Below are positions 1-64,000 of a stretch of DNA of 64,000 nucleotides, piece by piece. The notes beneath the pieces are model-generated. The model saw nothing but the letters and a program-made list of their open reading frames with translations. It searched no databases and was not told where the DNA came from. Location: positions 3,679,608-3,743,607 of the forward strand of contig OY761475.2 of NCBI GenBank assembly GCA_963664545.2, written 5' to 3'. Each line of letters begins with the position of its first letter. The stretch's first letter is position 1. The DNA is from Vicinamibacterales bacterium (GTDB lineage: Bacteria; Acidobacteriota; Vicinamibacteria; Vicinamibacterales; UBA8438). A program made the position numbers and the translations under genes.

Positions 1-968
1 CAGGCCCGCCAAGTGGTGAACACCTCGTGGGCGCCGTCGAGGTCGGGGGCGCTCTCGTCGGTGACGCACCCGAGGTCTTCCAGGACCGACCGGCCGCCCT
101 CGAGGACGGCCAGCACCTCGGGCTCCACCGGCAGGCCGCCGAGGTCGGGCGACCAGCCGACACGGACGCCGGCGGGGTCGCGTGCGAGGGTGCCGCCCGT
201 GGCGACGCGGGGCACCGTCAGCGACAGCGGTGCCCGCGGATCGGGGCCGGCGATGGCGTCGAACAGCAGGGCCGCGTCCCCAACGGTGCGGGCCATCGGG
301 CCGTGGATGTGGAACGAGAACCACGGCGCGGCGCTGGGCCAGCGCGGCACGCGGCCCGACGAGGGACGGAACCCGACGACGTTGCAGAAGCTGGCGGGGT
401 TGCGCAGCGAACCGCCGAAGTCGCTGCCGTCGGCGATCGGCACCATGCCGGTGGCGAGGGCGACGGCCGCCCCGCCGCTGCTGCCGCCGCAGGTCTTCGT
501 CGGGTCCCAGGGGTTGCGGGTCGCGCCGAACACCTCGTTGAAGGTCTGCGAGCCGGCCCCGAGCTCCGGGGTGTTGGTCTTGCCGACGGTGATGGCACCC
601 GCCCGCCGCTCGCGCTCGACGATGAGCGCGGTCTCGTCGGGCACATGGTGCTCGAAGGCGCGGCTGCCGAACGTGGTGCGGATGCCCGCGGTGACGAACA
701 GGTCCTTGTGCGCGACGGGCAGGCCGTGCAGGGGGCCGACCTCGCGGCCCGCCGCGAGGGCCGCGTCGGCGGCGTCGGCCGCGTCGAGGGCGGCGCCGGC
801 GACGCAGGTGACGATGGCGTTGACGCGGGGGTTGATGCGCTCGTAGCGGGCGAGGTGCGCCTGCATGACCTCGCGCGCCGAGACCGCCCGGCTTCGGATC
901 AACTCCGCGATCCGGCGCGCCGTCAGGTCGCAGAGGTCGCCAGTTGGGTTGGAGGTGCTGTCGGGCAT
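1..968 (-). CDS. Amidase (amidase-signature family), 3' end beyond the window edge
   Basis: Not in the ORF track because it is open at the edge. Minus-strand translation from ATG 968-966 gives MPDSTSNPTGDLCDLTARRIAELIRSRAVSAREVMQAHL...LHGLPVAHKDLF...GKTNTPELGAGSQTFN...KTCGGSSGGAAVALATGMVPIADGSDFGGSLRNPASFCNVVGFRPS. This carries the GGSSGG amidase signature. Confidence 0.85.
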   Translation of the reverse strand, partial: MPDSTSNPTGDLCDLTARRIAELIRSRAVSAREVMQAHLARYERINPRVNAIVTCVAGAALDAADAADAALAAGREVGPLHGLPVAHKDLFVTAGIRTTFGSRAFEHHVPDETALIVERERRAGAITVGKTNTPELGAGSQTFNEVFGATRNPWDPTKTCGGSSGGAAVALATGMVPIADGSDFGGSLRNPASFCNVVGFRPSSGRVPRWPSAAPWFSFHIHGPMARTVGDAALLFDAIAGPDPRAPLSLTVPRVATGGTLARDPAGVRVGWSPDLGGLPVEPEVLAVLEGGRSVLEDLGCVTDESAPDLDGAHEVFTTWRA

Positions 969-1310
969 CGGCGAGCCAGTGTACACGCCCGGCTCTCGGA
1001 ACTCTCCGGGGTCTGGCTGTCGATGCTGTCGATGTAGCGCCCGCGCCGCACGGACGGGTGGGGCACGAGCGGGCTACGGAGACGCCGGCGGGTGGGAAGG
1101 CCGCATCTCGGTCTGGATCGGCCCGGCCGCCGGTCCACCCGGCCGATCCACGGCATCGGCGTTCGTGCCCCCCCGCGCCGAGCGGCACCGCTCCCGCCGC
1201 CGGGGGGGACGCTCACGGCGGCGGCCCGCCGGCCACACCGTGACGCGCTATGATCAGTCCCGCGACCATCATGGGGAACCGATCGATCCCGCGAGACGAG
1301 GAGTCGCCCG

Positions 1311-1835
1311 ATGCTCGACACGCATGCAATCGCCCGGTCGTTGACCGCGGCCGACTTCACGCCCGCCCAGGCGGACGCCCTCACCGACGCCCTCCGGGAG
1401 GTCACGGAGGTGGGCGACCACGTCACATCGGACCAGTTCAAGGCCGGTCAAGCCGAGGTCCGAACCGAGATCGCCGAACTGCGGGCCGAACAACGGACTC
1501 AGGTTGCCGAAGTCCGGAGCGAGATCGCCGAACTGCGGGCTGAACAGCGGACCCAAGTTGCCGAAGTCCGGAGCGAGATCGCCGAGGTCCGAACCGAGAT
1601 CGCAGGCCTGGACACACGGCTCTCAACCCAGATTGCCGAGGTCCGGACCGAGATCGCAAACCTGGACACACGGCTCTCAACCGAGATCGCCGGTGTCCGC
1701 ACCGAGATCGCCGGCGTCCGCACCGAGATTGCGAGCCTTGAAACCAGGCTCATCCGCTGGATGGTCGGGACGGTGATCGCGACGGCGGCGCTGACGGTCG
1801 GGATCCTGCGGTTGATGGCCGGATCGGGCGGGTAG
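1311..1835 (+). CDS. DUF1640-like coiled-coil protein with C-terminal membrane anchor
   Basis: 174-aa ORF. The N-terminus LDTHAIARSLTAADFTPAQADALTDALREV resembles DUF1640 proteins. A heptad-repeat body follows, then a C-terminal hydrophobic helix WMVGTVIATAALTVGILRLM. Confidence 0.7.
   Translation: MLDTHAIARSLTAADFTPAQADALTDALREVTEVGDHVTSDQFKAGQAEVRTEIAELRAEQRTQVAEVRSEIAELRAEQRTQVAEVRSEIAEVRTEIAGLDTRLSTQIAEVRTEIANLDTRLSTEIAGVRTEIAGVRTEIASLETRLIRWMVGTVIATAALTVGILRLMAGSGG
1452..1730 (+). repeat. Nested in-frame tandem repeats inside the DUF1640-like gene
   Basis: The base unit is 21 bp (gccgaggtccgaaccgagatc, encoding AEVRTEI). A 54-bp unit occurs at 1473-1526 and 1527-1580. A second 54-bp unit occurs at 1581-1634 and 1635-1688. 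Two further 21-bp units lie at 1689-1730. Confidence 0.85.
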
Positions 1836-1882
1836 AGACACATCGAACGCCTGAGCCGTCGGGAACCCGGCGCGGCGTCCTA

Positions 1883-2476
1883 CTACGATCGCGCGGTGCC
1901 GTTCGAGCCCGGCCGGCGCGGCTCTCCCTGCCACGCCGACACCCAGGCGGTGCCGAGCCGCGCCCAGGCGCCGGCGGCGTGGGCCGCCCACAGGGTGGGC
2001 TGCAGGGTCCAGTGGGCGACGCGGGCCGGGCCGGTCTCGCGCCGGACGTAGGCGACGGCCTGCTTCGGCGGCGACAGCACCGCCTCGCCCACCAGCACCT
2101 CCTCGCGGTCGCCGTTGACGCACACGGTCTTCAGCCGCACCCGGTTGCGGTCCTCCAGCCGTTCCACGACCTCAACGCGCGCGGTGATGCGGTCGCCGAA
2201 GTAGACGGGCCGCGTGAACTTGATCTGCTGGCTGACGTAGATGCAGCCGGGGCCCGGTAGCTTCATGCCCAGCACCGCCGAGACGAGGCCCGCCGTCCAC
2301 ATGCCGGGCACGATGGGCTTCTCGAACCGCGTCGAGGCGGCGTACTCGTGGTCCTGGTGAATGGGGTTGTGGTCGCCGATCGAGTCGATGAACTCGGCCA
2401 CGTCCCCGGGGGAGGCCACGCGGGTCGTCTCGGCCGTGTCGCCGACGGCCATGTCCTTCAGGGGGTGTCCTCGCAT
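1883..2476 (-). CDS. phaJ: MaoC-like (R)-specific enoyl-CoA hydratase (hot-dog fold)
   Basis: Motif FIDSIGDHNPIHQDHEYAASTRFEKPIVPGMW is typical of MaoC dehydratases. It is the last gene of the co-directional PHA cluster. The start (M1 or M9) is uncertain. A Trp/Ala-rich extension of about 45 aa sits at the C-terminus. Confidence 0.75.
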   Translation of the reverse strand: MRGHPLKDMAVGDTAETTRVASPGDVAEFIDSIGDHNPIHQDHEYAASTRFEKPIVPGMWTAGLVSAVLGMKLPGPGCIYVSQQIKFTRPVYFGDRITARVEVVERLEDRNRVRLKTVCVNGDREEVLVGEAVLSPPKQAVAYVRRETGPARVAHWTLQPTLWAAHAAGAWARLGTAWVSAWQGEPRRPGSNGTARS

Positions 2477-2604
2477 CCGTCCGGTCCGTCTCCGTCGCGC
2501 CGCTCGTCAGCGATGCCGTCGTCGTCCGCGCCGGTGCCGCCAGACGCCCGACGCGCGTCCGCGTCCCGCGGCGCCGGCAGGCATGATGTCCGCGTCGGCC
2601 GCCG

Positions 2605-3579
2605 TCAAGCCTGACGCTTCCGCGTCCTCCGCGCGGTGCCGGTTCCGGTCTTCCCGGTACCGCCTCCGGTCTTCGTCGTGCTCCGGCTGGTCTTCGCCGC
2701 GCCGGCCGCCGTGTTGGCGGTGCCGCGGCCGGTCTTCGCGGCGGTGCGCCCGGCCTTGGCGGCGGTGCCACCCGTCTTCGCGGCGGGGCTACGTGTCGTC
2801 CCGCCGGTCTTCCCGTCGGCAGGCCGCCGCTTAGAACCGCCGGTTTCCGGCGGCGGGGCGGTGGGACGGTTCCGAAGATCTTCGATCTTGTCCTCCAGTG
2901 CCCCGAGCCGGCCTTCCAGGCCAGTCATCCGCGGGCTGTTCCAGATGTCCCCGAGTTCGCTCTTCAGCGCCCCGATCTGATCCTCCATGCCCGCCATCCG
3001 TGGGCTGTTCCGCAGGCTATCGATCTTGCCTTCCAGCGCCCCGACCCGGCTCTCCAGGCCCGTCACCCGCGGGTTGTCCCCAAGGCCTTCGAGCTTGTCC
3101 TCCAGCCCTTCGAGCCGGTCTTCGAGGTCCATAAGCTGCCGCGACAGGCCGACGACTTGCTCGCGCGACGGGAGGCCCACGGCGTCGATGGCGGCCTTGC
3201 CGGAGCGCTCCACCGCCTCGCGCGCCTTGCCCTGCACGGTCAGGAACTGGTCGAGGGTCTTGCCGAGGGCCTCGGCGAACGCCTCGGTGCCCATCGCCCG
3301 CTCCAGGGCCTGGCTCCACGCCGCGATCCAGTCGTCGAGGAACCGCTTCCACTGCGCGAGCAGTTGCGGGTCGACGGGTCCGGCCCCCGCGAACGGGGGG
3401 GCGTTCATGGGGCCGACGTTCGAGAACTGGCGCCAGAACTGCATCGGGTCCGGCGGCGGGGGGACGTGGCCCTGGCTGGCCATCTGCCGGACCGTCTTGA
3501 TCCAGGCGTCGGTGCCGGCCTGCACCTGCTTGCGCCACTGCGCGAACAGGTCGTTCGGGTCCGATGTGGTATCTGGCAT
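2605..3579 (-). CDS. phaE: PHA synthase class III subunit PhaE-like, with repeat region and basic C-terminal tail
   Basis: Lies 34 bp downstream of the class III phaC. The Trp-rich N-terminal half (FAQWRKQVQAGTDAWIK...LLAQWKRFLDDWIAAW) resembles PhaE. Three roughly 23-aa repeats follow (N(S/N)PR(M/V)xG(L/M)ExxxGALxxxIxxL). The tail is rich in K, T, G and A. Confidence 0.7.
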   Translation of the reverse strand: MPDTTSDPNDLFAQWRKQVQAGTDAWIKTVRQMASQGHVPPPPDPMQFWRQFSNVGPMNAPPFAGAGPVDPQLLAQWKRFLDDWIAAWSQALERAMGTEAFAEALGKTLDQFLTVQGKAREAVERSGKAAIDAVGLPSREQVVGLSRQLMDLEDRLEGLEDKLEGLGDNPRVTGLESRVGALEGKIDSLRNSPRMAGMEDQIGALKSELGDIWNSPRMTGLEGRLGALEDKIEDLRNRPTAPPPETGGSKRRPADGKTGGTTRSPAAKTGGTAAKAGRTAAKTGRGTANTAAGAAKTSRSTTKTGGGTGKTGTGTARRTRKRQA

Positions 3580-3612
3580 CTCAAGACTCCCGGTCTGGAG
3601 GCCGCTGCGCGC

Positions 3613-4701
3613 CTACGATCGCGCCGCGAGCCAGCCCGCCACGTGCGGCCAGCAGTCGCGCGACGCGCTCCGTCCCGCGATCAGCGAGATGTGCCCGCCG
3701 GGCAGCTCCATGTAGTCCGTGTCCCGGCTCCCGACGAGGTCGACGAGCGCCTTCACCCCGGCCGGCGGGGCGATGTTGTCGTCGCGGGCCCCGACCACGA
3801 GCAGGGGACAGGTGATGCTCCCGACGTCGACCGGCATCCCGTTGAGCTGCAGCGTGCCCTGGGCCAGCCGGTTCTCCTGGTAGAAGTCCTTGACCCACTG
3901 CCGGAAGAACTCGCCGGGGAACGGGACGTAACCGTTGGCCCACTTCTGGAGGGCCTTGTAGCCTTCGAGATAGCGGTCGTTCCAGGCGTTCCACCACAGG
4001 TTGATGCCGGTGCTCAGGTCCATGGTGGGCCGGAGCAGCTTGAAGCCGACCTGCACCATCTCGGCCGGCATCTGCCCCATCGTGTCGACAAGCTTGTCGA
4101 CGTCGAAGTAGCGGCGGTCGAGCCAGCGGCCGAACAGGCCCGCGTGCGAGAAGTCGATGGGGCCGGCGAGGTTGACGAGGTTGCGGACCGGGAAGTCGGG
4201 GTGGCTGCCGAGGAAGCTGACCGCGAGCGGCGCCCCCATGCAGTAGCCGACGACCGAGCACGCCTCGGCGTCGGCGTCGGCCAGCAGCTTCCGGCCCATG
4301 CGGGGCAGGATGCGGGTGGCGCAGTCGGCGAACGTCAGGTGGTCGTCTTCGGGGCCGAAGACCCCCCAGTCGAGCAGATAGAACGGGAACCCTTGCTCGA
4401 CCATGTAGCCGATGAAGCTGGCCTGGGGCAGGAGGTCGAAGACGGTGGGGCGGCTGATGCCGAGGTTCGGCACGAAGAGCACCGGCGTGTCGACCTTCGC
4501 CTCGCCGTCGTAGCGGTACAGGCGCGCCTTGTGCTTGCGGTAGACCTCGCGGCGGGGGCTCTGGCCGACCGCCGGCTCGTTCGACTCGGCCACGATCTCG
4601 CCGATGTTGCGCACGCGCCGGATGGTGCGCTCGATCTCGGTCTGCCAGGCCGACCAGGCGTCCTCGCCGACGGGGGTGGACTGCACCGACATGCCGGTCA
4701 T
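3613..4701 (-). CDS. phaC: Class III poly(R)-hydroxyalkanoate synthase catalytic subunit
   Basis: 362 aa, the size expected for class III/IV. Lipase box GYCMG within VVGYCMGAPLAVSF. Alpha/beta-hydrolase context with a conserved Asp/His region (VVGARDDNIAP...GGHISL). Confidence 0.9.
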   Translation of the reverse strand: MTGMSVQSTPVGEDAWSAWQTEIERTIRRVRNIGEIVAESNEPAVGQSPRREVYRKHKARLYRYDGEAKVDTPVLFVPNLGISRPTVFDLLPQASFIGYMVEQGFPFYLLDWGVFGPEDDHLTFADCATRILPRMGRKLLADADAEACSVVGYCMGAPLAVSFLGSHPDFPVRNLVNLAGPIDFSHAGLFGRWLDRRYFDVDKLVDTMGQMPAEMVQVGFKLLRPTMDLSTGINLWWNAWNDRYLEGYKALQKWANGYVPFPGEFFRQWVKDFYQENRLAQGTLQLNGMPVDVGSITCPLLVVGARDDNIAPPAGVKALVDLVGSRDTDYMELPGGHISLIAGRSASRDCWPHVAGWLAARS

Positions 4702-4864
4702 CTCCTCCGCGGGAACGGCCGGTGCCGGGCATGCCGGGGCCGGCCGGGTTCATCGTCGAGCGGGCGCGGGGCGGCCCGGCTCCGCTCTCCCGTCAGGGTG
4801 GGCCGCCCCACGGGGCGACTCCGTGGTCCGCGGTTCGCCGGGCAGCGTCAACCGCGGTTCGCGC

Positions 4865-5401
4865 TCACGCGGCGGTCTTGGCCGCCGTCCGCGCCTTCGC
4901 GGTGGTCCGGGTGCTCTTGGGCACCGCGTCGGCCGCGCGCTCGGTCCACATCTGCGCCCACGCCGACTGCGCCGCGCTGACCTTCTCGACCGACTCCTGC
5001 CACGCCGCGAACAGCTTCTGGTTCTCGTCGTCGATGGTGCCGAGCATCTTCACCGGCACCGCCTTGCGGACCATGCCGAAGTAGCTCTCCCAGAGCTCGT
5101 TCTGGGCCTCGGTCCAGCGGTTGCCGAGGGCCTGGGTCTGCTCGGCCCAGTCCAGCAGGTCCTTGGGGATGCCGGGGACGGCCGACGCGCTGTCGGCGAG
5201 GCTGCCCATGACCGCCTTCTGCGTCTCGAGGCCGTTCTTGACCGCCTCTTCCCACGTGTCGACGGCCTTGCGCCACGTCTCGGCGAGCTGCGCCTGGCTG
5301 GCCTGCTGCTCCGTCGCCTCGGCCCAGCCGCTCCACAGCTTCTTCTGGGTGTCGGTCCACGCCTGCAGCATGTCGTCTGTCTGTTTGGTCCAGTTGATCA
5401 T
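4865..5401 (-). CDS. Phasin-like PHA granule-associated protein (putative)
   Basis: 178-aa helical, Trp- and Gln-rich protein encoded immediately upstream of phaC. Short basic tail KSTRTTAKARTAAKTAA. Assigned by context and composition only. Confidence 0.5.
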   Translation of the reverse strand: MINWTKQTDDMLQAWTDTQKKLWSGWAEATEQQASQAQLAETWRKAVDTWEEAVKNGLETQKAVMGSLADSASAVPGIPKDLLDWAEQTQALGNRWTEAQNELWESYFGMVRKAVPVKMLGTIDDENQKLFAAWQESVEKVSAAQSAWAQMWTERAADAVPKSTRTTAKARTAAKTAA

Positions 5402-5503
5402 CGGGATTCTCCTCGAAACGAAGGACGCGGGTCCAGGGCCGGCGTTCCGCGCGCGGCCTTTCCGTTGCTCGCCCGCGACCCGGCCCGCCGAGCGACGGGC
5501 AGA

Positions 5504-5532
5504 ATGGTAACAAGGGCTGGTAACTTTTGCAA
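5504..5532 (-). promoter_or_regulatory. Candidate sigma-70 promoter for the phasin-phaC-phaE-phaJ unit
   Basis: On the minus strand: TTGCAA (5532-5527), a 17-nt spacer, then TACCAT (5509-5504). It lies in a locally AT-richer stretch about 100 nt upstream of the phasin ATG. A direct repeat GTTACCA-N8-GTTACCA overlaps the spacer and the -10. Confidence 0.3.
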
Positions 5533-5666
5533 GCGGTTTCTTTGCGGCAGCGGGGACGCCCTTCCAGGTGGGCGGGAGCCGCCGATGATGGACATGCCGG
5601 TGCCCGCGGGGGCCGGGCGGGAGGGGGGCGTTCGCCGGCCTTGCGGAACCCCGGCGGGGCGGCGTG

Positions 5667-6029
5667 TCACTCTCCGGCGTCGTTCACCTTGCGGAACGAC
5701 TCGTACATCTCGACGAGCATCTCGCGCTGGCGGGCCGACAGGTAGGGGTCGCGGCGGATCGCCTCGACGGTGTCGGCGGCCCCGCCGTCCGACGGGTCGA
5801 GGATGCCGGCCTGCGCGTACAGCGTCTCCGCCGATATCTCCAGCCCGTCGGCGAGGGCCTTGAGGACGAAGCTGCTGGGGTTGCGCAGGCCGCGCTCGAT
5901 CTGGCTGAGATAGGCGTTCGAGATGCCGCACACGTCGGCGAGCTGGCGCACCGACAGGTGGCCCAGCTCGCGCTGGCGGCGGATGAACTCGCCGAGGCCG
6001 ACATCGGGACCGGAGCGCTTGACGGTCAT
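5667..6029 (-). CDS. XRE-family helix-turn-helix transcriptional regulator
   Basis: 120 aa from the internal ATG at 6029 of the 441-aa shadow-extended ORF. HTH motif LSVRQLADVCGISNAYLSQIERGLRNPS. Lies between phaB and the phasin-like gene. Confidence 0.8.
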   Translation of the reverse strand: MTVKRSGPDVGLGEFIRRQRELGHLSVRQLADVCGISNAYLSQIERGLRNPSSFVLKALADGLEISAETLYAQAGILDPSDGGAADTVEAIRRDPYLSARQREMLVEMYESFRKVNDAGE

Positions 6030-6046
6030 GCCGTTTCCCGGCTGGG

Positions 6047-6787
6047 CTACATCTCCAGGCCGCCGTTGACGGTCAGGACCGCGCCGGTGATGTACCCCGC
6101 TTCGTCCTCGAGGAGGAACCGCACGCAGCGCGCGACCTCCGACGCCTGCCCGAGGCGGCCCACGGGGATGCGGCCGATGATGGTCTCGAGGACCGGCTTG
6201 GGGACCGAGGCGACCATCTCGGTCTCGATGAACCCGGGGGCGACGCAGTTGACGGTGATGCCCTTGCGCGCGACCTCGAGGGCGAGGCTCTTGGTGAAGC
6301 CGAACTGGCCCGACTTCGACGCCGCGTAGTTCGCCTGTCCGATGTTGCCGCTCTGGCCGATGACCGAGCTGATGTTGACGATGCGCCCGCTCTGGCGCTC
6401 GACCATGTGGTTGAGCACCGCCTTGATCATGTAGAACGCGCCGGAGAGGTTCACCCTCAGCACCGCGTGCCAGTCTTCGACGGTCATCTTGCGCACCGTC
6501 TTGTCGACGTTGATGCCGGCGTTGTTCACGAGGAAGTCGATGCGTCCCTGCTGGTCGAGCACCTCCCGCACTACCCGCGAGCAGGCATCGGGCTCGGCCA
6601 CGTTGCCCTGGTGCAGCGACACCGAGCGGCCCTCGGCCCGCAGGCCGGTCGCCAGCACCTCCGCCGCCTCCGCCCCCCGGTTGTAGCCGGCCGCGACGTG
6701 GGCGCCGGCCTCGGCCAGATTCCGGGTGATGGCCGCGCCGATGCCTCGGCACCCCCCGGTGACGACGGCGACCTTTCCTGTGAACAT
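6047..6787 (-). CDS. phaB: Acetoacetyl-CoA reductase / 3-oxoacyl reductase (classical SDR)
   Basis: Start at MFTGKVAVVTGG (ATG 6787, with RBS GGAGGAG upstream). Cofactor motif TGGxRGIG, then NNAG, then catalytic YxxxK (YAASKSG). PHA cluster context. Confidence 0.85.
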   Translation of the reverse strand: MFTGKVAVVTGGCRGIGAAITRNLAEAGAHVAAGYNRGAEAAEVLATGLRAEGRSVSLHQGNVAEPDACSRVVREVLDQQGRIDFLVNNAGINVDKTVRKMTVEDWHAVLRVNLSGAFYMIKAVLNHMVERQSGRIVNISSVIGQSGNIGQANYAASKSGQFGFTKSLALEVARKGITVNCVAPGFIETEMVASVPKPVLETIIGRIPVGRLGQASEVARCVRFLLEDEAGYITGAVLTVNGGLEM

Positions 6788-7109
6788 CCTGTCTCCTCCC
6801 GTTTCCGATCGTCGGCACCCGTTGCGGGGCGCCCGCCGCGCGGCGTCGGCCCGCCGCACCCGCGGGAGGCTGCCGAAGCGTAACACGGCCGTCGAGTGAC
6901 CCGGCCGTCGCCGGGCCGGCTCGACCCGCCCTCGGGGCCGACTTGGTTACCGATGGCGACGCACCCGCCCGACCGCGTCGTTCGTCGGCCAAATGTGCCC
7001 GACTGCGGCCGCCTCAAGCCTTATCAGGCGGGTGCCCCCCGCCGATCCCCGGCGCCCGCTGGGCGCATTACAGCGTCGGACAGCGCCGGGTTTCATCACG
7101 GGCCGAGGG

Positions 7110-9068
7110 TCAGCCGCCGAAGGCGGCCTCGACGTCGGCGGACGACGACGTGTGGGGCGGCACGGGCAGCGGACCGGCGTCCGCGGCCAGCGGCGGCCCC
7201 GTCCGTTCCGGCGCGACGACGGCGGGGTCGATGCGCAGCACCGCGTAGCCGGCGACCGCGCCGGCCCCGAAGCCGGGCGTGAAGATGCGGGTCGGCGCCG
7301 AGAGCACGCCCTCGCGCACGGCGTCGTGGATCGCGAGGGGGATGCTCGCGGCCGACGTGTTGCCGACCCGCGCGATGTTGAAGTACATGCGGTCGCGGCC
7401 GATGCCCGCCTGCTCGGCGAGGTCGATGACCATCCGCTTGTTCGCCTGGTGCGGGATGATGAGGTCGATGGCGTCGACCAGGGTTCCCGCCCCGCCGTCG
7501 GGGTGGGGCAGGGTCTGCAGCTCGCCGATCATCTGCTCGAGGTAGCGCTTCACCAGCGCCTTGACCTCCGGCCCGTAGACGGTGATGTCGCAGCCGAACT
7601 CGAGGTTCGGCCAGATGATCGAGTTCACCTGGCTCTCGGGGCCGCTGGCGTAGGTCTGCAGCACGTCCACGTCGCCGGCCGCGCCGTCCGGGGCGGGGGC
7701 GACGACGAGGGCGGCGGCCCCGTCGCCGAAGATCATGCGCGACGTGCGCACGCTGCCCACCTTGTCCGAGAACTTCTCGGCGCAGACGAGCAGGATCGGC
7801 CGCCGGACCTCCTGCAGGATGCGCACCGCGTCGACGAGTCCGTAGGGGAAGCCCGCGCAGGCCGCCACCAGGTCCACCGACGTGTGCGTCTGGTACATGC
7901 CGAGCTGCCCGGAGAGCCACGTCGCGGCCGACGGCAGCAGCCGGGTGTTCGTGCAGGTGCAGAAGAGGACCGCGCCCATCTCCTCCGGCGACCGGCCGGC
8001 CCGGTCGAGCGCGCCCGCGGCGGCGTCGAGCGCGAGGTGCTCGAGGCCGCCCTCGGTGTAGCAGCGGCTCTCGATGCCGGTCTTGGCGGCGATCTCCGCC
8101 GCGCTCATCGGCGACCAGTTCGAGGCCGAGTTGCGGATGATGTCGTCGTTCGTGCACAGGATCTCGCCCCGGCGCACGGCGAGCGACTCGATGCGCGGCT
8201 GCACCTCGAACTGCGACCGCACCTGCACGGGGGCGAGGGGCGCGACGGGTTGCCGGGTCGGGGCGGCGGGGGGGATGCGCGGCCGCCGCGGCGCGCCGTT
8301 CTTCACGCGCCGGATGAAGTCGAGCACGTCCCCGCTGCGGGGCTGGTAGATGACGACGACATCGTCGCCCTTGAGGGCGCCCACCGGGGTCAGCCGGGTA
8401 TCGGAGCGGTCCCACGGATACTGGTTGTGCAGGGTCATCGTCCAGCGCCGCAGGGCCTCGAGCTCGGGCACGCTCTCGTGGCAGTCGAGGATGTCCGCGA
8501 GGCTGAACCGGGGATAGTCGGGCTCGAACGAGCCGAGGCGGTACACGAGCTGCGAGCCGGTGGCGACGGCCTCGGCGACCGTCGGCTTGATCGCGGGCAG
8601 GTCGGTGGCGTGGTGCCGCTTGTGGCGGAACACGTCGAACAGCATCCGGTACAGCTCGTGCTCGACCTCGGGCGACCACGCCGCGGGGAGGTCCCGGTAG
8701 CACGACTCGACGGCCGCGACCTTGCTTTCGCCGTCCTCCCAGGGGGTGAGGGCGGGCAGGAAGATGTCGTCGCGGCGCCGGGGCACGTCGCGCCACCGCG
8801 TCGGCCGCTTCTCGTACATCGTGATGACGTAGCGGTTCATCCAGAACAGGTGCAGCCCCAGATCGCGCAGCAGCTCGTAGCGGTTGGCGTACCCGCCCGA
8901 TTCCGCCCGCGCCCGGATCTCGGAGCCGGTCGGAGCCTTGACCTCGAAGTCGCGCCGCACGATGGCCGCGAGGTCCTCGACGGTGTCGATGGACGAGAAG
9001 TCCGGCTCGGGAAAGAAGTTGGACGGGAAGACGAGCCGGCGGTGCGAGTTCACGACAAAGGGTTTCAT
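7110..9068 (-). CDS. Fusion protein: unknown N-terminal domain of about 330 aa plus KASIII (FabH-like) condensing enzyme
   Basis: Start at MKPFVVNSHRR (ATG 9068). The C-terminal half carries the KASIII triad contexts DLVAACAGFPYG (Cys), IIPHQANKRM (His) and VGNTSAASIPLA (Asn). I do not recognise the N-terminal half. Confidence 0.8.
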   Translation of the reverse strand: MKPFVVNSHRRLVFPSNFFPEPDFSSIDTVEDLAAIVRRDFEVKAPTGSEIRARAESGGYANRYELLRDLGLHLFWMNRYVITMYEKRPTRWRDVPRRRDDIFLPALTPWEDGESKVAAVESCYRDLPAAWSPEVEHELYRMLFDVFRHKRHHATDLPAIKPTVAEAVATGSQLVYRLGSFEPDYPRFSLADILDCHESVPELEALRRWTMTLHNQYPWDRSDTRLTPVGALKGDDVVVIYQPRSGDVLDFIRRVKNGAPRRPRIPPAAPTRQPVAPLAPVQVRSQFEVQPRIESLAVRRGEILCTNDDIIRNSASNWSPMSAAEIAAKTGIESRCYTEGGLEHLALDAAAGALDRAGRSPEEMGAVLFCTCTNTRLLPSAATWLSGQLGMYQTHTSVDLVAACAGFPYGLVDAVRILQEVRRPILLVCAEKFSDKVGSVRTSRMIFGDGAAALVVAPAPDGAAGDVDVLQTYASGPESQVNSIIWPNLEFGCDITVYGPEVKALVKRYLEQMIGELQTLPHPDGGAGTLVDAIDLIIPHQANKRMVIDLAEQAGIGRDRMYFNIARVGNTSAASIPLAIHDAVREGVLSAPTRIFTPGFGAGAVAGYAVLRIDPAVVAPERTGPPLAADAGPLPVPPHTSSSADVEAAFGG

Positions 9069-9245
9069 GTCTGTTTCGTCTCCGGTGCCCGGGTCGGTGT
9101 TCCGGGCCGTCGCAGCCTCCAGGCGGGCGGGTCGGGCTCGGCACCCGGCAGCTCCGACAGCGCGACGGCCAGCCACGCCCGCGGCAGCCTCCAGGCGCGC
9201 GGGCCGGGCTCGGCACCGGGGGCCAGGGCGGGCCTCGCGGCCCGG

Positions 9246-9452
9246 TCAGCGCCGTCGATCGACCTCGGCCAGAATCTCCTCGATCCAGACGGCGGTCTCG
9301 CGCCGTTGCGCGGCCGCCGCGGGATTCCGCTCGGCCCACGGATAGCCGTTCCAGGTGTCTTCGTCGACCGTGTCTGCGAGACGCCCGTCACCCGGGTGGG
9401 CTGTCAGGGGGCCGTACTCGTCCACGAGGAAGTTGTTGCGTGCTGCAGTCAT
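9246..9452 (-). CDS. Small hypothetical protein (68 aa)
   Basis: Internal ATG at 9452 preceded by GGAGA. Product begins MTAARNNFLVDEYGPLTAHPGDGRL. No recognisable domain. It is the first gene of the co-directional PHA block. Confidence 0.4.
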   Translation of the reverse strand: MTAARNNFLVDEYGPLTAHPGDGRLADTVDEDTWNGYPWAERNPAAAAQRRETAVWIEEILAEVDRRR

Positions 9453-9904
9453 TTGATAGGTCTCCAGGGCGCCGGGTCGACCGGCGCCGGAACAATCGAA
9501 CGGGGAAACGGCGATCTTCTCTCTGTCTCGTAGCAAACGTCGTGCCAACTGGACAGACCCCGCGACGCACTTGGAGAACGGTGCCTCCCGGGCGGCGGGA
9601 ACGCGCTCGCTCTACAATCCTGTCCGTACCCGGCAATCAGAAACTACACTCTTGCGGGTATCGGGCCGGCAATCCCTGAGTGAAACCGTGCGTGGCGCGC
9701 GGACGCTCGCGGACGGAGCGTCCCGAGGCAAGGGAACGGTCAGGAACGACGACTGCAGATCAGGGTACCACGGAACGATCCTGTCGGACAAGGCGCAGCC
9801 CGCAGGGGCACGGTACGGGCTTCCGCGCGCCCCCCATAACGGGCGGGGGGCGCTGCGGGGCGGGAACGGGCCGTCGGCGGGCTCGCGGGTCGCCGCCGAC
9901 AGGA

Positions 9905-11257
9905 TCAATGCCCGATGGCGAACAGCTCGTCCGCGGTCCGGATGTACCAGATGCCGTCGACCAGCGCCGGCGAGGCGAGGGTCGGGGCCCCGATGTCGTT
10001 GATGTGCAGGATCTCGAACTCCGGACCCGTCTTCAGCACGAACGTCTGACCCTCGTCGTTGGTGACGAACAGCTTGTCGTCGACGACGATCGGCGACGCC
10101 GAGATGCCCTCGCGCCGCGGGCGGCCGAGGCGCTCCTGCCACACCGTCTCGCCGGTCCGGGCGTTCAGGTTGGTGAGGATGCTCGACATGTCGTTGATCT
10201 GGTACAGGTAGTCGCCGTAGACGGTCGGCGACGGCACGAACGGCGAGCCGCGGGTGATGCTCCACTCGACGTGGGTGCGGGTGACGTCGCCGCGGCCTCC
10301 CGGCCGGATGGCCAGCGTCGGCCCCGCCCGGCCCGAGGCGCAGTAGACGAGCCCGTGCCCGACCGCGGGGGTGGGGATGACCTCGCGCAGCATGCCCTCG
10401 CAACGCCACAGCTCCTCGCCCGTCGACGGATTGTAGGACTGCACGAACCGCTGGCTGCTGACGATCAGCTCGTCGTGGTCCCCGACGCTGATGGCGATCG
10501 GCGTGCCCCAGCCGACCCGCGCCGCCCGCGGCGTGCGCCACCGCGTCTCGCCGGTGCGCGCGTCGAGGGCGATGACGAACGCGTTCCGGTTCTGGTCCTG
10601 GTAGATGATGACCGTGTCGCGGTAGAGCAGCGGCGATCCCGCGGGGCCATGGTAGTTGTCGATGCGGCCCAGCTCGCGGTGCCACAAGATGTTGCCGTCG
10701 AAGTCGACGGCGAGCAGGCCGCGGCTGCCGAACGAGGCGTACACCCGCTCGCCGTCGGTGGTCACCGTCGCCGACGCCGCGCTGTTCTTGCCGTGGGTGC
10801 GTTCGCCCGGGCCGTTCGGCGCGTCGGCCTGCCAGAGCAGCCTGCCGTCGGACCGGCGGTAGGCGAGAATCGAGACCCGCCGGCCGCGGTCGCGTCCAGT
10901 GGTCAGGAAGATGCGGTCTTCCCACACGATGGGCGAGGAATGGCCGCGACCGGGTACCGGGACCTTCCAGAGGACGTTCTCGGTGTCCGACCACCGGTCG
11001 GGGTAGCCCGTGCCCTCGACCACGCCCTGCCCCGAGGGGCCCCGCCAGCGCGACCACCAGCGGGCGCCGTCGCCCTCCGGCGGGACCATGCGGACGCCGG
11101 CCGAGTCCTGGGCGGCGGCCGGGGGCGCGGGGGCGGCGAGCATGCCGAGCGCGAGAACGAGCGCGGCGAGGCGGCGGAGGCCGGGGTTGTTCCGTGTCAC
11201 GGTGCTTGCTCCTGGTGTTCCCGGTGGGCGATCCCGGAAGTGGGCTTGCCGTTGCAT
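9905..11257 (-). CDS. Secreted PQQ-like (BamB-type) beta-propeller repeat protein
   Basis: Signal-like LRRLAALVLALGMLAAPAPPAAAQ. Repeated propeller blades (RIFLTTG..., LLWQ..., TGETRWR..., GEELWRC..., TGETVWQ...). An alternative GTG start at 11200 (RBS GGAG upstream) is plausible. Confidence 0.8.
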   Translation of the reverse strand: MQRQAHFRDRPPGTPGASTVTRNNPGLRRLAALVLALGMLAAPAPPAAAQDSAGVRMVPPEGDGARWWSRWRGPSGQGVVEGTGYPDRWSDTENVLWKVPVPGRGHSSPIVWEDRIFLTTGRDRGRRVSILAYRRSDGRLLWQADAPNGPGERTHGKNSAASATVTTDGERVYASFGSRGLLAVDFDGNILWHRELGRIDNYHGPAGSPLLYRDTVIIYQDQNRNAFVIALDARTGETRWRTPRAARVGWGTPIAISVGDHDELIVSSQRFVQSYNPSTGEELWRCEGMLREVIPTPAVGHGLVYCASGRAGPTLAIRPGGRGDVTRTHVEWSITRGSPFVPSPTVYGDYLYQINDMSSILTNLNARTGETVWQERLGRPRREGISASPIVVDDKLFVTNDEGQTFVLKTGPEFEILHINDIGAPTLASPALVDGIWYIRTADELFAIGH

Positions 11258-11421
11258 GGGGCCATATTCGAAAGACGACAGAAGCCGCGGCGGCGTTGCT
11301 CCGCCGCGGTCGGCTGCTGCTGCGCGCTGACCGAGAGTTCGCTTGTGCGGCGCTGTGATTCCTCAACGATTGCGCGCTGTGAACCCTGTCCGCGTCCGAA
11401 GATCGGGACGTGACGCGGCGC

Positions 11422-12264
11422 TCAGTGGCTCATCGCGTAGAGCAGGACGTTGATGCCGAGCCCGTAGCCGTTGGGCGAGAACTGCCGGAAAAACCGCGGG
11501 TCCTCGCCTTCCCGCTCCCAGGCGTCGGCGACGTCGGTGTTGTGCGACATCAGCACGAGGATGCGCCCGTGCTCGTCGGTGATCGCGCGCAGGTGGGCGG
11601 TCTCGCTGTCGCGGCCGCGCTCCGACGTCGTGCCCCCGCTGCGCCACCAGAACTGGATCGCGGTGATCTGCGGGACCTCCTCGACGTACATCAGCGCCCG
11701 GAACACCGGATGGTCGAGGGGCAGGTCGCGGATGGGGTACTCGGCCGGCGGCAGCACCCGGCTGATCTCCGACTGCCAGTGCTGCCACGCCGCGGTGCCC
11801 CAGAAGTCGTCGACCCAGAGGAACCCGCCCTTGAGCAAGTAGTTGCGGAGCTGGGTGATCTCCCTCCCGCTCAGCCCGATGGTGCCCGCGTCGGCGGCCA
11901 TGATGAACGGACAGTTGAACAGTTCGCGGTCGGTGAGCGAGACGACCCAGTGGTTGGGCTCGCCGCGGCGGTCGAGGCTCACTTGGGCCGTCGTCAGGTC
12001 CGAGAACCGGAACATCAGGTTGATGCCCGCGTACGGGTAGTCGGTGATCCACCCCATGCCCAGCGCCTCGTAGCGGACGCTGCGGTACATCAGCTTGCAG
12101 AACGCGAAGTCGCGGTCCGGCATCGACGGCGGCGGGTAGCGCGGGGGCATGTTGCCCTCGCCGAAGAACCGCTGGGTGCCCGCCCCCGCCGCGAGGGTGA
12201 CCGCCAGCCCCACCGCGAGCAGCAGGGCGATTCCCGCCGGGAGACGGCGCCGCGCGAGTCTCAT
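11422..12264 (-). CDS. DUF4159 domain protein (N-terminal signal or anchor)
   Basis: FCKLMYRSVRYE...WITDYPYAGINLMFRFSDLT...VSLTDRELFNCPFIMAADAGTIGLSGREITQLRNYLLKGGFLWVDDFWG matches my recollection of the DUF4159 core. Confidence 0.65.
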   Translation of the reverse strand: MRLARRRLPAGIALLLAVGLAVTLAAGAGTQRFFGEGNMPPRYPPPSMPDRDFAFCKLMYRSVRYEALGMGWITDYPYAGINLMFRFSDLTTAQVSLDRRGEPNHWVVSLTDRELFNCPFIMAADAGTIGLSGREITQLRNYLLKGGFLWVDDFWGTAAWQHWQSEISRVLPPAEYPIRDLPLDHPVFRALMYVEEVPQITAIQFWWRSGGTTSERGRDSETAHLRAITDEHGRILVLMSHNTDVADAWEREGEDPRFFRQFSPNGYGLGINVLLYAMSH

Positions 12265-12420
12265 CTGCGATCCTCCGCCGTGTGCGGTGCCTCCGCGTCG
12301 GGACCGGCCGCCCGTGAAGCCCGCCCGGCCGCCCCGACCGAACCGTTATACCACGGCCCGGCGGCCGAGGGTGCCGAGGGTCTGCCATCCGCCCCGCGAG
12401 CGTCGTAGAATCATGTCGAT

Positions 12421-13680
12421 ATGCAATCACGACAGACTGTCACACGGGTGCGGCGGATGCGGTGGTGCGCCCTCGCGATGATCGTCGCGGCGGCGGCGGG
12501 GACCCACGTGGCCGCGCAGGACTGGCCGCAGTTCCTCGGGCCGGGGCGGGACGGCCGCTACGCCGGCCCGCCGCTGGCGGAGGGCTGGCCGGGCGGCGGC
12601 CCGACGCGGTTGTGGTCGCGGCCGGTGGGAGCGGGCTTCGCCGGTCCCGTCGTCGTCGGCGACCGGGTCGTCTTGTTCCACCGGGTGGGGCGGCGCGAGG
12701 TCGTCGAGGCCCTTGACGCCGACACCGGCGACACGGTGTGGCGCTACGACTACCCGACCAGCTACCGCGACGACTTCGGGTTCGACGAGGGGCCGCGGTC
12801 GGTGCCGGTGGTGCACGGGGGGCGGGTGTACACGTTCGGCGCGCAGGGCCAGCTCCACGCCGTCGATCTCGAGACCGGGGCCGGCGTCTGGCAGGTGGAC
12901 ACCCACGCCCGCTACGGCGTGCGCAAGGGGTTCTTCGGGGCGGCCGGTTCGCCCCTCGTCGAGGACCGGCGGGTCATCGCCAACGTCGGCGGCCGGCGCG
13001 GCGGCATCGTCGCGTTCGACGCCGCCACCGGCGACGAGCTGTGGACGGCGACCACCCACGAGGCGAGCTACTCGTCGCCGGCCGCCGGCACGTTCGGGGG
13101 GCGCCGGCTCGCGCTGGTCTTCACCCGCACCGGGCTCGTCGGGCTCGACCCCGCAACGGGCGGGGTCCGGTTCGAACTGCGGTGGCGCTCGCGCCTCGGG
13201 GCGTCGGTGAACGCGGCCACGCCGCTCGTCGTCGGCGACCGCGTGTTCATCTCCGCCAGCTACGGCACCGGGGCCGCCCTGCTGCGGGTCGACGGCGGCA
13301 CGCTGGCCGAGGAGTGGTCGGGCGACGACAGCATGACCAACCACTACGCCACCGCCGTGATCCACGACGGCGTGCTCTACGGCTACCACGGCCGGCAGGA
13401 GTACAGCCCGAGCCTGCGGGCCGTCGATCTGCGCTCGGGCGCCGTCCGCTGGAGCGAGGACCGCTTCGGGGCCGGCACCGTCACCCTCGCCGGCGACCGC
13501 CTCGTGGTCATGCGCGAGAGCGGCGAGTTGATGCTGGCCGAGGCGACGCCCGAGGCGCTCCGCCCGCTGGCCCGCGCGCGGATCCTGCCGGGCGTCGTGC
13601 GCGCCTATCCGGCCCTCGCCGACGGCCGCCTCTACGCGCGGAACACCGACACGCTGGTCGCGGTCGATCTCCGACGATAG
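12421..13680 (+). CDS. Secreted PQQ-like beta-propeller repeat protein
   Basis: Signal peptide then DWPQFLGPGRDG, followed by repeated D(A/L)xTG(D/A)xxW blades. The start may be M13 (12457). Confidence 0.8.
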   Translation: MQSRQTVTRVRRMRWCALAMIVAAAAGTHVAAQDWPQFLGPGRDGRYAGPPLAEGWPGGGPTRLWSRPVGAGFAGPVVVGDRVVLFHRVGRREVVEALDADTGDTVWRYDYPTSYRDDFGFDEGPRSVPVVHGGRVYTFGAQGQLHAVDLETGAGVWQVDTHARYGVRKGFFGAAGSPLVEDRRVIANVGGRRGGIVAFDAATGDELWTATTHEASYSSPAAGTFGGRRLALVFTRTGLVGLDPATGGVRFELRWRSRLGASVNAATPLVVGDRVFISASYGTGAALLRVDGGTLAEEWSGDDSMTNHYATAVIHDGVLYGYHGRQEYSPSLRAVDLRSGAVRWSEDRFGAGTVTLAGDRLVVMRESGELMLAEATPEALRPLARARILPGVVRAYPALADGRLYARNTDTLVAVDLRR

Positions 13681-13750
13681 CCGCGGCGCTCCGGCGAACT
13701 GCCGGAGCGGTCAGGCTGCATGGTCGGCGCGAGGAACCACATCGGTGTCA

Positions 13751-13789
13751 TCCATGAATATCTGAACCAGCACTTTAGATATTCATGGA
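13751..13789. terminator. AT-rich perfect 13-bp inverted repeat between convergent genes (possible bidirectional terminator or protein site)
   Basis: tccatgaatatct (13751-13763), a 13-nt loop, then agatattcatgga (13777-13789). Lies between the stop of 12421-13680 (+) and the stop of the TonB receptor gene (-). Confidence 0.45.
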
Positions 13790-13853
13790 TGCGGTCGTCC
13801 GCCGGTCGAGCGCCGCGCCGCAACGCTCTCCACGGCTGCCCGGTCGCCGCCCC

Positions 13854-16751
13854 CTAGAACCCGAGCCGGAAGCCGAACCGAAGCAGGCTCGGGTTCATGA
13901 TCTCGAGCGTCTGGCCCGGCCCCGTTGGGCCCTCGGCGGTGGCGACGTCGTACTGGCGCCTGAGGATCGTGCCGGCGTTGAGGATGTTGAACCAGTCGAA
14001 GTCCAGGTTCAGCCTGTAGCCGTCGCCCCGGAACTCCTTGCCGATGCGCAAGTCGAAGCTCCTGGTGGCGGGCAGCCGGTGGGCCCCCACGTCGGGCGCG
14101 AGCAGCACGTCCTTGAAGGCCGCCGCGTCCCGGGCGTGGGCCTGGATCTCCTGGTAGTAGGGCTGCCCGTAACCCTGTCTGAACAGCAGGCTGCCGGCGA
14201 TGTTGATGCCGAACGGCCCCTCGTAGAGCCCGTTGGCGACGAACTGGTACCGGGGGCTCACGAAGTAGATGCCCGTTTTGCCGCTGCCCCCCGTGCCCGC
14301 GATGACCAGGCCCCCGTCGCGCAGCGGGCTGGTGGGCGACGGGGTCGGATCGATGATGGCCGCCGACCGGTCCGTGAAGTACTCGCGGTGATCGTTGAAG
14401 GAATAGGCGATGCGCGCCTGCCAGCGGTTGGCCAGCCGCTTGATGAAGCTGGTCTCCCAGCCCCAGTAGTCCTGGTGGTAGCCGTCGCGGTTGCGCTCCT
14501 CCACGCCGCCCCCGGGCGGCAGCACCACGCCCGGCAGCGGCGCGTAGACGTCCTGGCTGACCGCCGCGCCCCCGCCGGCCGGGGGCAGCGTCGCGGCGAG
14601 GGTGTCGACCACGCCGTAGTCGGCCGAGGTGAGCCCGATCAGCGGAGTCCACGTGAAGTTGGTGAACCGGCGCCACGTCACCGACGTGGTGAGGGCCGAG
14701 TTCGGAATCGGCAGCTCGCGGTCGAGGCCGAAGATGAACTCGTGGGTCCTCGGCGACGACAGGCCCGCCGCCACCTGGTTGACGCTCGCGGTCGACGTGG
14801 GGTCGTCGGGATCGAAACCGTCCGCGAACAGCAGTCCGCCCAGCTCGTCGGCCTGCGTCACGCCGTCGCCGTTCGCGTCGACGGCGAGGAAGTAGGCGGC
14901 CGAATAGCTGACCGGCCCCGCCAGGAGCCCGGCCGCGCCCACCGGCAACTGCGAGGCGAACTGCCCGTAGCCGGCCCGGACGAGGGTGTCCGCCTCCGTC
15001 CCGAGGGCGTAGCTGACGCCGATGCGCGGCGCCACAACCTCGAACGCGTGCGTGTTGGTCAAGACCGGAGACGTCAGGGCCGGCAGCAGGTCCGGGACCA
15101 GCGGGTTCGCGGGGCGTTGCGCCTCGAGCAGCGACGAGGTCGAGCGGTCGTAGCGGATGCCGACGTCGACGGTCAGGCGATCCAGCGTTGTCCGATCGCT
15201 GGCGTAGACGCTCAGGTACCGGCCCTCGGCGTTCAGCACCTCGTCCCCGTAGGCGATGGCGTACATCAGCCCGTCTTCGGGATAGCTCGGGAGATGCAGG
15301 GAGAGGGTCCCCGATCCCGGCCAGATGAACTCCTCCTGCTGGACGTTCCTCCGCCAGTTCACGCCGAAGCGCAGCTCGTGGACGCCGCGGAAGTAGTTGG
15401 CGTCGACGTCCGCCACCGACTGGGGCCGCCATGACCGGAAGTCGGCGAACGAGTTGTGGAAGACGCGGTTGACGTCGCGGTAGACGTCGGTGTCGAGGCC
15501 GCCCCGCGGGGTCAGGAAGAAGCCCCAGTTGAACTGCGTCGCCTTGGCGCTGACGACGAGGTTGTTGTTGCCCACCCAGTTGGCCGTCCCCGTGAACAGG
15601 CCCGTTCCGCTGCCCCCCTGATTCCAGGTGGTCTCGTCGGGCCGGGTCGGCCCCGCGTTCCGGCCCAGCTTCACCTTGGCGCCGCTGAAGTGGTTGAGGC
15701 CGAGGCGCAGGCCGTCGGTCGCCTGCCCCTGCACCTTGAACGCCCGGTTGGTCAACGTGGTGCGGTCGGGGGTGTCGATGAGGGTGCGCAGCCGGATGTC
15801 GGTCTCGCCGAACGAGCCCCAGCCCCACAGCCGGTCCCTGACGATGGGGCCGCCGAGTTCGAAGCCGTAGTCGGCGTACTGCTCCATGCGGTTGCCCTTG
15901 CCGGTCTCCCCGCCGATGGCGTCGGCCAGCGCCGGCGACAGGTTGTTGCGCTGCAGCCCTTCGTTGGCGAAGTAGCCGCGCGTGCTGCCGCTGAACTGGT
16001 TCGTGCCGCTCTTGAGCACCACGTCCACCGCCGCGCCCGGGGTCTGGTTCCGCACGTCGGCCCCGCCGGTGTTGATGCGGACCTCCTGGAACTGGTCGAA
16101 GTCCCAGTAGGTCGGCGAGGAGAGCGACGCCATGTCGGTGACGACGACGCCGTCGAGGGTCCAGGTGTTCTCGGCGGCGCCCGCCCCCTTGGCCATGTAC
16201 AGCGACTGCTGGCCCGACTCGGCCCCCCCGACGTTGACGCGGTCGACGACGATGCCGGGAATGGTCTGCAGCAGCACCCACGGGTCGCGGGCGGAGGGAA
16301 TCTCCTGCAGCTCCTCGACGGTGATGTGCGTGTCGGTGCTCTGGCGGCGCGGGTCGATGATGGGCGAGGTCCCGGAGACGGTCACCGTCTCGTCGATCCC
16401 GCCCACCTCCAGCGTCGCGACCAGCGGGGTGGACGCGGCCGCCCGCACCTGGACCCCCGTGTCCACGAAGGTGCGGAACCCCGGCAGCGTGACGCTCAGC
16501 TCGTAGGTGCCGACGGGCAGCCGCAGGAAGCGCGCCTCCCCCTGCACGTCGGTGAAGACGTCGGACCGGTCCTCGGGCCCCGTCACCGCCACCCCCGCCC
16601 CCGGCAGCACGGCGCCGGTGGCGTCCTGGACGGTGACGTCGATCCGGCCCAGGTCGACCTGCGCGGCGGCGGACGCGGCCAGGAGGAGCGCCGTTGCGAA
16701 GAAGACGGTGCCCGTCGCGGCCGCACGAGAAGAACGGACTCTGTGCCTCAT
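13854..16751 (-). CDS. TonB-dependent outer-membrane receptor with N-terminal carboxypeptidase-regulatory-like domain
   Basis: 965 aa. Signal peptide. The IDVTVQDATGAVLPGAGVAVTG...TFVDTGVQVRAAASTPLVATLEVG block looks like a CarboxypepD_reg fold. A plug-like region follows (ITVEELQEIPSARDPWVLLQTIPGIVVDRVNVGG). The barrel is long and ends in ...RFGFRLGF with a terminal Phe. Confidence 0.85.
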   Translation of the reverse strand: MRHRVRSSRAAATGTVFFATALLLAASAAAQVDLGRIDVTVQDATGAVLPGAGVAVTGPEDRSDVFTDVQGEARFLRLPVGTYELSVTLPGFRTFVDTGVQVRAAASTPLVATLEVGGIDETVTVSGTSPIIDPRRQSTDTHITVEELQEIPSARDPWVLLQTIPGIVVDRVNVGGAESGQQSLYMAKGAGAAENTWTLDGVVVTDMASLSSPTYWDFDQFQEVRINTGGADVRNQTPGAAVDVVLKSGTNQFSGSTRGYFANEGLQRNNLSPALADAIGGETGKGNRMEQYADYGFELGGPIVRDRLWGWGSFGETDIRLRTLIDTPDRTTLTNRAFKVQGQATDGLRLGLNHFSGAKVKLGRNAGPTRPDETTWNQGGSGTGLFTGTANWVGNNNLVVSAKATQFNWGFFLTPRGGLDTDVYRDVNRVFHNSFADFRSWRPQSVADVDANYFRGVHELRFGVNWRRNVQQEEFIWPGSGTLSLHLPSYPEDGLMYAIAYGDEVLNAEGRYLSVYASDRTTLDRLTVDVGIRYDRSTSSLLEAQRPANPLVPDLLPALTSPVLTNTHAFEVVAPRIGVSYALGTEADTLVRAGYGQFASQLPVGAAGLLAGPVSYSAAYFLAVDANGDGVTQADELGGLLFADGFDPDDPTSTASVNQVAAGLSSPRTHEFIFGLDRELPIPNSALTTSVTWRRFTNFTWTPLIGLTSADYGVVDTLAATLPPAGGGAAVSQDVYAPLPGVVLPPGGGVEERNRDGYHQDYWGWETSFIKRLANRWQARIAYSFNDHREYFTDRSAAIIDPTPSPTSPLRDGGLVIAGTGGSGKTGIYFVSPRYQFVANGLYEGPFGINIAGSLLFRQGYGQPYYQEIQAHARDAAAFKDVLLAPDVGAHRLPATRSFDLRIGKEFRGDGYRLNLDFDWFNILNAGTILRRQYDVATAEGPTGPGQTLEIMNPSLLRFGFRLGF

Positions 16752-16794
16752 GGTTGCCTCCCTCCGCGCGGCGGGGCACGGGCCGGCCAGGTTC

Positions 16795-17091
16795 TCAACT
16801 GAACAGGGTACGGAACCAAGCGCTCGCGGCCGCAGTGACCAGGGCGATGATCAGGGCCAGGACCCCGCCGAGAACCCAGGTCTTGGTGGCCATGTTGACG
16901 TTGATGTTCGCGACGGCGGCGGTGAGGGCAGTGAGGCGCTTCTCGACCTCGGCGGTCAGCTTGGAGACGTCTTCACGGGTCGCGGCGTACTCCCGGTGAA
17001 CCTCGAGCTTGGTGACTCGCTCGGACAGTTTGCGTTCCGAGTAGCGGTTCCGGTCCGGCTTTCGCGGGCCTCGTGGCTGCTGGGTGCTCAC
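16795..17091 (-). CDS. Coiled-coil protein with C-terminal transmembrane anchor (hypothetical)
   Basis: GTG start at 17091 overlaps the TGA of the upstream gene (GTGA). Coiled-coil segment TKLEVHREYAATREDVSKLTAEVEKRLTALTAAVANI, then the TM helix WVLGGVLALIIALVTAAASAW. The architecture is like the DUF1640-type gene at 1311. Confidence 0.5.
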   Translation of the reverse strand: MSTQQPRGPRKPDRNRYSERKLSERVTKLEVHREYAATREDVSKLTAEVEKRLTALTAAVANINVNMATKTWVLGGVLALIIALVTAAASAWFRTLFS

Positions 17092-17378
17092 TCCCCGCCC
17101 CCGGCGTGCATGTCGAGCCACTCCCACAGGGGGGCTTCGGTGAAGCCGGCGTAGGCGCGGTTCAGCTTGAATACGATGCCCGGCACGCCGCCGTCCGAAG
17201 TCAACCCCGACGCCTCCGCAACATCTTTGGTGATGGCACCCTTCGCGCGGGCCATGAGGGCATTGTCAGCGAAGTCGTACACCTCGAAGCCTGCCGCCTT
17301 GAGCTTCCTGGAGACCTCGGTCGACGACGCGTCTGGGCTCAGAGCGGGTGTATGCAAGAGAACGATGAAGGTCTGCAT
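17088..17378 (-). CDS. Small hypothetical protein (96 aa)
   Basis: Strong RBS (GGGAGG 7 nt upstream of the ATG). Translationally coupled to the next gene. No recognisable motif. Confidence 0.5.
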   Translation of the reverse strand: MQTFIVLLHTPALSPDASSTEVSRKLKAAGFEVYDFADNALMARAKGAITKDVAEASGLTSDGGVPGIVFKLNRAYAGFTEAPLWEWLDMHAGGGE

Positions 17379-17424
17379 CTGTCAACCTCCCCGCGGGATA
17401 CGACGGGGTCGTTCCGTCAGTTAG

Positions 17425-19125
17425 TCACTCGCGCAGAGCGAAGGTCGAAAGGCTGTGCCCGGCGATGACGGCCACGTACTGCCGGCCGGCCACCTCGTAG
17501 GTCATCGGGCCGTTGGTGATCTGGCCGCCGAGGCTCGTCCGCCAGAGCAGGTCGCCGGTGCGCGCGTCGAGGGCCTGGAAGTAGCCCGAACGGGTTCCCG
17601 TGAACAGCAGGTCCGAGGCGGTGGTGAGGATGCCGCTGCTCGTCACGTCGGTCATCTCGAACTTCCAGCGTTGCTCGCCGGTCAGCGCGTCGAGGGCGAC
17701 CACCGCGCCGGAGCCGGCCGCGTCGGTCCAGGTGTTGATGGGGCCGCGGGTCAGGCCCGGCACCGTGGGGGCGTCGGGCACGGGCGCGGCCGTCCTCGGG
17801 CGTCCGCCGATGAACGAGCGGCCCGGCTCGTACGCCTGCGGCTGGGCGTCGAAGACCGACGCGTAGTCATCCCACGCCGGGATGTAGAACAGCCCCGTGT
17901 GCGGGCTGAACGACGGCGAGTACCAGTTCGTGCCGCCCTGAACGCCGGGGAAGGTCGGCGCCCCCGGCGGCTGGGGGGTCTCGATGGGCCGCCCGGTGTC
18001 GTCGAGCCCCTCGGCCCAGTTGACGGTCACGAACGGCAGCCCGTTGAGGAACCGGCCCGTCGTCCGGTCGAGCACGTAGTAGAAGCCGTTGCGGTTGGCC
18101 CAGAGCATCGCCTTCAGGGTGACCCCGCCGCGCTCGAAGTCGGCCAGGACCGGTATCTGCACCGAGTCGTAGTCGTAGGGGTCGTTCGGCGTGAACTGGA
18201 AGTGCCAGCGCAGCTCGCCGGTGTCGGCGTCGAGGGCGACCACCGAGTCCGAGTAGAGGTTGTCGCCGGGCCGCTGCTCGCGGTTGAAGTCCGGGCCCGG
18301 GTTGCCGAGGCCCCAGTACATGAGGTTCAGCTCGGGGTCGTACGACCCGGTCAGCCACGCCGCGGCCCCGCCGTGCATCCACGCCTCGGGGTCGCAGTAG
18401 GTCTCGGGGTCGGGCGGGCACGGCTCCCACGTCTCGTGTCCGGGCTCGCCGGGCCCGGGGATGGTGTGGAAGCGCCAGATCTCCTCGCCGGTGGCCGGGT
18501 CGAGGGCCGCGATGAAGCCGCGGATGCCCCGGTCGCCGCCGGCCGAGCCCACGATGACCTTGTCCTCGACCACCAGGGGGGCGAGGGTGAACGAGTAGGC
18601 CAGCTCCTTGTCGGCCAGCTCGACGTCCCAGAGCTCGGCCCCGGTCGCGGCGTCGATGGCCACGACGTGGGCGTCCAAAGTGGCCATGAACAGCCGGTCG
18701 CCGAGGATGGCGACGCCGCGGTTGTTCGAGCCGCAGCAGGCGCGGTGGTCCGGCGGCGTCGCGTAGCGGTACACCCAGAACACGCGCCCGGTGCGGGCGT
18801 CGAGGGCGACGACGTCGTTGGGCCGCTGCGTCAGGTACATGACGCCGTCGACGACCAGCGGCGTCGCCTGCCACGGGCCGAAGACCGGGGTCTGGTAGAC
18901 CCACTGCAACTGCAGGTCGCCGACGTTGGCCGCGGTCACGTCGTCGAGCTCGCTGTAGCGCTGGCTGAAGTAGGTGCCCGAATAGGTCAGCCAGTCGGCC
19001 GGCGCCTGCGCGGCGTCGCGGAGACGCTCGAACGGCACCTGCGCCTGGCTCGGTGCCGCGCCGGCCGCCAGTCCGGCCACTAGCGCCGCCAGCCCGATCC
19101 GCCGCATCGTCTCGTTGGTTCGCAT
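17425..19125 (-). CDS. PQQ-dependent alcohol/methanol-family dehydrogenase (quinoprotein), periplasmic
   Basis: Signal peptide. Vicinal Cys pair (HRACCGSNN, C130-C131). Propeller W-motifs. Catalytic region TPNDPYDYDSVQ (D318-Y-D320). Confidence 0.9.
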   Translation of the reverse strand: MRTNETMRRIGLAALVAGLAAGAAPSQAQVPFERLRDAAQAPADWLTYSGTYFSQRYSELDDVTAANVGDLQLQWVYQTPVFGPWQATPLVVDGVMYLTQRPNDVVALDARTGRVFWVYRYATPPDHRACCGSNNRGVAILGDRLFMATLDAHVVAIDAATGAELWDVELADKELAYSFTLAPLVVEDKVIVGSAGGDRGIRGFIAALDPATGEEIWRFHTIPGPGEPGHETWEPCPPDPETYCDPEAWMHGGAAAWLTGSYDPELNLMYWGLGNPGPDFNREQRPGDNLYSDSVVALDADTGELRWHFQFTPNDPYDYDSVQIPVLADFERGGVTLKAMLWANRNGFYYVLDRTTGRFLNGLPFVTVNWAEGLDDTGRPIETPQPPGAPTFPGVQGGTNWYSPSFSPHTGLFYIPAWDDYASVFDAQPQAYEPGRSFIGGRPRTAAPVPDAPTVPGLTRGPINTWTDAAGSGAVVALDALTGEQRWKFEMTDVTSSGILTTASDLLFTGTRSGYFQALDARTGDLLWRTSLGGQITNGPMTYEVAGRQYVAVIAGHSLSTFALRE

Positions 19126-19281
19126 GGTTCACCTCGACTTCGGCCCTGGCCCAGCAGCCGGCCGGTTCGCAGGGGTTGGTTTCGGAACACCGGTCGACGC
19201 GGCGGTCGCGCCCGCGCGGGGCGTGAACCGTCTCGCGCCTCCGGGCACCTGGGCACGCGGAGCCGGGCTGCTTCCGCGGCT

Positions 19282-20076
19282 TCAGCCCTTCAGAGACACC
19301 AAGTACGCCAGCAGGTCGGCCAGCTCGTCCGCGTCGAGCCGGTCGCCGTAGGCCGGCATCGGCGACGTCGTCAGGACCCGGAACTCGCGCAGGTCCGCCT
19401 TGTCGAACGACCGCAGGCGCGCGTCGCCGTCGAGGATCTGCACCGTGTAGGTGTCCTCGTTGAGCCGCCGCCCGGTGACCCGCTCCCCGCCGGCCGTCAC
19501 CAGCTCGACGGGGCGGTCGATGGGCCGCATGGTGCCCGTCGGGTCGAGGAGCGAGCGCCGCAGGGCGCTCGGGGCCCGCTCGGCGCCGACCGAGGTCAGG
19601 TCCGTCGCCGCCCGGGGGCCGCGCCCCTCAACGCGGTGACAGTCGAGGCACGCGCCCCGGCCCTCGAAGAGCGCCCGGCCGCGCGCGGCGTCGCCCAGCG
19701 TCACCGCGTCGGCCTCGTAGGTCATGTTCCGGAGATAGGCGACGATGCCGGCCATCTCCGCCGCATCGAGCTCGAACGCCAGCATGCCGGTGCCGGGGAT
19801 GCCGTTCCGGATGACCCCGATCAGGTCCCGGTCGGTGGCGGCGCGGCGCAGGGGGCCGTTGCGTAGGTCGACCCCGGCGGTGGCGTCCCCCGTCTCGCCG
19901 TGGCAACTCGCGCACTGCGACAGGTACACCGCGAGGCCGTACTCGATGTCGGCGGGATCGTGCTCGACGTGATCCTGGGCGCGCACGGCGACCGCCGATG
20001 CGGCGAGGCAGACCACCGTGCCGACGACACACCGCTCCCAGAACATCCGGGGCGGTCCAAGAAACCCTCGTAGCAT
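19282..20076 (-). CDS. Di-haem c-type cytochrome, probable electron acceptor of the adjacent quinoprotein
   Basis: Two CxxCH motifs (CASCHG, CLDCHR). Start at MLRGFLGPPRMFWERCVVGTVVCLAASAVAVRAQ (ATG 20076) gives a signal peptide. Encoded directly upstream of the ADH on the same strand. Confidence 0.8.
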   Translation of the reverse strand: MLRGFLGPPRMFWERCVVGTVVCLAASAVAVRAQDHVEHDPADIEYGLAVYLSQCASCHGETGDATAGVDLRNGPLRRAATDRDLIGVIRNGIPGTGMLAFELDAAEMAGIVAYLRNMTYEADAVTLGDAARGRALFEGRGACLDCHRVEGRGPRAATDLTSVGAERAPSALRRSLLDPTGTMRPIDRPVELVTAGGERVTGRRLNEDTYTVQILDGDARLRSFDKADLREFRVLTTSPMPAYGDRLDADELADLLAYLVSLKG

Positions 20077-20293
20077 GGGACTGTCCTCCCGCGAGTCGTG
20101 GCAATCCGCGGCGCAAAGTCCGGCCGCGTTCAACGGGCGATCATCCTGCCTGACTCCGTTGCTCCTCGGTCGATATGCCCGTTGTGCGCCCTCGTCGCGT
20201 CTTGGCGGGCACGGCCGTTCTCTCCGGCCCGCCGGGCAACCCCGCGAGTCTCGTCGAGACGTGCGGTTTCCGCCGCGGGCCGCCGGGGACCGC

Positions 20294-22294
20294 TCACTCC
20301 GGCAAGGCCAGCGCCACGTACTCGCTGGGCATGTCCTCCCAGCCGACGGTCACGACGATGTACTGCCGGCCGTCGACCATGTAGGTCATCGGCGCCGCCG
20401 TCGTGCCGCCGGGCAGCTCCATCTCCCAGACCACGTCGCCGGTCAGCTTGTCGTAGGCGCGGAACATCTTGCCGCCGGCCCCGCCCCAGAGCGGCTGCAG
20501 CACGACGACGCCGGCGTTGCCGCCCTCGCCGAGGAAGACGAGCGACTTCGTCACCAGGGGCGACACCCGTCCCGGCTGGCCGAGCGGGGGCAGGTCGAGG
20601 TCCTTCAGCATAGGATGGTCGCGCGGACCGTCGCCGTTCGCCTTCGACCACAGGATCTCGCCCTTCTTCAGGTCGATGGCGACCAGCCGCCCGTACGGCG
20701 GCTTGAAGATGGGCAGCTCGTTGGGGCCCTCGAGGGGGGCCAGCGTTTCGACCACGAGCCGCATGTCCGAGCGGGGGTGCTCGGACGGCACGATGCCGAT
20801 GACCGACTCGCTGTGGACCGACGGCACGTAGAGGATGCCGGTCTCCGGATCGACGGCCGAGCCGCCCCAGTCGGCCCCGCCGACCACCCCCGGCATCTGC
20901 AGGGTGCCCTTCGTGCCCCGCGGCGAGTCGTCGACCATCGAGGGGGCGGTGAAGAGGGGGCCGGTCACGTACTGCTCGAAGACCTCGAGCGCGTCCCGCC
21001 GCAGCTCGGGGGTGAAGTCGATGAGGTCGTCGACCGTCGTCCCCTGCTGGTCGAACGGCGGCGGCTTCGTCGGGAACGGCTGGGTCGGCGCGTACCACTC
21101 GCCGGGCACGTCGCCGGGCGGCACCGGCCGCTCCTCGATGGGCCACACCGGCTCGCCCGTGACGCGGTTGAAGACGTAGGTGAACGCCTGCTTGCTCACC
21201 GCCGCGACCGCCTTCACCGGCTCGGCGCGCCCCTCGACCTGGAGGTCGAGGACGTTGGGGGCGGCGGCGAAGTCGTAGTCCCAGATGCCGTGGTGCACCG
21301 CCTGGAAGTGCCAGACGCGCTCGCCGGTGCGCGCGTCGAGGCAGACCATGCTCTCGGCGAACAGGTTGTCGCCGGGGCGGTAGCCGCCGTAGTAGTCGTT
21401 GGTCGGGGTCGACAGCGGGACGTACACCAGGCCGAGCTCCTCGTCCGCGGCGGGCCACGCCCACATGTTGGTGTTGCCGGTGTACTCCCACGACGGCCGG
21501 TCCTCGTTCAGCGCCGTCAGCCACGTCTCGTTGCCCGGCTCCCCCTCGTGGGGGACGGTGTGGAAGATCCAGATCTGCTCGCCGGTCCTGACGTCGAAGC
21601 CGCGCACGTCGCCCGGCGGCATCTCCTTCATCGCCGGCATGTTCGGGTTGGTGACGTCGCTCATGGCCGAGCCGATGACGACGACGTCGCCCACGACGAG
21701 GGGCGGAGAGCCCCAACTGAAGGTCTCCACCGGCTCGTCGAACCCCTGCGTCAGATCCACCTCGCCGCCGTCGCCGAAGTCGGGGTAGCGCTCGCCGGTG
21801 CGGGCGTCGAGGGCCACCAGGTACGAGCCGACCACCGCGAGCACGCGGGCGTCGTCGCTCCCGGAGTCCTCCCAGTAGGCGACGCCGCGGGTCTGGCGCA
21901 CGCGGGTGAACGGCTCGCCGTCGCGGTCGGGCGGGGTGTCGAACCAGAGCACCTCGCCCGTCGTCGCGTCGAGCGCCGCCACCGTGCCGAGGCCCGAGCT
22001 GATGTAGAGCCGGCCGTCGGCCATCAGCGGCGTGTTCTGCGAGGCGATCGACGGCGTGAAGTCCTCGCGCCCCTCCCGCATCGCGTCGGGCAGCACCGAC
22101 TGCCGCCAGACGATCTGGAGGTCGCCGATGGTTTCCGCGTCAATCTGGTCCAGCGGCGAGTACTTGGTGCCGGCCGCGTCCGACCCGTACGACCGCCACT
22201 CCACGTCCTGGGCGTGGCCGGTGCCGGCGGCGACCGCCGCGCAGGTTGCCGCGACCGCCGTCAGCGCCGCCGCCCGGATGAGCATCTTCCGCAT
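20294..22294 (-). CDS. PQQ-dependent dehydrogenase, glucose/quinate-type soluble paralog 1
   Basis: 666 aa with a signal peptide. Contains EWRSYGSDAAGTKYSPLDQI, YRPGDNLFAES and WHFQAVHHGIWDYDF. Closely similar to the genes at 33341-35350 and 44526-46553. Confidence 0.9.
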   Translation of the reverse strand: MRKMLIRAAALTAVAATCAAVAAGTGHAQDVEWRSYGSDAAGTKYSPLDQIDAETIGDLQIVWRQSVLPDAMREGREDFTPSIASQNTPLMADGRLYISSGLGTVAALDATTGEVLWFDTPPDRDGEPFTRVRQTRGVAYWEDSGSDDARVLAVVGSYLVALDARTGERYPDFGDGGEVDLTQGFDEPVETFSWGSPPLVVGDVVVIGSAMSDVTNPNMPAMKEMPPGDVRGFDVRTGEQIWIFHTVPHEGEPGNETWLTALNEDRPSWEYTGNTNMWAWPAADEELGLVYVPLSTPTNDYYGGYRPGDNLFAESMVCLDARTGERVWHFQAVHHGIWDYDFAAAPNVLDLQVEGRAEPVKAVAAVSKQAFTYVFNRVTGEPVWPIEERPVPPGDVPGEWYAPTQPFPTKPPPFDQQGTTVDDLIDFTPELRRDALEVFEQYVTGPLFTAPSMVDDSPRGTKGTLQMPGVVGGADWGGSAVDPETGILYVPSVHSESVIGIVPSEHPRSDMRLVVETLAPLEGPNELPIFKPPYGRLVAIDLKKGEILWSKANGDGPRDHPMLKDLDLPPLGQPGRVSPLVTKSLVFLGEGGNAGVVVLQPLWGGAGGKMFRAYDKLTGDVVWEMELPGGTTAAPMTYMVDGRQYIVVTVGWEDMPSEYVALALPE

Positions 22295-22384
22295 GTCGTG
22301 TCTCTTCCTCCGCCTCGACCCGCGCCGCCTCCGCTCCGCCGGAACGCCCGGCGCGCGTCAGGCACCCCCGTCGTCCGCGTCCGG

Positions 22385-22768
22385 TCAACCCGCTAGGTCG
22401 TCCAGCGTCACGTCCAGCGCGGCCGCGAGACGGCGGACGAGATCCAGCGTACCCGACTTCCGGCCGTTCTCGATCTGCGACAGGTATCCCTTCGAGACGC
22501 CCACCCTCGCCGCGAGGGCGTCGAGCGTCAGCCCGCGGTGTCGCCGCCACGCCCGCAGCGGGGGTGCCCCGTCCAGAATCGCGTGCACCACCTCGCCGGG
22601 GACCGTGTCGCCGGCCTCGTTCTCACGCAGGGCTCGGTCGGTGGCCGCCAGGTCCGCGGACTCCTCCAGCGAGGCGACCATGCGGCGGTACTCGTCGATC
22701 GGCACCACCGCATACTCGGGTCGACCGTCCTTCTCGATGATCTGAACGTCACGATCGATCTCAACCAT
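22385..22768 (-). CDS. Antitoxin-like protein: Phd-like N-terminal segment plus XRE HTH
   Basis: Start MVEIDRDVQIIEKDGRPEYAVVPIDEYRRMV (ATG 22768). C-terminal HTH LTLDALAARVGVSKGYLSQIENGRKSG. Confidence 0.7.
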   Translation of the reverse strand: MVEIDRDVQIIEKDGRPEYAVVPIDEYRRMVASLEESADLAATDRALRENEAGDTVPGEVVHAILDGAPPLRAWRRHRGLTLDALAARVGVSKGYLSQIENGRKSGTLDLVRRLAAALDVTLDDLAG

Positions 22769-23014
22769 GCTGCTGTTCCAGATCGTCAAGCTCCGCACCT
22801 AGAGGGAAGACCCGGTAACGACCAAGCGACAGCAAGAACTCCACGCGGGCATTCCCGCGAGCTCCGCGGCCCGGCCGGAAGACAGGCGGCCGAGTTCATA
22901 GAGCTTGACGGCGGCCAATGTGCGAAGTTCCTTGGCGAATGCATGCTCGTCGGTCTTCTCGGCCAACAACACCTTTTCCGGAATGTCGATCGCGATCCGA
23001 CGTGTTGTCGTCAT
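22761..23014 (-). pseudogene. UPF0175-family antitoxin-like gene interrupted by a 1-nt frameshift
   Basis: RBS AAGGAGAGGAAG precedes ATG 23014. MTTTRRIAIDIPEKVLL...AVKLYELGRLSSGRAAELAGMP is UPF0175-like. After about 22850 the annotated frame reads AWSSCCRLVVTGSSL*. The -1-nt-shifted frame reads RVEFLLSLGRYRVFPLGAELDDLEQQHG*, which is the expected family C-terminus. That shifted frame ends in ATGGTTGA, overlapping the next gene's ATG. Confidence 0.6.
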
Positions 23015-23120
23015 CTTCCTCTCCTTTGGCGATCCGACCGCAGCGTCGCTAGGGTCAGCTTGTGACCTGCGCAAAGTGCATGATAAAGCGAGTTGCAGGC
23101 GCGGCGCGTGTGCATTCGCC

Positions 23121-24227
23121 TTACGAGAGGCGGGAGAGCAGGTCGTCGGCGTCGACGCACTCGAAGAGCAGGTCGCCGGCTTCGGTGAGGCGGTCGGGGT
23201 CTTCGACGCCGGCGAGGAGCGCGGCCAGCCGCTCGGCGGCGGGCGCGCCGAACTTGCGGGCGGCCCGACGAACGAGGGCGGCCCGTTCGCGGGCGATGCC
23301 CTCGGCGCGGGCCTGCTCGAGCCCCCGGGCGATGCCCTCGGTGCGGCCCCGCTCGATGCCTTCGGCGCGGCCCCGCTCAAGTCCCTCGGCATGGCCTTCC
23401 GCGCGGCCGGCCCATAGCCCCGCGGTGTGGGCCTGCCGGCGGTGGCGGCCGAGCTGCGGGTCGTCGTCGGGCGTCGTGCCTTCGTCCTCGCCGAGCCGAC
23501 GGCCTACCCGGGTCAGGTCGGCCAGGGTGCGCGGGCTGAGGCGGCTCTCGTTCAGGGCGGCGTGGATCTGCGCGGTCGTCCAGGTGGGGAACGCGCGGCT
23601 CTCGTCGGCGATGCGGAAGCGGCCCTCCTCCAGCACGTAGATGGTCAGGCCCGGCCGCACGCGCCGGGGCCGGTTCGGCGACGGCTCGTCGGGGGTGTCC
23701 ACCCACACCTCGGGGAAGCCCCACGCCTCGTACACCGGCAGCTTGTTGCGCCGGACGTCGGTGGTGTGATCCACTTCGAGGATCACGTCCGGCAGGGGGT
23801 CAACCCCCAGCATGATGGCGGGGTCGCGGGGCCGCCAGACGCTCCGGTCGAGGTAGATGGTCTGGTCGGCCACCAGGACCTGCCGCGGCCGGCCGTCCTC
23901 GTCCCGCTCCATCAGGTAGACGGCCCCGGCCAACCGGAAGCGCGACCCGCGCTCCAGGCACATGCGGATCAGCAGCTCGCTCAGCAGGTTCGGGGCAATC
24001 TCGTGGACGGGGCCGGCGTCGCGCAGCACCCAGGCCGTCCCCGTCTCGCGCAGCCAGTACTCGATGCGCCCGTCGTAGGCCCACACGTCGTCCCAGGTCG
24101 ACAGCGAGACGGGGTCGCAGCCGGGGAAGTCGGAGCCCGCGGTCGGCATCGGCGCGGTCGGTGCCGGCCCGGCCGGTCTGACGGCCTTCTGGACGCGCGC
24201 GACGGCGGAGGGAATCATGGCGGCCAT
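23121..24227 (-). CDS. Uma2-like PD-(D/E)XK nuclease::DUF4351 fusion, copy A
   Basis: Start placed at the ATG conserved in all four copies (MAAMIPS). Nuclease core PLPDVILEVDHTTDVRRNKLPVYEAWGFPEVWVD. The xxxG repeat segment is 32 aa. The DUF4351-like tail is LVRRAARKFGAPAAERLAALLAGVEDPDRLTEAGDLLFECVDADDLLSRLS. Confidence 0.8.
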   Translation of the reverse strand: MAAMIPSAVARVQKAVRPAGPAPTAPMPTAGSDFPGCDPVSLSTWDDVWAYDGRIEYWLRETGTAWVLRDAGPVHEIAPNLLSELLIRMCLERGSRFRLAGAVYLMERDEDGRPRQVLVADQTIYLDRSVWRPRDPAIMLGVDPLPDVILEVDHTTDVRRNKLPVYEAWGFPEVWVDTPDEPSPNRPRRVRPGLTIYVLEEGRFRIADESRAFPTWTTAQIHAALNESRLSPRTLADLTRVGRRLGEDEGTTPDDDPQLGRHRRQAHTAGLWAGRAEGHAEGLERGRAEGIERGRTEGIARGLEQARAEGIARERAALVRRAARKFGAPAAERLAALLAGVEDPDRLTEAGDLLFECVDADDLLSRLS

Positions 24228-24446
24228 GTGCCTGCCGCCCATGATGCCACAATCGGCGCGTCGGCGGGGAAGCGGCGGCGAAGACGGGTGTTGCCGGTCG
24301 GTACGGCGCCCGAGAGTCGTAGGGAAACGCGTCTCGTCGGTCGGCATCCTGCGGATCGACGCCGTCGTCCAGGCGGGCGACGACACAGCCGTAGGGAACG
24401 GGTGTCGTCGGTCGGGGGAGCCGCAGGGCTTCCGCCGGCGCGCCGT

Positions 24447-24576
24447 CGGCGGTGCCGTTGATACGCGGGACCGGCTCAAAGCTCTGGCCCGAAAGGCGAG
24501 CTTCCGTAGGTGTGCTGCCGACGGCGGCACCGTTGACACGCGGGACCGGCTCAAAGCCCTGGCCCGAAAGGCGAGC
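24447..24576. repeat. Direct repeat, 2 x 55 bp with 75-bp period, between copies A and B
   Basis: cggcggtgccgttgatacgcgggaccggctcaaagctctggcccgaaaggcgagc at 24447-24501. The same sequence with 4 mismatches at 24522-24576. Confidence 0.85.
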
Positions 24577-24604
24577 CGTCGACGCGAGCATGCTGATCTG
24601 CCGG

Positions 24605-25654
24605 TCAGGATAAGCGGGAGAGCAGGTCGTCGGCGTTTTCGCACTCCAAGAGCAGGTCGCCGGCCTCGGTGAGGCGGTCGGGGTCTTCAAGCCCGGCGAG
24701 GAACGCGGACAGCCGCTCGGCGGCGGACGCGCCGAACTTCCGGGCGGCCCGACGAACGAGGGCGGCCCGTTCCCTGGCGATGCCCTCGGCGCGGCCCTGC
24801 TCGAGCCCCTCGGCGCGGCCGGTCCATAGCCCCGCGGCGTGGGCCTGCCGGCGGTGGCGGCCGAGCTGCGGGTCGTCGTCGGGGGTGGTGCCCTCCCGCT
24901 CGCCGAGCCGCCGGCCCACCCGCGTCAGGTCGGCCAGGGTGAGCGGACTCAGGCGGCTCTCGTTCAGGGCGGCGTGGATCTGCGCGGTCGTCCAGGTGGG
25001 GAACGCGCGGCTCTCGTCGGCGACGCGGAAGCGGCCGCCCTCGAGCACGTAGATCGTCAGGCCCGGCCGCACGCGCCGGGGCCGGTTCGGCGAGGGCTCG
25101 TCGGGGGTGTCGACCCACACCTCGGGGAAGCCCCACGCCTCGTAGACCGGCAGCTTGTTGCGGCGGACGTCGGTGGTGTGATCCACTTCGAGGATCACGT
25201 CCGGCAGGGGGTCCACCCCCAGCACGATGGCGGGGTCGCGCGGCCGCCAGACGCCGCGGTCCAGGTAGATGGTCTGGTCGGCCACCAGGACCTGCCGCGG
25301 CCTGCCGTCCTCGTCCCGCTCCATGAGGTAGACGGCCCCGGCCAACCGGAAGCGCGACCCCCGCTCCTGGCCGAGGCGGGTCAACAGCTCGCTCAACAGG
25401 TGCGGGGAGACCTCGTGGACGGGGCCGGCGTCGCGCAGCACCCAGGCCGTCCCCGTCTCGCGCAGCCAGTACTCGATGCGCCCGTCGTGGGCCCACACGT
25501 CATCCCAGGTTGGCAGCGAGACGGGGTCGCAGCCCGGAAAGTCCCGCCCCGCGGTCGGCATCGGCGCGGTCGGTGCCGGCGCGGCCGGTGCCGGCGCGGC
25601 CGGCTTGACGGCCCTCTGGACGCGCGCGACGGCGGGGGGAATCATGGGGGCCAT
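24605..25654 (-). CDS. Uma2-like PD-(D/E)XK nuclease::DUF4351 fusion, copy B
   Basis: Conserved ATG (MAPMIPP). Same core as copy A, with EVSPHLLSELLTRLGQERGS. The repeat segment is 8 aa. The tail groups with copy A. Confidence 0.8.
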   Translation of the reverse strand: MAPMIPPAVARVQRAVKPAAPAPAAPAPTAPMPTAGRDFPGCDPVSLPTWDDVWAHDGRIEYWLRETGTAWVLRDAGPVHEVSPHLLSELLTRLGQERGSRFRLAGAVYLMERDEDGRPRQVLVADQTIYLDRGVWRPRDPAIVLGVDPLPDVILEVDHTTDVRRNKLPVYEAWGFPEVWVDTPDEPSPNRPRRVRPGLTIYVLEGGRFRVADESRAFPTWTTAQIHAALNESRLSPLTLADLTRVGRRLGEREGTTPDDDPQLGRHRRQAHAAGLWTGRAEGLEQGRAEGIARERAALVRRAARKFGASAAERLSAFLAGLEDPDRLTEAGDLLLECENADDLLSRLS

Positions 25655-25747
25655 GTGCCTCTGACCATCATGCCACAATCGGCGTGTCGGCGGGGGAAGC
25701 GGCCCCGCCGGCGGCCGGTTACAATGCCCGGCGAGGGGAGGCAGGCG

Positions 25748-27016
25748 ATGAGCATGGACAGCGCCCTGATCCGCAGACTCGCGTCGTGGGCCGCCGCGTA
25801 CACGGTTGTCGCGGCCGTGGCCGGTGCCCCGGCGCACGCCGGCGACTGGCCGCAGTTCCGCGGGCCGACGGGGCAGGGCCACGCGGCGGACGCAGTCGTC
25901 CCGCTTGAGTGGAGCGAGACGGAGAACGTCACCTGGAAGACGCCGGTGCCGGGCCTCGGGTGGTCGTCGCCAGTCGTGGCGGACGGGCGCCTCTGGCTCA
26001 CGACGTCGCTGATCGACTCCGCCGAAGGCAGCTCGCTGCGGCTGCTCGCCTTCGACGCCGAGACGGGGAATCCGGCCCTCGACGTGGAGGTCTTCGACAG
26101 CAGCGAGGTCTATCCCCTCAACCCGAAGAACAGCCTCGCCTCGCCGACGCCGGTCCTCGACCCGGACGGCGGGCGGGTCTACGTCCACTTCGGGGCCACC
26201 GGGACCGCCGCCGTCAGCACCAGCGGCGACATCCTGTGGCGCACGCGCTTCCCCTACATCTCGCAGCACGGCAACGGGGGGTCGCCCATCCTCCACGACG
26301 GCAGGCTGATCGTCAGCATCGACGGCTACGACACCGCGTATCTCGTGGCCGTCGACGCCCGCACCGGCGAGGAGCGCTGGCGCTCGGTGCGGCCCGATCC
26401 GGTATCACAGGCCTACTCGACGCCGATCGTCATCGAGGTCGGCGGCCGGGAGCAGATCGTCAACGTCAGCGCGTTCCGGACCTCGGGGCACGATCCGGCG
26501 TCGGGGCGGGCGATCTGGGAGGTGGTCTACCCCCGCGGCTTCTCGAACGTGCCGCGGCCGGTCTACGGCCACGGGCTCGTCTACCTGTCGACGGGCTTCC
26601 AGCAGCCGACCCTGCTCGCGGTGCGCGCGGACGGCACCGGCGACGTCACCCGCTCGCACGTCGCGTGGCGGCTGCGGCGCGGTGCCCCGCTGACCCCGTC
26701 GCCGATCCTCGTCGGCGACGAGCTCTACATCGTCACCGACTTCGGCATCGCGACCTGCGTCGACGCCCTCACCGGCGAGATCCACTGGCAGGAGCGGCTC
26801 GGCGGCAACCACTCCGCGTCGCCGGTGTTCGCGGGCGGACGCATCTACTTCCAGAACGAGGCGGGAATCACCACGGTGCTCGCGCCGGGCACCGAGTTTG
26901 ACGTGCTGGCCCGGAACCGGCTCGACGGTTCGACCCTGGCGTCGATGGCGGTCTCCGACGGCGCGCTGTTCCTGCGCACCGACACCCACCTCTACCGCAT
27001 CGAAGAGCGGCCCTGA
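25748..27016 (+). CDS. Secreted PQQ-like beta-propeller repeat protein
   Basis: ATG 25748 follows GGGGAGG. Signal peptide then DWPQFRGPTGQGHA. The blades resemble those of 9905-11257. Lies between nuclease copies B and C. Confidence 0.8.
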   Translation: MSMDSALIRRLASWAAAYTVVAAVAGAPAHAGDWPQFRGPTGQGHAADAVVPLEWSETENVTWKTPVPGLGWSSPVVADGRLWLTTSLIDSAEGSSLRLLAFDAETGNPALDVEVFDSSEVYPLNPKNSLASPTPVLDPDGGRVYVHFGATGTAAVSTSGDILWRTRFPYISQHGNGGSPILHDGRLIVSIDGYDTAYLVAVDARTGEERWRSVRPDPVSQAYSTPIVIEVGGREQIVNVSAFRTSGHDPASGRAIWEVVYPRGFSNVPRPVYGHGLVYLSTGFQQPTLLAVRADGTGDVTRSHVAWRLRRGAPLTPSPILVGDELYIVTDFGIATCVDALTGEIHWQERLGGNHSASPVFAGGRIYFQNEAGITTVLAPGTEFDVLARNRLDGSTLASMAVSDGALFLRTDTHLYRIEERP

Positions 27017-27222
27017 TTCTCGCCGTGGCCTCGGTTTCGTGCAGCAGGTCGCGGTATCGGTTGTGCTGGATCGAGGATTCGGCCCTGATTCTCGCCGTGG
27101 CCTCGGTTTCGTGCAGCAGGTCGCGGTATCGGTTGTGCTGGATCGAGGATTCGGCCCTGATCTCGCCGCGGCCTCGGTTCCAGCAGCGGGTGTTGTATCC
27201 GTCGAAAGCGGCCGCGACATTC
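27009..27222. repeat. Tandem repeat, 72-bp unit in about 3 copies (third diverged)
   Basis: Units start at 27009, 27081 and 27153 (ggccctgattctcgccgtggcctcggtttcgtgcagcaggtcgcggtatcggttgtgctggatcgaggattc). The third unit merges into the conserved 3' flank of copy C (gtcgaaagcggccgcgac). Confidence 0.9.
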
Positions 27223-27224
27223 CG

Positions 27225-28226
27225 TCAGGACAGACGGGAGATCAGGTCGTCGGTGTCGGTGCACTCCAACAGCAGGTCGCAGGCTTCGGTGAGGCGGTCG
27301 GGGTCTTCGAGTCCGGCGACGACCGCGGCCAGCCGGTCGGTGGTGGGCGCGCCGAACTTCCGGGCGGCCAGACGAACGAGGACCTCTGCGCGTCCCTCCA
27401 AGCGGCCGGTCCAGCGGCCCGCTTCATGGGCCTGCCGCCGGTGGAGGCGCATCTGGGGGTCGTCGTCGGGCGTGGTGCCCTCGTCCTCGCCGAGCCGCCG
27501 GCCCACCCGCGTCAGGTCGGCCAGGGTGCGCGGGCTCAGGCGGCTCTCGTTCAGGGCGGCGTGGATCTGCGCGGTCGTCCAGGTGGGGAACGCGCGGCTC
27601 TCGTCGGCGATGCGGAAGCGGCCGCCGTCGAGCACGTAGATCGTCAGGCCCGGCCGCACGCGCCGGGGCCGGTTCGGCGAGGGCTCGTCGGGGGTGTCTA
27701 CCCACACCTCGGGGAACCCCCACGCCTCGTAGACCGGCAGCTTGTTGCGCCGGACGTCGGTGGTGTGATCCACTTCGACGATCACGTCCGGCAGGGGGTC
27801 CACCCCCAGCACGATGGCGGGGTCGCGGGGGCGCCAGACGCTCCGGTCCAGATAGATGGTCTGGTCGGCTACCAGCACTTGGCGCGGCCGGCCGTCCCCG
27901 TCCCGTTCTATCAGGTAGACGGCCCCGGCCAACCGGAAGCGCGACCCGCGCTCCAGGCACATGCGGGTCAGCAGCTCGCTCAGCAGGTTCGGGGCAGTCT
28001 CGTGGACGGGGCCGGCATCGCGGAGCACCCAGGCCGTCCCGGTCTCGCGCAACCAGTACTCGATGCGGCCGTCGTAGGTCCGCACGTCGTCCCACGTCGG
28101 CAGGGCTACGGGGTCGCAGCCGGGAAAGTCCCGCCCCGCGGTCGGCGTCGGCACGGCCGGCGTCGGTGCGGCCGGCCTGACGGCCCGCTGGACGCGCGCG
28201 ACAGCGGGGTGAATCATGGCGGTCAT
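27225..28226 (-). CDS. Uma2-like PD-(D/E)XK nuclease::DUF4351 fusion, copy C
   Basis: Conserved ATG (MTAMIHP; the track ORF begins 6 codons earlier). Core is conserved. The repeat segment is absent (GRLEGRAEVLV). The tail groups with copy D. Confidence 0.8.
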   Translation of the reverse strand: MTAMIHPAVARVQRAVRPAAPTPAVPTPTAGRDFPGCDPVALPTWDDVRTYDGRIEYWLRETGTAWVLRDAGPVHETAPNLLSELLTRMCLERGSRFRLAGAVYLIERDGDGRPRQVLVADQTIYLDRSVWRPRDPAIVLGVDPLPDVIVEVDHTTDVRRNKLPVYEAWGFPEVWVDTPDEPSPNRPRRVRPGLTIYVLDGGRFRIADESRAFPTWTTAQIHAALNESRLSPRTLADLTRVGRRLGEDEGTTPDDDPQMRLHRRQAHEAGRWTGRLEGRAEVLVRLAARKFGAPTTDRLAAVVAGLEDPDRLTEACDLLLECTDTDDLISRLS

Positions 28227-28619
28227 ATGCCTGCCGTCCATCATGCCACAATCGACGCGCCGGCGGGGAGCCGCAGCGAAGACGGGCGTTGCCGGTCGGT
28301 ACGGCGCTGATTCTCGCGATACCTTGCCCCGCGGGTTCTTCGGCGGCTCGAAGCGCCGCGGAGGCGCGCCGCCGCGGGCGGCGCGTGCGTCCAGCGTTGC
28401 ACCCGGCCATTTCGGGGTTGCTTCGTGCCGGCGCTATATACCGGAGCGGCCGGAGCGGGACCCGAATCCGGCGGCGGACTCGACGCGGGACCTCCGGGCA
28501 GGTCCGAGGGGCCTGAGATCGGTTGCCGGGTGGCCCGGAACTCGGTGTCTTGCCCGGACCGACGGCGCCGGCGGCGCCACGAGTGGCGGCCGGCGGAGGT
28601 CGTGTTGCGGGACCGGCTC

Positions 28620-28723
28620 GCAGACAGACTGGCGTCGCGCGGTGGGTAGCGAAAGATCCGGGTCCGGGTCGAACATGACGGCCGTGGCCGTGCAGACAGA
28701 CTGGCGTCGCGCGGTGGGTAGCG
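28620..28723. repeat. Direct repeat, 2 x 32 bp with 72-bp period, immediately upstream of the PD-(D/E)XK gene
   Basis: gcagacagactggcgtcgcgcggtgggtagcg occurs at 28620-28651 and 28692-28723. The second copy ends 15 nt before ATG 28739. Confidence 0.85.
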
Positions 28724-28738
28724 CAAGGGGGGTACGGA

Positions 28739-30091
28739 ATGTTGGAGCCAGAGATGAACGCGCTGATCGAGTCTCCTGAATTCAAACGATTCCAGGAGGA
28801 GCTGCATTCCCCGAGGTTCAGTCCGTTCGACGTCCTGCAAGTCGCGGATGTGGAAATTCGCCACAGCAACGTCCTGGCGTGGCTGCTCACCCCGGACGGG
28901 ACACACGGAATCGGCGGCCGATTCCTGCGCAAATTCGTCGAGCACCTGACCCGTCGCCACGACGCTGCGCTCTTCCGTCGTCTGACTGGTTTCGACGACA
29001 AGGACAATGTCGAGATCAGGAGAGAGGACTACCACGACGGCGGCTACGCTGACATCACCGTCGGTTTCAAGGCGGAAAGGGTGCTGCTCATCATCGAGAA
29101 CAAGGTCGTGGGATGGTACCCCGAGGCCGAAGATCAGGCCAGGGGCTATCAGGAGACGTTTGTCGAAAAGTACAGGGGCCGGTACGACTACTATCCCGGC
29201 GTTCTGCTTACTACTTCGGACTCACTGGAAGGAAAGAACGAAGAACGCAAGAGGCACCACAGTTCATTCCCTCTATTCCCTCTGAGTTGGGGCGAGGTAC
29301 GTGAGATCATCCGGTCCCTGCTGAAGGACGGCGAGAGCGGGAACTTCGCGGACGGCCAAGTCCGAGATTTCGTGAAGCGATACGTCGAGGTCATTGAGGA
29401 TAGACTGATCCACGCCGGAGACGATCCCGCCGAGCGACTGCTCAACAAGCATCCACAGATATTCGAGAAGCTGCAGGACGAATCGGCTCTGTTGGACAAA
29501 GTGGACGAACCGCACAGGGCTACCATCAGACGGTGGATGGAGAACTTCGAAGGGAGGCCGCGCAGGCTGAGAGAAGAGGTTGCGGAGTACCTGACGCAGA
29601 AGGGATGGATCGATGCCGGCCGCATCAAGAACACGGGGGTTAGGGGCGACTTACCGGGCTGGCGATGGCTGGTGTGGTTTCACATGCCGTCCGGCGAGGA
29701 GCTAGGCATCCGCGAGGGTTACGGCTGGCGGTTCACCTTCGAACCTCGCAACGTGACCGTGACCGTGCAGTTCGGCACACTATGGGGACTGAACCCGAAG
29801 GACCCGGACCCGAAGTGGCAGCGGATCTGGAGCTTTCTGCAGCACACGCCAATCGATCGGGACAGATCGGCGAGATACCCCATGGAAAAAGGCGTCATCT
29901 ATCGACACAATCTTCTGAAGGGCGCGGAACTCGCCGGGCCGTTCGAGGAATCGGTCAAGTTGCTTCACCAAGGATTGGACCAGTTCTTCGGTCCAGACGG
30001 AGATTACGGGCGGATAGAGCGCTATTTCAGGTGCCTCGCCTTCGATCCGCAGGAACCACGGCCTCTCGCTGACGGCGAGACCAAATCGTGA
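28739..30091 (+). CDS. PD-(D/E)XK nuclease superfamily protein (450 aa) in a low-GC segment
   Basis: N-terminus FSPFDVLQVADVEIRHSNVLAWLLTPDGTHGIGGRFLRKF, followed by YADITVGF...VLLIIENKV. This matches a PD-(D/E)XK family I recall (FNIFxxL..E..HSNFLAWLL...D(I/L)...IENK). Sampled 60-nt lines are 52-58% GC versus about 73% in the flanking copies. An alternative start is ATG 28754. Confidence 0.7.
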   Translation: MLEPEMNALIESPEFKRFQEELHSPRFSPFDVLQVADVEIRHSNVLAWLLTPDGTHGIGGRFLRKFVEHLTRRHDAALFRRLTGFDDKDNVEIRREDYHDGGYADITVGFKAERVLLIIENKVVGWYPEAEDQARGYQETFVEKYRGRYDYYPGVLLTTSDSLEGKNEERKRHHSSFPLFPLSWGEVREIIRSLLKDGESGNFADGQVRDFVKRYVEVIEDRLIHAGDDPAERLLNKHPQIFEKLQDESALLDKVDEPHRATIRRWMENFEGRPRRLREEVAEYLTQKGWIDAGRIKNTGVRGDLPGWRWLVWFHMPSGEELGIREGYGWRFTFEPRNVTVTVQFGTLWGLNPKDPDPKWQRIWSFLQHTPIDRDRSARYPMEKGVIYRHNLLKGAELAGPFEESVKLLHQGLDQFFGPDGDYGRIERYFRCLAFDPQEPRPLADGETKS

Positions 30092-30238
30092 CGAGCTTCT
30101 ACGGCGCGGACCGCGTAGGGTCCAGGATGACCGCAGCACGCTGTCTCATCGGACGAGCGGTCCTCGGACGGCAGACCGCGCGGCTCGGTACCAGTCTGCG
30201 GGTCGCGGTATGCGTCGAAAGCGGCCGCGACAGTCCCG

Positions 30239-31285
30239 TCAGGCCAGACGGGACAACAGGTCGTCGGCGTCGGCGCACTCCAAGAGCAGGTCGCAGGCCT
30301 CGGTGAGGCGGTCGGGGTCTTCGAGCCCGGCAAGGACCGCGGCGAGCCGGTCGGCGGTGGGCGCGCCGAACTTCTGGGCGGCCAGACGAACGAGGAGGGC
30401 GCGTTCCCGCGCGATGCCTTCGGCGCGGCCCTGCTCGAGCCCCTCGGCGTGCCCCTCCGCACGGCCGGTCCAGCGGCCCGCTTCATGGGCCCGCCGCCGG
30501 TGGAGGCGCATCTGGGGGTCGTCGTCGGGGGTGGTGCCCTCGTCTTCGCCGAGCCGCCGGCCCACCCGCGTGAGGTCGGCCAGGGTGCGCGGGCTCAGGC
30601 GGCTCTCGTTCAGTGCGGCGTGGATCTGCGCGGTCGTCCAGGTGGGGAACGCGCGGCTCTCGTCGGCGATGCGGAAGCGGCCGCCGTCGAGCACGTAGAT
30701 CGTCAGGCCCGGCCGCACGCGCCGGGGCCGGTTCGGCGAGGGCTCGTCGGGCGTGTCCACCCACACCTCGGGGAACCCCCACGCCTCGTACACCGGCAGC
30801 TTGTTGCGCCGGACGTCGGTGGTGTGATCCACTTCGACGATCACGTCCGGCAGGGGGTCCACCCCCAGCATGATGGCGGGGTCGCGCGGCCGCCAGACGC
30901 TTCGGTCGAGGTAGATGGTCTGGTCGGCGACCAGCACCTGCCGAGGCCGGCCGTCCTCGTCCCTCTCCATCAGGTAGACGGCCCCGGCCAACCGGAAGCG
31001 CGACCCGCGCTCCAGGCACATGCGGATCAGCAGCTCGCTCAGCAGGTTCGGGGCAATCTCGTGGACGGGGCCGGCGTCGCGCAGCACCCAGGCCGTCCCC
31101 GTCTCGCGCAGCCAGTACTCGATGCGCCCGTCGTAGGCCCACACGTCGTCCCAGGTCGGCAGCGAGACGGGGTCGCAGCCGGGAAAGTCCTGTTGCGCGG
31201 TCGGCGTCGGCGCGGTCGGCGTCGGCGCGGCCGGCCTGACGGCCCTTCCGGTGTGCGCGACGGGGGTGGCAATGAACGGGGCCAT
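30239..31285 (-). CDS. Uma2-like PD-(D/E)XK nuclease::DUF4351 fusion, copy D
   Basis: Conserved ATG (MAPFIATP). The core is nearly identical to copy A. The repeat segment is 12 aa. The tail groups with copy C. Confidence 0.8.
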   Translation of the reverse strand: MAPFIATPVAHTGRAVRPAAPTPTAPTPTAQQDFPGCDPVSLPTWDDVWAYDGRIEYWLRETGTAWVLRDAGPVHEIAPNLLSELLIRMCLERGSRFRLAGAVYLMERDEDGRPRQVLVADQTIYLDRSVWRPRDPAIMLGVDPLPDVIVEVDHTTDVRRNKLPVYEAWGFPEVWVDTPDEPSPNRPRRVRPGLTIYVLDGGRFRIADESRAFPTWTTAQIHAALNESRLSPRTLADLTRVGRRLGEDEGTTPDDDPQMRLHRRRAHEAGRWTGRAEGHAEGLEQGRAEGIARERALLVRLAAQKFGAPTADRLAAVLAGLEDPDRLTEACDLLLECADADDLLSRLA

Positions 31286-31377
31286 ACGGCTGTTCCCAGT
31301 ATGCCACAGCCGGCGGCCGGCCGCCGCGCGGTTGCGGCCCGGTCGCGGCTGGAGCGGTGGCGAAGCGACGCGATCAG

Positions 31378-31935
31378 CTACTGGATGACCGGGTTCACCC
31401 AGCCGGCCGGCAGCACCTTGTCGGGGTCGGGGCGGATGCTCAGGTAGGTGACGTGGTCGGGAATCGCGGTCCACCCGTGGAACACCCCGCCGGGGATGAC
31501 CACGACGTCGCCCACCGACACGTCGCGGACCTCGCCGCCCTCGGCCGTGGCCCGGTAGCTCTCGCCCACCAGCACCTGCACGATGTGGCTGTCATCGGGG
31601 ATGTCCAGGCGCTCGGTGATCGTCCCGCCGGTCATCAGGGTCCCGCTCCCCGAGACGATGTAGTAGACCTCGGTCACCAGCGTGTGGACGATGCCCCGCG
31701 CCGTCGTCCCCGTCGACTCGAGGGCGTCGCGGTGGAGGATGCCGACGGCGACGTTCGACTTGCCGATGTCGACCACCTTCACCTGGCGGTCGACCCCGCC
31801 CTCGGGGGCGTTCCTCACCGCCATGTACTCCGCCACCGTCACGTCCGTCGCGGCGGTGATCTGGGCCGCCGCGGGTGCGGCCGCGATCAGCGCGGCGGCA
31901 GGCCCCATCAAGCATCCGGGCAGTACTCTGCGCAT
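31378..31935 (-). CDS. Secreted cupin-domain protein
   Basis: 185 aa from ATG 31935 (RBS AGGAG). Signal peptide then the cupin-like GILHRD...HTLVTEVYYIVSGSGTL...GDVVVIPGGVFHGW. The 541-aa track ORF is an upstream shadow extension. Confidence 0.7.
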   Translation of the reverse strand: MRRVLPGCLMGPAAALIAAAPAAAQITAATDVTVAEYMAVRNAPEGGVDRQVKVVDIGKSNVAVGILHRDALESTGTTARGIVHTLVTEVYYIVSGSGTLMTGGTITERLDIPDDSHIVQVLVGESYRATAEGGEVRDVSVGDVVVIPGGVFHGWTAIPDHVTYLSIRPDPDKVLPAGWVNPVIQ

Positions 31936-31943
31936 CTCGACTC

Positions 31944-33029
31944 CTAATCCCTCACCAGCGGGCGCCACGCGAGTTCCCAGCTCAGCGGTGCCTCCTCCGG
32001 CAGGTAGCAGATCTCGTGGTCGCACGCCTGGTACTCCAGCACCCCCTCGACTCGCAGGGTGGCGCCGGGCTCGGAGGCCAGCGCGTCGATGTCGCGGCGC
32101 ATCGGGATCGTTACGTCCTGCACGAGCCGGAACGGCTCCTCGTAGACCTCGACCGTCTCGTCGAGGGGCTCGAAGTGGTACAGCTCCGACGCCGGGTAGC
32201 TCACATCGTGGCCCCGCAGGAAGTCCGGGGCGGTCAGGCGCAGGCGGATCACCTGGTAGCCGTGGTCGCCGGGCGCGTAGACGTGCATGTCGGTCTTCGG
32301 CGTGACGTCGACCACGAACGACAGGCGGTTGCCCGGCGCGACCACGTCGTCGGTGGCCCACACGAGGGCTTCCAGGTGGTCGGTGGCGACGCGGGTCGCG
32401 GCCCGGTCGTCGGCGCCGGCGATCGCGTCGCCGAGTCGGACCGCGATGCTCGACACCGTCGAGCGCTCCTGGTACGCCGCCTCGAAGAAGCGCGAGGTCA
32501 CGCGGCCCGCCGTGTCGAGCATGAACGTGCCGGGATAGGGGATGCCGTAGAGCCGGCGCATCATCTGGCGCCGCTCCTCGGGCGCGCGGGCCGGGTCCAT
32601 CTCGTGGTTCAGGAGCCCGTATTCCCGGATGGTCGCCGAGCCCTCGTCGGACAGCAGCGGAATGTCGATGCCGCGCGCGTCCGCGAAACCCGCGAGGGTC
32701 GCGACGGGGTCGTAGGTGACGACGGCTACGCCGAGGCCTTGGGCCTGGATGTCCTGGTGGCGGCTTTGCAGCTCCACGAGCTGCGTCTTGCAGTACGGTC
32801 ACCAGTCGGCCGAGCGGCTGAACACCAGCATCAGCCCGTTCGGCCCCATCAGCGAGTCGAGGTTCCGCGCCGCGCCGGTCTGGTCCGGGAGCGAGAAGGA
32901 CGGCACGACGTCGCCGACCTGGGGGCCCACCCCGTCGACGTCCGGCAACGGCGGCGCCTGCGCCGTCGCGGCCGAGACCGCCCCGAGCGCGAGCAACCCG
33001 CACAACGTCACGATACGTGCGATTCTCAT
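31944..33029 (-). CDS. Candidate selenoprotein: secreted redoxin (AhpC/TSA-thioredoxin fold, W-U-P-Y-C) fused to a DsbD-N/DsbC-like domain
   Basis: Track ORFs 32799-33170 and 31944-32777 are in the same frame, separated only by TGA 32801-32799. The joined reading is MRIARIVTLCGLLALGAVSAATAQ...LMLVFSRSADW-[TGA]-PYCKTQLVELQSRHQDIQAQGLGVAVVTYD. The TGA therefore sits at the first Cys of a CxxC redox motif. C-terminal domain contains ...YQACDHEICYLPEE. Confidence 0.6.
32768..32784 (-). promoter_or_regulatory. SECIS-like hairpin downstream of the in-frame UGA
   Basis: mRNA GCAGCUC-GUG-GAGCUGC forms a 7-bp perfect stem. It starts 14 nt after the UGA. The apical loop begins with GU, 21 nt after the UGA. 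Confidence 0.45.
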
Positions 33030-33340
33030 CGATTCACATCTCCGATCGTCAATCGCGCCTCCGGCTCGGCGGAAGCGTCTCTTGTCACTGCCAGTCGCCA
33101 CGGCCACTCCCGCCCCTGACGGGCGGACGGAAACGCTTCCGTGGCGCGCCATCGCGACGCCTCCTATCATAGCGCCCTAGCGGGCGCATCCCGTCGCATC
33201 CCGGGCGATCCGTCGTCGACGGAGTGGCAGCTCGCAACGCTTCCCACACGGCACCCCGCCGGGCGCACGGTGCCGAAGCGGCGCTCGGCCGGAGTGCGTC
33301 GTCGCGCCGACGCGCCGGCGGGCAGGCGGCAGTTCGGCCG

Positions 33341-35350
33341 CTACTCCGGCAGCGCCAGCGCCACCAGCTCCGGCACGTCGCCGCCCACCGTCAGCGCGAT
33401 GTACTGCCGTCCCTCGTGCAGGTAGGTCATCGGCGTGCCGATGGGGCCGCCCGGCAGGTCGACCGAGCCGACGACGGTGCCCGTCGCCTTGTCGCGCGCC
33501 ACCAGCCGCGGGCCGTCGTCGGTCCCGCCCGCGGTGAGGCCGCTGACGAGCAGCGTCTTCGTGATCACCACGCCGCCGCGGCCGTCGCCGCCGAGCGGCG
33601 GCAGGTCGAGGTCGCGCAGCGCGGGATGCCGTCGGACGCGGTCGCCGTCGCCGTTCGGCCGCATCCACGCGTGCTCGCCCCGTTTCAGGTCGATCGCGGT
33701 CATCCGCGAGTAGGGCGGCTTCAGCAGCGGCAGCCCGTTCGGCATCCGCGGCTGCACACCCGCGGCGAGCCCCCGCATGGTGTAGCGGAGGTTGCCGCCG
33801 TCGGCGGGGTCCGGCGTGTAGTACTTGATGACCGAGAACCGGTTGACCGACGGCACGTAGAGCAGACCCGTCTCGGGGTCGACCCCCGAGCCCGCCCAGC
33901 CCGCGCCGCCCCCGACGTGGGGGCGCTGAATCGTGCCCTGCAGGCCGCCGTCGTGGCTCAGCGTCGGGGGCGAGAAGAGCGGACCGAGCCGGAAGTTCCG
34001 CACCGCCTCGACGGCCATCGCGCGGATCTCGGGCGTGAAGTCGACGAGGTCGTCGATGCCCACCCCCTGGTACTCGAACGGCGGCGGCTTCGTCGGGAAC
34101 GGCTGGGTGGGCGACAGCACCTCGCCCTCCATGTCGCTGTCGGTCTCGACCGGGCGCTCCTCGATGGGCCACACCGGCTCGCCCGTCACCCGGTCGAAGA
34201 CGTAGGTGAAGCCCTGCTTGCTCACCTGGGCGATCGCCCGGACGGGTTCGGGCCGGCCCTCGACGGCGACGTCGACGAGGCTGGGGGCGGCGGGGAAGTC
34301 GTAGTCCCAGACGCCGTGGTGCACGGCCTGGAAGTGCCACATCCGCTGGCCGGTCTCGATGTCGAGGGCGACCACGCTCTCGGCGAACAGGTTGTCGCCG
34401 GGCCGGTGGCCGCCGTAGTAGTCGCCGGTCGGCGTGCCCGTCGGCAGGTACACGTAGCCCAGCTCCTCGTCGGCGCTCATCGGCGGCCACACGTTGGTGT
34501 TGCCCGAGTAGCGCCACGACTCGTTCAGCCAGGTGTCGGCGCCGAAGTCGTCCCCCTGCGGCACCGTCCGGAAGACCCACCGCACGTCGCCGGTGCGCGC
34601 GTCCACCCCCTTGATCCACCCCGGCGGCGCCTCCTTGGCGATGACCCCGTCGGAGATGACGTTGGGCGTGACCACCACGTCGCGGGCGACGATGGGCGGC
34701 GACGCCACCCCCATCAGGTTGCGGCCGCGGCGGGTGGTGCCGCCGCGGTCGGCGCGGGGGATGCCCGCCATGAGGTCGACGCGCCCGTCGTCGCCCCAGT
34801 CGAGGACCGGCTCGCCGGTGTCGGCGTCGAGCGCGAGCAGGTACGCCTCGTGAGTGCCGAAGAAGATGCGGGCGTCGTCGCCGTCGCTCCACCAGGCGAC
34901 CCCGCGCGAGTTGTTGAAATGGGTCGGCCGCCCGCGCAGGTAGATCTGCGGGTCGTGCACCCAGATGGTCTCGCCGGTCGCCGCGTCGACCGCCGCCACC
35001 TGGTGCAGCGCCGTCGAGAGGTAGAGGACGCCGCCCGCCATCAGCGGCGTCGCCTGGAACATGCGGATGCCGAGGCGCGGGATCTGCTCGCGCAACGCGT
35101 CGAGATCGAGAGCCGCGTCGGCCGACTGCCAGCGCCAGGCGATCTCGAGATCGCCGAAGTTGCCGGCGTCGATCTGGTCGAGCGGCGAGTACTTGGTGCT
35201 GCCGGCGTCGCCGCCGTAGCTCCGCCACTCGCCGTCCGCGGCGCCGTACTGGGCGAGCGCGCCGGCGGGGGAGAGCGCGGCCGCGCACCACGCGAGGAGG
35301 ATCACGGAAACGAGGATCGTCGAGCGACGCCGTGTGCACTCCATCGTCAC
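33341..35350 (-). CDS. PQQ-dependent dehydrogenase, glucose/quinate-type soluble paralog 2
   Basis: 669 aa with a signal peptide. EWRSYGGDAGSTKYSPLDQI, HRPGDNLFAES and WHFQAVHHGVWDYDF are collinear with 20294-22294. Confidence 0.9.
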   Translation of the reverse strand: MTMECTRRRSTILVSVILLAWCAAALSPAGALAQYGAADGEWRSYGGDAGSTKYSPLDQIDAGNFGDLEIAWRWQSADAALDLDALREQIPRLGIRMFQATPLMAGGVLYLSTALHQVAAVDAATGETIWVHDPQIYLRGRPTHFNNSRGVAWWSDGDDARIFFGTHEAYLLALDADTGEPVLDWGDDGRVDLMAGIPRADRGGTTRRGRNLMGVASPPIVARDVVVTPNVISDGVIAKEAPPGWIKGVDARTGDVRWVFRTVPQGDDFGADTWLNESWRYSGNTNVWPPMSADEELGYVYLPTGTPTGDYYGGHRPGDNLFAESVVALDIETGQRMWHFQAVHHGVWDYDFPAAPSLVDVAVEGRPEPVRAIAQVSKQGFTYVFDRVTGEPVWPIEERPVETDSDMEGEVLSPTQPFPTKPPPFEYQGVGIDDLVDFTPEIRAMAVEAVRNFRLGPLFSPPTLSHDGGLQGTIQRPHVGGGAGWAGSGVDPETGLLYVPSVNRFSVIKYYTPDPADGGNLRYTMRGLAAGVQPRMPNGLPLLKPPYSRMTAIDLKRGEHAWMRPNGDGDRVRRHPALRDLDLPPLGGDGRGGVVITKTLLVSGLTAGGTDDGPRLVARDKATGTVVGSVDLPGGPIGTPMTYLHEGRQYIALTVGGDVPELVALALPE

Positions 35351-35518
35351 CTCCGGCCTCCACTATACTCGGCTCGACGCCGCGGGCGGTCATCAGCCGC
35401 TGGGCAAGTGCCCAACCTTTGATGCTTGGCGGGTCTTCAACCTGGACGGGTTGCCGGAGGCGGTGCATCCGCGGGGTCGGGGTCGTCATCAGCGGCGACG
35501 GACGCACGAGGGCCGACG

Positions 35519-36091
35519 ATGGATTCGGGTGACTTCGCGGATCGGCTCCGCCGCCTGCGCGGGGAGCCGGACCCGCGCCGCCGCCGGCTGGCCATGCTCG
35601 CACTGCTCACGGCCCGGCTCGCGCCGCAGGGCATCGAGCCGATCCTGGTGGGGGGGGGCGCCCTGGAGTTCTACACCGCCGGCGGCTACGCGACCGGCGA
35701 TGTGGACCTGGCCCTGCCGTCGGGGCCCGAGGTCGACGCCGCGTTCGCCGCCCTGGGGTTCGAGAAGGAGGGGCGGCTCTGGCATCACGCCGACCTCGAT
35801 CTGTTCTTCGAGGCGCCGGCGCCGGCCGGACTCCCGGGCGAGGACGCCCCGCGGACGGAGGTCGCCGTCGACGGCCTCCCCGTGGTGGTCATCGGCGTCG
35901 AGGACCTGCTCATCGACCGCCTCCGCGCCTGGGTGCACTGGCAGAGCGACGAGGACGGACGCTGGACCCGACGGCTCGCGAAGCTCTACGCGCACCGGCT
36001 GGACTGGGGCTATCTGCGGACGCGGACGAGGGACGTTCCCGAAGAAGCCGAGGCCCTGCGGCGGGTCGAGCAAGAGGCGCGCCGGCCATGA
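35519..36091 (+). CDS. Nucleotidyltransferase-fold protein (hypothetical)
   Basis: Start MDSGDFADRLRRL (ATG 35519). Contains ILVGGGALEFYTAGGYATGDVDLAL, which fits the minimal NTase G-x(9-13)-DxD pattern. Confidence 0.5.
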   Translation: MDSGDFADRLRRLRGEPDPRRRRLAMLALLTARLAPQGIEPILVGGGALEFYTAGGYATGDVDLALPSGPEVDAAFAALGFEKEGRLWHHADLDLFFEAPAPAGLPGEDAPRTEVAVDGLPVVVIGVEDLLIDRLRAWVHWQSDEDGRWTRRLAKLYAHRLDWGYLRTRTRDVPEEAEALRRVEQEARRP

Positions 36092-36294
36092 TCGACTACG
36101 ACGAGTTCCAGGCGGAGGTGCGGCGTCTCAAGCGCGAGCGCTGGGCGAAGATCCTCGCCGCCGAGCCGCCGGGCCGGGTGCCCGGGCGACGGCCGCGCGA
36201 TCCCGAGCAGGAACGCCTGCTGCTCGAGATGGACCGCGCCCGGCTGCAGCGGGAGCAGCCGTCCTTGTTGGCGCGGAAGCCGGGTTCGGACTGA
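36088..36294 (+). CDS. Small charged helical protein (68 aa), translationally coupled to the NTase-fold gene
   Basis: Its ATG overlaps the upstream TGA (ATGA at 36088-36091). Product begins MIDYDEFQAEVRRLKRERWAKIL. No recognisable domain. Confidence 0.4.
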   Translation: MIDYDEFQAEVRRLKRERWAKILAAEPPGRVPGRRPRDPEQERLLLEMDRARLQREQPSLLARKPGSD

Positions 36295-36401
36295 CCGTGC
36301 CGCGGGTTCGCCGAGCCCGTTCCCTCCAGGTCTGGAAGCCGGGCGGCGCCGCCCGGCCGCGGCCTGAGCACGCTCGTGGCGCTGGCGGCCAATCCGCAAC
36401 G

Positions 36402-36779
36402 TCACTGCCGTTCGACGACGATCTCGGCGCTGCTCGGGACCGCCCCGAGCACCGTCGAGTCGCCGTCGATGTTGCCGATGACGTTCACCGCGCTCGCCGG
36501 CCGGATCTCGTCTCCGCGGCTCATGGGCGTCGGCCCCCAGAAGAGGCAGAGCGCGCTGCCGGGCGGCCAGTAGGCCACCGCCCCCTTGTCGACCGTTTCC
36601 GCGGCGTCCGGCGCCTCCGCTGCGTCGACCAGTATGGGAAAGTAGATCTCGTCGCCCCAGGTCTGTACGCGGCCGGTGATCGGCAGCGCGTCCCACACCG
36701 CGTCGGCGGTGGGCGAGTAGTTCAGCGTGGCGGTCACCGTGACGTCACCGGCGCGGATCCGAATCAGTCTGTCGCCCAT
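36402..36779 (-). CDS. Cyclophilin-like superfamily protein (DUF3830-like)
   Basis: IRIRAGDVTVTATLNYSPTADAVWDALPITGRVQTWGDEIYFPI...GAVAYWPPGSALCLFWGPTPMSRGDEIRPASAVNVIGNI matches my recollection of the DUF3830 family. Confidence 0.65.
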   Translation of the reverse strand: MGDRLIRIRAGDVTVTATLNYSPTADAVWDALPITGRVQTWGDEIYFPILVDAAEAPDAAETVDKGAVAYWPPGSALCLFWGPTPMSRGDEIRPASAVNVIGNIDGDSTVLGAVPSSAEIVVERQ

Positions 36780-36860
36780 GCGCGGTTTCTCCTCGATCAG
36801 GGCGGCCGGCCGAAGGCTCGCCGCCCAGGGCCGACCCGGCCGCCGCGTCCGTCGGCGTCG

Positions 36861-37055
36861 TCATCGGGCCTTCCGCGGTCGACGCCTCGGAATAGGGCGG
36901 AGTCCCTTTTCGCTGCCGCCCAGAGCCGCGAGGCGGCGTGCGCTCTCGCGTGCGATCAACACGTCCAGTCCGTGCTCTACAAGGGCCGTCTCGTCCTGGA
37001 TGCCGGTCAGTCGCGTGGCTTCCCGCAGCAGGTCGTCGTCGATGTCGAGCGTCAT
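36861..37055 (-). CDS. VapB-type antitoxin-like protein (64 aa), no cognate PIN gene adjacent
   Basis: Start MTLDIDDDLLREATRLTGIQDETALVEHGLDVLIARESARRLAALGG (ATG 37055). This is the typical VapB_antitoxin pattern (xxLDIDDxLLxEAxxLTG). Confidence 0.65.
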   Translation of the reverse strand: MTLDIDDDLLREATRLTGIQDETALVEHGLDVLIARESARRLAALGGSEKGLRPIPRRRPRKAR

Positions 37056-37158
37056 CCGCACCCGTATAGATATGCACGCAGGGATCACACCCGTCAAGGC
37101 GGTCCGCTGCCGCTCGCGGGATGTTGAGAGCGGGCGGGCACCGAGCGGCGGCGCCGCA

Positions 37159-37194
37159 TTGACATCGAATGTCCATGGGACGTACATTCGATGT
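37159..37194 (+). promoter_or_regulatory. Candidate sigma-70 promoter overlapped by a perfect 11-bp inverted repeat (operator-like)
   Basis: TTGACA (37159-37164), an 18-nt spacer, then TACATT (37183-37188). Inverted repeat acatcgaatgt (37162-37172), N11, acattcgatgt (37184-37194). Lies in the divergent region between vapB-like and the sigma-54 activator. Confidence 0.4.
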
Positions 37195-37232
37195 GCATAC
37201 GTCGTTCACGCATACGGATTCCCCTGGACACG

Positions 37233-38780
37233 ATGCCCCTCTTTCCTCCAGACGAACGCCGCGCCGTCGAGTCGGTCGCACAACTCGCCGCCTGCAACCC
37301 GTTCGTGCCCGAGTTCGTCGAGTGGGAGCGGGCGCTGCTGGGCCCGGACCACGCCGCGGACCGCTCGGTGTGGAACCTGCGCGCGCGGCCCGAGGCGGAG
37401 AACCGGGCCCTCGCGATGGTCGGCGTCATCGCCGAGCGGGCCGCGCGCGGCGCGCGGGAGCGGCTGCGCAGGCGGCCGGCCGCGGACCGCGACGAGCTGA
37501 TTCTCTACGGGCAGATCGTCGCCTACGTCCTGTTCCAGCGCTACGCGGAGCCCCTGCAGCGAACGGATCTGGACACCGCGCGTACGCCCGGACGGGCGGC
37601 CTGCTACCGGCCGTTCCGCCGGGATCTCGAGCACTTCCTCGCGCTGCCGGGGCTGCGGCTGCCGGGGCGCGTCGACCCCGCGCACCTGTTCGCCTGCTGC
37701 CACCAGCTTGTCCGCGCCTTCCGCCTCATCTACCGCCACATCATCGGCGCGTCGCGCCCCGCGGCGCAGCTTCGCGCGGCGGTGTGGCAGTCGATCTTCA
37801 CCCACGACCTGCGCCGCTACTGGCGGTCCCTGTACGACCGGATGCACGACATCACCACCCTCATCACCGGCCCCTCCGGCACCGGGAAGGAGCTGGTGGC
37901 GCGCGCCATCGGCCTGTCGCGCTACGTGCCGTTCGATTCCCGGCGCGAGGCGTTCGCCGCGACCCTCGACGGCGCGTTCCACACCCTGAACCTGTCGGCC
38001 CTGTCGCCCACCCTCATCGAGTCGGAGCTGTTCGGCCACCGCAAGGGCGCCTTCACCGGGGCGGTCCAGGACCGGGTGGGCTGGCTCGAATCGTGCCCGG
38101 CCATGGGCACAGTGCTCCTCGACGAGGTCGGCGAGATCGACGCGTCGATCCAGGTCAAGCTGCTGCGGGTCCTTCAGACGCGCGAGTTCCAGCGCATCGG
38201 CGAGACCACGACCCGCGAGTTCAAGGGGAAGCTCATCGCCGCGACCAACCGCGACCTCGCGGCGGAGATGCGCGCCGGGCGTTTCCGGGAGGACCTGTAC
38301 TACCGCCTCTGCTCGGACCTCGTCGAGACCCCGTCGCTGCGCGACCAGCTCCGCGACGCCCCCGGCGAGCTCCGCAACCTCGTGCTCTTCGTCGGCGAGC
38401 GCGTCGTCGGCGAGGCCGGCGCCCCCGAGCTCGCCGACGAGGTCATGGCGTGCATCGACCGCGACCTCGGCCCCGACTACCCCTGGCCCGGGAACGTGCG
38501 CGAGCTCGAGCAGTGCGTCCGCAACGTGCTGGTCCGCAAACGCTACCGTCCCCCGGCGGTGCCGGCGCAAGGGGCCGACGACGGCGTGGCGGCGGCCCTC
38601 CGGGACGGCGGTCTCACCGCCCGCGAGCTGCTCGGCCGCTACTGCACGACCGTCTACGCCCGCACCGGCAGCTACCAGGAGACCGCGCGCCGGCTCGCCC
38701 TCGATCGGCGCACCGTGAAGCAGCACGTCGACCGCGATCTGCTCGAGAGACTGCGCGGCGGCCCTCCGGCGACCCCCTGA
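37233..38780 (+). CDS. Sigma-54-dependent transcriptional activator (bEBP) with an unrecognised N-terminal sensory region
   Basis: AAA+ sigma-54 interaction domain: [23 protein letters not shown] (GAFTGA loop), [19 protein letters not shown]-terminal Fis-type HTH is [20 protein letters not shown]. The start is set at [10 protein letters not shown] because the candidate promoter would exclude ATG 37191. Confidence 0.85.
38562..38780 (+). repeat. Left copy of the roughly 0.22-kb direct repeat (intact 3' end of the bEBP gene)
   Basis: ccggcgcaaggggccgacgacggcgtggcggcggccctccgggacggcgg...cagctaccaggagaccgcgcgccggctcgccctcgatcggcgcaccgtgaagcagcacgtcgac...tga recurs at 42355-42571. Confidence 0.9.
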
Positions 38781-38903
38781 CCTTCCCGCTCATCCCGCAG
38801 GCGCGCGGCTGGATCCAAGGTGCTCGCGCCGGACGCGGCCCGAAAAGGCGGAGCGTCGGTGACCGCCGCGGCGGGCGGTGGCGCACGTGAGCCGACCACG
38901 CTG

Positions 38904-40436
38904 TCAGCAAAGAAGGTCCCGCATCATCGCGTCGACGGTTCCTGCCGAATCGTCCACGTCGAATGGGTAGCAGGCCATCTCCAGGTCTTGGTCATCGACG
39001 AACCGGAAGTTGATGGTCTCCCGAAACGCCGTCGTCCTCGGATAGACGAGGACCACCCGCCGGCAGCCGTATCTCTTCCCGTAGGCGAAGAGCTGGTACG
39101 CGTCGTCCTGACCGACGCCATGATTCGGTGCGCCGGGGTCGAGACGCTTCCACTTCGCATCCAGGATGAATCGGACCCGCCCCCTCTCGGTCAGGACGAT
39201 GTCCGGCTTCAGCCGAAAAGCGTCCAGGCCGGCGTGGTCCGTTGCCAGAGGTAGCACCGGCCCTTGGGCGCGCACCGTGAAGCGCCGCTGGTGTCGGCGG
39301 ACGGCGGCGGTGACGAAGTCCTCGAATACCTCCTCCATCGGAAACAGCAGCGCCCGGTTGACGTGCGGGCCGGCGAAGGTGGCGAGACCGTGGCCGAACA
39401 GGAACAACCGCACCCAGGGCATCACGGCGTCGTAATGCCGCATCGAACGGTCCACGCGATGCCGCGCCCAGTCGTCGTCCGGGTTCGTGGAGGGCGGCAC
39501 GTCGGAGAAGAGGATGCGCAACTGGTGGACCCGCTGTCGGTTCGCGGGATGACGCACGGCACGCGTCAGCCGCCGCAACGCGAGATGGATCAGACGGTTG
39601 GCGGGCCGGTCCGCGGTGAACTCGTCGTAGCCCACGTAGAACCGTGAGCGGTCGACAAGATTCTCTCGGACGTGCGGCGGGAACAGGATGCGCCCGCGCA
39701 GGCAGGGGAGATTCGCCTCCCGCGTTCGGTACGCCCTGGCGAGGCCTCGACGGGTCAGCAGGATGACGCTCGTCAGGAACAGGTGGACGAAGGCTTCGAG
39801 CATGTCGAAGCGGCGGACTGAACGGATGCCGGCGGCGTCGAGCTGCGCTTGCCCGAGACCGCGCCAGTCTCGCAGCATGGTCAGGAAGACCCTGCGGGTG
39901 TCTTCGTGCAGGCCTGTCGACGAGTCGGCGGAGCCGCGCGCCTGTTCGCCGGTAGAGCTCTTCGGCCGCGCCCTCGTCGATGTCGATGTCGACGAGTCGG
40001 CGGAGCCGCTCGCCGGCTCGCCAGGGTATCCGGCGGGCCATCTCGTCTCGTCCGTGACGTTCGCGAGGTCGATCTTCGGCAGGATTTCGACTACCGTTCC
40101 GCGGCGCGTCTCGATGATTCCGACGTAGTTCTGGGCGTAGAGACGGCGGTTCCGGAGCGCCAGGACGGACCGCCACTCGGCTTCGGTGCCGGCCGGTTGC
40201 GCGAGGGCGAATCTCTCGAGCTCGCGCCGCTCGTTCTCATCGAGCCCGGTCAGTTCTTCGTACTCTCGAACGACCATCTTGCGCCGCGCGCCGCGGCGCG
40301 GACGCCCCGCCAGCGCATCGGTGAGGGAGGCTGGTTGGCTCACGGGTGCGCTTGGTCGTCCGGGTGGGTATCGGCCGCTCGCGTCACGGGGGTCGGCGGG
40401 GTCGGCGGGTCGTTCGTGCCCGCTCACGGTCGGCAT
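38904..40436 (-). CDS. mcrC: McrC-family PD-(D/E)XK endonuclease subunit
   Basis: YVGIIETRRGTVVEILPKI near the N-terminus. C-terminal nuclease motif PDIVLTERGRVRFILDAKWKRL...DAYQLFAYG. ATG 40436 lies 2 nt after the mcrB stop. The Pro/Arg-rich first 53 aa may not be translated (alternative M54 at 40277). A low-complexity insert is encoded by a 21-bp direct repeat at 39917-39937 and 39989-40009. Confidence 0.85.
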   Translation of the reverse strand: MPTVSGHERPADPADPRDASGRYPPGRPSAPVSQPASLTDALAGRPRRGARRKMVVREYEELTGLDENERRELERFALAQPAGTEAEWRSVLALRNRRLYAQNYVGIIETRRGTVVEILPKIDLANVTDETRWPAGYPGEPASGSADSSTSTSTRARPKSSTGEQARGSADSSTGLHEDTRRVFLTMLRDWRGLGQAQLDAAGIRSVRRFDMLEAFVHLFLTSVILLTRRGLARAYRTREANLPCLRGRILFPPHVRENLVDRSRFYVGYDEFTADRPANRLIHLALRRLTRAVRHPANRQRVHQLRILFSDVPPSTNPDDDWARHRVDRSMRHYDAVMPWVRLFLFGHGLATFAGPHVNRALLFPMEEVFEDFVTAAVRRHQRRFTVRAQGPVLPLATDHAGLDAFRLKPDIVLTERGRVRFILDAKWKRLDPGAPNHGVGQDDAYQLFAYGKRYGCRRVVLVYPRTTAFRETINFRFVDDQDLEMACYPFDVDDSAGTVDAMMRDLLC

Positions 40437-40438
40437 GG

Positions 40439-42160
<1,722 letters not shown>

Positions 42161-42354
42161 CGCAGTGTCGGCGCGTCCCCTTTGGTGGCGGTCGTCTCGA
42201 GTATCCTCGTCTTCGTCTGTCGGTTCGACCTGCCGTACGCGACAGTCCGGTCCGATCCGGGGCTCCCCCGCCGGTGATGGGAAGCGCGCCCCATCAACCC
42301 GCCGCGCCGGCGCTTGCGTCCGATTCGCGTGCGGTCGGCGAGATCGACGCGTTA

Positions 42355-42571
42355 CCGGCGCAGCCGGCCGATGACGGCGTGGCGGCGGCCCTCCGGGACG
42401 GCGGCCTCACCGCCCCCGCGAGCTGCTCGGCTGCACGACCGCTACGCCCGCACCGGCAGCTACCAGGAGACCGCGCGCCGGCTCGTCCTCGACCGGCGCA
42501 CCGTGAAGCAGCACGTCGATCGCGATCGACTCGAGAGACTGCGCGGCGGCCGTCCGGCGGCATCCTCCTGA
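42355..42571 (+). repeat. Right copy of the direct repeat: decayed relic of the bEBP 3' end
   Basis: Roughly 90% identical to 38562-38780. Small indels (for example caccgcccccgcgag versus caccgcccgcgag, and ctcggctgcacgaccgctacg versus ctcggccgctactgcacgaccgtctacg) break the frame. The distal part still encodes [35 protein letters not shown]. Confidence 0.85.
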
Positions 42572-42771
42572 CCGCCCGGCTCTACCCGGACGAACGTAAC
42601 CCCGTTGCCTGCTGGGCCAGAGAACCGGCATCGTCCCCGCATCCTGGACATCGGCTGAACAGGAGTAGAGCATTGAATGTCTGCCTCCGGCGTGGTCCCT
42701 TGGCGGCACCCAGGCGGTGTTTCGTCGGCAACCCGCTGACAGAAAGGCATTTACAGGTTCTGAAGGCCACT

Positions 42772-42787
42772 TGGCATTCCATCTGCA
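42772..42787 (+). promoter_or_regulatory. Sigma-54 (-24/-12) promoter-like element
   Basis: TGGCATTCCATCTGCA versus consensus TGGCACG-N4-TTGCW. The GG and GC dinucleotides have the canonical spacing. Lies in a locally AT-richer intergenic stretch 200 bp after the relic bEBP end. A strong RBS (GGGGAGGAAG) and ATG at 42877 follow. Confidence 0.35.
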
Positions 42788-43053
42788 CTTCTGATGCGGC
42801 GGGCACGGACGTGCCGTCACGCTCCGGCCCTCGCCGTCGGCATCCGGGGGGCCACGGCCACGGGGAGGAAGACGCCATGTCGGGATCTAGATCGAGCACG
42901 ACGCCCTTGGTTCTGATTGCCGCCCTGCTGGCCAACGGTTGGTTGCGCGAGCATGAATCACGGCCGCTCGCAGGTGGTCCTGGTGGAATCGGAGCCGCCC
43001 CTCGTCGTCGGTGCGCCGCCTGTGCGCCCGTCGCTTCGCCGGGGTTGGGCCGA

Positions 43054-44481
43054 TCAGGGAAACACGCCCAGCGACAGGTAGGACCGCGCCACCTTCTCGA
43101 TGGCGTTGGTCATGGCCGCGATGCGCAGCGAGCCCATCTCGGGGCGGCGGGCGAGCGTCCCGCGGATCTCGCGGTAGGCGACGGCCATGATCTCCTCGAG
43201 CCCGGAGTTGACGACGGTCAGCTCGTCGGGCCCGCGGATGACGGCGGCGCGCTGGTCCGGGGTGAAGCGGTCGCCGGTGGCCGTCTCGATGGCGCCGAGG
43301 ATGCGGCCGTAGGTGCTCTCCTGGTGCCGTTTCTCGATGCGGCCGAACCCGATGTGGGACAGGTTCTTGAGCCACTCGAAGTAGGACACGATGACCCCGC
43401 CGGCGTTGGCGTAGATGTCGGGGATGATGAGGACCCCCTTGTCGGCGAGGACCGCGTCGGCCTCCGGCGTGGTCGGCCCGTTGGCCCCCTCCAGCAGGAT
43501 GCGGGCCTGCAGGCGGGGGGCGTTCTCGTCGGTGATCTGGTGCTCGAGGGCGGCGGGAATCAGGACATCGCACGGCAGCTCGAGCGCCGCGCGGGTGTCG
43601 GCGAGGGTGGCGGCGCCGGGGAGGTCGAGAATCGAGCCGGTGGCGTCGCGGTGGCGCCGGACGGCCTCGGGGTCGAGGCCGCGGGGGTCGGCCACGGCAC
43701 CGTCGTGCTCGGCGATGCCGACGATGACGGCGCCCGCCTCGTGGCACGACTTCGCCGCCCAGTAGCCCACCTTCCCGAGGCCCTGCACGACGATGCGCTT
43801 GCCCTCGACGCCGGGCGCGAGGCCGATGCGGCGCATGTCGTCGGCGTCGCCGCAGGCCTCGCGCAGCACGTAGAACAGCCCGCGCCCCGTCGCCTCGGTG
43901 CGTCCCCGAATGCCGCTGAGCTCGACGGGCTTGCCGGTCACGCAGCCGAGGGCGTCGATCTGGTCGGGGCGCAGGGCCGCGTAGGTGTCGGCGATCCACG
44001 CCATCTCGCGGCTGCTCGTGCCGTAGTCGGGGGCGGGCACGTCGACGGCGGGGCCGATGAAGTTCTTGCGCACGAGCTCGTGCGTATAGCGGCGGGTGAT
44101 GCGCTCGAGCTGGTCCAGGCTGTAGGCCCCGGCGTCTATCTGCACCGCGCCCTTGGCGCCGCCGAAGGGGACGTCGACGATGGCGCACTTGTAGGTCATG
44201 AGGGCGGCGAGGGCCATGACCTCGTCCTCGTCGACCTGCGCGCTGTAGCGGATGCCGCCCTTCAGGGGCAGCCGGTGGTGGCTGTGCTCGACCCGCCACG
44301 CCCGGACGACCTCGAGGCCGCCGTCGGGCTGCCGCACCGGAAAGTCGAAGCGGTAGAGCGCGTTGCAGCGCTTGATCTGGTCGAGCAGGCCGGCCGGGTG
44401 GTCGGTGAACGACGCGGCGCGGTCGAAGATGCTCGACAGGTCGGAGAAGAACCGGTGGTGGCGCCTCGGCATCGCGGGCAT
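43054..44481 (-). CDS. Glu/Leu/Phe/Val-family dehydrogenase (glutamate dehydrogenase-like)
   Basis: Start MPAMPRRHH (ATG 44481, or 44472). Contains [25 protein letters not shown], and the Rossmann motif [13 protein letters not shown]. The 772-aa track ORF is a shadow extension. Confidence 0.85.
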
Positions 44482-44525
44482 CGGCGCACGCCCCGCGTAG
44501 CGCGGGGCGTGCAACCGTGGAAGGG

Positions 44526-46553
44526 CTACGGCAGCGCGTAGGCGAGCAGGGTCGCCGACTGGCCGCCGCCGCTCGTGGCCAGCACGATGAACTGCCGGCC
44601 GTCGACCTCGTAGGTCATCGGTGAGCCGCTCTGGGGGGCGGTCATGTACACCGCGCCCACCTCCTCGCCGGTGGCCTTGTCGTAGGCGCGCAGCATCGCC
44701 CCCGTGTCGCCGAACTCGGTCGTGTACATGCCCGACTCGCCGGCGACGACGAGGGTCTTCGTCACCAGCACGCCGATGCGGCCCGGCCAACCGGTGCGGC
44801 CGATGTCCTGCCCGTCGAGCAGCCGGTGGTTCCGGATGTTGTCGGGGGCCTCGCCGTGGGGGATCTGCCACGCGATGTCCCCGGCGTTCATGTCGACGGC
44901 GGTGATGCGTCCCCACGGCGGCTTGATCATCGGGAACCCGTCGATGCTCGTCGACGCGTCGCGGAAGCCGACGCCCGGAGGCCGCCCGCGGATGAAGTCC
45001 ATGTCCGACCGCTCCGGGTCGTTGACCAGCCCGAGGACCCCGACCTGGGTCTTGGTGTAGATGTAGAAGAAGCCGGTCTCGGGGTCGGCCGACCCGCCGG
45101 GCCAGTTCACGCCCCCCGTCGAGTTGGGGAGCTGCAGGGTGCCGAGCATGCCCGGCTCGGCCACCGTCGGCGGGTCGTAGAGCCAGCCGATGGTGTGGCG
45201 GTTGTAGATCTCCATGGCCCGGGTGAACAGCTCCGGCGTGTAGTCGACGAGGTCGTCGATGCTGAGGTCGACGTCGTCGACGTTGGGCGGCTTCATGGGG
45301 ATCGGCTGGGTCGGCGCGTACCACTCGCCGGGCACGTTCCCCGCCCGCACCGGAACCTCCGGAATCGGCCACACCGGCTCGCCGGTCGCGCGGTCAAGCA
45401 CGAACATGTAGGACTGCTTGGTGGGCAGGATCAGGGCCTTGATGTCCCGGCCGTCGACGGTGATGTCGAGCAGCACGGGGGCCGCCGGCAGGTCCCAGTC
45501 CCAGATGTCGTGGTGCACGGTCTGGTAGTGCCACTCCCGCTCGCCGGTGTCGAGGTCGACGGCGACGACGCTGCCCGAGTAGAGGTTGTCGCCGGGCCGG
45601 TGGCCGCCGTAGTAGTCGCCGGTGGGCGCCTCGACCGCGAAGTACGCCATGTTCAGCTCGGGGTCGACGCTCCACTGCGCCCACACCCCGGTGTTGCCGG
45701 TGTAGCGCCACGAGTCGTTCAGCCAGGTGCTGTTGCCGAACTCGTCGCCGCTGGGGATGGTGTGGAAGATCCACTTGCGGTCGCCGCTGCGGGCGTCGAA
45801 GCCGCGCACGTAGCCCTTGACGTTGGTGCGCGACGGCGGTGCCCCGCCGGGCCGGTGGGCGGCCCCGATGAGGACGGTGTCGCCGGCCACGATGGGCGCG
45901 GCGTGCAGCCCGATCTCGGAGGTCGGCTCGAGGTCCTGGTCGATGTTCTGCTTCAGGTCGACGATGCCGTTCGTCCCGAAGCCCTCCTCCTCGTAGCCGG
46001 TGCGGGCGTCGACGGCCACGAGCTGGTAGCCGGGGGTCACGTAGAAGACGACCCCGTCGCCGCCGTCGTCCCAGTACGCGAGCCCGCGGCCCGACAGCCG
46101 GCGCGGCGCCGTCTCGCCGCGCTCGCCCTCGTCGACGCGGTGCATCCACAGCAGCTCGCCCGTCGCGGCGTCGAGGGCGACGGCGGCGCGGCGCGACCCC
46201 GCGGTGACGTAGAGGATGCCGTTGACCATCAGCGGCGTCGACTGGTAGTTCGTCTCGGGCCGGGGGCCGAAGCTGTCGGTGTTGAACTGCCAGGCCAGCT
46301 CCAGCTCGCTGAAGTTCTCGGCCGTGATCTGGTCGAGGGGCGAGTAGCGGTCGTGCGAGAGGTTGCCGCCGTAGGACGGCCACTCGCCGTCGGCCGTCGA
46401 CAGCTCCTGGGCCGCCGCGCCTCCGGGCATGGACAGCAGCACGGCCGTCGCGGCGGCCGCGATCGTCATCGATCTCGTGGTCATGAACAGGTTCCTCTTC
46501 ATCGTCGTCGCCGGGCGCGATGGCACTCGGTCACATCGGGATGCGGCGATCAA
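44526..46553 (-). CDS. PQQ-dependent dehydrogenase, glucose/quinate-type soluble paralog 3
   Basis: 675 aa with a signal peptide. [31 protein letters not shown] and [15 protein letters not shown] are collinear with the other two paralogs. Confidence 0.9.
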
Positions 46554-46679
46554 GGTCTGGGCGCAACAATGCCCACAGACGGATCATAGCGAAAAATCGG
46601 CGATGTGCGGGACCTGCCCGGCCGGGCCTCGTCAGGTTCCCGCCCGCTGCTCGACGGCCAAGGCAGAGGCAGAGTCCGA

Positions 46680-47114
46680 TCAGGCGTCCGGGAGGTTCAG
46701 GACTTCCACGTCGAGACCCTCCACGAGCCGGAAGTGCCGCTCGTCGGACGAACCGACCAGCACCGGGAACCCCAGGTGCACCGCGGTCGCGGCCACGGCG
46801 AGGTCGTTGGTCGGAATGAGCGTTCCGCCGCGGCGCAGGCGCGCGAACAGACGCGCCCAGGCGTCCGCGATCGCGGCATCGAACTCAACGACCGGCACCC
46901 GGACCGCCAGACCCTCCACGCGGGCCCGGCGGGCCGCGGCGCGCGCGGCGCTGTCCGCCAGGTAGACGCCCGCCAGGAGCTCGGCGTAGGCGGCCGCGGG
47001 CAGCACCGCGCGTTCGCCCTCCAGTCGGCCGATCACGTCGGTCCAGGCCGCGCCGGTCTTCCCTGGGTGCCGCTCGGCCGCGACGAGCGCGCTGGTGTCG
47101 ACTACGACGCCCAT
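46680..47114 (-). CDS. vapC: PIN-domain toxin VapC
   Basis: [11 protein letters not shown] at the N-terminus, then [16 protein letters not shown] and SSDERHF, which are the PIN acidic residues. Overlaps the upstream antitoxin by 13 nt. Confidence 0.8.
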
Positions 47115-47371
47115 GGATCGTCCGGCGGCCGGTCTGACGCGCCGATCGCGGCGAGGTCGTCCGCGAACGCGGGATCGGCGTCCGCGTCGCTCAGCCAGGC
47201 GTCGAGCGCCTCGCCCACGGTGGCGGTGGCCGCCGTGGAGGCGATCGGGGTCAGCCGCGCCACCCGAGCGCCGTTCCGCTCGACGACGAACGAGTCGTTC
47301 CGATACCGGACTCTCGCCAGGACATCACCCAAGTTCCGGGCGAGCTCCGTCGCGCGAATGATGTGCTCCAT
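47102..47371 (-). CDS. Phd/YefM-type antitoxin
   Basis: [43 protein letters not shown]. Encoded upstream of and overlapping vapC. Confidence 0.75.
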
Positions 47372-47395
47372 AATTGCGGATTTTACACAACGCGG

Positions 47396-48670
47396 TCATC
47401 CCGCCCGGATGACGCTCATCAGCTCGGGCAGGGTCGGCCGCTTGCCGTGCATCAGCAGGGCGTAGCGGAAGATCTTCGCGGCCAGCCACCCGGCGGCGAC
47501 GATGCCCAGCGCGAGCAGGACGATGCCCAGCCAGATTTCCCAGAAGGGCGGCGTGAGCACGTTGACGCGGGCGAGCATGACGAGGGGGGTGAAGGGCGGC
47601 AGCAGGCTCAGCACCCGGGTCGCGGTGGTGCCGGGGTTGGCGATGACGTAGAAGGTCGACATCAGCGCGACGACCATCGGCAGGACCGCCGCGAACATCG
47701 TCTGGCCGAGCTCCTCGGTGCTCGTGCACGTGGCGGCGATGGCCGCGAAGAAGACCGAGTAGAGGAAGTAGCCGAGGGCGAAGAAGATCGAGAAGTAGAC
47801 GATCAGCTCCAGGCTCAGGACGGCGCCGAGGTCGAAGTCGGCCAGCTCGGGGCCCAGGGCGAGCATCGGCGCCGCGTAGAGCAGCCCGACCAGCAGCGCG
47901 CCGACCCAGATGCCGAGCTGGGTCAGGCCCGATCCGAGCACACCCAGAATCTTCCCGGCCATGAACTCGGTGGCGGTCACCGCCCCCAGGATGACCTCGA
48001 TGAGGCGCGACGACTTCTCCTCGACGATGGCCATGGCCATGCCCTGGCCGTTGATGAGCACGGCCATGTACAGCAGCATCGCGAGGGCGAACGTGCTGAA
48101 GAACGCGGCCTCGAAGCCGCCCTCGGTCTCGCCCTCGTCCGACACCGTCACCGCGTCGAGATCGAAGCGCTGCCAGGCGCGGACGCGCTCGGTGTCGACG
48201 CCGGTGCCGGCGACGAGGCGGTCGAGCAGGGTGGCCTCGATGGCCCGCTCGAGGTCGCGCAACACCACCGGGTTGCCGGTTTCGCGCGCGTAGTAGCGGC
48301 TGCGCGCCCCGATCACGGGGTCGGGTGTGAGCACCAGGTACCCGTCGAGGCGGCCGGCGAGGATGTCGTCCGTATAGGGCCGGCGCACGGCCTCCGAGTC
48401 GTCCGGCACCGCGGCCTGCTCGGCGACCTCGACCCTCGGCCGCTCGATGGCCGCGAGGTGCCCGCCGAGGGCGGGCGCGAGGCCGGTCCCGGCGTCGAGC
48501 ACCGCGATGCGCAGCTCGTCGGTCCCCGACGACGTGAACAGCAGCGGCATGACGAAGATGTAGCCGCCCATGAGGAGCGGGATCAGCACCGTCATGATGA
48601 TGAAGGCCTTGCTGCGCACGCGCGTCAGGTACTCGCGGCGCGCGACCTTGACGATCTGGCTCGGGTTCAC
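47396..48670 (-). CDS. ABC-2-type transporter permease
   Basis: GTG 48670 overlaps the ATPase TGA (GTGA). An N-terminal TM helix is followed by a large extracytoplasmic loop and then five C-terminal TM helices. Contains EEKSSRLIEVILGAV. Confidence 0.8.
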   Translation of the reverse strand: MNPSQIVKVARREYLTRVRSKAFIIMTVLIPLLMGGYIFVMPLLFTSSGTDELRIAVLDAGTGLAPALGGHLAAIERPRVEVAEQAAVPDDSEAVRRPYTDDILAGRLDGYLVLTPDPVIGARSRYYARETGNPVVLRDLERAIEATLLDRLVAGTGVDTERVRAWQRFDLDAVTVSDEGETEGGFEAAFFSTFALAMLLYMAVLINGQGMAMAIVEEKSSRLIEVILGAVTATEFMAGKILGVLGSGLTQLGIWVGALLVGLLYAAPMLALGPELADFDLGAVLSLELIVYFSIFFALGYFLYSVFFAAIAATCTSTEELGQTMFAAVLPMVVALMSTFYVIANPGTTATRVLSLLPPFTPLVMLARVNVLTPPFWEIWLGIVLLALGIVAAGWLAAKIFRYALLMHGKRPTLPELMSVIRAG

Positions 48671-49599
48671 GATGCGTCCTCCGCGGCCGGCGACGGCGAC
48701 GCCCCGACCCGTTCGAGATAGATGTCTTCGAGGCTCGGGTGCTCGAGGCGCACCGAGCGTATCGCCACCCGCTCCACCACCGCCCGGATGACCGCCTGGG
48801 GGTCGGTTCCGGCGTCGAGCTCGAGCCGCGCCTCCTGCCCCGTGTCCTCGCCGCGGCGCACCCCCGGCAGCGCGGTCAGCGGCCCCGCGCCGTCGCCCTC
48901 GTACTCCACCGCCACCGTGTTCCGCCCGTAGCCGGCCCGGATTTCCGCGACGACGCCGTCGAGGACCGGCCGGCCCCGGTGGATCAGGCAGATCGACTCG
49001 CACAGGGCCTCGACCTGCTCCATCAGGTGGGTCGAGAGGACCACCGTCGCGCCGCGCTCGCGCTGCTCGAGGATGAGGTCCTTCAGGAGGCGGGTGTTGA
49101 TGGGGTCGAGCCCGGTGAAGGGCTCGTCGAGGACGATGAGGTCGGGCTCGTGGATGACCGCGGCGGCGAACTGCACCTTCTGCTGCATGCCCTTCGAGAG
49201 GTCGCCGGTGTCGGACCCGGCCTTGTCGGCGAGGCCGACGCGGTCGAGCCACGCGTGCGCGCGCCGGGCCGCCTCGGCCTGGTCGAGCCCGCGGATGGCG
49301 GCGAGGAAGGTCAACTGCTCGGCCACCTTCATCTTGGCGTAGAGGCCGCGCTCCTCCGGCAGGTAGCCGACCCGGTGCCGCACCGCCAGGGGGTCGCGCG
49401 AGCCGAGCAGCTCGACGTGCCCGCCGTCCGGCACGTAGAGGCCGAGGCCGGTACGGATGGTGGAGGTCTTGCCCGATCCGTTGGGCCCCAGCAGCCCGAA
49501 GATCGCGCCGGCGGGCACGGTCAGGTTGAGGCCGTCGACGGCCGTGGTTCCCGCGAACGTCTTGACCAGGTCCTCGCAACGCAGGGCGGCGGTCGGCAT
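48667..49599 (-). CDS. ABC transporter ATP-binding protein
   Basis: ATG 49599 (RBS GAGGTG). Walker A GPNGSGKTS, signature LSKGMQQK, Walker B LIVLDEPFTGLD. Confidence 0.9.
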   Translation of the reverse strand: MPTAALRCEDLVKTFAGTTAVDGLNLTVPAGAIFGLLGPNGSGKTSTIRTGLGLYVPDGGHVELLGSRDPLAVRHRVGYLPEERGLYAKMKVAEQLTFLAAIRGLDQAEAARRAHAWLDRVGLADKAGSDTGDLSKGMQQKVQFAAAVIHEPDLIVLDEPFTGLDPINTRLLKDLILEQRERGATVVLSTHLMEQVEALCESICLIHRGRPVLDGVVAEIRAGYGRNTVAVEYEGDGAGPLTALPGVRRGEDTGQEARLELDAGTDPQAVIRAVVERVAIRSVRLEHPSLEDIYLERVGASPSPAAEDAS

Positions 49600-49743
49600 C
49601 GTCACCTCGATTCGGGGATGCGGACGGCGGCGGCCGGGCCGGGGTCGTCCGGCCGAGCCCGTCGTCCGCGGTCCGCAGGGTACTACGACGCTGCCGGTGG
49701 TACATTCGTTCCGCCGTTCCGCGGCGGACGCACCCGCTCGACG

Positions 49744-50592
49744 ATGAACCTCTACGCCCTGGGCGACCTGCATCTCGGCCACCGCGCCAACCGCGAGGCG
49801 CTGGCCGACTGGCGGGCCCGGCCCGATGACTGGCTGATTCTGGCCGGCGACGTCGCCGAGTCGATGGCCCTGATCGAGCTCGGCCTGCGGTTCGCCGTGG
49901 AGCGGTTCGCCAAGGTCTTCTGGGTGCCCGGGAACCACGAGTTGTGGAGCCACGGGGGGAACGGTCCCCGCGGCGTGGCCAAGTACGAGGCGGTGGTCGA
50001 GATGTGCCGCGGGCTCGGCGTGGTGACCCCGGAGGACCCCTACGTGGTCTGGCCCGGAGCGCCGCAGTGCGTCATCGCGCCGTTGTTCCTGCTGTACGAC
50101 TACACCTTCGGCCCCGATTCCGTGCCCCCGGAGGCGGCGGCGGCGTGGGCGGCGGAGGCGGGGACACGGTGCGCCGACGAGCGCTTCCTCGCCCCCGACC
50201 CGTACCCGTCGCGGGTCGCGTGGTGCCGCGCGCGCCTCGGCCAGACGATGCCGCGGCTGGCCGAGGCGGCGGCCCGGCATCCCCTCGTGCTCGTGAACCA
50301 CTACCCCCTGCGCCGCGACCTCGTGCGGCTGCCCCGCATCCCGCGGTTCCGCGTCTGGTGCGGCACCCGGCGCACCGAGTCGTGGCATGTGCGCTATCGC
50401 GCCAAGGTGGTCGTGGCCGGGCACCTGCACGTGCGGACCACCGACTGGATCGACGGGGTGCGGTTCGAGGAGGTGTCCCTCGGCTATCCGCGGCACTGGC
50501 GGCGCGACCGCGGCTTGGACGGCTATCTGCGCGAGATCCTGCCGGGGCCGTCGGCGGCCCGGTGGCTGGACGGGCCGGTGTATCACCGGTGA
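49744..50592 (+). CDS. Metallophosphoesterase (calcineurin-like)
   Basis: MNLYALGDLHLGH, ILAGDV, VPGNHELW and GHLH motifs. Confidence 0.8.
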   Translation: MNLYALGDLHLGHRANREALADWRARPDDWLILAGDVAESMALIELGLRFAVERFAKVFWVPGNHELWSHGGNGPRGVAKYEAVVEMCRGLGVVTPEDPYVVWPGAPQCVIAPLFLLYDYTFGPDSVPPEAAAAWAAEAGTRCADERFLAPDPYPSRVAWCRARLGQTMPRLAEAAARHPLVLVNHYPLRRDLVRLPRIPRFRVWCGTRRTESWHVRYRAKVVVAGHLHVRTTDWIDGVRFEEVSLGYPRHWRRDRGLDGYLREILPGPSAARWLDGPVYHR

Positions 50593-50730
50593 GGAGCGAG
50601 GGGCAGCGAAAGTCGGCGCGGCCGTGCCCGGAGCCGTGGGATGGGTCGCCCCCTTCCTCATGACGACGAACCGTTCGTCGGCGGTGGACAGTGGTCGGGA
50701 GGAGGACGCAGGCAGCGCGCGGAAGGGGCA

Positions 50731-51552
50731 ATGAAGGGGAACAGCGCGGGCGTCGGGTACGGCGGTGCGGGCAGGGACGGGGACCCGGGCGCGGCCTGGG
50801 GAACCGTCGCCACGGTTCCGCTGGCGGCCGATCAGGCGCACCTGTGGCTCGCGCGCCCCGCCGCGTTCGCCGGTCCCGCGCAGCTCGCGCGATGCCGCGC
50901 GCTACTGACCGGCGATGAGCGCGCGCGAGCCGACCGCCACCGCTTCCCGCAAGATCGGCGCACCAGCCTCGTGACCCGAGCCTTGGTGCGGGTCACGCTG
51001 TCGCGGTACTGCGAGGTGCCGCCGGGGCGGTGGCGGTTCCGCACCAACGACCACGGCCGGCCCGAGATCGCCTCGCCGGCCACGCCACTCCGGTTCAACC
51101 TGTCGCATACGGCTGGTCTCGTCGTCTGCCTCGTCAGCCGGGGACGCGAACTCGGGGTGGATACGGAGCACCTGCGCCAGGATCGGCGCTGGCTCGACCT
51201 TGCGGACCGTTTCTTCGCCCCGGCCGAGGCGCGCGCGCTGCGCGAGGTGCCGCCGCCGGCCCGGCCGCGGCGGTTTCTTGAGTACTGGACGCTGAAGGAG
51301 GCCTACGTCAAGGCCCGCGGGCGCGGCCTGACCCTCCCGCTGTCGGGGTTCCGGTTCGATCTGCCGGCCCCGCCGCCCGCCGGTATCCGCGTCCGCTTCA
51401 CCCCGGCCGTGGACGACGACCCGGCCCGGTGGCAGTTCACGCTGCAGAGCCTTGAGACGGGCCACCTCGTGGCGACGGCGATCGACCGGACCGGCGTCGC
51501 GCGGGTTCGAATCGCCCACTACGAGGCCGGGACGCTGTGCGGCGGGGGGTGA
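50731..51552 (+). CDS. 4'-phosphopantetheinyl transferase (Sfp type)
   Basis: FNLSHTAGLVVCLV, GVDTEHL and YWTLKEAYVKARG. The start at MKGNSAG is uncertain (the track ORF begins at 50641). Confidence 0.8.
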   Translation: MKGNSAGVGYGGAGRDGDPGAAWGTVATVPLAADQAHLWLARPAAFAGPAQLARCRALLTGDERARADRHRFPQDRRTSLVTRALVRVTLSRYCEVPPGRWRFRTNDHGRPEIASPATPLRFNLSHTAGLVVCLVSRGRELGVDTEHLRQDRRWLDLADRFFAPAEARALREVPPPARPRRFLEYWTLKEAYVKARGRGLTLPLSGFRFDLPAPPPAGIRVRFTPAVDDDPARWQFTLQSLETGHLVATAIDRTGVARVRIAHYEAGTLCGGG

Positions 51553-51576
51553 GCTTGTTCCGCGTCGGCGGGTCGA

Positions 51577-52692
51577 TCACGGGGAGACGCGCAGGAACTT
51601 CTGGAGGCGCCGGCCCTCCTGCTCGGCGATGTAGACGTGTCCGTTCGAGTCGACCCCGATGCCGTGGGGCAGCGTGAACTGGCCGCGGTACCGCCCCGGG
51701 CCGCCGCCGAAGCTGGAGACGACCTCGCCGCTCCGGCGGTCGAGCACGTCGACCATGACCCGGTTCTGGTTCAGGACGTACAGCCAGCGCTGCTCGGGGT
51801 CGGGCGAGAAAGCGACGACCACCGCCGTCCCCCGCGTGCCGCTGGGGCGTCCCTCCGAGGGCGTGAGCGGTTCCCAGGGCACGTCGATGTTGCGGATGAA
51901 CGTCCCCTCGCGGTCGAACACCTGAATGCGGTCGGCCTCGCGGTCGCAGACGTAGACGAGGCCGTCGCCGGACACCCGCAGGCAGTGGGGCACCGGGGTG
52001 ACGTTCTGCTCGTCGTCGGCGCGGTGCAGCTTCCACTGGCGCAGGAACTCACCGTCGGGCGACAGCACCGCGATGCGCTGGTTGCCGCCCGGCAGCTCGC
52101 CGTCCGCGACGTAGATCTCGCCGGTCTCTGCGTCGACGTCGATGGCGGCGGGCAGGAAGAACTGCGCGCGGTTCGAGTTCAGGGGCGTTCCGTCGCGCGT
52201 CCCGTCCGACGAGTCGTAGCGCCCCGCCTCGCCGATGCGGAGCAGCAGCTCGCCGTTGCGCGAGTACTTCTGCACGACGCCGGTGCCGGCCGCGATGATC
52301 CACAGGTTGCCGTCGGCGTCGGCGTGGCAGTCGTGGAGCCGGCCGCCCAGGGCCTCGGGGTCTCCCCACGCGCCGACGACGTTGCCGTCGGGGTCGAACT
52401 CGACGATGGGCGGGGCCAGCGTCGCACCGTCGAGGTCCTCGGGGACGACGTTCTGCCGGTTGAGGACGAAGACGTGGTCGCGGCCGTCCACGCACATGCC
52501 GCCGAGACCGCCCGTGAGCATGCGATCGGCCAGAGGCACCTTGGGCCAGACGGGGTCGAGTTCGTGCTGCGGAACTTCCTGTGCGCCCGCGGGTGGGGCG
52601 AGACAGAGCGCGGACACGACCCACGGTGCCGCCGCGCGCAGGATGCGGCGTCCCGCCGTCGACTCTCTCCGGTGTGGCCTGCTCTGTCGCAT
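51577..52692 (-). CDS. Secreted NHL-repeat beta-propeller protein
   Basis: ATG 52692 (RBS GGGGAG). Signal peptide, then repeated blades (DGRDHVFVLN, DADGNLWIIA, ETGEIYVADG, GDGLVYVCD, SNGHVYIAEQ). Confidence 0.7.
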   Translation of the reverse strand: MRQSRPHRRESTAGRRILRAAAPWVVSALCLAPPAGAQEVPQHELDPVWPKVPLADRMLTGGLGGMCVDGRDHVFVLNRQNVVPEDLDGATLAPPIVEFDPDGNVVGAWGDPEALGGRLHDCHADADGNLWIIAAGTGVVQKYSRNGELLLRIGEAGRYDSSDGTRDGTPLNSNRAQFFLPAAIDVDAETGEIYVADGELPGGNQRIAVLSPDGEFLRQWKLHRADDEQNVTPVPHCLRVSGDGLVYVCDREADRIQVFDREGTFIRNIDVPWEPLTPSEGRPSGTRGTAVVVAFSPDPEQRWLYVLNQNRVMVDVLDRRSGEVVSSFGGGPGRYRGQFTLPHGIGVDSNGHVYIAEQEGRRLQKFLRVSP

Positions 52693-52971
52693 TGTTGACT
52701 CCCCAGCCCGGTGTCGGCGCCTTCCGGCTCCGATGTCCACGCGGCGAACCTGCGCCGGCGGGTACCGTTGCGTGGCGCCGACTCCCCGCCCTTCCGGCTC
52801 CGTTATCCGCCCCACGACGGTGCGTGGGCGGGCACCGTTCCGCGGTGCCGACTCCCGGCCCTGAATGGTGAAGTCGCCGCTGTTCGCCCGACCGCTTCGA
52901 CCGGCCCGGAGACCGCGGCCAGCCGCCGGCCCGACCGCGTGTGACCCCGCGGCGCTCGTCCGCGCGGACCG

Positions 52972-53358
52972 CTACGCTGCCATTTGCGCCAGCAGCAGTT
53001 CGCCGACCCGGCCGGCGACGAGGGCCGTGACCCCGAAGAACATGCCGGCGAGCAGCAGGATGGCAAGCGCCCGGCTGAACGTCACCGAGAACAGGTTGCT
53101 GACGTAGGAGATGACGGTGATCGCCATCCACGCCGGCAGGAACAGGAAGATCCACGACCCGTGGTCGATGACCGCGACGGTCGTGAGGACGACGAAGAGG
53201 CTCAGGATGAGCACGCCCATGGCGTTCGTGAAAGCGTGCCGGAACGTCACGTGCCCGGCCTCCATCGCGGTGCAGGCGAAGTAGAGCGTCGAGCCGTAGA
53301 CGAGCTGGGCCACCGCGGTGGCCACGAACAGGCTCAACGTCATGAGAACAGGGGTCAT
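52972..53358 (-). CDS. Small integral membrane protein (four predicted TM helices)
   Basis: ATG 53358 follows GGAGGAG. The product is hydrophobic throughout. Confidence 0.55.
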   Translation of the reverse strand: MTPVLMTLSLFVATAVAQLVYGSTLYFACTAMEAGHVTFRHAFTNAMGVLILSLFVVLTTVAVIDHGSWIFLFLPAWMAITVISYVSNLFSVTFSRALAILLLAGMFFGVTALVAGRVGELLLAQMAA

Positions 53359-53496
53359 GGGACTCCTCCAGCCCGGAATCGGTCGCGGCGGCGCTCCCCG
53401 CAGGGAACGGAGCGGCAACCTTACCACACGCGGCCCGTACGCGGCCGTCGGGGCCGGTCGGGCGTTGCTGGCGAGAGCGGAGGCCGGGGGCGAACG

Positions 53497-55065
53497 TCAG
53501 GGGCGGGCGGCGGGCTCCCCCGCGCGCCACGACCGCAGCGCGGCGGCGATCGCGCGGCGCGCCGCCGCGGACCCCCGGTGGTGGTTGACGAAGTAGCAGA
53601 AGACGACGGGGGCGTCCGAATCGGGGTCGAGGATGCCGGCGAGGGCGGCGGTGTGGCGCAGGGTCCCGGTCTTGGCCGCGAGCGGCGGCAGGGGCGGCCA
53701 CGCGGCGAGGGTGCCGCGCCCCGGCGTCGGCAGCGCCCCGATCAGCCTCCCGCCCCACGGCTGGCCGGCCGCGTGGGCGAGCACCCGGACGACGGCCGTC
53801 GGTGTCACCAGGTTGGCGGCGGACAGTCCCGATCCGTCGCGCAGGGACACCGCGTCCCGGCCTCCGGCGGGGACGTCGGCGAGCGTGGACGCGAAGTCGA
53901 CGACGACGTCCACGCCGTCGTCGAACCGGCCGGTGCCGGCCACTTCCAGCCCGAGGGTGAGGGCCAGGGTGTCCGCATACCGGTTGTGGCTGTTCGTCAG
54001 GATGCGGTCGAGCAGGTCGTCCAGCGGGGGAGAGGCCAACTCCGCGAGCACGGCGGCAGAGCCGGCCGCCGCCCCCGCCCGCTGCAGGCGCACCCCGCCG
54101 TCGACCGTCACCCCCGCCTCGTCGAGGGCCGCCCGCAGCTTGCGGGCGGCGCGGAGCATCGGCGCGGGGTCGCTCGCGGGCACCGTGAACGCCGGCTCGC
54201 TCAGGGGGTACTCGCCGCGGAGGAGCAGCCTGTCGGTGCCCCACACCGGGAGGAAGTCGAGGGTGCCGGCCCCGTGGCGGTCGCGGCCAGCGGTGACCGT
54301 CAGGTTGATCACGGTCACGCCGTCGGGCGCCTCGACGCGGGCGGGCGCCCCGATCGACGCCCCCGGCGCCACCCGCACCGTGATCGTCGCGTCGTCGACG
54401 GCGAGGGCCGCGGGCGGGGTCCCGTAACGGTACGGCAGGTCGCCGAAGCTGCGGTCGAGGGGGTGCGGGCGGCCCGGGAACCGGCCCGCGTCGACCACGA
54501 GGTCGCCGCGGACGCGGACGATGCCGCGCGCGCGCACCTGGGCGGCCAGCGCCGCCAGCGGTTCGGCCGCTCCGCGGGGGAACCGGTCCCGGCTCCAGGT
54601 CGGGTCGCCGCCCGGCTCGATGACGAGGTCGCCGTCGAGGACCTCCCCGGCGATCGCCGCCGGCGACGTCAGGCGCGTGCGCCAGCGGTAGTCGGCGCCG
54701 AGGTGCTCCAGCGCCGCCGCCACCGTCACCACCTTGAGCACCGACGCGGGCACGAAGAAGCGGCCGGCGTTAAGCGCGTCGATCACCTCCAGCCCGCCGT
54801 CGCCGGTCATCCGCGCCGCGAGGTAGCCGTGGTGCGCGCCGTCGCCGGTGACCGCCGGCTGCGCCGGCGCGCCGCGGGCGGCCGCCAAGACTAGGCAGAC
54901 GGCGGCCAACCCCGCGAGGAGCCGGTGCCGCGGCGCGGTTCCGCGTGTCGGGCCGCTTCTGGCCGGGTACCCGATGGAGCTCGGAGCGGGGAGCCGGCGG
55001 CCCCGGGCGGCTTCGAGGCCCGCGCCGAGCGCGTTGAGGGTGCGGAGCGCTATGATGTCAGGCAT
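53497..55065 (-). CDS. dacB: D-alanyl-D-alanine carboxypeptidase/endopeptidase (PBP4, peptidase S13)
   Basis: SxxK (PASVLKV), SxN (NSHNRYAD) and KTG (AKTGTL) motifs in the PBP4 order. Confidence 0.8.
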   Translation of the reverse strand: MPDIIALRTLNALGAGLEAARGRRLPAPSSIGYPARSGPTRGTAPRHRLLAGLAAVCLVLAAARGAPAQPAVTGDGAHHGYLAARMTGDGGLEVIDALNAGRFFVPASVLKVVTVAAALEHLGADYRWRTRLTSPAAIAGEVLDGDLVIEPGGDPTWSRDRFPRGAAEPLAALAAQVRARGIVRVRGDLVVDAGRFPGRPHPLDRSFGDLPYRYGTPPAALAVDDATITVRVAPGASIGAPARVEAPDGVTVINLTVTAGRDRHGAGTLDFLPVWGTDRLLLRGEYPLSEPAFTVPASDPAPMLRAARKLRAALDEAGVTVDGGVRLQRAGAAAGSAAVLAELASPPLDDLLDRILTNSHNRYADTLALTLGLEVAGTGRFDDGVDVVVDFASTLADVPAGGRDAVSLRDGSGLSAANLVTPTAVVRVLAHAAGQPWGGRLIGALPTPGRGTLAAWPPLPPLAAKTGTLRHTAALAGILDPDSDAPVVFCYFVNHHRGSAAARRAIAAALRSWRAGEPAARP

Positions 55066-55137
55066 AGTTTCGGTGGCCTACTGTGGTCGCGCGTCAAGGC
55101 GTCGAGCGCCGCCCGCCGCGCCGAACGGCTGGTCCAT

Positions 55138-55225
55138 GCCGAGGTGGCGAAACTGGCAGACGCACGAGACTTAAAATCTCGTGACCCTTCGGGTCGTGCG
55201 GGTTCGATTCCCGCCCTCGGCACCA
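55138..55225 (+). tRNA. tRNA-Leu (anticodon UAA), CCA encoded
   Basis: Manual cloverleaf. Acceptor stem GCCGAGG/CCTCGGC. 3-bp D stem GCG/CGC. Anticodon stem CGAGA/TCTCG with loop CTTAAAA. 16-nt variable arm with GACCC-TTCG-GGGTC. T arm GCGGG-TTCGATT-CCCGC. Discriminator A followed by CCA. Confidence 0.9.
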
Positions 55226-55376
55226 GTTCTCCGTTGCATCGCGTGCCTCTCGGCGGCCGGGGCATCCCCACGGAGTCCTTCAATACTATGCGACGTGGGT
55301 CATGCCGCGCCCCGGTCGGCGGGGGGGATCGGGCGGGTCCGGCCGGGTCGTCCCTCGAAGGAAGGAGCGTGACACC

Positions 55377-55961
55377 ATGCCGGAACCCCTGCGGATCCTC
55401 GCGTTCGCGGGCAGCACGCGGCGGGCCTCGTTCAACCGGACCCTCGTCCGCGTCGCCGCCGACGGCGCGCGCGCGGCGGGTGCCGCAGTCACCGAGATCG
55501 ACCTGCGCGACTACCGCCTGCCGGTCTTCGACCAAGACGACGAATCGGAGCACGGCAAGCCGCCGCCGGCCGGGGCGCTGAAGCGGCAGTTCATGGAACA
55601 CGACGCGTGGCTCGTCGCGGCGCCCGAGTACAACGGCTCGATCACCGGCGTACTCAAGAACAGCATCGACTGGGCGTCGCGCCCCGACCCCGGCGACGCG
55701 GGGCCGCTGGCGGCGTTCCGCGGCAAGCTGGTCGTGCTGATGAGCGCCTCGCCCGGCGCGCTGGGCGGGCTGCGGGGGCTCGTGCACGTGCGCGCGATCT
55801 TCGGCAACCTCGGCTGTGTGGTCCTGCCCGACCAGGTGGCGGTGCCGAAGGCGCGCGACGCGTTCGACGCCGACGGCCGGCTCGTCGATCCGCAACAACG
55901 GGAGCGGGTCGAGGGGCTCGGCCGAACCCTGGTCGCGCACGGTACGAAGCTGTTCCGGTGA
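55377..55961 (+). CDS. NAD(P)H-dependent FMN reductase
   Basis: ATG 55377 (RBS AAGGAG). Contains ILAFAGSTRRASFN and APEYNGSITGVLKNSIDWASR. Confidence 0.8.
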   Translation: MPEPLRILAFAGSTRRASFNRTLVRVAADGARAAGAAVTEIDLRDYRLPVFDQDDESEHGKPPPAGALKRQFMEHDAWLVAAPEYNGSITGVLKNSIDWASRPDPGDAGPLAAFRGKLVVLMSASPGALGGLRGLVHVRAIFGNLGCVVLPDQVAVPKARDAFDADGRLVDPQQRERVEGLGRTLVAHGTKLFR

Positions 55962-56293
55962 CCGGCGGGCGGTCGTCCGCCCGATCCGCCCGCCCGCGGC
56001 GTTCTCCCGCCCGCCACACCCTTGGTCGCGACGCCGCCCCGGTCCGCCCGCGCGCGGCGCTCTCTCTGGCCTCCGCCCCGCGCGCCGCCCGAGTCCGCCC
56101 GCGCGCGGTGTGCTCCGGCATCAGCAGACCGCAGGCCGTGTCGCCGGGGCCGGATCGCCCGCGCGCGGCGCGCTCACTTGCATTGACCCGCCCGTGTTCA
56201 CTACGATGGCGCGCCGGGCCGCGGGGAGCGGCGCGGGTCGGTCGCGGCCTGCGCGTCGCCGGCCGGCCCCGCGCGGTAGGAGACAGAATCTCG

Positions 56294-57206
56294 ATGGCCA
56301 CCAGGATTCGAGTCCGCAAGGGCGATACGGAAGTCGAGTACGAAGGCAGCGAGCAGTTCCTCAAGACCGAGCTCGCGAGTCTGCTCGAGGCCGCCTCGAC
56401 GTTCCCCGCGGGCTCTGGCAGCCGGGCCCGGCCAGCGGCCGGGGCCGCCGCGCCCGCCGGGGTTCCCTCGAGAAAGACCGCGGGCAGGAAGAGATCGGCG
56501 GCCACAAGTCCGCCCGGACGGACCGCCGTCGCGAAGACGCGCGCGGCTGCCGGGTCTGCCGGCCCCGCCGGCGGAAGCGCCTCCGGCGGTCCCGGTACGA
56601 CGCCCCGGCGGCTTCTCCCACGGCCGACATCGCCAGGCGGATCGGCTGCAAGCACGGGACGGATCTGGTGCTCGCGGCGGCGGCGCAACTGAATCTCGGG
56701 GCCGAAGGCAGCGAGCAGTTCCTCAAGACCGAGCTCGCTCTGCTCGAGGCCGCCTCGACGTTCCCCGCGGGCTCTGGCAGCCGGGCCCGGCCAGCGGCCG
56801 GGGCCGCCGCGCCCGCCGGGGTTCCCTCGAGAAAGACCGCGGGCAGGAAGAGATCGGCGGCCACAAGTCCGCCCGGACGGACCGCCGCGCGAGTACTACG
56901 AGCGCCCCGGCGGCTTCTCCCACGGCCGACATCGCCAGGCGGATCGGCTGCAAGCACGGGACGGATCTGGTGCTCGCGGCGGCGGCGCAACTGAATCTCG
57001 GGGCCGGGCAGAGGTCCTTCTCGCGGGCCGCGCTGCTCGGTGAAATGAAGACGGCGCGCGAGTACTACGAGCCGGTCTACGGCAAGAACCTGAGCCGGTA
57101 CCTCAGGAACCTGATCAAGGAGCGGCAGCTCAGCGAGCCGCGCCCCGGCAACTACGCCCTGACCGCGACCGCCCGCCGAGAGCTGGGGAAGATTCTCGCG
57201 GAGTAG
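56294..57206 (+). pseudogene. Disrupted or duplicated small gene: N-terminal domain, basic low-complexity linker, C-terminal wHTH-like domain
   Basis: MATRIRVRKGDTEVEYEGSEQFLKTELASLLEAASTF starts at 56294. The plausible C-terminal domain is ...SPTADIARRIGCKHGTDLVLAAAAQLNLGAGQRSFSRAALLGEMKTAREYYEPVYGKNLSRYLRNLIKERQL...ILAE*, ending at 57206. That C-terminal domain is two successive frame changes away, with one tandem duplication in between. Confidence 0.5.
56342..57005 (+). repeat. Tandem segmental duplication (362 bp plus 302 bp)
   Basis: Copy 1 is 56342-56703 and copy 2 is 56704-57005. Their ends are identical. Copy 2 lacks gag (3 nt). Its central ~75 nt are replaced by gcgcgagtactacgagc, which also occurs at 57056-57072. 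Confidence 0.9.
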
Positions 57207-57316
57207 CTCGACGGCGGAGGCTTCCGGGCCGCCTTCGGGAGCACGGGGGGTGCCGCGCGCCGCCGGCCCACCGTCGTCCGGGCGCGCCACCTTCGGGTCC
57301 CGGCCGTCCTACCTAC

Positions 57317-58057
57317 CTATCGCCGCGTCGCCGTGAACCCGGCCAGCGGCGCCTGCGCCATGAAGTCGTCCCAGAACGAGTCGCCGTGCTCCGACGGCTC
57401 CAGCATGGCGTCCACCCAACGGAAGTCCTCGAACCCGGCGTCGCGCGCCGCCGCCGCGTAGGTGGCCGGCTCCAGATAGTAGTTCTCGAACTCGAACGTC
57501 CGGCCGTCGTGGTTGGTGATGCGGTACAGGACCGGGTCGCCTTCGCGGGGAGGGTGCGGGCACGTTCGCTCGAAGCCGTACTTCGCCAGCGACTCCCCCG
57601 GCCGAGGCGGACGCCGAACGTTGTCGTTGAAGCCGACGAGCCGGCCCCCCGGCCGCAGCGCGCGGTAGCAGGCTCGGCAGAGGGCGTCGAGCTCGTCCCG
57701 GGTCCGGGCGTAGTTGAGCAGGTAGATCGCGGTGACAACGTCGACGGGCTCTTCCGGCGCGAACGCGGCGGCGTCCGACCGGACGTAGCGGCAGCCGAGG
57801 GGGTCCCTGCGCTCTTCCGCCTCCGCGAGGGCGACCATCTCGCCGGAGATGTCCACGCCGGTCACCGCGGCCGCGCCGGCCCGCTTGAACTGGCGCGCAT
57901 AGACGCCCTCGCCGCACGCGAGGTCCGCGACCGTCCGGCCGCGCAGGTCGCCGAGGAGCTCCATCAGGGTGTACCGCTCGATGAAGTGGCGGAACAGCAG
58001 CCACTTCGATTCGCGGTACTCGTCGGCGATGGAGTCGTACACCTGCTCGTCGGTCAT
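57317..58057 (-). CDS. Class I SAM-dependent methyltransferase
   Basis: Start MTDEQVYDSIADEYR (ATG 58057). Motif I is VADLACGEGVYAR. The post-I acidic residue lies in GVDIS. Confidence 0.8.
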   Translation of the reverse strand: MTDEQVYDSIADEYRESKWLLFRHFIERYTLMELLGDLRGRTVADLACGEGVYARQFKRAGAAAVTGVDISGEMVALAEAEERRDPLGCRYVRSDAAAFAPEEPVDVVTAIYLLNYARTRDELDALCRACYRALRPGGRLVGFNDNVRRPPRPGESLAKYGFERTCPHPPREGDPVLYRITNHDGRTFEFENYYLEPATYAAAARDAGFEDFRWVDAMLEPSEHGDSFWDDFMAQAPLAGFTATRR

Positions 58058-58339
58058 GGCGCTGCCTCTGACGTCCCCGCGGCGGCGGTCCGCGCCCCGC
58101 GCCCCGCGGAGCCCCGGTGCCGCGACCCGATTGTACCGCCGTCCCGCGAAGTCGACGGCGGCGGGGAGCGGCCGGGTCGGCCGCCATGTGCGGGTGGGAG
58201 TCGCGCTTATTCCGGCAAGCTCGGGCGAACGGAGCTGCGGGTCGCCGGTGGTTGCCCACGGCGCATGTCCCTGCCCCCCAGCGTACGATACACACCCGTG
58301 ATGTGTATACTGAATCCCGGAGTCTACTGGAGAACGGAC

Positions 58340-58582
58340 ATGGTTCGACGCTTGAACATCTCGCTTCCCGAACATACGGTGGATCTCATCGACCGGGTCG
58401 CCGGCAAGGGGCGGCGCAGCGCGCTCATCGATCGCGCGGTCGTTCGGTACGTTCAGGAGGAGTCCCGCGAGGGAATCAGAGAGCAGCTCGCGGCCGGCGC
58501 GCGGGACAGGGCGGACCGGGACCTGCACCTCGCTGAAGAGTGGCTCCCGGTCGAGGCGCTTCCGGAAGACCCGTCAGCATGA
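58340..58582 (+). CDS. Ribbon-helix-helix (CopG/MazE-like) antitoxin
   Basis: MVRRLNISLPEHTVDLIDRVAGKGRRSALIDRAVVRYV. Its stop overlaps the mazF ATG (ATGA). Confidence 0.75.
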   Translation: MVRRLNISLPEHTVDLIDRVAGKGRRSALIDRAVVRYVQEESREGIREQLAAGARDRADRDLHLAEEWLPVEALPEDPSA

Positions 58583-58950
58583 CGGGGCCGAGGCGTGGGG
58601 AGATTCATCTGGTCGCCTTCGATCCGACGATGGGGGCGGAGATCCACAAGACCCGACCGGCCCTCGTCGTCCAGAACGACATCGCCAACCAGTACAGCCC
58701 CATCACCATCGTGGCCGCCGTGACTTCGAGCGTAGGCGGCCGGCGCTACCTGACGGAGGTTCTCGTCAGGGCGCCGGAGGCGGGTCTCTCGGTCGATTCG
58801 ATCGTCCTCCTGAATCAGATTCGCTCGATCGATCGGCGGCGTCTCGTCAGGCGTCTTGGTACGGTCGCGCCACCGACCATGAGGCGGGTCGAGCGAGCCC
58901 TTCGGTTGAGTCTGGGTCTCGTCGATCTGCGCCCCGCCGGCCGCCGATGA
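58579..58950 (+). CDS. mazF: MazF/PemK-family endoribonuclease toxin
   Basis: Start MTGPRRGEIHLVAFDPTMGAEIHKTRPALVVQNDIANQYSPITIVAAVTS. A later segment is SIVLLNQIRSIDRRRL. Confidence 0.8.
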   Translation: MTGPRRGEIHLVAFDPTMGAEIHKTRPALVVQNDIANQYSPITIVAAVTSSVGGRRYLTEVLVRAPEAGLSVDSIVLLNQIRSIDRRRLVRRLGTVAPPTMRRVERALRLSLGLVDLRPAGRR

Positions 58951-59115
58951 CGAGTCCGTCGCGGTGCCCGCACGCCTACCCGCCGCGCCGGCGACGTGCG
59001 CTCCGAAGTACCGGTTGCCGGGCTCGTTCGCGGCTGATACTGTTGGGCCGTTCGCCGGAGACCGCCGGCGGCGGTCCGCTGGGGCGCGGGCCGTCCTGGC
59101 TGCGGAGGTGGCGCG

Positions 59116-60198
59116 ATGAGATTCGAACGGAACTTCCTGACGGGCGGGCTCGCGGGGTTCGCCGCGGCGTTGCTGGCTTTCTTCCTCTCTACGGCCGCGC
59201 CGGACGGCGGCTCCGCTTCCGCGGCGGCGGCCGGTGCCCCTCAGGCCTACGTGCCGCCCTCCTTCACGCCGGAGTCGCGAGAGCTCGACCAGGCCGACAT
59301 CGAGCGGATGGTGGACGAGCTGTCCAACTGGGGGCGCTGGGGGCCCGACGACCAGCTCGGGGCGGCCAACTTGATCACCCCGGAGAAGCGGCTGGCGGCG
59401 CTGGCCTTGGCCACCGAGGGCATCACCGTGTCGCTCGCGCACCGTCTCATCGAAGATGAGGCCGACGATGTGCCCCTGCCGTTCGGGCGCAGCATGTTGG
59501 GGGTGCCCGGCGAGGAGGCGAAGTCGGCGTTCTTCGGCGGCGTCAGCGACCGCTACGAGATCAGCTACCACGGTTACTCGCACAGCCACATCGACTCGCT
59601 GTGCCACATCCTCCACAAGGGCCGGATGTACAACGGCTTCTCGCAGGACACCATCAGCGAGGCGGGGTGCTCCCATGCGTCGATCGTCAACCTGCAAGGG
59701 GGCATCGTGACGCGCGGCGTGCTCGTCGACGTCCCGCGCCTGAAGGGGGTGCCGTATCTCGAGCCGGGGACGCCGATCTACGTGGAGGACCTCGACGCCT
59801 GGGAGGAGATGGCGGGGGTCACGGTGCAGCCGGGCGACGCGGTCTTCATCCGCACCGGCCGGTGGGCGCGGCGCGCCGAGGTCGGCCCGTGGAACATCTC
59901 GCAGAACGCGGCGGGGCTGCACGCCTCGACCATGCCGTGGTTCAAGTCGCGCGACGTCTCGTTCATGGGCAGCGACGCGGCCCTCGACGTCGTGCCGTCG
60001 CTGGTCGAGGACGTCCGCCTGCCGGTGCACCTGCTGACGATCGTGGCGATGGGGGTCGACCTGTTCGACAACCAGGACCTGGAGGCGCTGGCGGAGACCG
60101 CGGCGTCGCTGAACCGGTGGGAGTTCACGCTCGTCGCGGGGCCGCTGGCGGTGGAGAACGGCACCGGTTCGCCGGTCAACGCGCTGGCGATATTCTGA
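59116..60198 (+). CDS. Cyclase-family protein (kynurenine-formamidase-like fold), N-terminal anchor or signal
   Basis: HGYSHSHIDSLCHI metal-site-like motif. The overall pattern is that of the putative-cyclase family. Hydrophobic N-terminus. Confidence 0.6.
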   Translation: MRFERNFLTGGLAGFAAALLAFFLSTAAPDGGSASAAAAGAPQAYVPPSFTPESRELDQADIERMVDELSNWGRWGPDDQLGAANLITPEKRLAALALATEGITVSLAHRLIEDEADDVPLPFGRSMLGVPGEEAKSAFFGGVSDRYEISYHGYSHSHIDSLCHILHKGRMYNGFSQDTISEAGCSHASIVNLQGGIVTRGVLVDVPRLKGVPYLEPGTPIYVEDLDAWEEMAGVTVQPGDAVFIRTGRWARRAEVGPWNISQNAAGLHASTMPWFKSRDVSFMGSDAALDVVPSLVEDVRLPVHLLTIVAMGVDLFDNQDLEALAETAASLNRWEFTLVAGPLAVENGTGSPVNALAIF

Positions 60199-60223
60199 TT
60201 CGGACGGTTCGAGGAGGACGACG

Positions 60224-61537
60224 ATGAGCGGCACACACCCGAGCCGGCGGCGGTTTCTGAAGAAGGGCGCGGTCGCGGCCGGCCTCGTCGCGGCGCCTCC
60301 CGCCCTGGAGCTGGCCGGCGGGTCGTCCGCGGCGGCGGCGCAGGTGCCGGCGGTCGCCGACAACAACGCCATCGAGAGCGTGCTCTACGGCCGCCGCTCG
60401 CGCTTCGTCACCACGACGCGCGAGATCGAGGGGCGCAGCCACTACACGACGCCGCGCATCCGGCCCAACCCGCAGCGGCCGAGCGCCAAGACCCCGCTGG
60501 CGGAGCTGACCGGCACGATCACGCCCACGTCGCTGCACTTCACCACGCAGCACTACTACGGCATTCCCGACATCAACCCGGCCGAGCACACCCTGATGGT
60601 CGAGGGCATGGTCGACCGGCCCTTGGTGTTCACGATGGACGAGCTGCACCGGCTGCCGTTCGTCTCTCGCGTGCACTTCCTGGAGTGCGTCGGCAACCGG
60701 CCCAACCCGCGCGGCGCGACGGTGACCGCGACGCACGGCCGCATGGGGTGCAGCGAGTGGACCGGGGTGCTGCTGTCGGTCCTGCTCGGCGAGGTCGGCG
60801 TGCGCGACGGCGCGTCGTGGATCATCGCGGAGGCGGCCGACGGCGGGCGGCACACCAAGAGCGTCCCCCTCGCCAAGGCCCTCGACGACGTCCTCGTCGC
60901 CTACGGCCAGAACGGCGAGCCGGTGCGGCCCGACCACGGCTACCCGCTGCGGCTGCTGGTGCCGGGGTTCGAGGGCATCTACAACGTGAAGTGGCTCAGC
61001 CGCATCAAGGTCGTCGACCAGCCGTACCTGTCGTTCCAGGAGCACTCGCGCTTTCTTACCCCCGACCCGAAGACGCAGCGCGACAGCTACGACTTCGGAC
61101 CGAACTCGGTCATCACCCGGCCGTCCGGCGACCAGCGGCTGGAGGCGCACGGCGCCCACGTCATCAGCGGGCTGGCGTGGTCGGGCAGCGGCAAGGTGAG
61201 CCGGGTCGAGGTGTCGACCGACGGCGGCGCCACCTACCGGGAGGCGGAGCTGGTGGGCCCGGTGCTGTCGAAAGCCCACACCCGCTTCTGCCTGCCGTGG
61301 CGCTGGAACGGCGGGGAGGCGGTGCTGCAGTCGCGCTGCCTCGACGAGCGGGGGCAGCTCCAGCCGACGGAGGCCGAGTACGCGCAGTACTGGGGCCTCA
61401 CGCGGGGGCAGCTCTACGGGACGATCCAGAGCCAGCTCGGGCACTGCAACTGGATTCAGCCCTGGAAGGTGGGTTCCGATGGCAAGGTCACGAACGGGCT
61501 GGTGCCCGTCGACGTCGTGGTCGACGTGCACGCGTAA
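60224..61537 (+). CDS. sorA: Sulfite dehydrogenase molybdopterin subunit (SorA-like), Tat-exported
   Basis: Twin-arginine signal SRRRFLKKG. Contains LHFTTQHYYGIPDINPAEHTLMVEGMVDRPLVFTMDELHRLPFVSRVHFLECVGN, with the Mo-ligand Cys. Dimerisation domain follows. Confidence 0.85.
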   Translation: MSGTHPSRRRFLKKGAVAAGLVAAPPALELAGGSSAAAAQVPAVADNNAIESVLYGRRSRFVTTTREIEGRSHYTTPRIRPNPQRPSAKTPLAELTGTITPTSLHFTTQHYYGIPDINPAEHTLMVEGMVDRPLVFTMDELHRLPFVSRVHFLECVGNRPNPRGATVTATHGRMGCSEWTGVLLSVLLGEVGVRDGASWIIAEAADGGRHTKSVPLAKALDDVLVAYGQNGEPVRPDHGYPLRLLVPGFEGIYNVKWLSRIKVVDQPYLSFQEHSRFLTPDPKTQRDSYDFGPNSVITRPSGDQRLEAHGAHVISGLAWSGSGKVSRVEVSTDGGATYREAELVGPVLSKAHTRFCLPWRWNGGEAVLQSRCLDERGQLQPTEAEYAQYWGLTRGQLYGTIQSQLGHCNWIQPWKVGSDGKVTNGLVPVDVVVDVHA

Positions 61538-62129
61538 CCGGACGGACGGGGCGCGCCTGCAGCTCGCGGGCGCGCTCGTCGCGGCCGGTCTGCTCGTTGC
61601 GGTCGGCTTGCTGACCGCGGCGGTGCAGGCTCAGGAGGCGGCGTCGCCCTTCGGCCTCGGACGCCCGCCCACCGCCGCCGAGCGGGCTGACCGCATCGTC
61701 GGCCCCGACGGGGCGGACCTGCCCGAGGGGAGCGGCAACGCGGCCGAGGGCGCGATGGTGTTCGCGCGCCGCGGCTGCTCGACGTGCCACGGCCCGACCG
61801 CCGAGGAGGGCCCTTCCATCCCGCTGGTCGGCGGTGACGTCACCACGCGCACCAACTACTGGCCGATCCGCCACTGGCCGTTCGCCCCGGGCATCTGGGA
61901 CTACATCCGCCGCGTCATGCCCTACGACCGGCCGGGCATCCTCACCGACGACGAGACCTACGCGGTGACCGCGTACCTCCTCTATCGGAATGACATCATC
62001 TCGGAGGAGGCCGTCATGGACGCGGACACCCTGCCGCAGGTCTGGATGCCCCGCCGCGACGACTACGTCATGCCCGGCATCTGGACGCCGGAGACCCGGC
62101 GAGGGTTCCGCATCGAGTCGGAGCGGTAG
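61479..62129 (+). CDS. sorB: Mono-haem cytochrome c (SorB-like)
   Basis: CSTCHG haem motif. Contains a hydrophobic signal segment. The true start is uncertain: ATG 61479 overlaps sorA by 59 nt. Confidence 0.7.
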   Translation: MARSRTGWCPSTSWSTCTRNRTDGARLQLAGALVAAGLLVAVGLLTAAVQAQEAASPFGLGRPPTAAERADRIVGPDGADLPEGSGNAAEGAMVFARRGCSTCHGPTAEEGPSIPLVGGDVTTRTNYWPIRHWPFAPGIWDYIRRVMPYDRPGILTDDETYAVTAYLLYRNDIISEEAVMDADTLPQVWMPRRDDYVMPGIWTPETRRGFRIESER

Positions 62130-63935
62130 TCAGGTCCGCATCACGCCCAGCACCTGCACGGCCGGATCGACGGCCTCTTCGTACTGGAGCGGGGAGGCGG
62201 ACGCGAGGGCGCGTCGGCGACAGGCGATGGCGGCGACGAGACAGGCAAGCAGCGTCCCGCAGGTGACACTCCACCAGAAGGGGCTTCCGAGCAGCCAGAG
62301 CTCGAATCGCGCGGTCCACGAGGCGTACGCGGTCAGCGCGAGGGCGTACACGGGCCACAGCAGCTTCACGTTCGCCTTGCCGGGCACGTAGCTGCACGCG
62401 AACGGCACCTTGTGGAACCGGCACAGCAGCAGCTCGGCGAGCGCGCCGGCCATCAGGACCCAGAACACGGTGTGCGCGAAAGCGGGGACGGGTCCCCACA
62501 ACGCGAGATAGAGCGGCGTCGTCACGAGGGCCACCGGCGCGACGCCGAGCGTCCACAGGGCGGTCCGGGCGCCGGCCAGGTACGCGCCCCGGTCGTCGAT
62601 CTCGGTGATGCGGAAGACCCAGTTCGCGCGGATCTCCGTGGGCACGGCGAACATGAAGCGGAGGGCGGCGAGGACGAAGAACGAGAGGATGAAGGGGATC
62701 GAGAGCAGGCGCGCCGACGGGGCCGAGAGCGGCTCGGCGAGCGCGTCCTCGGCGATGCCGGTGATCGGACTGAGGAACGAGCCGATGACGAACGCGATTC
62801 CGAGGCCGACGTAGGCGGCGATGATGAGCCGATGGCGGCGGCTGCGCATCGTGCTCGCGGCCGCGAACGCCGCGACGGCCCGCGCCACGGGGTGGCGCGC
62901 GAGGGCCGCGGTGGCGAGGCGCGCGGCGGCGCGCGGTAGCGCGGCGGCGCGGCCCGACGTGTCCGGCGGCGTTTCCAGCGTGCGCTTCATCATGCGTCGA
63001 AAGCCGATCCCGTAGGCGACGGCCGCGAGGGAGAGCGTGGCCGCGAACACCGTGACGGCCGTGGCGGCGAGACCGCGGTAGACGTCGGGGTCGAAGCCCC
63101 AGACCACCTCGTAGAGCCCGAGGAACCAGACCGGCGGCAGCCACGCGCCGGCCCCGCTCGCCGTCAGCCCGATGAACCGGTACGGCCCCCCGGCCGCGAT
63201 CAGTTGCTCGTTGGTCACGGCAGAGTCGATGCCGGCGAAGCTGTAGAGCAGGCCCGGCGCGAAGGCGAACCACTCGATCAGCACGATCACGAACAGCAAC
63301 TGCGCCAGCATCGTCAGCCGTTGGTGTAGGCGTCGCGGACACGCGAGCGCGAGTCCCGCCTGGACCGCGACGAGGGCGAGGAACACGAGCAGGCCGGCCG
63401 ACACCGTCGCCGCGAGGTGGGCGGCGGGGTAGCGGACGAACGTCTCGAACGGCAGGTAGCCGCCGGCGAGGAACGAGAAGACGACGGTGGCCGGCAGGTT
63501 GACGACCACCGCGAAGCCGCCGACGAAGGCGACCAGCGCCGCGAGCTTCGAGAAGGCGACGGTGCGTGGGCGGACCGGCAGGCCGCCGAGCACCATCGCG
63601 TCGCGGCGGTCGGGGAACAGCGCGTCCCACACGAGGACCGTCACCAGGCCGACCGCGGCCATCGAGTAGCCGATGAAGTACAGCTTGTGGGGCACCGCCC
63701 GCATCGCCAGTTGCAGGTCGTCCATCCACGAGCCGTAGCTCCAGGCCGACGCGACGGCGTAGAGGGCCGGGGGAACGGTGAGCACCGCCGCCATCACGAT
63801 CGCCGACTGGCGCAGGTCGACGGTCTCCGGCACGAGGTCGCTGTGGAACAGCCGGCGCAGGAACGTGCGGAACAGCACCCGGAACTGCCCCCGCTCCTCG
63901 TCGAGGCCGGCGCGGCGGACGCAGTCGCCCCTCAC
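62130..63935 (-). CDS. Polytopic membrane protein (at least 12 predicted TM helices), unknown function
   Basis: 601 aa and hydrophobic throughout. The GTG start overlaps the TGA of the upstream partial gene (GTGA). Confidence 0.6.
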   Translation of the reverse strand: MRGDCVRRAGLDEERGQFRVLFRTFLRRLFHSDLVPETVDLRQSAIVMAAVLTVPPALYAVASAWSYGSWMDDLQLAMRAVPHKLYFIGYSMAAVGLVTVLVWDALFPDRRDAMVLGGLPVRPRTVAFSKLAALVAFVGGFAVVVNLPATVVFSFLAGGYLPFETFVRYPAAHLAATVSAGLLVFLALVAVQAGLALACPRRLHQRLTMLAQLLFVIVLIEWFAFAPGLLYSFAGIDSAVTNEQLIAAGGPYRFIGLTASGAGAWLPPVWFLGLYEVVWGFDPDVYRGLAATAVTVFAATLSLAAVAYGIGFRRMMKRTLETPPDTSGRAAALPRAAARLATAALARHPVARAVAAFAAASTMRSRRHRLIIAAYVGLGIAFVIGSFLSPITGIAEDALAEPLSAPSARLLSIPFILSFFVLAALRFMFAVPTEIRANWVFRITEIDDRGAYLAGARTALWTLGVAPVALVTTPLYLALWGPVPAFAHTVFWVLMAGALAELLLCRFHKVPFACSYVPGKANVKLLWPVYALALTAYASWTARFELWLLGSPFWWSVTCGTLLACLVAAIACRRRALASASPLQYEEAVDPAVQVLGVMRT

Positions 63936-64000
63936 AGCTTCATCGCCTCCACCAACTCGCCCGCGGCCACCGTCCCGACCACCGGCAACCGCGACAGCCT
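63932..64000 (-). CDS. 3' end of an unidentified gene (partial)
   Basis: Reads ...RLSRLPVVGTVAAGELVEAMKL*. Supported only by the 4-nt stop/start overlap with the next gene. Confidence 0.3.
   Translation of the reverse strand, partial: RLSRLPVVGTVAAGELVEAMKL

Follow-up and report, generated by a model that had tools for sequence, protein, structure and literature searches.

An N-terminally extended KASIII-type protein in a polyhydroxyalkanoate gene cluster of a Vicinamibacterales bacterium as a candidate 3-ketoacyl-CoA synthase

NphT7 from Streptomyces sp. CL190 is an acetoacetyl-CoA synthase (EC 2.3.1.194; Okamura et al. 2010, as cited in PMC11539682), and an engineered NphT7-PhaB-PhaC route to PHB is described in PMC11539682. 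Here we analyzed a PHA cluster without a thiolase gene, in which a KASIII domain is fused to an additional N-terminal domain. A literature search found no publication describing this fusion family. We propose, with a probability of roughly 0.55, that the fusion supplies PhaB and PhaC as an acetoacetyl/3-ketoacyl-CoA synthase dependent on malonyl-CoA.

Gene content of the PHA cluster

The host is a soil/sponge-type acidobacterium (Vicinamibacterales bacterium, GCA_963664545.2 OY761475.2:3679608-3743607); the whole stretch of 64,000 nucleotides is referred to as the window. Eight co-directional genes, all on the minus strand, occupy positions 1883-9452, as described in an earlier note made from the sequence alone. 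Despite their co-directionality the spacing is loose, with gaps of 325, 265 and 163 nt between some genes. The first gene (9246-9452), directly upstream of the fusion gene, is preceded at a distance of 8 nt by a Shine-Dalgarno-like GGAGA motif and encodes a 68-aa protein with no Pfam match. Conservation of this protein extends over 10 Vicinamibacterales loci, where MTA.R (N-terminus) and W.E.ILA (close to the C-terminus) are invariant, and its gene also precedes paralogous fusion copies without PHA neighbors. Between the small gene and the fusion gene lies a pair of direct repeats of 42 nt each (9107-9148 and 9179-9220, together spanning 9107-9220), 88% identical and 72 nt apart, which might be a regulatory site.

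The gene for the 652-aa fusion (7110-9068; Pfam ACP_syn_III and ACP_syn_III_C) is followed by one for a PhaB-like NAD(P)H-dependent 3-ketoacyl reductase of the SDR family (6047-6784, 245 aa), with a GGGAGGAG Shine-Dalgarno motif ahead of the ATG at 6784. The reductase scores 292 bits against the acetoacetyl-CoA reductase model TIGR01829 (cut-off 302) and 291 bits against the FabG model TIGR01830 (cut-off 298). Next are an XRE-family HTH regulator (5667-6029, 120 aa; Pfam HTH_3, E = 4e-14), homologs of which (41-53% identity) are repeatedly found next to the fusion and PhaC at loci of Actinomycetota, and a phasin-like protein similar to the PhaE N-terminus (4865-5401, 178 aa), residues 15-72 of which match positions 2-60 of PF09712 (26.5 bits, cut-off 25.7). 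The PhaC catalytic subunit (3613-4701, 362 aa; lipase box GYCMG) is the sole PhaC found in the genome, and is class III-type by its match to TIGR01836, at 260 bits under the cut-off of 365. A coiled-coil PhaE/PhaR-like protein (2605-3579, 324 aa) shows weak matches, all under cut-off, to PF09712 (PhaE C-terminus, 20.8 bits), TIGR01834 and TIGR02132 (class IV PhaR, 28 bits), ends in a basic Ala/Lys/Thr-rich tail, and is probably the second synthase subunit. Because PhaE-like sequence is divided between the 178-aa and 324-aa genes flanking phaC, the gene order is not a clean phaC-phaE reversal, and the earlier claim to that effect is not robust. The last gene (1883-2476, 197 aa) encodes a MaoC-type (R)-specific enoyl-CoA hydratase-like (PhaJ-like) protein (PF01575, E = 3e-19), which matches the N-terminal hydratase part of PRK08190 with 136 bits.

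The reported lack of a phaA-type thiolase holds for the window; a search of the whole host genome found three thiolases outside it, one with a Thiolase_N score of 327 bits. Thiolases are also present elsewhere in five other fusion-bearing genomes, so that a thiolase route may still operate in these organisms. No thiolase was found within 10 kb of the fusion in 75 of 80 homologous loci, and phaA is often missing from ordinary PHA clusters. A dedicated carboxylase was found neither beside the cluster nor elsewhere in the host genome, which contains only three ordinary biotin carboxylase genes.

Domain structure and phylogenetic placement of the fusion

The fusion protein consists of an N-terminal domain (residues 1 to ~258; 8295-9068), a Pro/Ala/Arg-rich linker with a low pLDDT of 58-70 that is variable in alignments (residues ~259-286; 8211-8294), a complete KASIII (FabH-fold) domain assigned by Pfam, NCBIfam and structural match (residues ~287-615; 7224-8210), and a C-terminal tail (residues 616-652 and the stop codon; 7110-7223). 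The Pfam matches ACP_syn_III and ACP_syn_III_C cover residues 399-460 and 528-613, and the full KASIII fold starts at about residue 287, not 330. The N-terminal part, given as ~330 aa in the earlier note, is thus shorter, with ~260 folded residues plus the linker. The fusion is genuine rather than a misassembly, since more than 100 full-length homologs of ~650 aa exist, with 62-94% identity.

The motifs ACAGF, HQAN and GNTSAAS align with the catalytic triad of E. coli FabH, confirming the intact Cys-His-Asn triad (C404/H540/N570). The CoA/adenine-stacking Trp32 of FabH is lost in the fusion family, where this position is Glu or Asp (Glu in this fusion), and the Lys214 position is Ala or Ser. 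The E. coli Arg249 position, which reportedly takes part in ACP docking (Zhang et al. 2001, J Biol Chem), shows no variation among the compared FabHs and is Val in NphT7 homologs defined by context; in the fusion family it varies between Thr, Ser, Ala, Pro and Arg, with Arg (R545) in the window's protein. The family also has a 5-residue insertion with an invariant W-S-P-M ahead of the CoA-binding helix. The tail, modeled with low pLDDT and a short predicted helix (642-650), ends in the motif S-S-x-D-V-x-A-A-F-G, which is kept across phyla in two alignments.

The AF2 model of the N-domain alone has a pLDDT of 86.5, and its secondary structure is unchanged in the model of the full-length fusion. 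Structure and profile searches of this part, unplaced in the earlier note, revealed no family or fold: there was no Pfam match in any of 41 members, no PDB sequence match by single sequence or profile, nothing in Foldseek at E<=0.001, and a best VIA-align Z of only 3.3 among 48,161 chains, with no solved fold matched. A search of 1.8 billion proteins gave 365 cluster representatives, and every full-length one examined carries KASIII; in the fusion lineage this conserved domain is obligate. Given the rigid two-domain model and the loss of the adenine-stacking Trp32, we tentatively suggest that the N-domain is fixed on the KAS core, where it might rebuild the substrate (CoA) entrance or dock partner enzymes.

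For phylogenetic placement, an NphT7 reference set was defined by context, as KASIII genes that immediately follow an HMG-CoA synthase gene in three genomes of Actinomycetes. These homologs formed their own group (100/100 support). The KAS domains of the fusion family formed a separate clade (97/97) on a long branch, inside neither FabH nor the context-defined NphT7, to which they are 24-29% identical. The NphT7-type lineage considered in the earlier note is thus not supported, and neither is the grouping with housekeeping FabH that it had named as speaking against such a role. Because of the separate clade and low identity, acetoacetyl-CoA synthase activity cannot be transferred by homology, and any such activity would be convergent. 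The fusion falls under the cut-off of every NCBIfam FabH model (169 bits versus 249), and the host genome encodes a separate canonical FabH, which shares 45% identity with its E. coli counterpart and keeps W32, R36, R151 and R249. These comparisons support the view that the canonical FabH covers housekeeping fatty acid initiation, and that the fusion is not the housekeeping FabH.

Gene neighborhoods and proposed function

The fusion family is widespread, occurring in Actinomycetota, Methylomirabilota/Rokubacteria, a few Acidobacteriota and other bacteria. Neighbors within 10 kb were counted in 55 homologous loci flanked on each side by 5 kb or more: PhaC was present in 26, a PhaB-like SDR ortholog (55-95% identity) in 28, and a single-chain acyl-CoA carboxylase in 26. 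The earlier note had held that fusions unlinked to PHA genes in other genomes would count against a PHA role; the linkage is partial, with at least one of the three neighbors in 40/55 loci and none in 15/55. When the neighbors in 80 homologous loci, spread over several phyla, were clustered without bias, the commonest were the PhaB-like SDR, the single-chain carboxylase (1839 aa; BC-BCCP-ACC_central-CT), a class I-like PhaC, the XRE regulator and a class III PhaC, with differing order and orientation. A triple fusion (P0131, 881 aa) joins the N-domain, KASIII and SDR, the reductase domain replacing the C-terminal tail in such proteins, and in one genome (G155) the fused gene sits between carboxylase subunits and PhaE/PhaC.

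Co-occurrence with PhaC, proposed earlier as a check, proved strong in a sample of 201 Actinomycetes genomes: a PhaC-like match was found in 11/12 genomes with the N-domain versus 43/189 without (9/12 versus 36/189 under a stricter length filter), in counts that are not phylogenetically independent. Sponge metatranscriptome contigs cover the coding regions, and one of 2.8 kb spans the fusion, phaB, XRE and phasin genes in a relative; these RNA-library contigs hint at expression of the cluster.

The window-independent neighbors, the N-domain-KASIII-reductase fusions and the co-occurrence with PhaC argue for a functional link between the fusion and PHA, so that of the KASIII supply role first suggested, the PHA link stands and the NphT7-type lineage does not. 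We infer that the 652-aa protein is a KASIII-fold decarboxylative Claisen-condensing enzyme acting on CoA rather than ACP thioesters. Cys404 would be primed by acetyl-CoA, possibly also by propionyl- or butyryl-CoA, and His540/Asn570 would decarboxylate malonyl-CoA, with release of acetoacetyl-CoA or another short 3-ketoacyl-CoA. From this the adjoining PhaB-like reductase would produce (R)-3-hydroxyacyl-CoA for polymerization by the class III-type PhaC and its PhaE/PhaR-like partner, while the MaoC-type protein may add monomers from enoyl-CoA, and the XRE protein may act as local regulator of the cluster. Counting against this proposal are the 15/55 unlinked loci, the FabH-like R545, the host's lack of a dedicated carboxylase, the three thiolases elsewhere, a fusion-bearing genome (G209) with no other FabH-like gene, and the resemblance of ACC, KASIII and a FabG-like SDR to a fatty acid initiation module.

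Alternatively, the fusion could be a specialized FabH that condenses acyl-CoA with malonyl-ACP and, with the carboxylase and FabG-like SDR, starts fatty acid or 3-hydroxyacyl-ACP synthesis, so that PHA would be supplied at most indirectly, via a transacylase. We consider this unlikely. Its fold and triad are those of FabH, but it lies on the long separate branch; R545 corresponds to Arg249, but the Arg249 and Lys214 positions are not kept family-wide and Trp32 is lost. FAS begins with carboxylase, KASIII and ketoreductase activities, and the SDR scores alike as FabG and PhaB, yet ACP, FabD, FabZ and FabI genes are absent among the conserved neighbors in the 80 loci, and the recurrent neighbor is PhaC, of two classes. 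Although G209 would fit such a role, the host already has a canonical FabH. In favor of this alternative, engineered FabH reportedly feeds PHA in E. coli (Taguchi 1999, Nomura 2004).

Rather improbable is that the condensation leads to a different product (a short polyketide, an alkyl-lipid or a signaling molecule, for example), with the PHA genes being functionally separate, frequent neighbors that share only precursors or regulation. KASIII-like roles are very diverse, and PqsD, OleA, CorB and BioZ are among the structural and sequence matches of the fusion, but PKS, NRPS and tailoring genes are absent among the conserved neighbors in the 80 loci. The 15/55 loci and the Rokubacteria loci, which instead have an enoyl-CoA hydratase directly downstream, favor this alternative, as does a second, PHA-unlinked copy in related Vicinamibacterales; however, the unlinked copy in one genome (G111) is split by a frameshift, four of five genomes with an unlinked fusion have a class III-like PhaC elsewhere, and chance hardly explains the KASIII-reductase fusion and PhaC co-occurrence.

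Very unlikely is that the monomers come from a thiolase pathway, with the fusion in an accessory role as a granule regulator or scaffold, or as a non-condensing acyltransferase or PhaC priming enzyme: despite the three thiolases, the N-domain without a nameable catalytic signature and the phasin- and PhaE-like proteins nearby, the triad, oxyanion region and active-site scaffold are strictly kept across phyla, which argues for retained decarboxylative condensation (in non-condensing KASIII-like transferases the triad is usually altered), and the carboxylase adjacency in 26/55 loci indicates a need for malonyl-CoA.

Comparison with known systems

The KASIII model is structurally equivalent to residues 1-317 of E. 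coli FabH, matching E. coli FabH (1HNJ/1EBL) and Vibrio cholerae FabH2 (4WZU/5KP2) with Z of 27-29 and rmsd of 2-3 Å over ~300 residues. Identity to solved FabHs is 28-31%, the triad, Arg151 and Phe157 are kept, and the C-terminal extension of V. cholerae FabH2 aligns with the tail helix. Unlike FabH, the fusion carries the extra N-terminal domain and occurs in a PHA context, not among fab genes.

The synthase resembles class III (PhaC/PhaE) and class IV (PhaC/PhaR) systems in its short 362-aa PhaC with a G-x-C-x-G box and TIGR01836 as best model, and in the coiled-coil partner gene directly downstream of phaC, weakly similar to the PhaE C-terminus and PhaR. It differs in that both proteins score under all curated cut-offs, the PhaE similarity is divided over two phaC-flanking genes, and the 324-aa partner has a long basic tail.

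Like PhaA in PhaA-PhaB-PhaC, the fusion is encoded directly upstream of phaB, as a proposed supplier of 3-ketoacyl-CoA to PhaB, but it belongs to a different branch of the thiolase superfamily, and its proposed chemistry would be decarboxylative and irreversible, costing one ATP per condensation through the carboxylase. With NphT7 it shares the KASIII fold, the Cys-His-Asn triad, the proposed reaction of acetyl-CoA with malonyl-CoA to acetoacetyl-CoA, and an Arg249 position not kept in the family. However, NphT7-type proteins consist of a single domain (~330 aa) with Trp32 retained and work in the mevalonate pathway, whereas the fusion has an extra 260-aa domain, a conserved C-terminal tail, Glu at Trp32 and a PHA gene context. 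As in the engineered NphT7-PhaB-PhaC route (PMC11539682), the condensing enzyme stands upstream of PhaB and PhaC. If our proposal is correct, the fusion would be a natural, irreversible alternative to the thiolase step, driven by ATP through acetyl-CoA carboxylase, which would parallel the engineered route in function but come from an independent KASIII lineage.

Composition and surroundings of the PHA gene cluster

The earlier note described eight co-directional minus-strand genes, and the ORF listing, Pfam and NCBIfam bear this out. The cluster comprises a small ORF (9246-9452, 68 aa), the N-domain+KASIII fusion (7110-9068, 652 aa), a PhaB-like SDR (6047-6784), an XRE regulator (5667-6029), a phasin-like protein (4865-5401, 178 aa), PhaC (3613-4701, 362 aa, lipase box GYCMG), a coiled-coil PhaE/PhaR-like protein (2605-3579, 324 aa) and a MaoC hydratase (1883-2476). 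The region has a G+C content of about 71% and belongs to an assembly of 7.3 Mb and 3 contigs. The upstream flank carries BamB/PQQ_2 lipoproteins, DUF4159, a TonB-dependent receptor and PQQ dehydrogenases, and the downstream flank a CCDC90-like protein and an amidase. Because these flanking genes are unrelated to the PHA cluster, the cluster is bounded, and because of spacers of 325, 265 and 163 nt it is not a tight operon. A consensus scan of positions 1500-10000 returned no promoters or terminators, as expected at 71% G+C.

Within the upstream flank, BamB-like PQQ_2 lipoprotein genes lie at 9905-11257 and 12421-13680, and two PQQ-dependent dehydrogenase genes together with a cytochrome c gene at 17425-22357 (minus strand). 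The CCDC90-like gene (1311-1835, plus strand) is convergent with the MaoC gene and encodes a 174-aa protein with near-perfect repeats (EVRTEIA..., AELRAEQRTQVAEVRSEIAE twice) and a C-terminal membrane helix.

The 68-aa protein matched no known family, and is conserved at its N-terminus (MTAARNDFL) and C-terminus (QR.QTA.WIEEILADLD) in the window and at ten homologous loci (L005-L011, L037, L115 and L116). In Vicinamibacterales its gene always immediately precedes the fusion, even at copies that lack PHA genes. A pair of 42-nt direct repeats (9107-9148 and 9179-9220; 88% identical, 72 nt apart) occupies most of the spacer separating the two genes, and may be a regulatory element.

By its length, lipase box and best model, PhaC is probably class III-like, though its TIGR01836 score of 260 bits is under the cut-off of 365; homologs from further genomes with the fusion reach comparable scores (264-294 bits). 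The earlier note regarded the order phaC then phaE as a reversal of the usual one. A PhaE/PhaR-like gene does lie downstream of phaC, but the reversal is not a clean one, since PhaE-like sequence is present on both sides. The upstream 178-aa protein matches the N-terminal part of PhaE (26.5 bits, Pfam cut-off 25.7), and the downstream 324-aa protein the C-terminal part of PhaE (20.8 bits) and the class IV subunit PhaR (28 bits), both under cut-off; the two proteins have no detectable mutual similarity. The SDR appears equally close to FabG and PhaB, falling just short of both models (TIGR01829, 292.3 bits, cut-off 302.1; TIGR01830 FabG, 291 bits, cut-off 297.75). The MaoC protein contains the PF01575 hot-dog dehydratase domain (69 bits, cut-off 27), and is a putative PhaJ-like (R)-specific enoyl-CoA hydratase.

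Sponge metagenomes of several studies contained DNA sharing 20-37% of sampled 31-letter words. Relatives of positions 1800-9600, some near-identical and others 90-95% identical, were present in metagenomes and metatranscriptomes of sponge and marine origin (sequencing runs X19-X23), and the lineage may be sponge-associated. Metatranscriptomic contigs from four libraries (three studies) aligned to coding sequence of the cluster with identities of 90-99%; ten pieces at 99% or above came from one sponge library, and one 2.8-kb contig spans the fusion, phaB, XRE and phasin genes in a relative. The spacers 6759-7019 and 9108-9600 were uncovered, and as the contigs derive from 90-99% relatives they are silent on transcript ends. 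As DNA may be present in RNA libraries and a contig is not a defined transcript, these matches at most hint at expression.

Architecture of the fusion protein

Two Pfam domains score over cut-off in the fusion, ACP_syn_III at residues 399-460 (PF08545, E = 8e-11) and ACP_syn_III_C at residues 528-613 (PF08541, E = 6e-23). The AlphaFold model of the full-length protein has a pLDDT of 85.7 and a pTM of 0.85, and its residues 287-615 match complete FabH structures (Z 27-29, about 300 residues aligned), giving a complete five-layer KASIII fold. The N-terminal part left unplaced by the earlier note therefore consists of residues 1 to about 258 and a low-confidence linker, rather than the roughly 330 residues first supposed. 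The intact Cys-His-Asn triad reported there was confirmed by alignment with E. coli FabH (reference taken from NC_000913), in which C404, H540 and N570 correspond to C112, H244 and N274; these positions vary little or not at all among 44 fusion-family members.

Outside the triad, Arg151 and Phe157 of E. coli FabH are kept in the fusion. All seven FabHs compared keep Trp32 and Arg249, whereas in every fusion-family member compared the Trp32 position is Glu or Asp, and a 5-residue insertion carrying an invariant W-S-P-M lies before it. Trp32 and Arg151 of FabH stack on the CoA adenine (PMC4606726). The Arg249 position is Val in NphT7-type enzymes and T/S/A/P/R in the fusion family, with Arg in the window protein. 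Arg249 of FabH presumably docks ACP, a role for which no open-access statement was found in the literature.

No recognizable relative of the N-domain was found outside the fusion family. Modelled alone, it has a pLDDT of 86.5. Pfam (41 members), NCBIfam and a feature-based comparison with the ESM Atlas gave no usable match, single-sequence and profile searches of PDB sequences gave none, and neither did Foldseek against the PDB; the best VIA-align score against 48,161 chains was only Z = 3.3. The failure of these searches is not proof of a new fold. When 1.8 billion cluster representatives were searched exhaustively with HMMER, only 365 relatives were retrieved. All full-length relatives examined (622-881 aa, down to 32% identity) carry a KASIII domain, which makes the N-domain an obligate partner of this KASIII lineage. 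A search for stand-alone relatives of the KAS domain among shorter proteins recovered mostly same-family fragments on short contigs, and no nearest single-domain family.

The protein ends, after a disordered linker, in a motif conserved across phyla (S-S-x-D-V-x-A-A-F-G, residues about 642-652, 7113-7145), which could be a docking peptide. Rokubacteria matches stop near residue 619 and lack the motif, and in triple fusions a reductase takes its place. One such triple fusion is the 881-aa metagenomic protein P0131 (N-domain+KASIII+SDR). The same arrangement is present in the acidobacterial genome G155, as a 905-aa open frame between carboxylase subunits and PhaE/PhaC. In another metagenomic protein (P0162, 571 aa), the C-terminal part of a carboxyltransferase (21-185) is joined to the start of the N-domain (292-418); the protein is either a fusion between carboxylase and N-domain or the product of two genes called as one.

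Linkage to PHA genes in other genomes

Scanning species-representative genomes yielded 80 fusion loci, all at 59-94% identity over the full length. The hosts are Vicinamibacterales, many Actinomycetota (including Geodermatophilus, Pseudonocardia, Nocardioides, Solirubrobacterales, Thermoleophilia and a Mycobacterium MAG), Rokubacteria/Methylomirabilota, Myxococcales, Dormibacterota and Gammaproteobacteria. De novo clustering of adjacent ORFs, named by Pfam, gave as the most frequent neighbors the PhaB-like SDR, a single-chain carboxylase (1839 aa; biotin carboxylase, BCCP, ACC_central and carboxyltransferase), a class I-like PhaC (PhaC_N), XRE, class III PhaC, an unnamed 104-aa protein, MaoC and PadR.

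Linkage was counted by tblastn at the 55 loci with at least 5 kb on both sides, the SDR being scored at 50% identity or more. PhaC was present at 26/55 loci, the SDR at 28/55 and the carboxylase at 26/55. The fusion is thus linked to at least one of the three at 40/55 loci, while the remaining 15/55 have none; in genomes with an unlinked fusion, a class III-like PhaC was found elsewhere in 4 of 5. Gene order and orientation vary among lineages. This variation favors selection on linkage over inheritance of a single ancestral operon.

The XRE regulator (5667-6029 in the window), often together with the 104-aa protein, recurs by PhaC and the fusion in Actinomycetota (L017, L018, L027-L029, L050, L058 and other loci), and may be a PHA-linked regulator. 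Related Vicinamibacterales (L115, at G111:C1:2036620-2038575; L011; L037) have a second fusion copy accompanied by the small gene and without PHA neighbors. The copy in genome G111 is broken near residue 365 into two frames, either by a frameshift or by a long-read indel.

The N-domain was found in 12 of the 201 Actinomycetes genomes sampled, and a TIGR01836-like match at E<=1e-25 was present in 11/12 of these versus 43/189 of the others (Fisher p = 2e-6), a strong association; restricting the count to open frames under about 820 aa gave 9/12 versus 36/189 (Fisher p = 9e-5). The genomes are related, so both p-values overstate the association. One unpublished genome (G234) is counted among the 43 and the 36, and no other result depends on it. 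Among 201 Acidobacteriota genomes sampled, the N-domain occurred only in the window genus and in G155. Taken together, the comparative evidence supports well a functional link of the fusion to PHA.

Proposed function and relation to known KASIII enzymes

In textbook PHB synthesis the first step is catalyzed by a thiolase, and is reversible and thermodynamically unfavorable; engineers swap the thiolase for NphT7, so that flux is pulled through malonyl-CoA. We consider the fusion to be a putative malonyl-CoA-dependent 3-ketoacyl-CoA synthase, the best-supported reading, with a probability of roughly 55%. Indirect evidence, namely the carboxylase, PhaB and PhaC neighbors, the lack of a nearby ACP gene and the relaxed Arg249 position, suggests that it would condense acetyl-CoA with malonyl-CoA rather than malonyl-ACP.

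Several findings weaken the reading of the fusion as a thiolase bypass. The earlier note found no phaA-type thiolase, which holds for the cluster but not for the genome, where three thiolases are encoded elsewhere; thiolase-like matches number 5-27 in each of five other genomes with the fusion. Many known PHA clusters also lack phaA. No dedicated carboxylase lies near the window cluster, and in the window genome the single-chain carboxylase query aligned with just three genes, in each case with the biotin carboxylase part alone. The SDR is as close to FabG as it is to PhaB, and in a Thermoleophilia MAG (G209, the genome of locus L050) the fusion is the only FabH-like gene retrieved with PF08541 and E. 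coli FabH as queries. The last observation fits a role in starting fatty acid synthesis, which the fusion might have at least in that genome. In favor of the bypass reading, only 5 of the 80 loci had a thiolase within 10 kb; all 5 belong to a single Thermoleophilia group, in which the thiolase adjoins an enoyl-CoA hydratase.

A broader proposal, which we put forward tentatively and hold less probable than the synthase activity itself, is that this undescribed, widespread family provides a native, thiolase-independent and malonyl-CoA-driven entry into PHA, frequently alongside a single-chain acetyl-CoA carboxylase of its own and in some cases as a fusion with the reductase. The obligate N-domain would then be a new fold, forming part of the substrate entrance or organizing a carboxylase-synthase-reductase-polymerase assembly. 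If this is true, the engineered design is already native to many soil and marine bacteria (Actinomycetota, Rokubacteria and some Acidobacteriota), genome predictions of PHA potential based on phaA mis-score such organisms, and metabolic engineering would gain a condensing enzyme that co-evolved with PhaB and PhaC. The proposal is testable now in cultured carriers, including Geodermatophilus and Pseudonocardia terrae. The N-domain, with 260 residues, a confident model and no known structural relative, is a structure worth solving in itself. Our literature search found engineered NphT7-PhaB-PhaC routes only, and no paper on a native KASIII in PHA clusters.

The fusion differs from housekeeping FabH in falling below the model cut-offs (PRK09352, 169 bits, cut-off 249; TIGR00747, 142 bits, cut-off 292). 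The window genome encodes one other KASIII, 45% identical to E. coli FabH, which keeps Trp32, Arg36, Arg151 and Arg249; no E. coli-like plsX or fabD was found within 9 kb of its gene. For NphT7, the reference set was defined by context, as KASIII genes next to HMG-CoA synthase, and not by the authentic NphT7 sequence. Bacterial HMG-CoA synthase scored over the family cut-off in 3 of 401 Actinomycetes genomes, with a KASIII gene directly after it in each. In a maximum likelihood tree (LG+C20) of 22 fusion-family KAS domains, these three NphT7-type enzymes and FabHs, the fusion family formed a separate clade (97/97) with a stem of 1.98 changes per site, outside the clade of the NphT7-type enzymes (100/100); both clades lie within an unresolved group with actinobacterial FabHs. 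On this placement the fusion family belongs to neither the NphT7 lineage nor housekeeping FabH. As a separate clade it is an independent KASIII lineage, and an acetoacetyl-CoA synthase activity, if it has one, would have evolved convergently with that of NphT7.

Follow-up and report, generated by a model that had tools for sequence, protein, structure and literature searches.

The closest described counterparts of the genes studied here are the RpnL/RpnS toxin-antitoxin systems (YhgA-like, PF04754/COG5464; PMC10400941), in which a variable C-terminal tail comes after a PD-(D/E)XK nuclease. Its first long helix contains a varying number of 4-aa repeats, made of one hydrophobic residue with charged residues or Gly, with inhibition matched by repeat number in RpnS (Zhong et al., 2023, PMC10400941). 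In the published systems, the separately translated RpnS is an oligomerization and inhibition module, and its repeat number sets the binding partners; a genome may contain several copies of these genes, at times in tandem, and the genes are not autonomously mobile (PMC10400941). DUF4351 (PF14261), as Pfam calls small RpnS-like proteins that stand alone, has the same layout of repeats, an hh(R)hhxxKFG motif and further helices. The Uma2 family (PF05685, formerly DUF820, COG4636), putatively restriction-endonuclease-like, is poorly understood: it is known to expand into sets of paralogues in particular lineages (PMC1274311), and a literature search retrieved no paper establishing a function for any Uma2 protein. 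The four genes described below, A-D, share with RpnL/RpnS the order of nuclease and tail, the repeat-bearing first helix, the multiple copies and the lack of autonomous mobility, and with DUF4351 the layout of the tail, but their head is of the Uma2 rather than the YhgA-like type. The original prediction stated that no function was described for this fusion or for such an array, thereby overlooking the 2023 RpnL/RpnS work on 4-aa repeat variation in a nuclease tail.

Four paralogous genes with a Uma2 head

Four minus-strand genes had been predicted in the window, the whole 64-kb stretch of Vicinamibacterales DNA that was analysed, and ORFs of 333-368 aa were found at exactly these positions:

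23121..24227, minus strand: copy A, Uma2 nuclease head and Rpn-type tail, 368 aa (ORF; Pfam Uma2 25.4 bits; tail HMM 99.7 bits)
24605..25654, minus strand: copy B, 349 aa (ORF; Pfam Uma2 26 bits; upstream flank matches the one found at syntenic copies of other species)
27225..28226, minus strand: copy C, 333 aa, repeat almost deleted (ORF; Pfam Uma2 32 bits; DUF4351 E 0.044)
30239..31285, minus strand: copy D, 348 aa (ORF; Pfam Uma2 27.3 bits; AF2 pLDDT 86; Foldseek 6okh, 3ot2, 1wdj)

All four ORFs are intact, and the anticipated near-identity of their products amounts to 87-91% pairwise protein identity. Each encodes a two-module protein consisting of a Uma2-fold PD-(D/E)XK head and an Rpn-type C-terminal tail. 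The predicted Uma2 nature of the head is upheld by several observations. Pfam Uma2 matches all four copies at a borderline 25.4-32.0 bits, with C and D above the cut-off of 27 bits and A and B slightly under it, and none of the copies matches PF04754. The heads contain the motif PLPDVI(L/V)EVDHTTDVRRNKLPVYEAWGFPEVWVD, whose catalytic-type acidic and Lys residues show no or almost no variation across 82 relatives. Foldseek ranks three Uma2/DUF820 structures, 6okh, 3ot2 and 1wdj, first among PDB folds for the copy D model (pLDDT 86), with a probability of 1.00; these are single-domain chains of 178-186 residues, whereas A-D have 55 further residues in the middle as well as the Rpn-type tail. The head is under purifying selection, with a core dN/dS of 0.06-0.22 in all six copy pairs; the tail and N-terminus are fast-evolving (0.5-1.7). 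The head thus looks like an active Uma2-fold PD-(D/E)XK nuclease and presumably cuts DNA.

The tail and its four-residue repeat

The tail comprises one long helix of 4-residue xxxG repeats and a small helical bundle:

23298..23408, minus strand: xxxG 4-aa repeat segment of A, codons 274-310, from 12/24-nt DNA repeats (alignment; TRF periods 24 and 60 at 23294-23408)
24782..24820, minus strand: repeat segment of B, codons 279-291 (alignment; TRF period 12/24)
27384..27407, minus strand: remnant repeat of C, GRLEGRAE, with a 30-aa linker out of the 29+4n register (alignment)
30416..30466, minus strand: repeat segment of D, codons 274-290 (alignment)
23121..23297 (A), 24605-24781 (B), 27225-27383 (C) and 30239-30415 (D), minus strand: tail helical bundle after the repeat (tail profile)

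A length-variable, 4-aa-periodic repeat was part of the original prediction, and the alignment bears it out: between GRAEG and IARERA, the repeat spans 32 aa in A, 12 in D and 8 in B and is absent from C. The same 4-aa steps extend across relatives, with a repeat linker of 29+4n residues in 109 of 111, a quantization also seen in species-representative genomes, and match the published RpnS variation. Repeat number differs even between orthologues at the same site. Co-resident copies have equal repeat numbers in 5 of 46 pairs, compared to a 10% null, indicating that equal numbers are not avoided. In the AF2 model of copy D, the repeat lies inside a single 50-residue helix (residues 257-306).

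The tail profile matches the window in exactly four places, the tails of A-D, at 83-107 bits. An exhaustive search with it recovered 1700 cluster representatives at E<=1e-3, and the same tail was found on many YhgA/Rpn nucleases (PF04754; E 1e-18 to 1e-24), as well as on short proteins and multi-tail proteins. Among the best 148 of the 1700 matches, Rpn-type N-termini were detected in 45 with a local HMM, 26 passed Pfam Transposase_31/YhgA-like (best 1.6e-31) and six matched DUF4351 (best E 1.1e-5). In one related genome, 9 kb separate a Uma2-tail gene from an Rpn-like gene bearing the same tail. Judged by these profile matches, the tail of A-D is the module found elsewhere at the C-terminus of Rpn (recombination-promoting, YhgA-like) nucleases. 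Of the predicted Rpn/YhgA-type DUF4351 tail, the affiliation with PF04754 proteins is therefore retained, but Pfam DUF4351 stays below threshold, matching copy C alone and weakly (E 0.044, 14 bits versus a cut-off of 25). The copy C tail aligns with positions 3-56 of the 59 in the DUF4351 model; with all four copies below the curated cut-off, the tail is best called a DUF4351-like sister family. Its bundle of three helices (~55 aa) is longer than that of E. coli RpnS; no PDB structure, RpnA-S (7TH0) included, matches the tail model significantly, and hhalign of the tail against E. coli RpnA-S and YpaA was not significant.

A-D further differ from RpnL/RpnS in that they have neither a conserved internal start nor an adjoining small tail gene. 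Just C, D and a minor share of relatives have an ATG ahead of the tail, and 32 of 50 have CTC, so that an intragenic RpnS-like antitoxin within these genes is not supported. The 64-kb window contains no stand-alone tail gene, and none was found at up to 10 kb from 80 related loci. Gly at every fourth helical residue also characterizes the GxxxG/AxxxG helices of FliH/YscL and the deca-GX3 of Yae1/Lto1, which vary in length and serve helix-helix association. The A-D repeats match FliH models and Yae1_N weakly, with scores far under the cut-offs, and the likeness is one of repeat composition alone, the surrounding proteins and functions being unrelated.

Flanks, neighbours and exchange between copies

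The following features bear on the history of the array:

24241..24251, also 25667-25677, 28240-28250 and 31298-31308, minus strand: 5' motif TGTGGCATNNT, 12-13 nt before the ATG (4 matches versus 0.07 expected)
27201..27218 (C) and 30214-30231 (D), minus strand: 3' flank GTCGCGGCCGCTTTCGAC common to C and D (sequence search)
23907..24100, minus strand: putative gene-conversion tract in A, 194 nt without a difference from D 30965-31158 (permutation p<2e-4)
28739..30091, plus strand: low-GC (58%) PDDEXK_4 gene between C and D, context (Pfam PF14281 E 3.7e-17; PADLOC PDC-S26 E 4e-29; GC content)
22385..22798, minus strand: Phd-like and HTH_3 gene downstream of A, context (Pfam)

The claim of conserved flanks holds on both sides of the genes. 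TGTGGCATNNT occurs in the window exactly four times, once per A-D ATG, and many species retain its pattern TGn-nAnnnT upstream of both orthologues and paralogues; we read the motif as a putative extended -10-like promoter (TGn plus nAnnnT). GTCGCGGCCGCTTTCGAC is present downstream of C and D only, A and C have ~90 nt more of 5' flank in common, and the homology of A and B stops at the stop codon. Mosaic relationships among the copies are likewise confirmed: 25 informative sites pair A with B and C with D (versus five for AD/BC and four for AC/BD), yet A equals D over 27 consecutive polymorphic sites, the longest identical tract of the other pairs being 76-137 nt. Different gene segments have different nearest relatives, a pattern which, in the alignment, attests to sequence exchange between copies.

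The cargo is as predicted, with a PQQ_2 propeller gene (Pfam) between B and C and the PDDEXK_4/PDC-S26 gene between C and D; the latter is a candidate defence gene but not a member of the A-D family. PADLOC gave only a 16-bit match on the Uma2 proteins. Some relatives have McrBC, BrxC/D-like, Fic and Phd genes in their vicinity, and many stand alone among metabolic genes. The Phd-like and HTH_3 gene adjoins the syntenic copy in loci L011, L013-L015 and L080 and is absent from others.

Provenance and possible role

A single syntenic site, between PQQ-dehydrogenase genes, holds the gene in at least 20 Vicinamibacterales species. By position, copy B is orthologous to the ancestral copy, which is transcribed divergently from the PQQ_2 gene; copy D corresponds in position to the second of the copies at locus L009 (6059-7075), with an upstream gene end common to both. 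That a related genome has two copies at the same two positions speaks against an assembly artefact or decaying pseudogene duplicates, a very improbable reading in favour of which we found nothing beyond the general repeat risk in metagenome assemblies: of 990 aligned sites, 76-102 differ between copies, which are also unlike in flanks and cargo, and all four ORFs are intact, with a constrained core. The stability of the syntenic site across the order speaks against the self-propagating element of the original prediction, which would be a selfish nuclease gene, akin to a homing gene or a non-canonical transposon, that copies itself and its promoter to new sites. The promoter-like flank on every copy, the additional flank sequence common to A/C and C/D and the multi-copy state of the family in many genomes would fit such an element. 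However, no terminal inverted repeats or target duplications were found at the copies, no transposase was found with Pfam, in agreement with the prediction for the array, and no plasmid or phage copies of the family were found; with the homology of A and B ending at the stop codon and no autonomous mobility seen for related tail-bearing nucleases (PMC10400941), we consider this proposal improbable and do not retain it.

A nuclease with a chromosomal housekeeping or recombination role, acting for instance in DNA repair or recombination or by regulating through DNA binding, and tied to the conserved locus instead of to phage conflict, its tail serving only for dimerization and its extra copies being neutral local duplicates, would account for the syntenic site, the purifying selection on the core, the lack of plasmid and phage copies and the many relatives among metabolic genes. 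Against this stand the several paralogues per genome at unrelated sites, the occurrence of the family in unrelated phyla outside the PQQ context, the rapid evolution of tail and N-terminus, the variable repeat number of same-site orthologues and the tail held in common with Rpn toxins, which together render a housekeeping role rather doubtful. On balance, by analogy with the published Rpn systems, A-D are probably toxic or defence nucleases of an Rpn-like kind that are regulated by their tail but have a swapped head. Tail-mediated oligomerization, toxicity and a defence role would follow by analogy; for defence or exclusion, the analogy with Rpn systems (PMC10400941) is joined by a loose genomic context. 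Counting against the favoured reading are the order-wide synteny, unusual for a defence gene, the many relatives alone among metabolic genes, the low PADLOC score, the lack of significant similarity to E. coli Rpn tails, of an internal start and of a stand-alone tail gene, and the equal repeat numbers that co-resident copies do not avoid.

The array is best explained by a chromosomal gene, long resident at one Vicinamibacterales site, that was duplicated locally in this genome, each duplicate keeping its own putative extended -10-like promoter; the copies then diverged via slippage of the 12/24-nt repeats and gene conversion among themselves. The tail helices may pair in register and control the nuclease. 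The head and tail architecture of A-D thus offers a testable idea for the role of a subfamily of Uma2 proteins.

The array and its Uma2 nuclease head

The overall observation behind the original prediction, a cluster of closely related nuclease genes with repeat-containing tails, was confirmed. Four minus-strand genes, here called A to D, are intact open reading frames with exactly the boundaries predicted, in a window with a G+C content of approximately 72%, and their products share 87–91% identity. The array comprises the following features.

Genes of the array (coordinates in the window; strand; description)
23121-24227; minus; copy A, intact ORF
24605-25654; minus; copy B, intact ORF
25766-27016; plus; PQQ_2 beta-propeller gene, between B and C
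27225-28226; minus; copy C, intact ORF
28739-30091; plus; PDDEXK_4 gene (Pfam), 450 aa, 58% G+C, between C and D
30239-31285; minus; copy D, intact ORF

Nucleotide homology among the four copies starts ~30–90 nt upstream of the common ATG and ends at the stop codon, the sole exception being an 18-nt 3′ sequence common to C and D. The sequence TGTGGCATNNT occurs four times in the 64 kb, once 12–13 nt before each ATG (0.07 occurrences expected by chance). This 5′ motif, which has the form TGn followed by nAnnnT and also precedes orthologues and paralogues in many species, is a putative family-specific extended −10 promoter; a consensus promoter and terminator scan was uninformative in the 72%-G+C DNA. 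The spacers contain tandem repeats of their own: a 72-nt unit is present in 2.4 copies (98% identity) at 27008-27179, in the spacer where the 3′ ends of PQQ_2 and C face each other, and a ~75-nt unit (CTCGCCTTTCGGGCCAGRGCTTTGAGCCGGTCCCGCGTRTCAACGG...) is found twice on the minus strand at 24440-24590, in the A-B spacer directly downstream of B. Elsewhere in the window, positions 56380-57006 hold two interleaved pairs of perfectly identical direct repeats within ~630 nt, one of 149 nt (spacing 359) and the other of 104 nt (spacing 302), a region for which Tandem Repeats Finder reported nothing.

The predicted Uma2 head was recovered in all four proteins by the Pfam Uma2 model (PF05685), with scores of 25–32 bits around the 27-bit gathering cut-off: C (32.0 bits) and D (27.3 bits) lie above it, A (25.4 bits) and B (26.0 bits) slightly under it. 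Most relatives carry PF05685 as their precomputed Pfam label. For D, an AlphaFold2 model based on 82 relatives reached a mean pLDDT of 86, and its three best Foldseek matches in the PDB are the Uma2/DUF820 structures 6okh, 3ot2 and 1wdj (probability 1.00 each; TM 0.54–0.59 on the target). The acidic and Lys residues of PLPDVILEVDHTTDVRRNK show little or no variation across the family and all are intact in A–D; among the 82 relatives, D153 and K162 never vary, while at least 90% retain D147 and E151. The dN/dS ratio of the core (residues 33–256) is 0.06–0.22 in all six pairs of copies, indicating that the four heads are under purifying selection; A–D are not decaying duplicates. In Rpn systems (YhgA-like recombination-promoting nucleases), the head is a YhgA-like nuclease (PF04754/TIGR01784), whereas A–D carry Uma2 instead: PF04754 matched none of the four in the Pfam scan, and the NCBIfam Rpn model matched neither D nor A, the two copies scanned.

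Relationship of the tail to Rpn nucleases

The tail had been predicted to belong to DUF4351, a module of Rpn/YhgA-type nucleases, and the two parts of this claim fared differently. An assignment to DUF4351 (PF14261) by Pfam was rejected because the scores fall under the threshold: C alone matches (14.3 bits, E 0.044, against a gathering score of 25 bits), there is no match in A, B or D, and the model matches one of 17 family tails. The kinship with Rpn, however, was upheld when a 65-position profile of the tail was run with HMMER in an exhaustive search of 1.84 billion cluster representatives, which gave 1700 matches at E ≤ 1e-3 and 684 at E ≤ 1e-10. Among the 148 best tail matches, 26 pass the Pfam model Transposase_31/YhgA-like, that is, the Rpn family (best E 1.6e-31), 45 have Rpn-type N-termini as judged with a local HMM, and six reach DUF4351 at E < 0.01 (best E 1.1e-5). 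Furthermore, proteins with PF04754 heads are matched by the tail profile at E 1e-18 to 1e-24. The search results identify the tail as a genuine Rpn-family C-terminal module, of a type barely reached by the DUF4351 model, and the Uma2 fusion is a minority architecture for it.

The same 148 matches include 24 proteins composed of 2–4 tandem tail modules and 57 proteins of at most 140 aa; the latter may be stand-alone tails or gene fragments. For instance, the database proteins P0121–P0136, encoded outside the window, consist of 2–4 tandem Rpn-type tails, each opening with MLAE..V.EW and carrying its own xxxG repeats. Such multi-tail proteins, as well as the single-tail proteins of at most 140 aa, could be trans-acting partners of tail-bearing nucleases. 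In one related Vicinamibacterales genome (locus L001), an Rpn-like gene with the same tail (19663-20799) lies 9 kb from a Uma2-tail gene. No Rpn-like gene was found in the window, and no stand-alone tail gene was detected in the window or within 10 kb of any of 80 related loci.

The repeats fall within one 50-residue helix (257–306 in D), followed by three short helices, in the full-length model as well as in the tail-only model (pLDDT 84). A likeness to the three-helix-bundle dimer of RpnA-S (PDB 7TH0) was not found for the tail-only model. A Foldseek search of the PDB with the tail-only model gave no match better than E 2 and did not list 7TH0, which is weak negative evidence, given that small helical domains are difficult for Foldseek. 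Likewise, a sequence-profile search of the PDB with the tail yielded nothing significant and no Rpn entry, and hhalign comparisons with E. coli RpnA-S and YpaA were not significant. Based on these negative results, direct similarity to E. coli RpnS, the short tail protein, was rejected.

Origin and diversification of the array

At 90% clustering, the Uma2-tail family numbers more than 2000 proteins, which bear the label 'Uma2 family endonuclease' or 'hypothetical'. In species-representative genomes, more than 583 loci were found in Vicinamibacterales, several lineages of Gammaproteobacteria and Spirochaetia, all in MAGs, and many genomes carry several copies. More than one match is present at 10 of 79 loci, nine of which hold two or three copies within 10 kb; at the tenth (L038), the two matches are aligned pieces of a single split gene. 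Carriage on plasmids or phages was rejected, as tblastn produced no match to the family in either.

In at least 20 species of Vicinamibacterales, one Uma2-tail copy occupies the same syntenic position, in the order PQQ dehydrogenase, AhpC-like gene, (PQQ_2, opposite strand), Uma2-tail gene, (HTH gene, in some species only), PQQ dehydrogenase and cytochrome c. Compared with those of the window, flanking proteins from the closest dozen of these species show ~77–97% identity (mostly at least 86%), and the Uma2-tail protein shows 74–82% over its full length and 83–91% in the core. The PQQ-dependent dehydrogenase cluster that frames the locus is syntenic across Vicinamibacterales; in the window it includes at least four paralogous dehydrogenase genes (~50% identical) and a cytochrome c gene, at 17400-22300, 33300-35400 and 44500-46200. 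The upstream flanks identify B as the positional orthologue of the ancestral copy. One relative (L009) has a second copy between the AhpC and PQQ_2 genes, as does the window, and D is its counterpart, as the end of the same upstream gene precedes both copies. A and C have an extra ~90 nt of 5′ flank in common.

One of the two interpretations offered originally, a self-propagating element, was not borne out. No inverted repeats above chance flank A–D and, in agreement with the prediction, no transposase domain was found in the scanned ORFs of the array; on these grounds a transposon was rejected. The syntenic position is stable as well, and the Uma2-tail gene does not look like a mobile element.

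The proposed gene conversion, by contrast, gained support from several features of the alignment. The grouping AB|CD is favoured by 25 informative sites, versus 5 and 4 for the alternatives. A and D agree at 27 polymorphic sites in a row, a run reached in none of 5000 permutations. These sites fall within a 194-nt perfect match (A 23907-24100, D 30965-31158), whereas the longest identical tracts of the other pairs are at most 76–137 nt. The nearest relative changes by gene segment, which bears out the mosaic originally described: A is 99% identical to D over residues 33–110, the tail of A pairs with that of B and the tail of C with that of D, and in the link segment A is 100% identical to P0002, a protein from another assembly. 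The N-terminus of D differs from those of the other three copies, and the cores of the four copies are closer to one another (92–98%) than to any other relative. Synonymous divergence between the AB and CD types of the 19-codon link is 0.56–0.68, from small counts, and that of the core is 0.15–0.21; dN/dS is 0.48–0.92 in the tail and ~0.6–1.7 in the disordered N-terminus.

Sequence comparison documents both the two-part architecture of these proteins and the evolutionary history of the locus, in which a resident chromosomal copy expanded locally into an array and the copies diversified via gene conversion and repeat slippage.

Repeats, possible regulation and gene context

The repeat between GRAEG and IARERA has the lengths originally reported, namely 32 aa in A, 12 aa in D and 8 aa in B, and is absent in C, as verified by alignment; it is encoded by tandem DNA repeats of 12/24 nt. 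The linker from DDDPQ to KFG measures 29+4n residues in 109 of 111 relatives (range 29–73), and the same quantization was seen again in species-representative genomes. The repeat, with Gly at every fourth residue, is matched weakly by the models for Yae1_N and FliH, both of which carry GxxxG-type helix-pairing repeats. In some relatives (P0055, P0103 and P0114), the region after the nuclease head is in another frame and rich in Pro, Arg and Ser, which suggests that the frame shifts in the repeat or close to it, whether genuinely or through assembly errors.

In Rpn systems, translation from an internal start yields RpnS, the variable C-terminal domain, which blocks the toxic full-length nuclease; it dimerizes via a long first helix bearing a variable number of 4-aa repeats, inhibits only a partner with an equal repeat number, and one Rpn system protects against phage (Zhong et al., 2023; PMC10400941). 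The Uma2-tail family has the same variable-number 4-aa repeats in the first long helix of the tail. An intragenic antitoxin start finds no support in this family, as the Met ahead of the repeats lacks conservation and its codon has no SD-like sequence before it: an in-frame ATG 12–16 residues before the repeats is present, among A–D, only in C and D and in a minority of relatives, with CTC at this position in 32 of 50. Insulation of paralogues by differing repeat numbers was rejected, given that unequal lengths are not in excess among 46 co-resident pairs (equal repeat number in five, versus 10% for random pairs).

The other original interpretation, a defence family, is addressed by the gene context. 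A PADLOC-DB scan of D and A returned only PDC-S17, which was not significant (E 1e-3, 16 bits). The PDDEXK_4 gene that separates C from D does match PDC-S26, a candidate defence family in PADLOC (E 4e-29); this 58%-G+C island in 72%-G+C DNA looks like a recent horizontal insertion. Downstream of A, on the minus strand (22385-23200), lie a UPF0175 gene and a gene fusing a Phd/YefM-like N-terminus to an HTH_3 domain, both antitoxin-like, with no recognizable toxin partner adjoining them. Some relatives elsewhere adjoin McrBC, Fic, or BrxC/D-like and Phd genes, and others stand alone among metabolic genes. In the related genome L080, the syntenic locus has a single Uma2-tail gene, with McrBC (170-3339) at 6 kb on its upstream side and a group II intron reverse transcriptase (19147-20487) at 8 kb on its downstream side. 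Taken together, these surroundings would fit a conflict system but do not demonstrate one.

The best-supported reading is that A–D are Rpn-like, tail-regulated nucleases in which the YhgA-like head has been replaced by a Uma2 head. By analogy with Rpn, they may act as toxins or in defence, and the tail may have a role in pairing. A bolder proposal, which we consider rather unlikely, is that a second nuclease family, Uma2, has acquired the Rpn-type tail as a portable module whose length encodes specificity and regulation. In that case, the members of this Uma2 subfamily, and perhaps of the enigmatic Uma2 expansions more widely, would be conflict-system toxins regulated in trans by tail-only or multi-tail proteins from other parts of the genome, and the gene conversion and repeat changes by which the paralogues diversify may be driven by the nuclease itself.

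Our literature search found no description of a fusion of a Uma2 head to an Rpn-type tail, and Uma2 (COG4636), a large, paralogue-rich family with solved structures, has no function assigned in the literature searched. A Uma2 subfamily bearing the regulatory tail of Rpn anti-phage toxins provides a lead to the function of Uma2. Paralogues at this conserved chromosomal site have diversified through gene conversion together with repeat slippage, which makes the locus a compact natural test case. The Rpn tail is modular: two different nuclease heads carry it, and it is also found in tandem arrays and apparently by itself, which widens the theme of the 'antitoxin within toxin'.

Follow-up and report, generated by a model that had tools for sequence, protein, structure and literature searches.

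Restriction and restriction-modification genes have been described as an 'insertion with long target duplication' (Nobusato et al. 2000, Gene 259:99; Furuta et al. 2010, NAR 38:2428, PMC2853133). Published cases include types I-IV and repeats of 26-423 bp (PMC2853133; Gene 259:99), the type IV example being mcrA, not mcrBC. Furuta et al. 2010 required an insert of <20 kb and a flanking direct repeat of >30 bp (PMC2853133), and 'double-strand breakage' was put forward as a suggestion for the mechanism. Here we analyse a 64-kb stretch of Vicinamibacterales DNA (the window), in which an mcrBC cassette lies between direct repeats of the 3' end of a sigma-54 activator gene (bEBP). Insertion with long target duplication is the closest known pattern, and as a pattern, if not necessarily as a mechanism, the locus belongs to it: a restriction unit without transposase or integrase is enclosed by long direct repeats, the sizes of insert and repeat (3.79 kb from start to start and 227 bp, respectively) lie within the published limits, relatives with an empty site carry the repeat once, and the repeats span the end of the neighbouring gene, which stays intact. 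The locus differs in that the visible 227 bp are what remains of the whole gene, 1.65 kb or more, and probably of 2.6 kb or more, and in that the insert holds remnants of other genes while its two flanks are different haplotypes. That the repeat is the duplication made at insertion, with ends that mark the boundaries, is implicit in the name rather than a formal criterion, and it does not apply here. The layout in two relatives, L003 and L001 (a ~150-bp duplication over two convergent gene ends), fits the published pattern closely.

Other described systems resemble the locus in part. Campbell-type integration and homology-driven capture at hotspots leave two direct copies of a homologous segment around heterologous DNA, with resident DNA outside and incoming DNA inside, need no site-specific recombinase in cis, and later allow deletion or gene conversion between the repeats; the locus may be alike in these respects. 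In our case, however, the homologous segment is a chromosomal regulator gene, with no circular form or vector known, and deletions and further exchanges are superimposed on an event that is itself old (3-5% divergence). Integrase islands at the 3' ends of tRNA, tmRNA and protein genes share the gene-end direct repeat around foreign, lower-GC DNA, but at this locus no integrase (among the ORFs scanned), tRNA or sharp att core was found, and the duplication exceeds the repeat. The cassette itself is akin to the McrBC type IV systems of E. coli and T. gammatolerans in its mcrB-mcrC operon, in the match of both proteins to solved structures, in the GPPGTGKT and NTADRS motifs of McrB and in the PF10117 domain and PD...D-x-K motif of McrC. 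The N-terminal recognition domain of McrB is variable (Fukuda et al. 2008, PMC2614495), and it is variable here too.

RESULTS

An mcrBC operon between two copies of a gene end

As an earlier note on this DNA had proposed, mcrC and mcrB are the sole genes between the repeats (ORF, Pfam and PDB comparisons; Table 1). Judged by its reading frames and motifs, this is an intact type IV restriction operon, with mcrC starting at 40436, 2 nt past the mcrB stop. The McrB translation shows 'GPPGTGKT' (Walker A) and 'MNTADRS' (NTADRS signature) and matches PDB entries 6ut3 (E 4.4e-52) and 6hz4 (E 3.3e-31); that of McrC shows 'PDIVL...ILDAKWK'. No Pfam family covers the N-terminal ~220 aa of McrB, PADLOC returned no specific McrBC model and only generic REase_II matches for McrB, and an exact-protein look-up of the window McrC gave no match, the database entry starting elsewhere. 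The note had remarked on lower GC in parts of mcrC; the GC of the cassette is 0.62-0.72 against 0.70-0.76 in the flanks, and GC3 is 0.83 against 0.93-0.97.

Table 1. Features of the locus in window coordinates, with the segments collinear with relative L081
Feature	Position	Strand	Evidence
Cyclophilin-like gene, left copy (Cyclo-L), intact	36402..36779	-	PF04126 E 6.9e-39
VapB antitoxin gene, left copy	36861..37187	-	PF09957
Sigma-54 activator (bEBP), left copy (bEBP-L), intact	37191..38780	+	PF00158 E 5e-47
Repeat copy A: linker + HTH-coding 3' end of intact bEBP	38556..38782	+	pairwise alignment, repeat finder, blastn
Left spacer, bEBP-downstream tail on left copy	38783..38886	+	alignment to relatives' downstream sequence
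mcrBC cassette core	38887..42269 (about)	-	cross-genome comparison
mcrC, PD-(D/E)xK nuclease subunit, intact ORF	38904..40436	-	PF10117 E 2.6e-76; PDB 6ut5_G E 1.3e-8
mcrB, AAA+ GTPase subunit, intact ORF	40439..42160	-	AAA_5 (PF07728) E 3.4e-16
Cyclo-R interior fragment, 25 nt, coding '...ALPITG'	42270..42294	-	identical to L081 3620-3644
Right-hand VapB-bEBP intergenic fragment	42294..42333	+	90% identical to L081 4389-4427
bEBP-R remnant, Walker-B 20-mer	42333..42352	+	exact match to 38126-38145, E 4e-6
Repeat copy B: 3' end of decayed right-hand bEBP (bEBP-R)	42349..42573	+	pairwise alignment, blastn
Native bEBP-downstream DNA, PEGA-gene region remnant, runs into GDH	42574..43013	+	homology to relatives
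Collinearity with L081, cassette	38887-42294		L081 228-3644
Collinearity with L081, intergenic	42294-42336		L081 4389-4430; 20-mer = Walker-B region
Collinearity with L081, copy B	42349-42573		L081 5963-6192
Collinearity with L081, downstream	42638-43000		L081 6442-6802, then GDH

Pairwise alignment, a repeat finder and blastn agree on the repeat and on the second copy being roughly 90% identical to the first, as had been noted: copies A and B share 88.8% identity with gaps over 232 columns (E 3e-77) and 93.5% over ungapped columns, with 14 substitutions. A 35-nt core occurs exactly twice in the window and in none of 100 shuffles. The ends of the repeat are not sharp. Copy A carries a 3-nt deletion of its own and remains in frame; the frame of copy B is broken by indels of +2, -6 and -1 nt, and it ends in a TGA at 42569-42571, also as described. 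Within the repeat A and B are mutual nearest relatives, the signal being mosaic, and both align to the single bEBP 3' end of the empty-site relatives.

The repeats had further been taken as the exact edges of a minimal, portable module. This is wrong: the core shared between genomes, which should be annotated as the cassette, runs from 17 nt past the mcrC stop to about 107 nt upstream of the mcrB start, and the repeats enclose in addition a ~100-nt bEBP-downstream tail, a Cyclo remnant and a VapB-bEBP intergenic remnant. The core is 93.6% identical to its counterpart in L081, 91.1% to that in L086 and 93.2% to that in L085, and 84-92% identical in L001, L003 and L087, where the left flank differs.

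The flanks of the cassette

On the left, Cyclo-L is 95% identical to the Cyclo-L of L086 and only 83% to the Cyclo' pieces that L081 and L086 carry on the right. The left VapB is an orphan whose PIN partner, present at this position in L002, L005, L081 and L086, is absent; its identity to the other VapB genes of the locus does not exceed 75%. The translation of bEBP-L shows GAFTGA and a C-terminal HTH, and, given homologs of 514-516 aa, translation likely starts near 37233. Identity is 94-96% with L081-R, L086-L and L085-L and 85-89% with other species. The left spacer is present in the window and L085 only; in L081 and L086 the bEBP stop abuts the cassette directly. Its first ~25 nt can be matched to native downstream sequence in relatives and the rest finds its best match in the downstream region of L008 (z 4.5, from about 100 nt of sequence). 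This remainder aligns poorly with what follows copy B (z 2.3), and homology between the sequences after copies A and B does not reach past about 25 nt.

On the right, copy B does not stand alone. Directly upstream of it, and collinear, lie the bEBP Walker-B 20-mer, 40 nt of VapB-bEBP intergenic sequence and 25 nt of the cyclophilin-like gene. The 20-mer is adjacent to copy B and occupies the same place in L086. The intergenic fragment corresponds in L081 to the stretch between VapB and an intact bEBP-R, and its counterpart in L086 is contiguous with VapB-R. The Cyclo fragment is 92-96% identical to the Cyclo interior of L001-L012, and the cassette-Cyclo' junction of the window recurs in L081 and L086. 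On its other side copy B is contiguous with native bEBP-downstream sequence (71-77% identical to that of L001, L006 and L026, 75-88% to L081 and L086) and GDH, which is the ancestral context. Copy B had been called a terminal relic; it is indeed decaying, and in its ancestral context, but it is not terminal, and 42270-42573 is best annotated as one composite pseudogene.

Related genomes retain earlier stages

The empty site whose search the note had proposed, with bEBP followed directly by GDH, was found in seven relatives (L002, L003, L004, L005, L007, L008 and L012), and in more than 10 other species just one bEBP is present. In L086, with flanks 96.4% identical to the window, an intact bEBP-L is followed by the cassette, Cyclo', PIN and VapB and then, contiguously, by the same composite relic (88.1% to window 42294-43000), in which copy B has 88% identity and lacks the window-specific indels. 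L081 is the reciprocal of the window: its right-hand bEBP is intact and its left-hand bEBP decayed to a relic at 146-227, flanked by sequence 91% identical to that upstream of L086 bEBP-L. This relic has derived bases in common with the window bEBP-L that are absent from L081-R and all other relatives. In L085 the order is intact bEBP-L, spacer, cassette and intact Cyclo, and the right flank is another haplotype, with an s68 relic as in L003 and L001. The L and R copies precisely bracket the cassette in four genomes. No genome with both copies demonstrably intact was seen, the L085 contig ending too soon. The region upstream of bEBP-L differs between the window, L086/L081 and L085. A 154-aa gene lies upstream of bEBP-L in L085; it was rejected as the end of region X, having no similarity to it.

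In L003, L001 and L085 the cassette is flanked by another duplication, of ~150 bp, which spans the s68 3' end, the intergenic sequence and the Cyclo 3' end and keeps both neighbouring genes whole. Cassette junction sequences fall into differing sets (window/L085, L081/L086, L003, L001/L087). Copies at a Peripla_BP/FAA-hydrolase locus (L100, L101) have no flanking repeats, and a metagenome scan returned distant copies only, plus one 2-kb fragment with the layout of site 1, by Cyclo.

Identity between bEBP-L and bEBP-R is 94-97%, which equals that among the genomes of this clade, and the high similarity of the two sides is confined to bEBP. Cyclo is 83% and VapB 75% identical between left and right, and the sides group with different haplotypes, right-hand Cyclo and VapB grouping with L005 and L002 at 90-94%. 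The cassette co-diverged with GDH and bEBP; it is an old resident, always beside the Cyclo gene and in place there since before these species split, and the portability ascribed to the module finds no recent move within this genome group.

The statement that no integrase or recombinase lies between the repeats was borne out, and neither tyrosine nor serine recombinases occur there or in the equivalent cassettes of L081, L085 and L086. Pfam-scanned ORFs within ~10 kb to the left and ~13 kb to the right of the cassette (on the right, those outside 47 to 50.6 kb) contain no recombinase or transposase. No tRNA, tmRNA or ncRNA att site was found, with no Rfam match, nor any sharp att-like repeat with constant element ends across the occupied sites.

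DISCUSSION

How did the end of a regulator gene come to lie on both sides of a restriction operon? The composite relic and the intermediates in L086 and L081 show that the ancestor of the window, L086, L081 and L085 carried two full bEBP genes around mcrBC, which were then lost reciprocally. Based on these observations, we hold the 227-bp repeat to be the last remnant of a whole-bEBP duplication flanking mcrBC, which was probably produced via recombination through bEBP. The ancestral order was s68 ... Cyclo-L - (VapB) - bEBP-L - mcrC - mcrB, continuing as Cyclo' - PIN - VapB - bEBP-R - downstream - GDH. With one regulator copy redundant, each lineage dropped one. The lineage of the window and L086 kept bEBP-L and lost bEBP-R when about 1.1 kb and, at a GCGTCG microhomology, another 0.41 kb were deleted from within it; the window alone went on to lose Cyclo'-PIN-VapB (about 0.75 kb) and to gain three small frame-breaking indels. 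L081 kept bEBP-R and cut bEBP-L down to about 80 nt. The earlier note had envisaged an element that integrated at the gene's 3' end and supplied a replacement end. The duplication, however, originally comprised the whole bEBP gene and more, as is evident from the composite relic in the window and from the right-hand copy in L086 and L081, of which first one and then the other retains a larger part; the second copy was part of a longer gene, an outcome that the note itself had named as refuting its reading.

Among the three routes that the note had listed, capture by homologous recombination is the best fit, and we consider recombination with bEBP as the crossover segment the most likely origin of the duplication. 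L-R similarity confined to bEBP, together with flanks of different haplotypes, favours recombination through this gene followed by deletional erosion. This route is further supported by the loss of homology past about 25 nt after copies A and B, by the lack of tRNA, Rfam and recombinase matches among the neighbours scanned, and by the co-divergence of the cassette with GDH and bEBP. A donor fragment from a close relative (mcrBC - Cyclo' - PIN - VapB - bEBP - about 100 nt downstream) may have entered the resident bEBP as a hypothetical circle, in the Campbell manner, or by an equivalent unequal exchange. Either route would leave two bEBP copies, with resident DNA on their outer and donor DNA on their inner sides, and would need no integrase. 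The outer flanks are collinear with conserved synteny and the inner flanks (spacer, Cyclo'-PIN-VapB) are other haplotypes; later turnover and gene conversion blur the picture. Since the sequences upstream of bEBP-L differ and L085 has its own right-flank haplotype, extra recombination or turnover events are needed under any model. Gene conversion must also be invoked, because A and B are nearest relatives with a mosaic signal, and this blurs the assignment of donor and recipient.

[quoted passage not shown] Later events would then include loss of the duplicated cassette copy, turnover of the accessory genes at its sides and erosion of one bEBP. Such an origin agrees with the likeness of bEBP-L and bEBP-R, which equals that among genomes of the clade, with the kinship of A and B, and with the ~150-bp s68-Cyclo duplication around the cassette in L003, L001 and L085, as in published cases; direct repeats of this kind would permit clean loss of a cassette copy. 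We nevertheless judge it rather unlikely, given that Cyclo and VapB of the two sides are only 75-83% identical and of different haplotypes, that the sequences after copies A and B are not homologous past about 25 nt, that bEBP-L is in no case preceded by the R-type intergenic region with VapB, and that the s68-Cyclo junction of the window and L086 holds no remnant of a first cassette. The 105-bp intergenic sequence at this junction in the window, considered as a scar of a former cassette, is a length variant of the 73-bp form of L002, L004 and L001. Two independent cassette hops (site 1 by Cyclo, site 2 by bEBP), suggested by L001 and L003, were dropped: the L085 cassette combines a bEBP-L left flank with an L003-type right junction, and in the window, L081 and L086 the cassette still adjoins Cyclo remnants. 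A single ancient s68-to-bEBP duplication, from which the L003 type would derive by deletion, is disfavoured because the bEBP L/R divergence (3-5%) fits the young clade and not a deeper split.

An intact copy on the gene and a broken copy distal to it make the classical picture of a 3.6-kb element that integrated site-specifically into the bEBP 3' end, pushed the original 0.22 kb aside in favour of an end that it brought along, and had an integrase that was later lost or acted in trans; cassette GC3 below the host's and the existence of empty sites accord with it as well. This reading is already contradicted, and we hold it to be extremely improbable: pieces of Walker-B, intergenic and Cyclo sequence prolong the relic upstream, whole-gene intermediates and a reciprocal outcome are seen in L086 and L081, an integrase (among the ORFs scanned), tRNA and att-like sharp repeat ends were not found, cassette junctions vary between genomes, the cassette co-diverged with its hosts, and the copies at the other locus lack flanking repeats. 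The latter copies also led us to reject a flanking duplication as an intrinsic signature of cassette insertion. That the second bEBP copy used to be complete, with an upstream region and VapBC-Cyclo neighbours belonging to it, is what would be expected of an old independent paralog that lay by chance beside mcrBC and had nothing to do with the arrival of the cassette. Such a coincidence is, however, very unlikely, as the L and R copies form one clade at 94-97% identity, with orthologs of other species at 85-89%, all other related species have a single bEBP at the locus, and the bracketing of the cassette is precise in all four genomes.

What are the implications of a duplication that has been worn down to a gene end? 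Where a defence cassette is flanked by a short gene-end repeat, the repeat is not necessarily an att-like footprint or a guide to the true edges of the cassette; it can be what erosion has left of a whole-gene duplication, and a tempting misreading is thereby corrected. Recombination through bEBP followed by erosion is also a concrete and testable candidate for the way in which the 'long target duplications' described at restriction genes since 2000 came about. We speculate, tentatively and with some doubt, that the pattern may generally arise in two steps. A donor fragment captured by recombination through a whole neighbouring gene would yield a gene-sized duplication, and deletions would then wear away the redundant copy until a gene-end repeat remains. 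That the repeats often span start or stop codons would be explained because deletions would halt at the edges of genes still under selection. If so, the locus would be the first natural time series of the two-step process, from L085/L081 through L086 to the window, including the reciprocal loss of the two copies in sister lineages. The sister genomes constitute an unusually clear stepwise record of the decay of a duplication around a restriction operon, with reciprocal regulator loss, and the region between the two PQQ-dehydrogenase genes in which it is found is a hypervariable accessory and defence hotspot in Vicinamibacterales.

Composite relic at the right-hand repeat

The repeat that the earlier note had described for the 3' end of the sigma-54 activator gene (bEBP) is real. 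Pairwise alignment, as that note had proposed, together with a repeat finder and blastn, matches 38556-38782 to 42349-42573 in the same orientation, giving an E value of 3e-77 and 88.8% identity when all 232 columns of the alignment are counted; if gaps are set aside, 14 substitutions remain and identity rises to 93.5%. Copy A, in the intact left bEBP, carries a 3-nt deletion of its own that stays in frame. Copy B, beyond the mcrBC cassette, ends in a TGA, and its frame is destroyed by indels of +2, -6 and -1 nt, much as had been read from the window. The window contains a 35-nt core of the repeat exactly two times, and none of 100 shuffled versions contains it. Also in agreement with the earlier description, mcrC and mcrB are the only two genes between the copies, and the cassette has a lower GC (0.62-0.72 vs 0.70-0.76 outside; GC3 0.83 vs 0.93-0.97). 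In the translations of the two genes one can read the Walker A motif GPPGTGKT, the signature NTADRS and a nuclease motif PD...DAK. No integrase or transposase was found between the repeats or among the scanned neighbours, and no tRNA or Rfam element was found.

Features of the bEBP-mcrBC locus in window coordinates; L081 and L085 are loci of close relatives, with their own coordinates
Feature	Position	Strand	Remarks
bEBP, left copy	37191-38780	+	repeat A is its last ~0.22 kb
Left spacer, ~100 nt	38783-38886	+	tail of bEBP-downstream DNA on the left copy; window and L085 only
Cassette shared across genomes	~38887-42269	-	reaches 17 nt past the mcrC stop at one end and ~107 nt ahead of the mcrB start at the other
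mcrC	38904-40436	-	PF10117, E 2.6e-76; match to solved McrC structure at 1e-8
mcrB	40439-42160	-	AAA_5; solved McrB structures matched at E 4e-52 and 3e-31
Internal fragment of Cyclo (cyclophilin-like gene), 25 nt	42270-42294	-	identical to L081 3620-3644; 92-96% to relatives' Cyclo
VapB-bEBP intergenic fragment, 40 nt	42294-42333	+	90% to L081 4389-4427
Exact 20-mer of bEBP Walker-B region	42333-42352	+	equals 38126-38145; E 4e-6

The last three fragments in the table adjoin copy B on its upstream side and are collinear with it, so the right-hand DNA is a mosaic of Cyclo, intergenic DNA, bEBP middle and bEBP end, in that order, and copy B is not the displaced terminal relic it had been taken for. 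Between copy B and GDH, the gene downstream of bEBP, lies a ~0.44-kb remnant (42574-43013) of a PEGA-domain gene block that follows bEBP in L001, L006, L026, L081 (6683-7777), L083 and L086 (1402-6623, with a DDE_Tnp_1 transposase).

Two bEBP copies in sister genomes

The window belongs to a Vicinamibacterales (Acidobacteriota) genome. In at least 10 related species the gene order is PQQ-dehydrogenase 1, NTase, s68 (a 68-aa ORF), Cyclo, VapB, region X (~5 kb, glycosyltransferase genes), bEBP, GDH and PQQ-dehydrogenase 2, with one bEBP in each. The earlier note had proposed a search for empty sites, and these were found: bEBP and GDH are directly adjacent in L002, L003, L004, L005, L007, L008 and L012. 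Four genomes, the window's, L081, L085 and L086, make up a tight clade (bEBP, GDH and mcrC 94-98% identical) and have a bEBP copy left of the cassette (bEBP-L; bEBP-R lies to the right). L081 (ENA ERZ21830300, contig ctg701128l, whose left end lies 228 bp from the cassette) has a bEBP-L relic of ~80 nt, the cassette, the 5' part of Cyclo (Cyclo'), PIN, VapB, intergenic DNA, an intact bEBP-R, PEGA genes and GDH, and the window's right-hand mosaic matches this intact segment collinearly, piece for piece. L086, whose flanks are 96.4% identical to the window, has Cyclo-L and, further on, an intact bEBP-L, the cassette, Cyclo', PIN and VapB. Contiguous with these is the same composite relic (88.1% to window 42294-43000), made up of the piece of intergenic DNA, the 20-mer, the bEBP 3' end and the DNA downstream of it. 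In L085 an intact bEBP-L and its spacer are followed by the cassette, an s68 relic (3' end), an intact Cyclo, VapB and region X, inside which the contig (ENA ERZ21830300 ctg524989l) stops. The flank of the L081 left relic is 91% identical to the region upstream of L086 bEBP-L, and the relic has derived bases in common with the window's bEBP-L that are absent from L081 bEBP-R and all other relatives; it is orthologous to the window's left copy.

Since L081 keeps R and a left relic, and L086 and the window keep L and a right relic, the clade ancestor carried two complete bEBP genes around mcrBC, and its lineages went on to lose different copies; the sequences show this directly. Internal deletions of bEBP-R of ~1.1 kb and 0.41 kb, the second at a GCGTCG microhomology, are common to the window and L086; only the window has also lost Cyclo'-PIN-VapB (~0.75 kb) and acquired the small indels that break the frame. 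The earlier proposal that the relic occupies the ancestral position is supported. The value of the locus is that it offers a natural series of decay stages with reciprocal copy loss.

Origin of the duplication

How did the duplication arise? Strong similarity between the left and right sides is limited to bEBP, from ~37135-37155 to ~25 nt beyond the stop, where the copies are 94-97% identical, within the divergence among clade genomes; outside it, left and right Cyclo are 83% and VapB 75% identical. The right-hand genes group with L005 and L002 (90-94%), those of L085 with L007, L083 and L003, and the window's VapB-L with no other VapB compared. The ~100 nt that follow copy A show a resemblance to downstream DNA of the L008 type (z 4.5) and hardly align with what follows copy B (z 2.3). 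Because the outer sides, collinear with the conserved gene order, appear to be resident, the inner sides appear to belong to a foreign haplotype and bEBP is the sole strong homology, the topology is that of a single crossover, and we infer that the duplication probably arose by such an event through bEBP. A fragment with mcrBC, Cyclo', PIN, VapB, bEBP and ~100 nt could have circularised and integrated in the Campbell manner, or two haplotypes could have undergone an equivalent unequal exchange. A crossover through bEBP needs no recombinase in cis, consistent with the absence of mobility genes.

The main rival, a duplication within the genome, either in tandem or by a replicative 'long target duplication', with the flanks turning over afterwards, accounts equally well for the similarity of the two bEBP copies, but leaves unexplained both the haplotype differences of the flanks and the non-homologous downstream tails; moreover, neither in the window nor in L086 did the s68-Cyclo junction show any trace of a first copy of the cassette, and we regard this origin as unlikely. 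Under any model gene conversion has acted, since the repeat sites are mosaic (A and B agree against L081-R at 16, B and L081-R against A at 8), and further exchanges happened, since the regions upstream of bEBP-L differ between the window, L086/L081 and L085. Of the earlier interpretation, the lack of a recombinase between the repeats and the option of homologous recombination stand beside the ancestral-position relic. Integration into the 3' end of the gene as the central picture is not supported, as copy B is not terminal and sister genomes have whole-gene copies; nor is the claim that the repeats give exact edges of a portable module. Cross-genome comparison places the shared cassette at the limits listed in the table.

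'Insertion with long target duplication' has been described for restriction genes (Nobusato et al. 2000; Furuta et al. 2010, PMC2853133). The published cases involve types I-IV without a mobility gene, the Type IV case being mcrA, and their flanking direct repeats of 26-423 bp, often across a start or stop codon, are single copy in empty-site genomes; 'double-strand breakage' was suggested as the mechanism. Phylogeny and linkage with mobility genes had already led to the inference that McrBC is mobile (Fukuda et al. 2008, PMC2614495). The present locus shows the formal pattern of a long target duplication, but its visible repeat is not the original duplication, and it lacks the defining features of an integrase-mediated island. 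It points to a specific way in which long target duplications could originate; that these arise in general by such capture through a neighbouring gene and later erosion of the redundant copy is a possibility that we advance tentatively and with some doubt.

Age and other locations of the cassette

Divergence of mcrC and the mcrB AAA+ part parallels that of GDH and bEBP, the N-terminal recognition part of mcrB being the only exception. The comparison with host markers named in the earlier note thus shows the cassette to be a long-standing resident that diverged along with its hosts and did not reach the bEBP end recently. L001, L003 and L087 carry cassettes 84-92% identical, without a left bEBP copy and again adjoining Cyclo. 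To the right of the cassette, L003, L001 and L085 have a remnant of the 3' end of s68, and to its left L003 has one of the 3' end of Cyclo; the two amount to another flanking duplication, ~150 bp long, which keeps both convergent genes intact. It extends from the s68 3' end across the intergenic DNA into the 3' end of Cyclo (L003 128-278 and 3612-3764, ~87% identical; L001 ~3700-3830; s68 relic in L085, reverse complement 5664-5740), and could in turn be what remains of a longer duplication.

More distant McrBC copies (75-78% identical; McrC 78%) occupy another conserved site in L100 (7794-11449) and L101 (8110-11314), where a periplasmic-binding-protein gene (Peripla_BP_6) and one for an FAA-hydrolase flank them. 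The module does, then, relocate over longer periods. These two copies have no flanking repeats, so insertion of the cassette does not by its nature leave a long duplication. Both genomes are large (7-9 Mb), and the surroundings of the copy in L100 also include BrxL, several TA pairs and an IS.

In a Ser/Thr-rich low-complexity insert of mcrC, the 36 nt at 39915-39950 are directly repeated at 39987-40022 with 92% identity and a spacing of 72 nt, and alignments to L001, L003 and L087 are interrupted exactly there (39952-39988). Among seven cassettes the mcrB N-terminal part (41100-42150; presumed DNA recognition) is 81-95% identical and mosaic, far more diverged than the AAA+ part and mcrC (89-98%), which suggests that target specificity has diversified or been altered by domain exchange; this N-terminal part matched no Pfam family. 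In L081 (245-3465) mcrB is called as fragments of 117 and 223 aa and mcrC as 167 and 396 aa, reflecting either real pseudogenisation or long-read assembly indel errors. The L087 mcrB is truncated (167 aa).

Neighbouring genes

The window's VapB antitoxin gene (within 36780-37190) is an orphan, at most 75% identical to every other VapB at the locus; its PIN/VapC partner, which lies between Cyclo and VapB in L002, L005, L081 and L086, is missing from the window. Most relatives have a ~5-kb VapB-bEBP block with MptA_B-family, GT2, DUF547, 311-aa and 120-aa genes (L083 1962-6595; L084 4451-9440), which the window, L005 and L081 lack. Homology to all relatives ends at one point just upstream of bEBP (~37154-37159), and the left contexts are of three kinds (window; L086 and L081; L085). 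The bEBP promoter, which holds the inverted repeat ATCGAATGT...ACATTCGAT, is a hotspot of recombination or turnover.

At 35426-36294 a DUF2204 nucleotidyltransferase gene (weak AbiEii match in PADLOC, E 8e-6) overlaps the 68-aa ORF, with which it may form a toxin-antitoxin or abortive-infection pair; the two are conserved in most relatives and missing from L005. Two putative Uma2-family restriction endonuclease genes lie upstream (27225-28433 and 30239-31591) and a PIN-domain (VapC-like) gene downstream (46680-47114). With its Uma2, mcrBC, VapB and PIN genes, the region looks like a defence and toxin-antitoxin hotspot, bounded by two paralogous PQQ-dehydrogenase genes of 41% amino acid identity.
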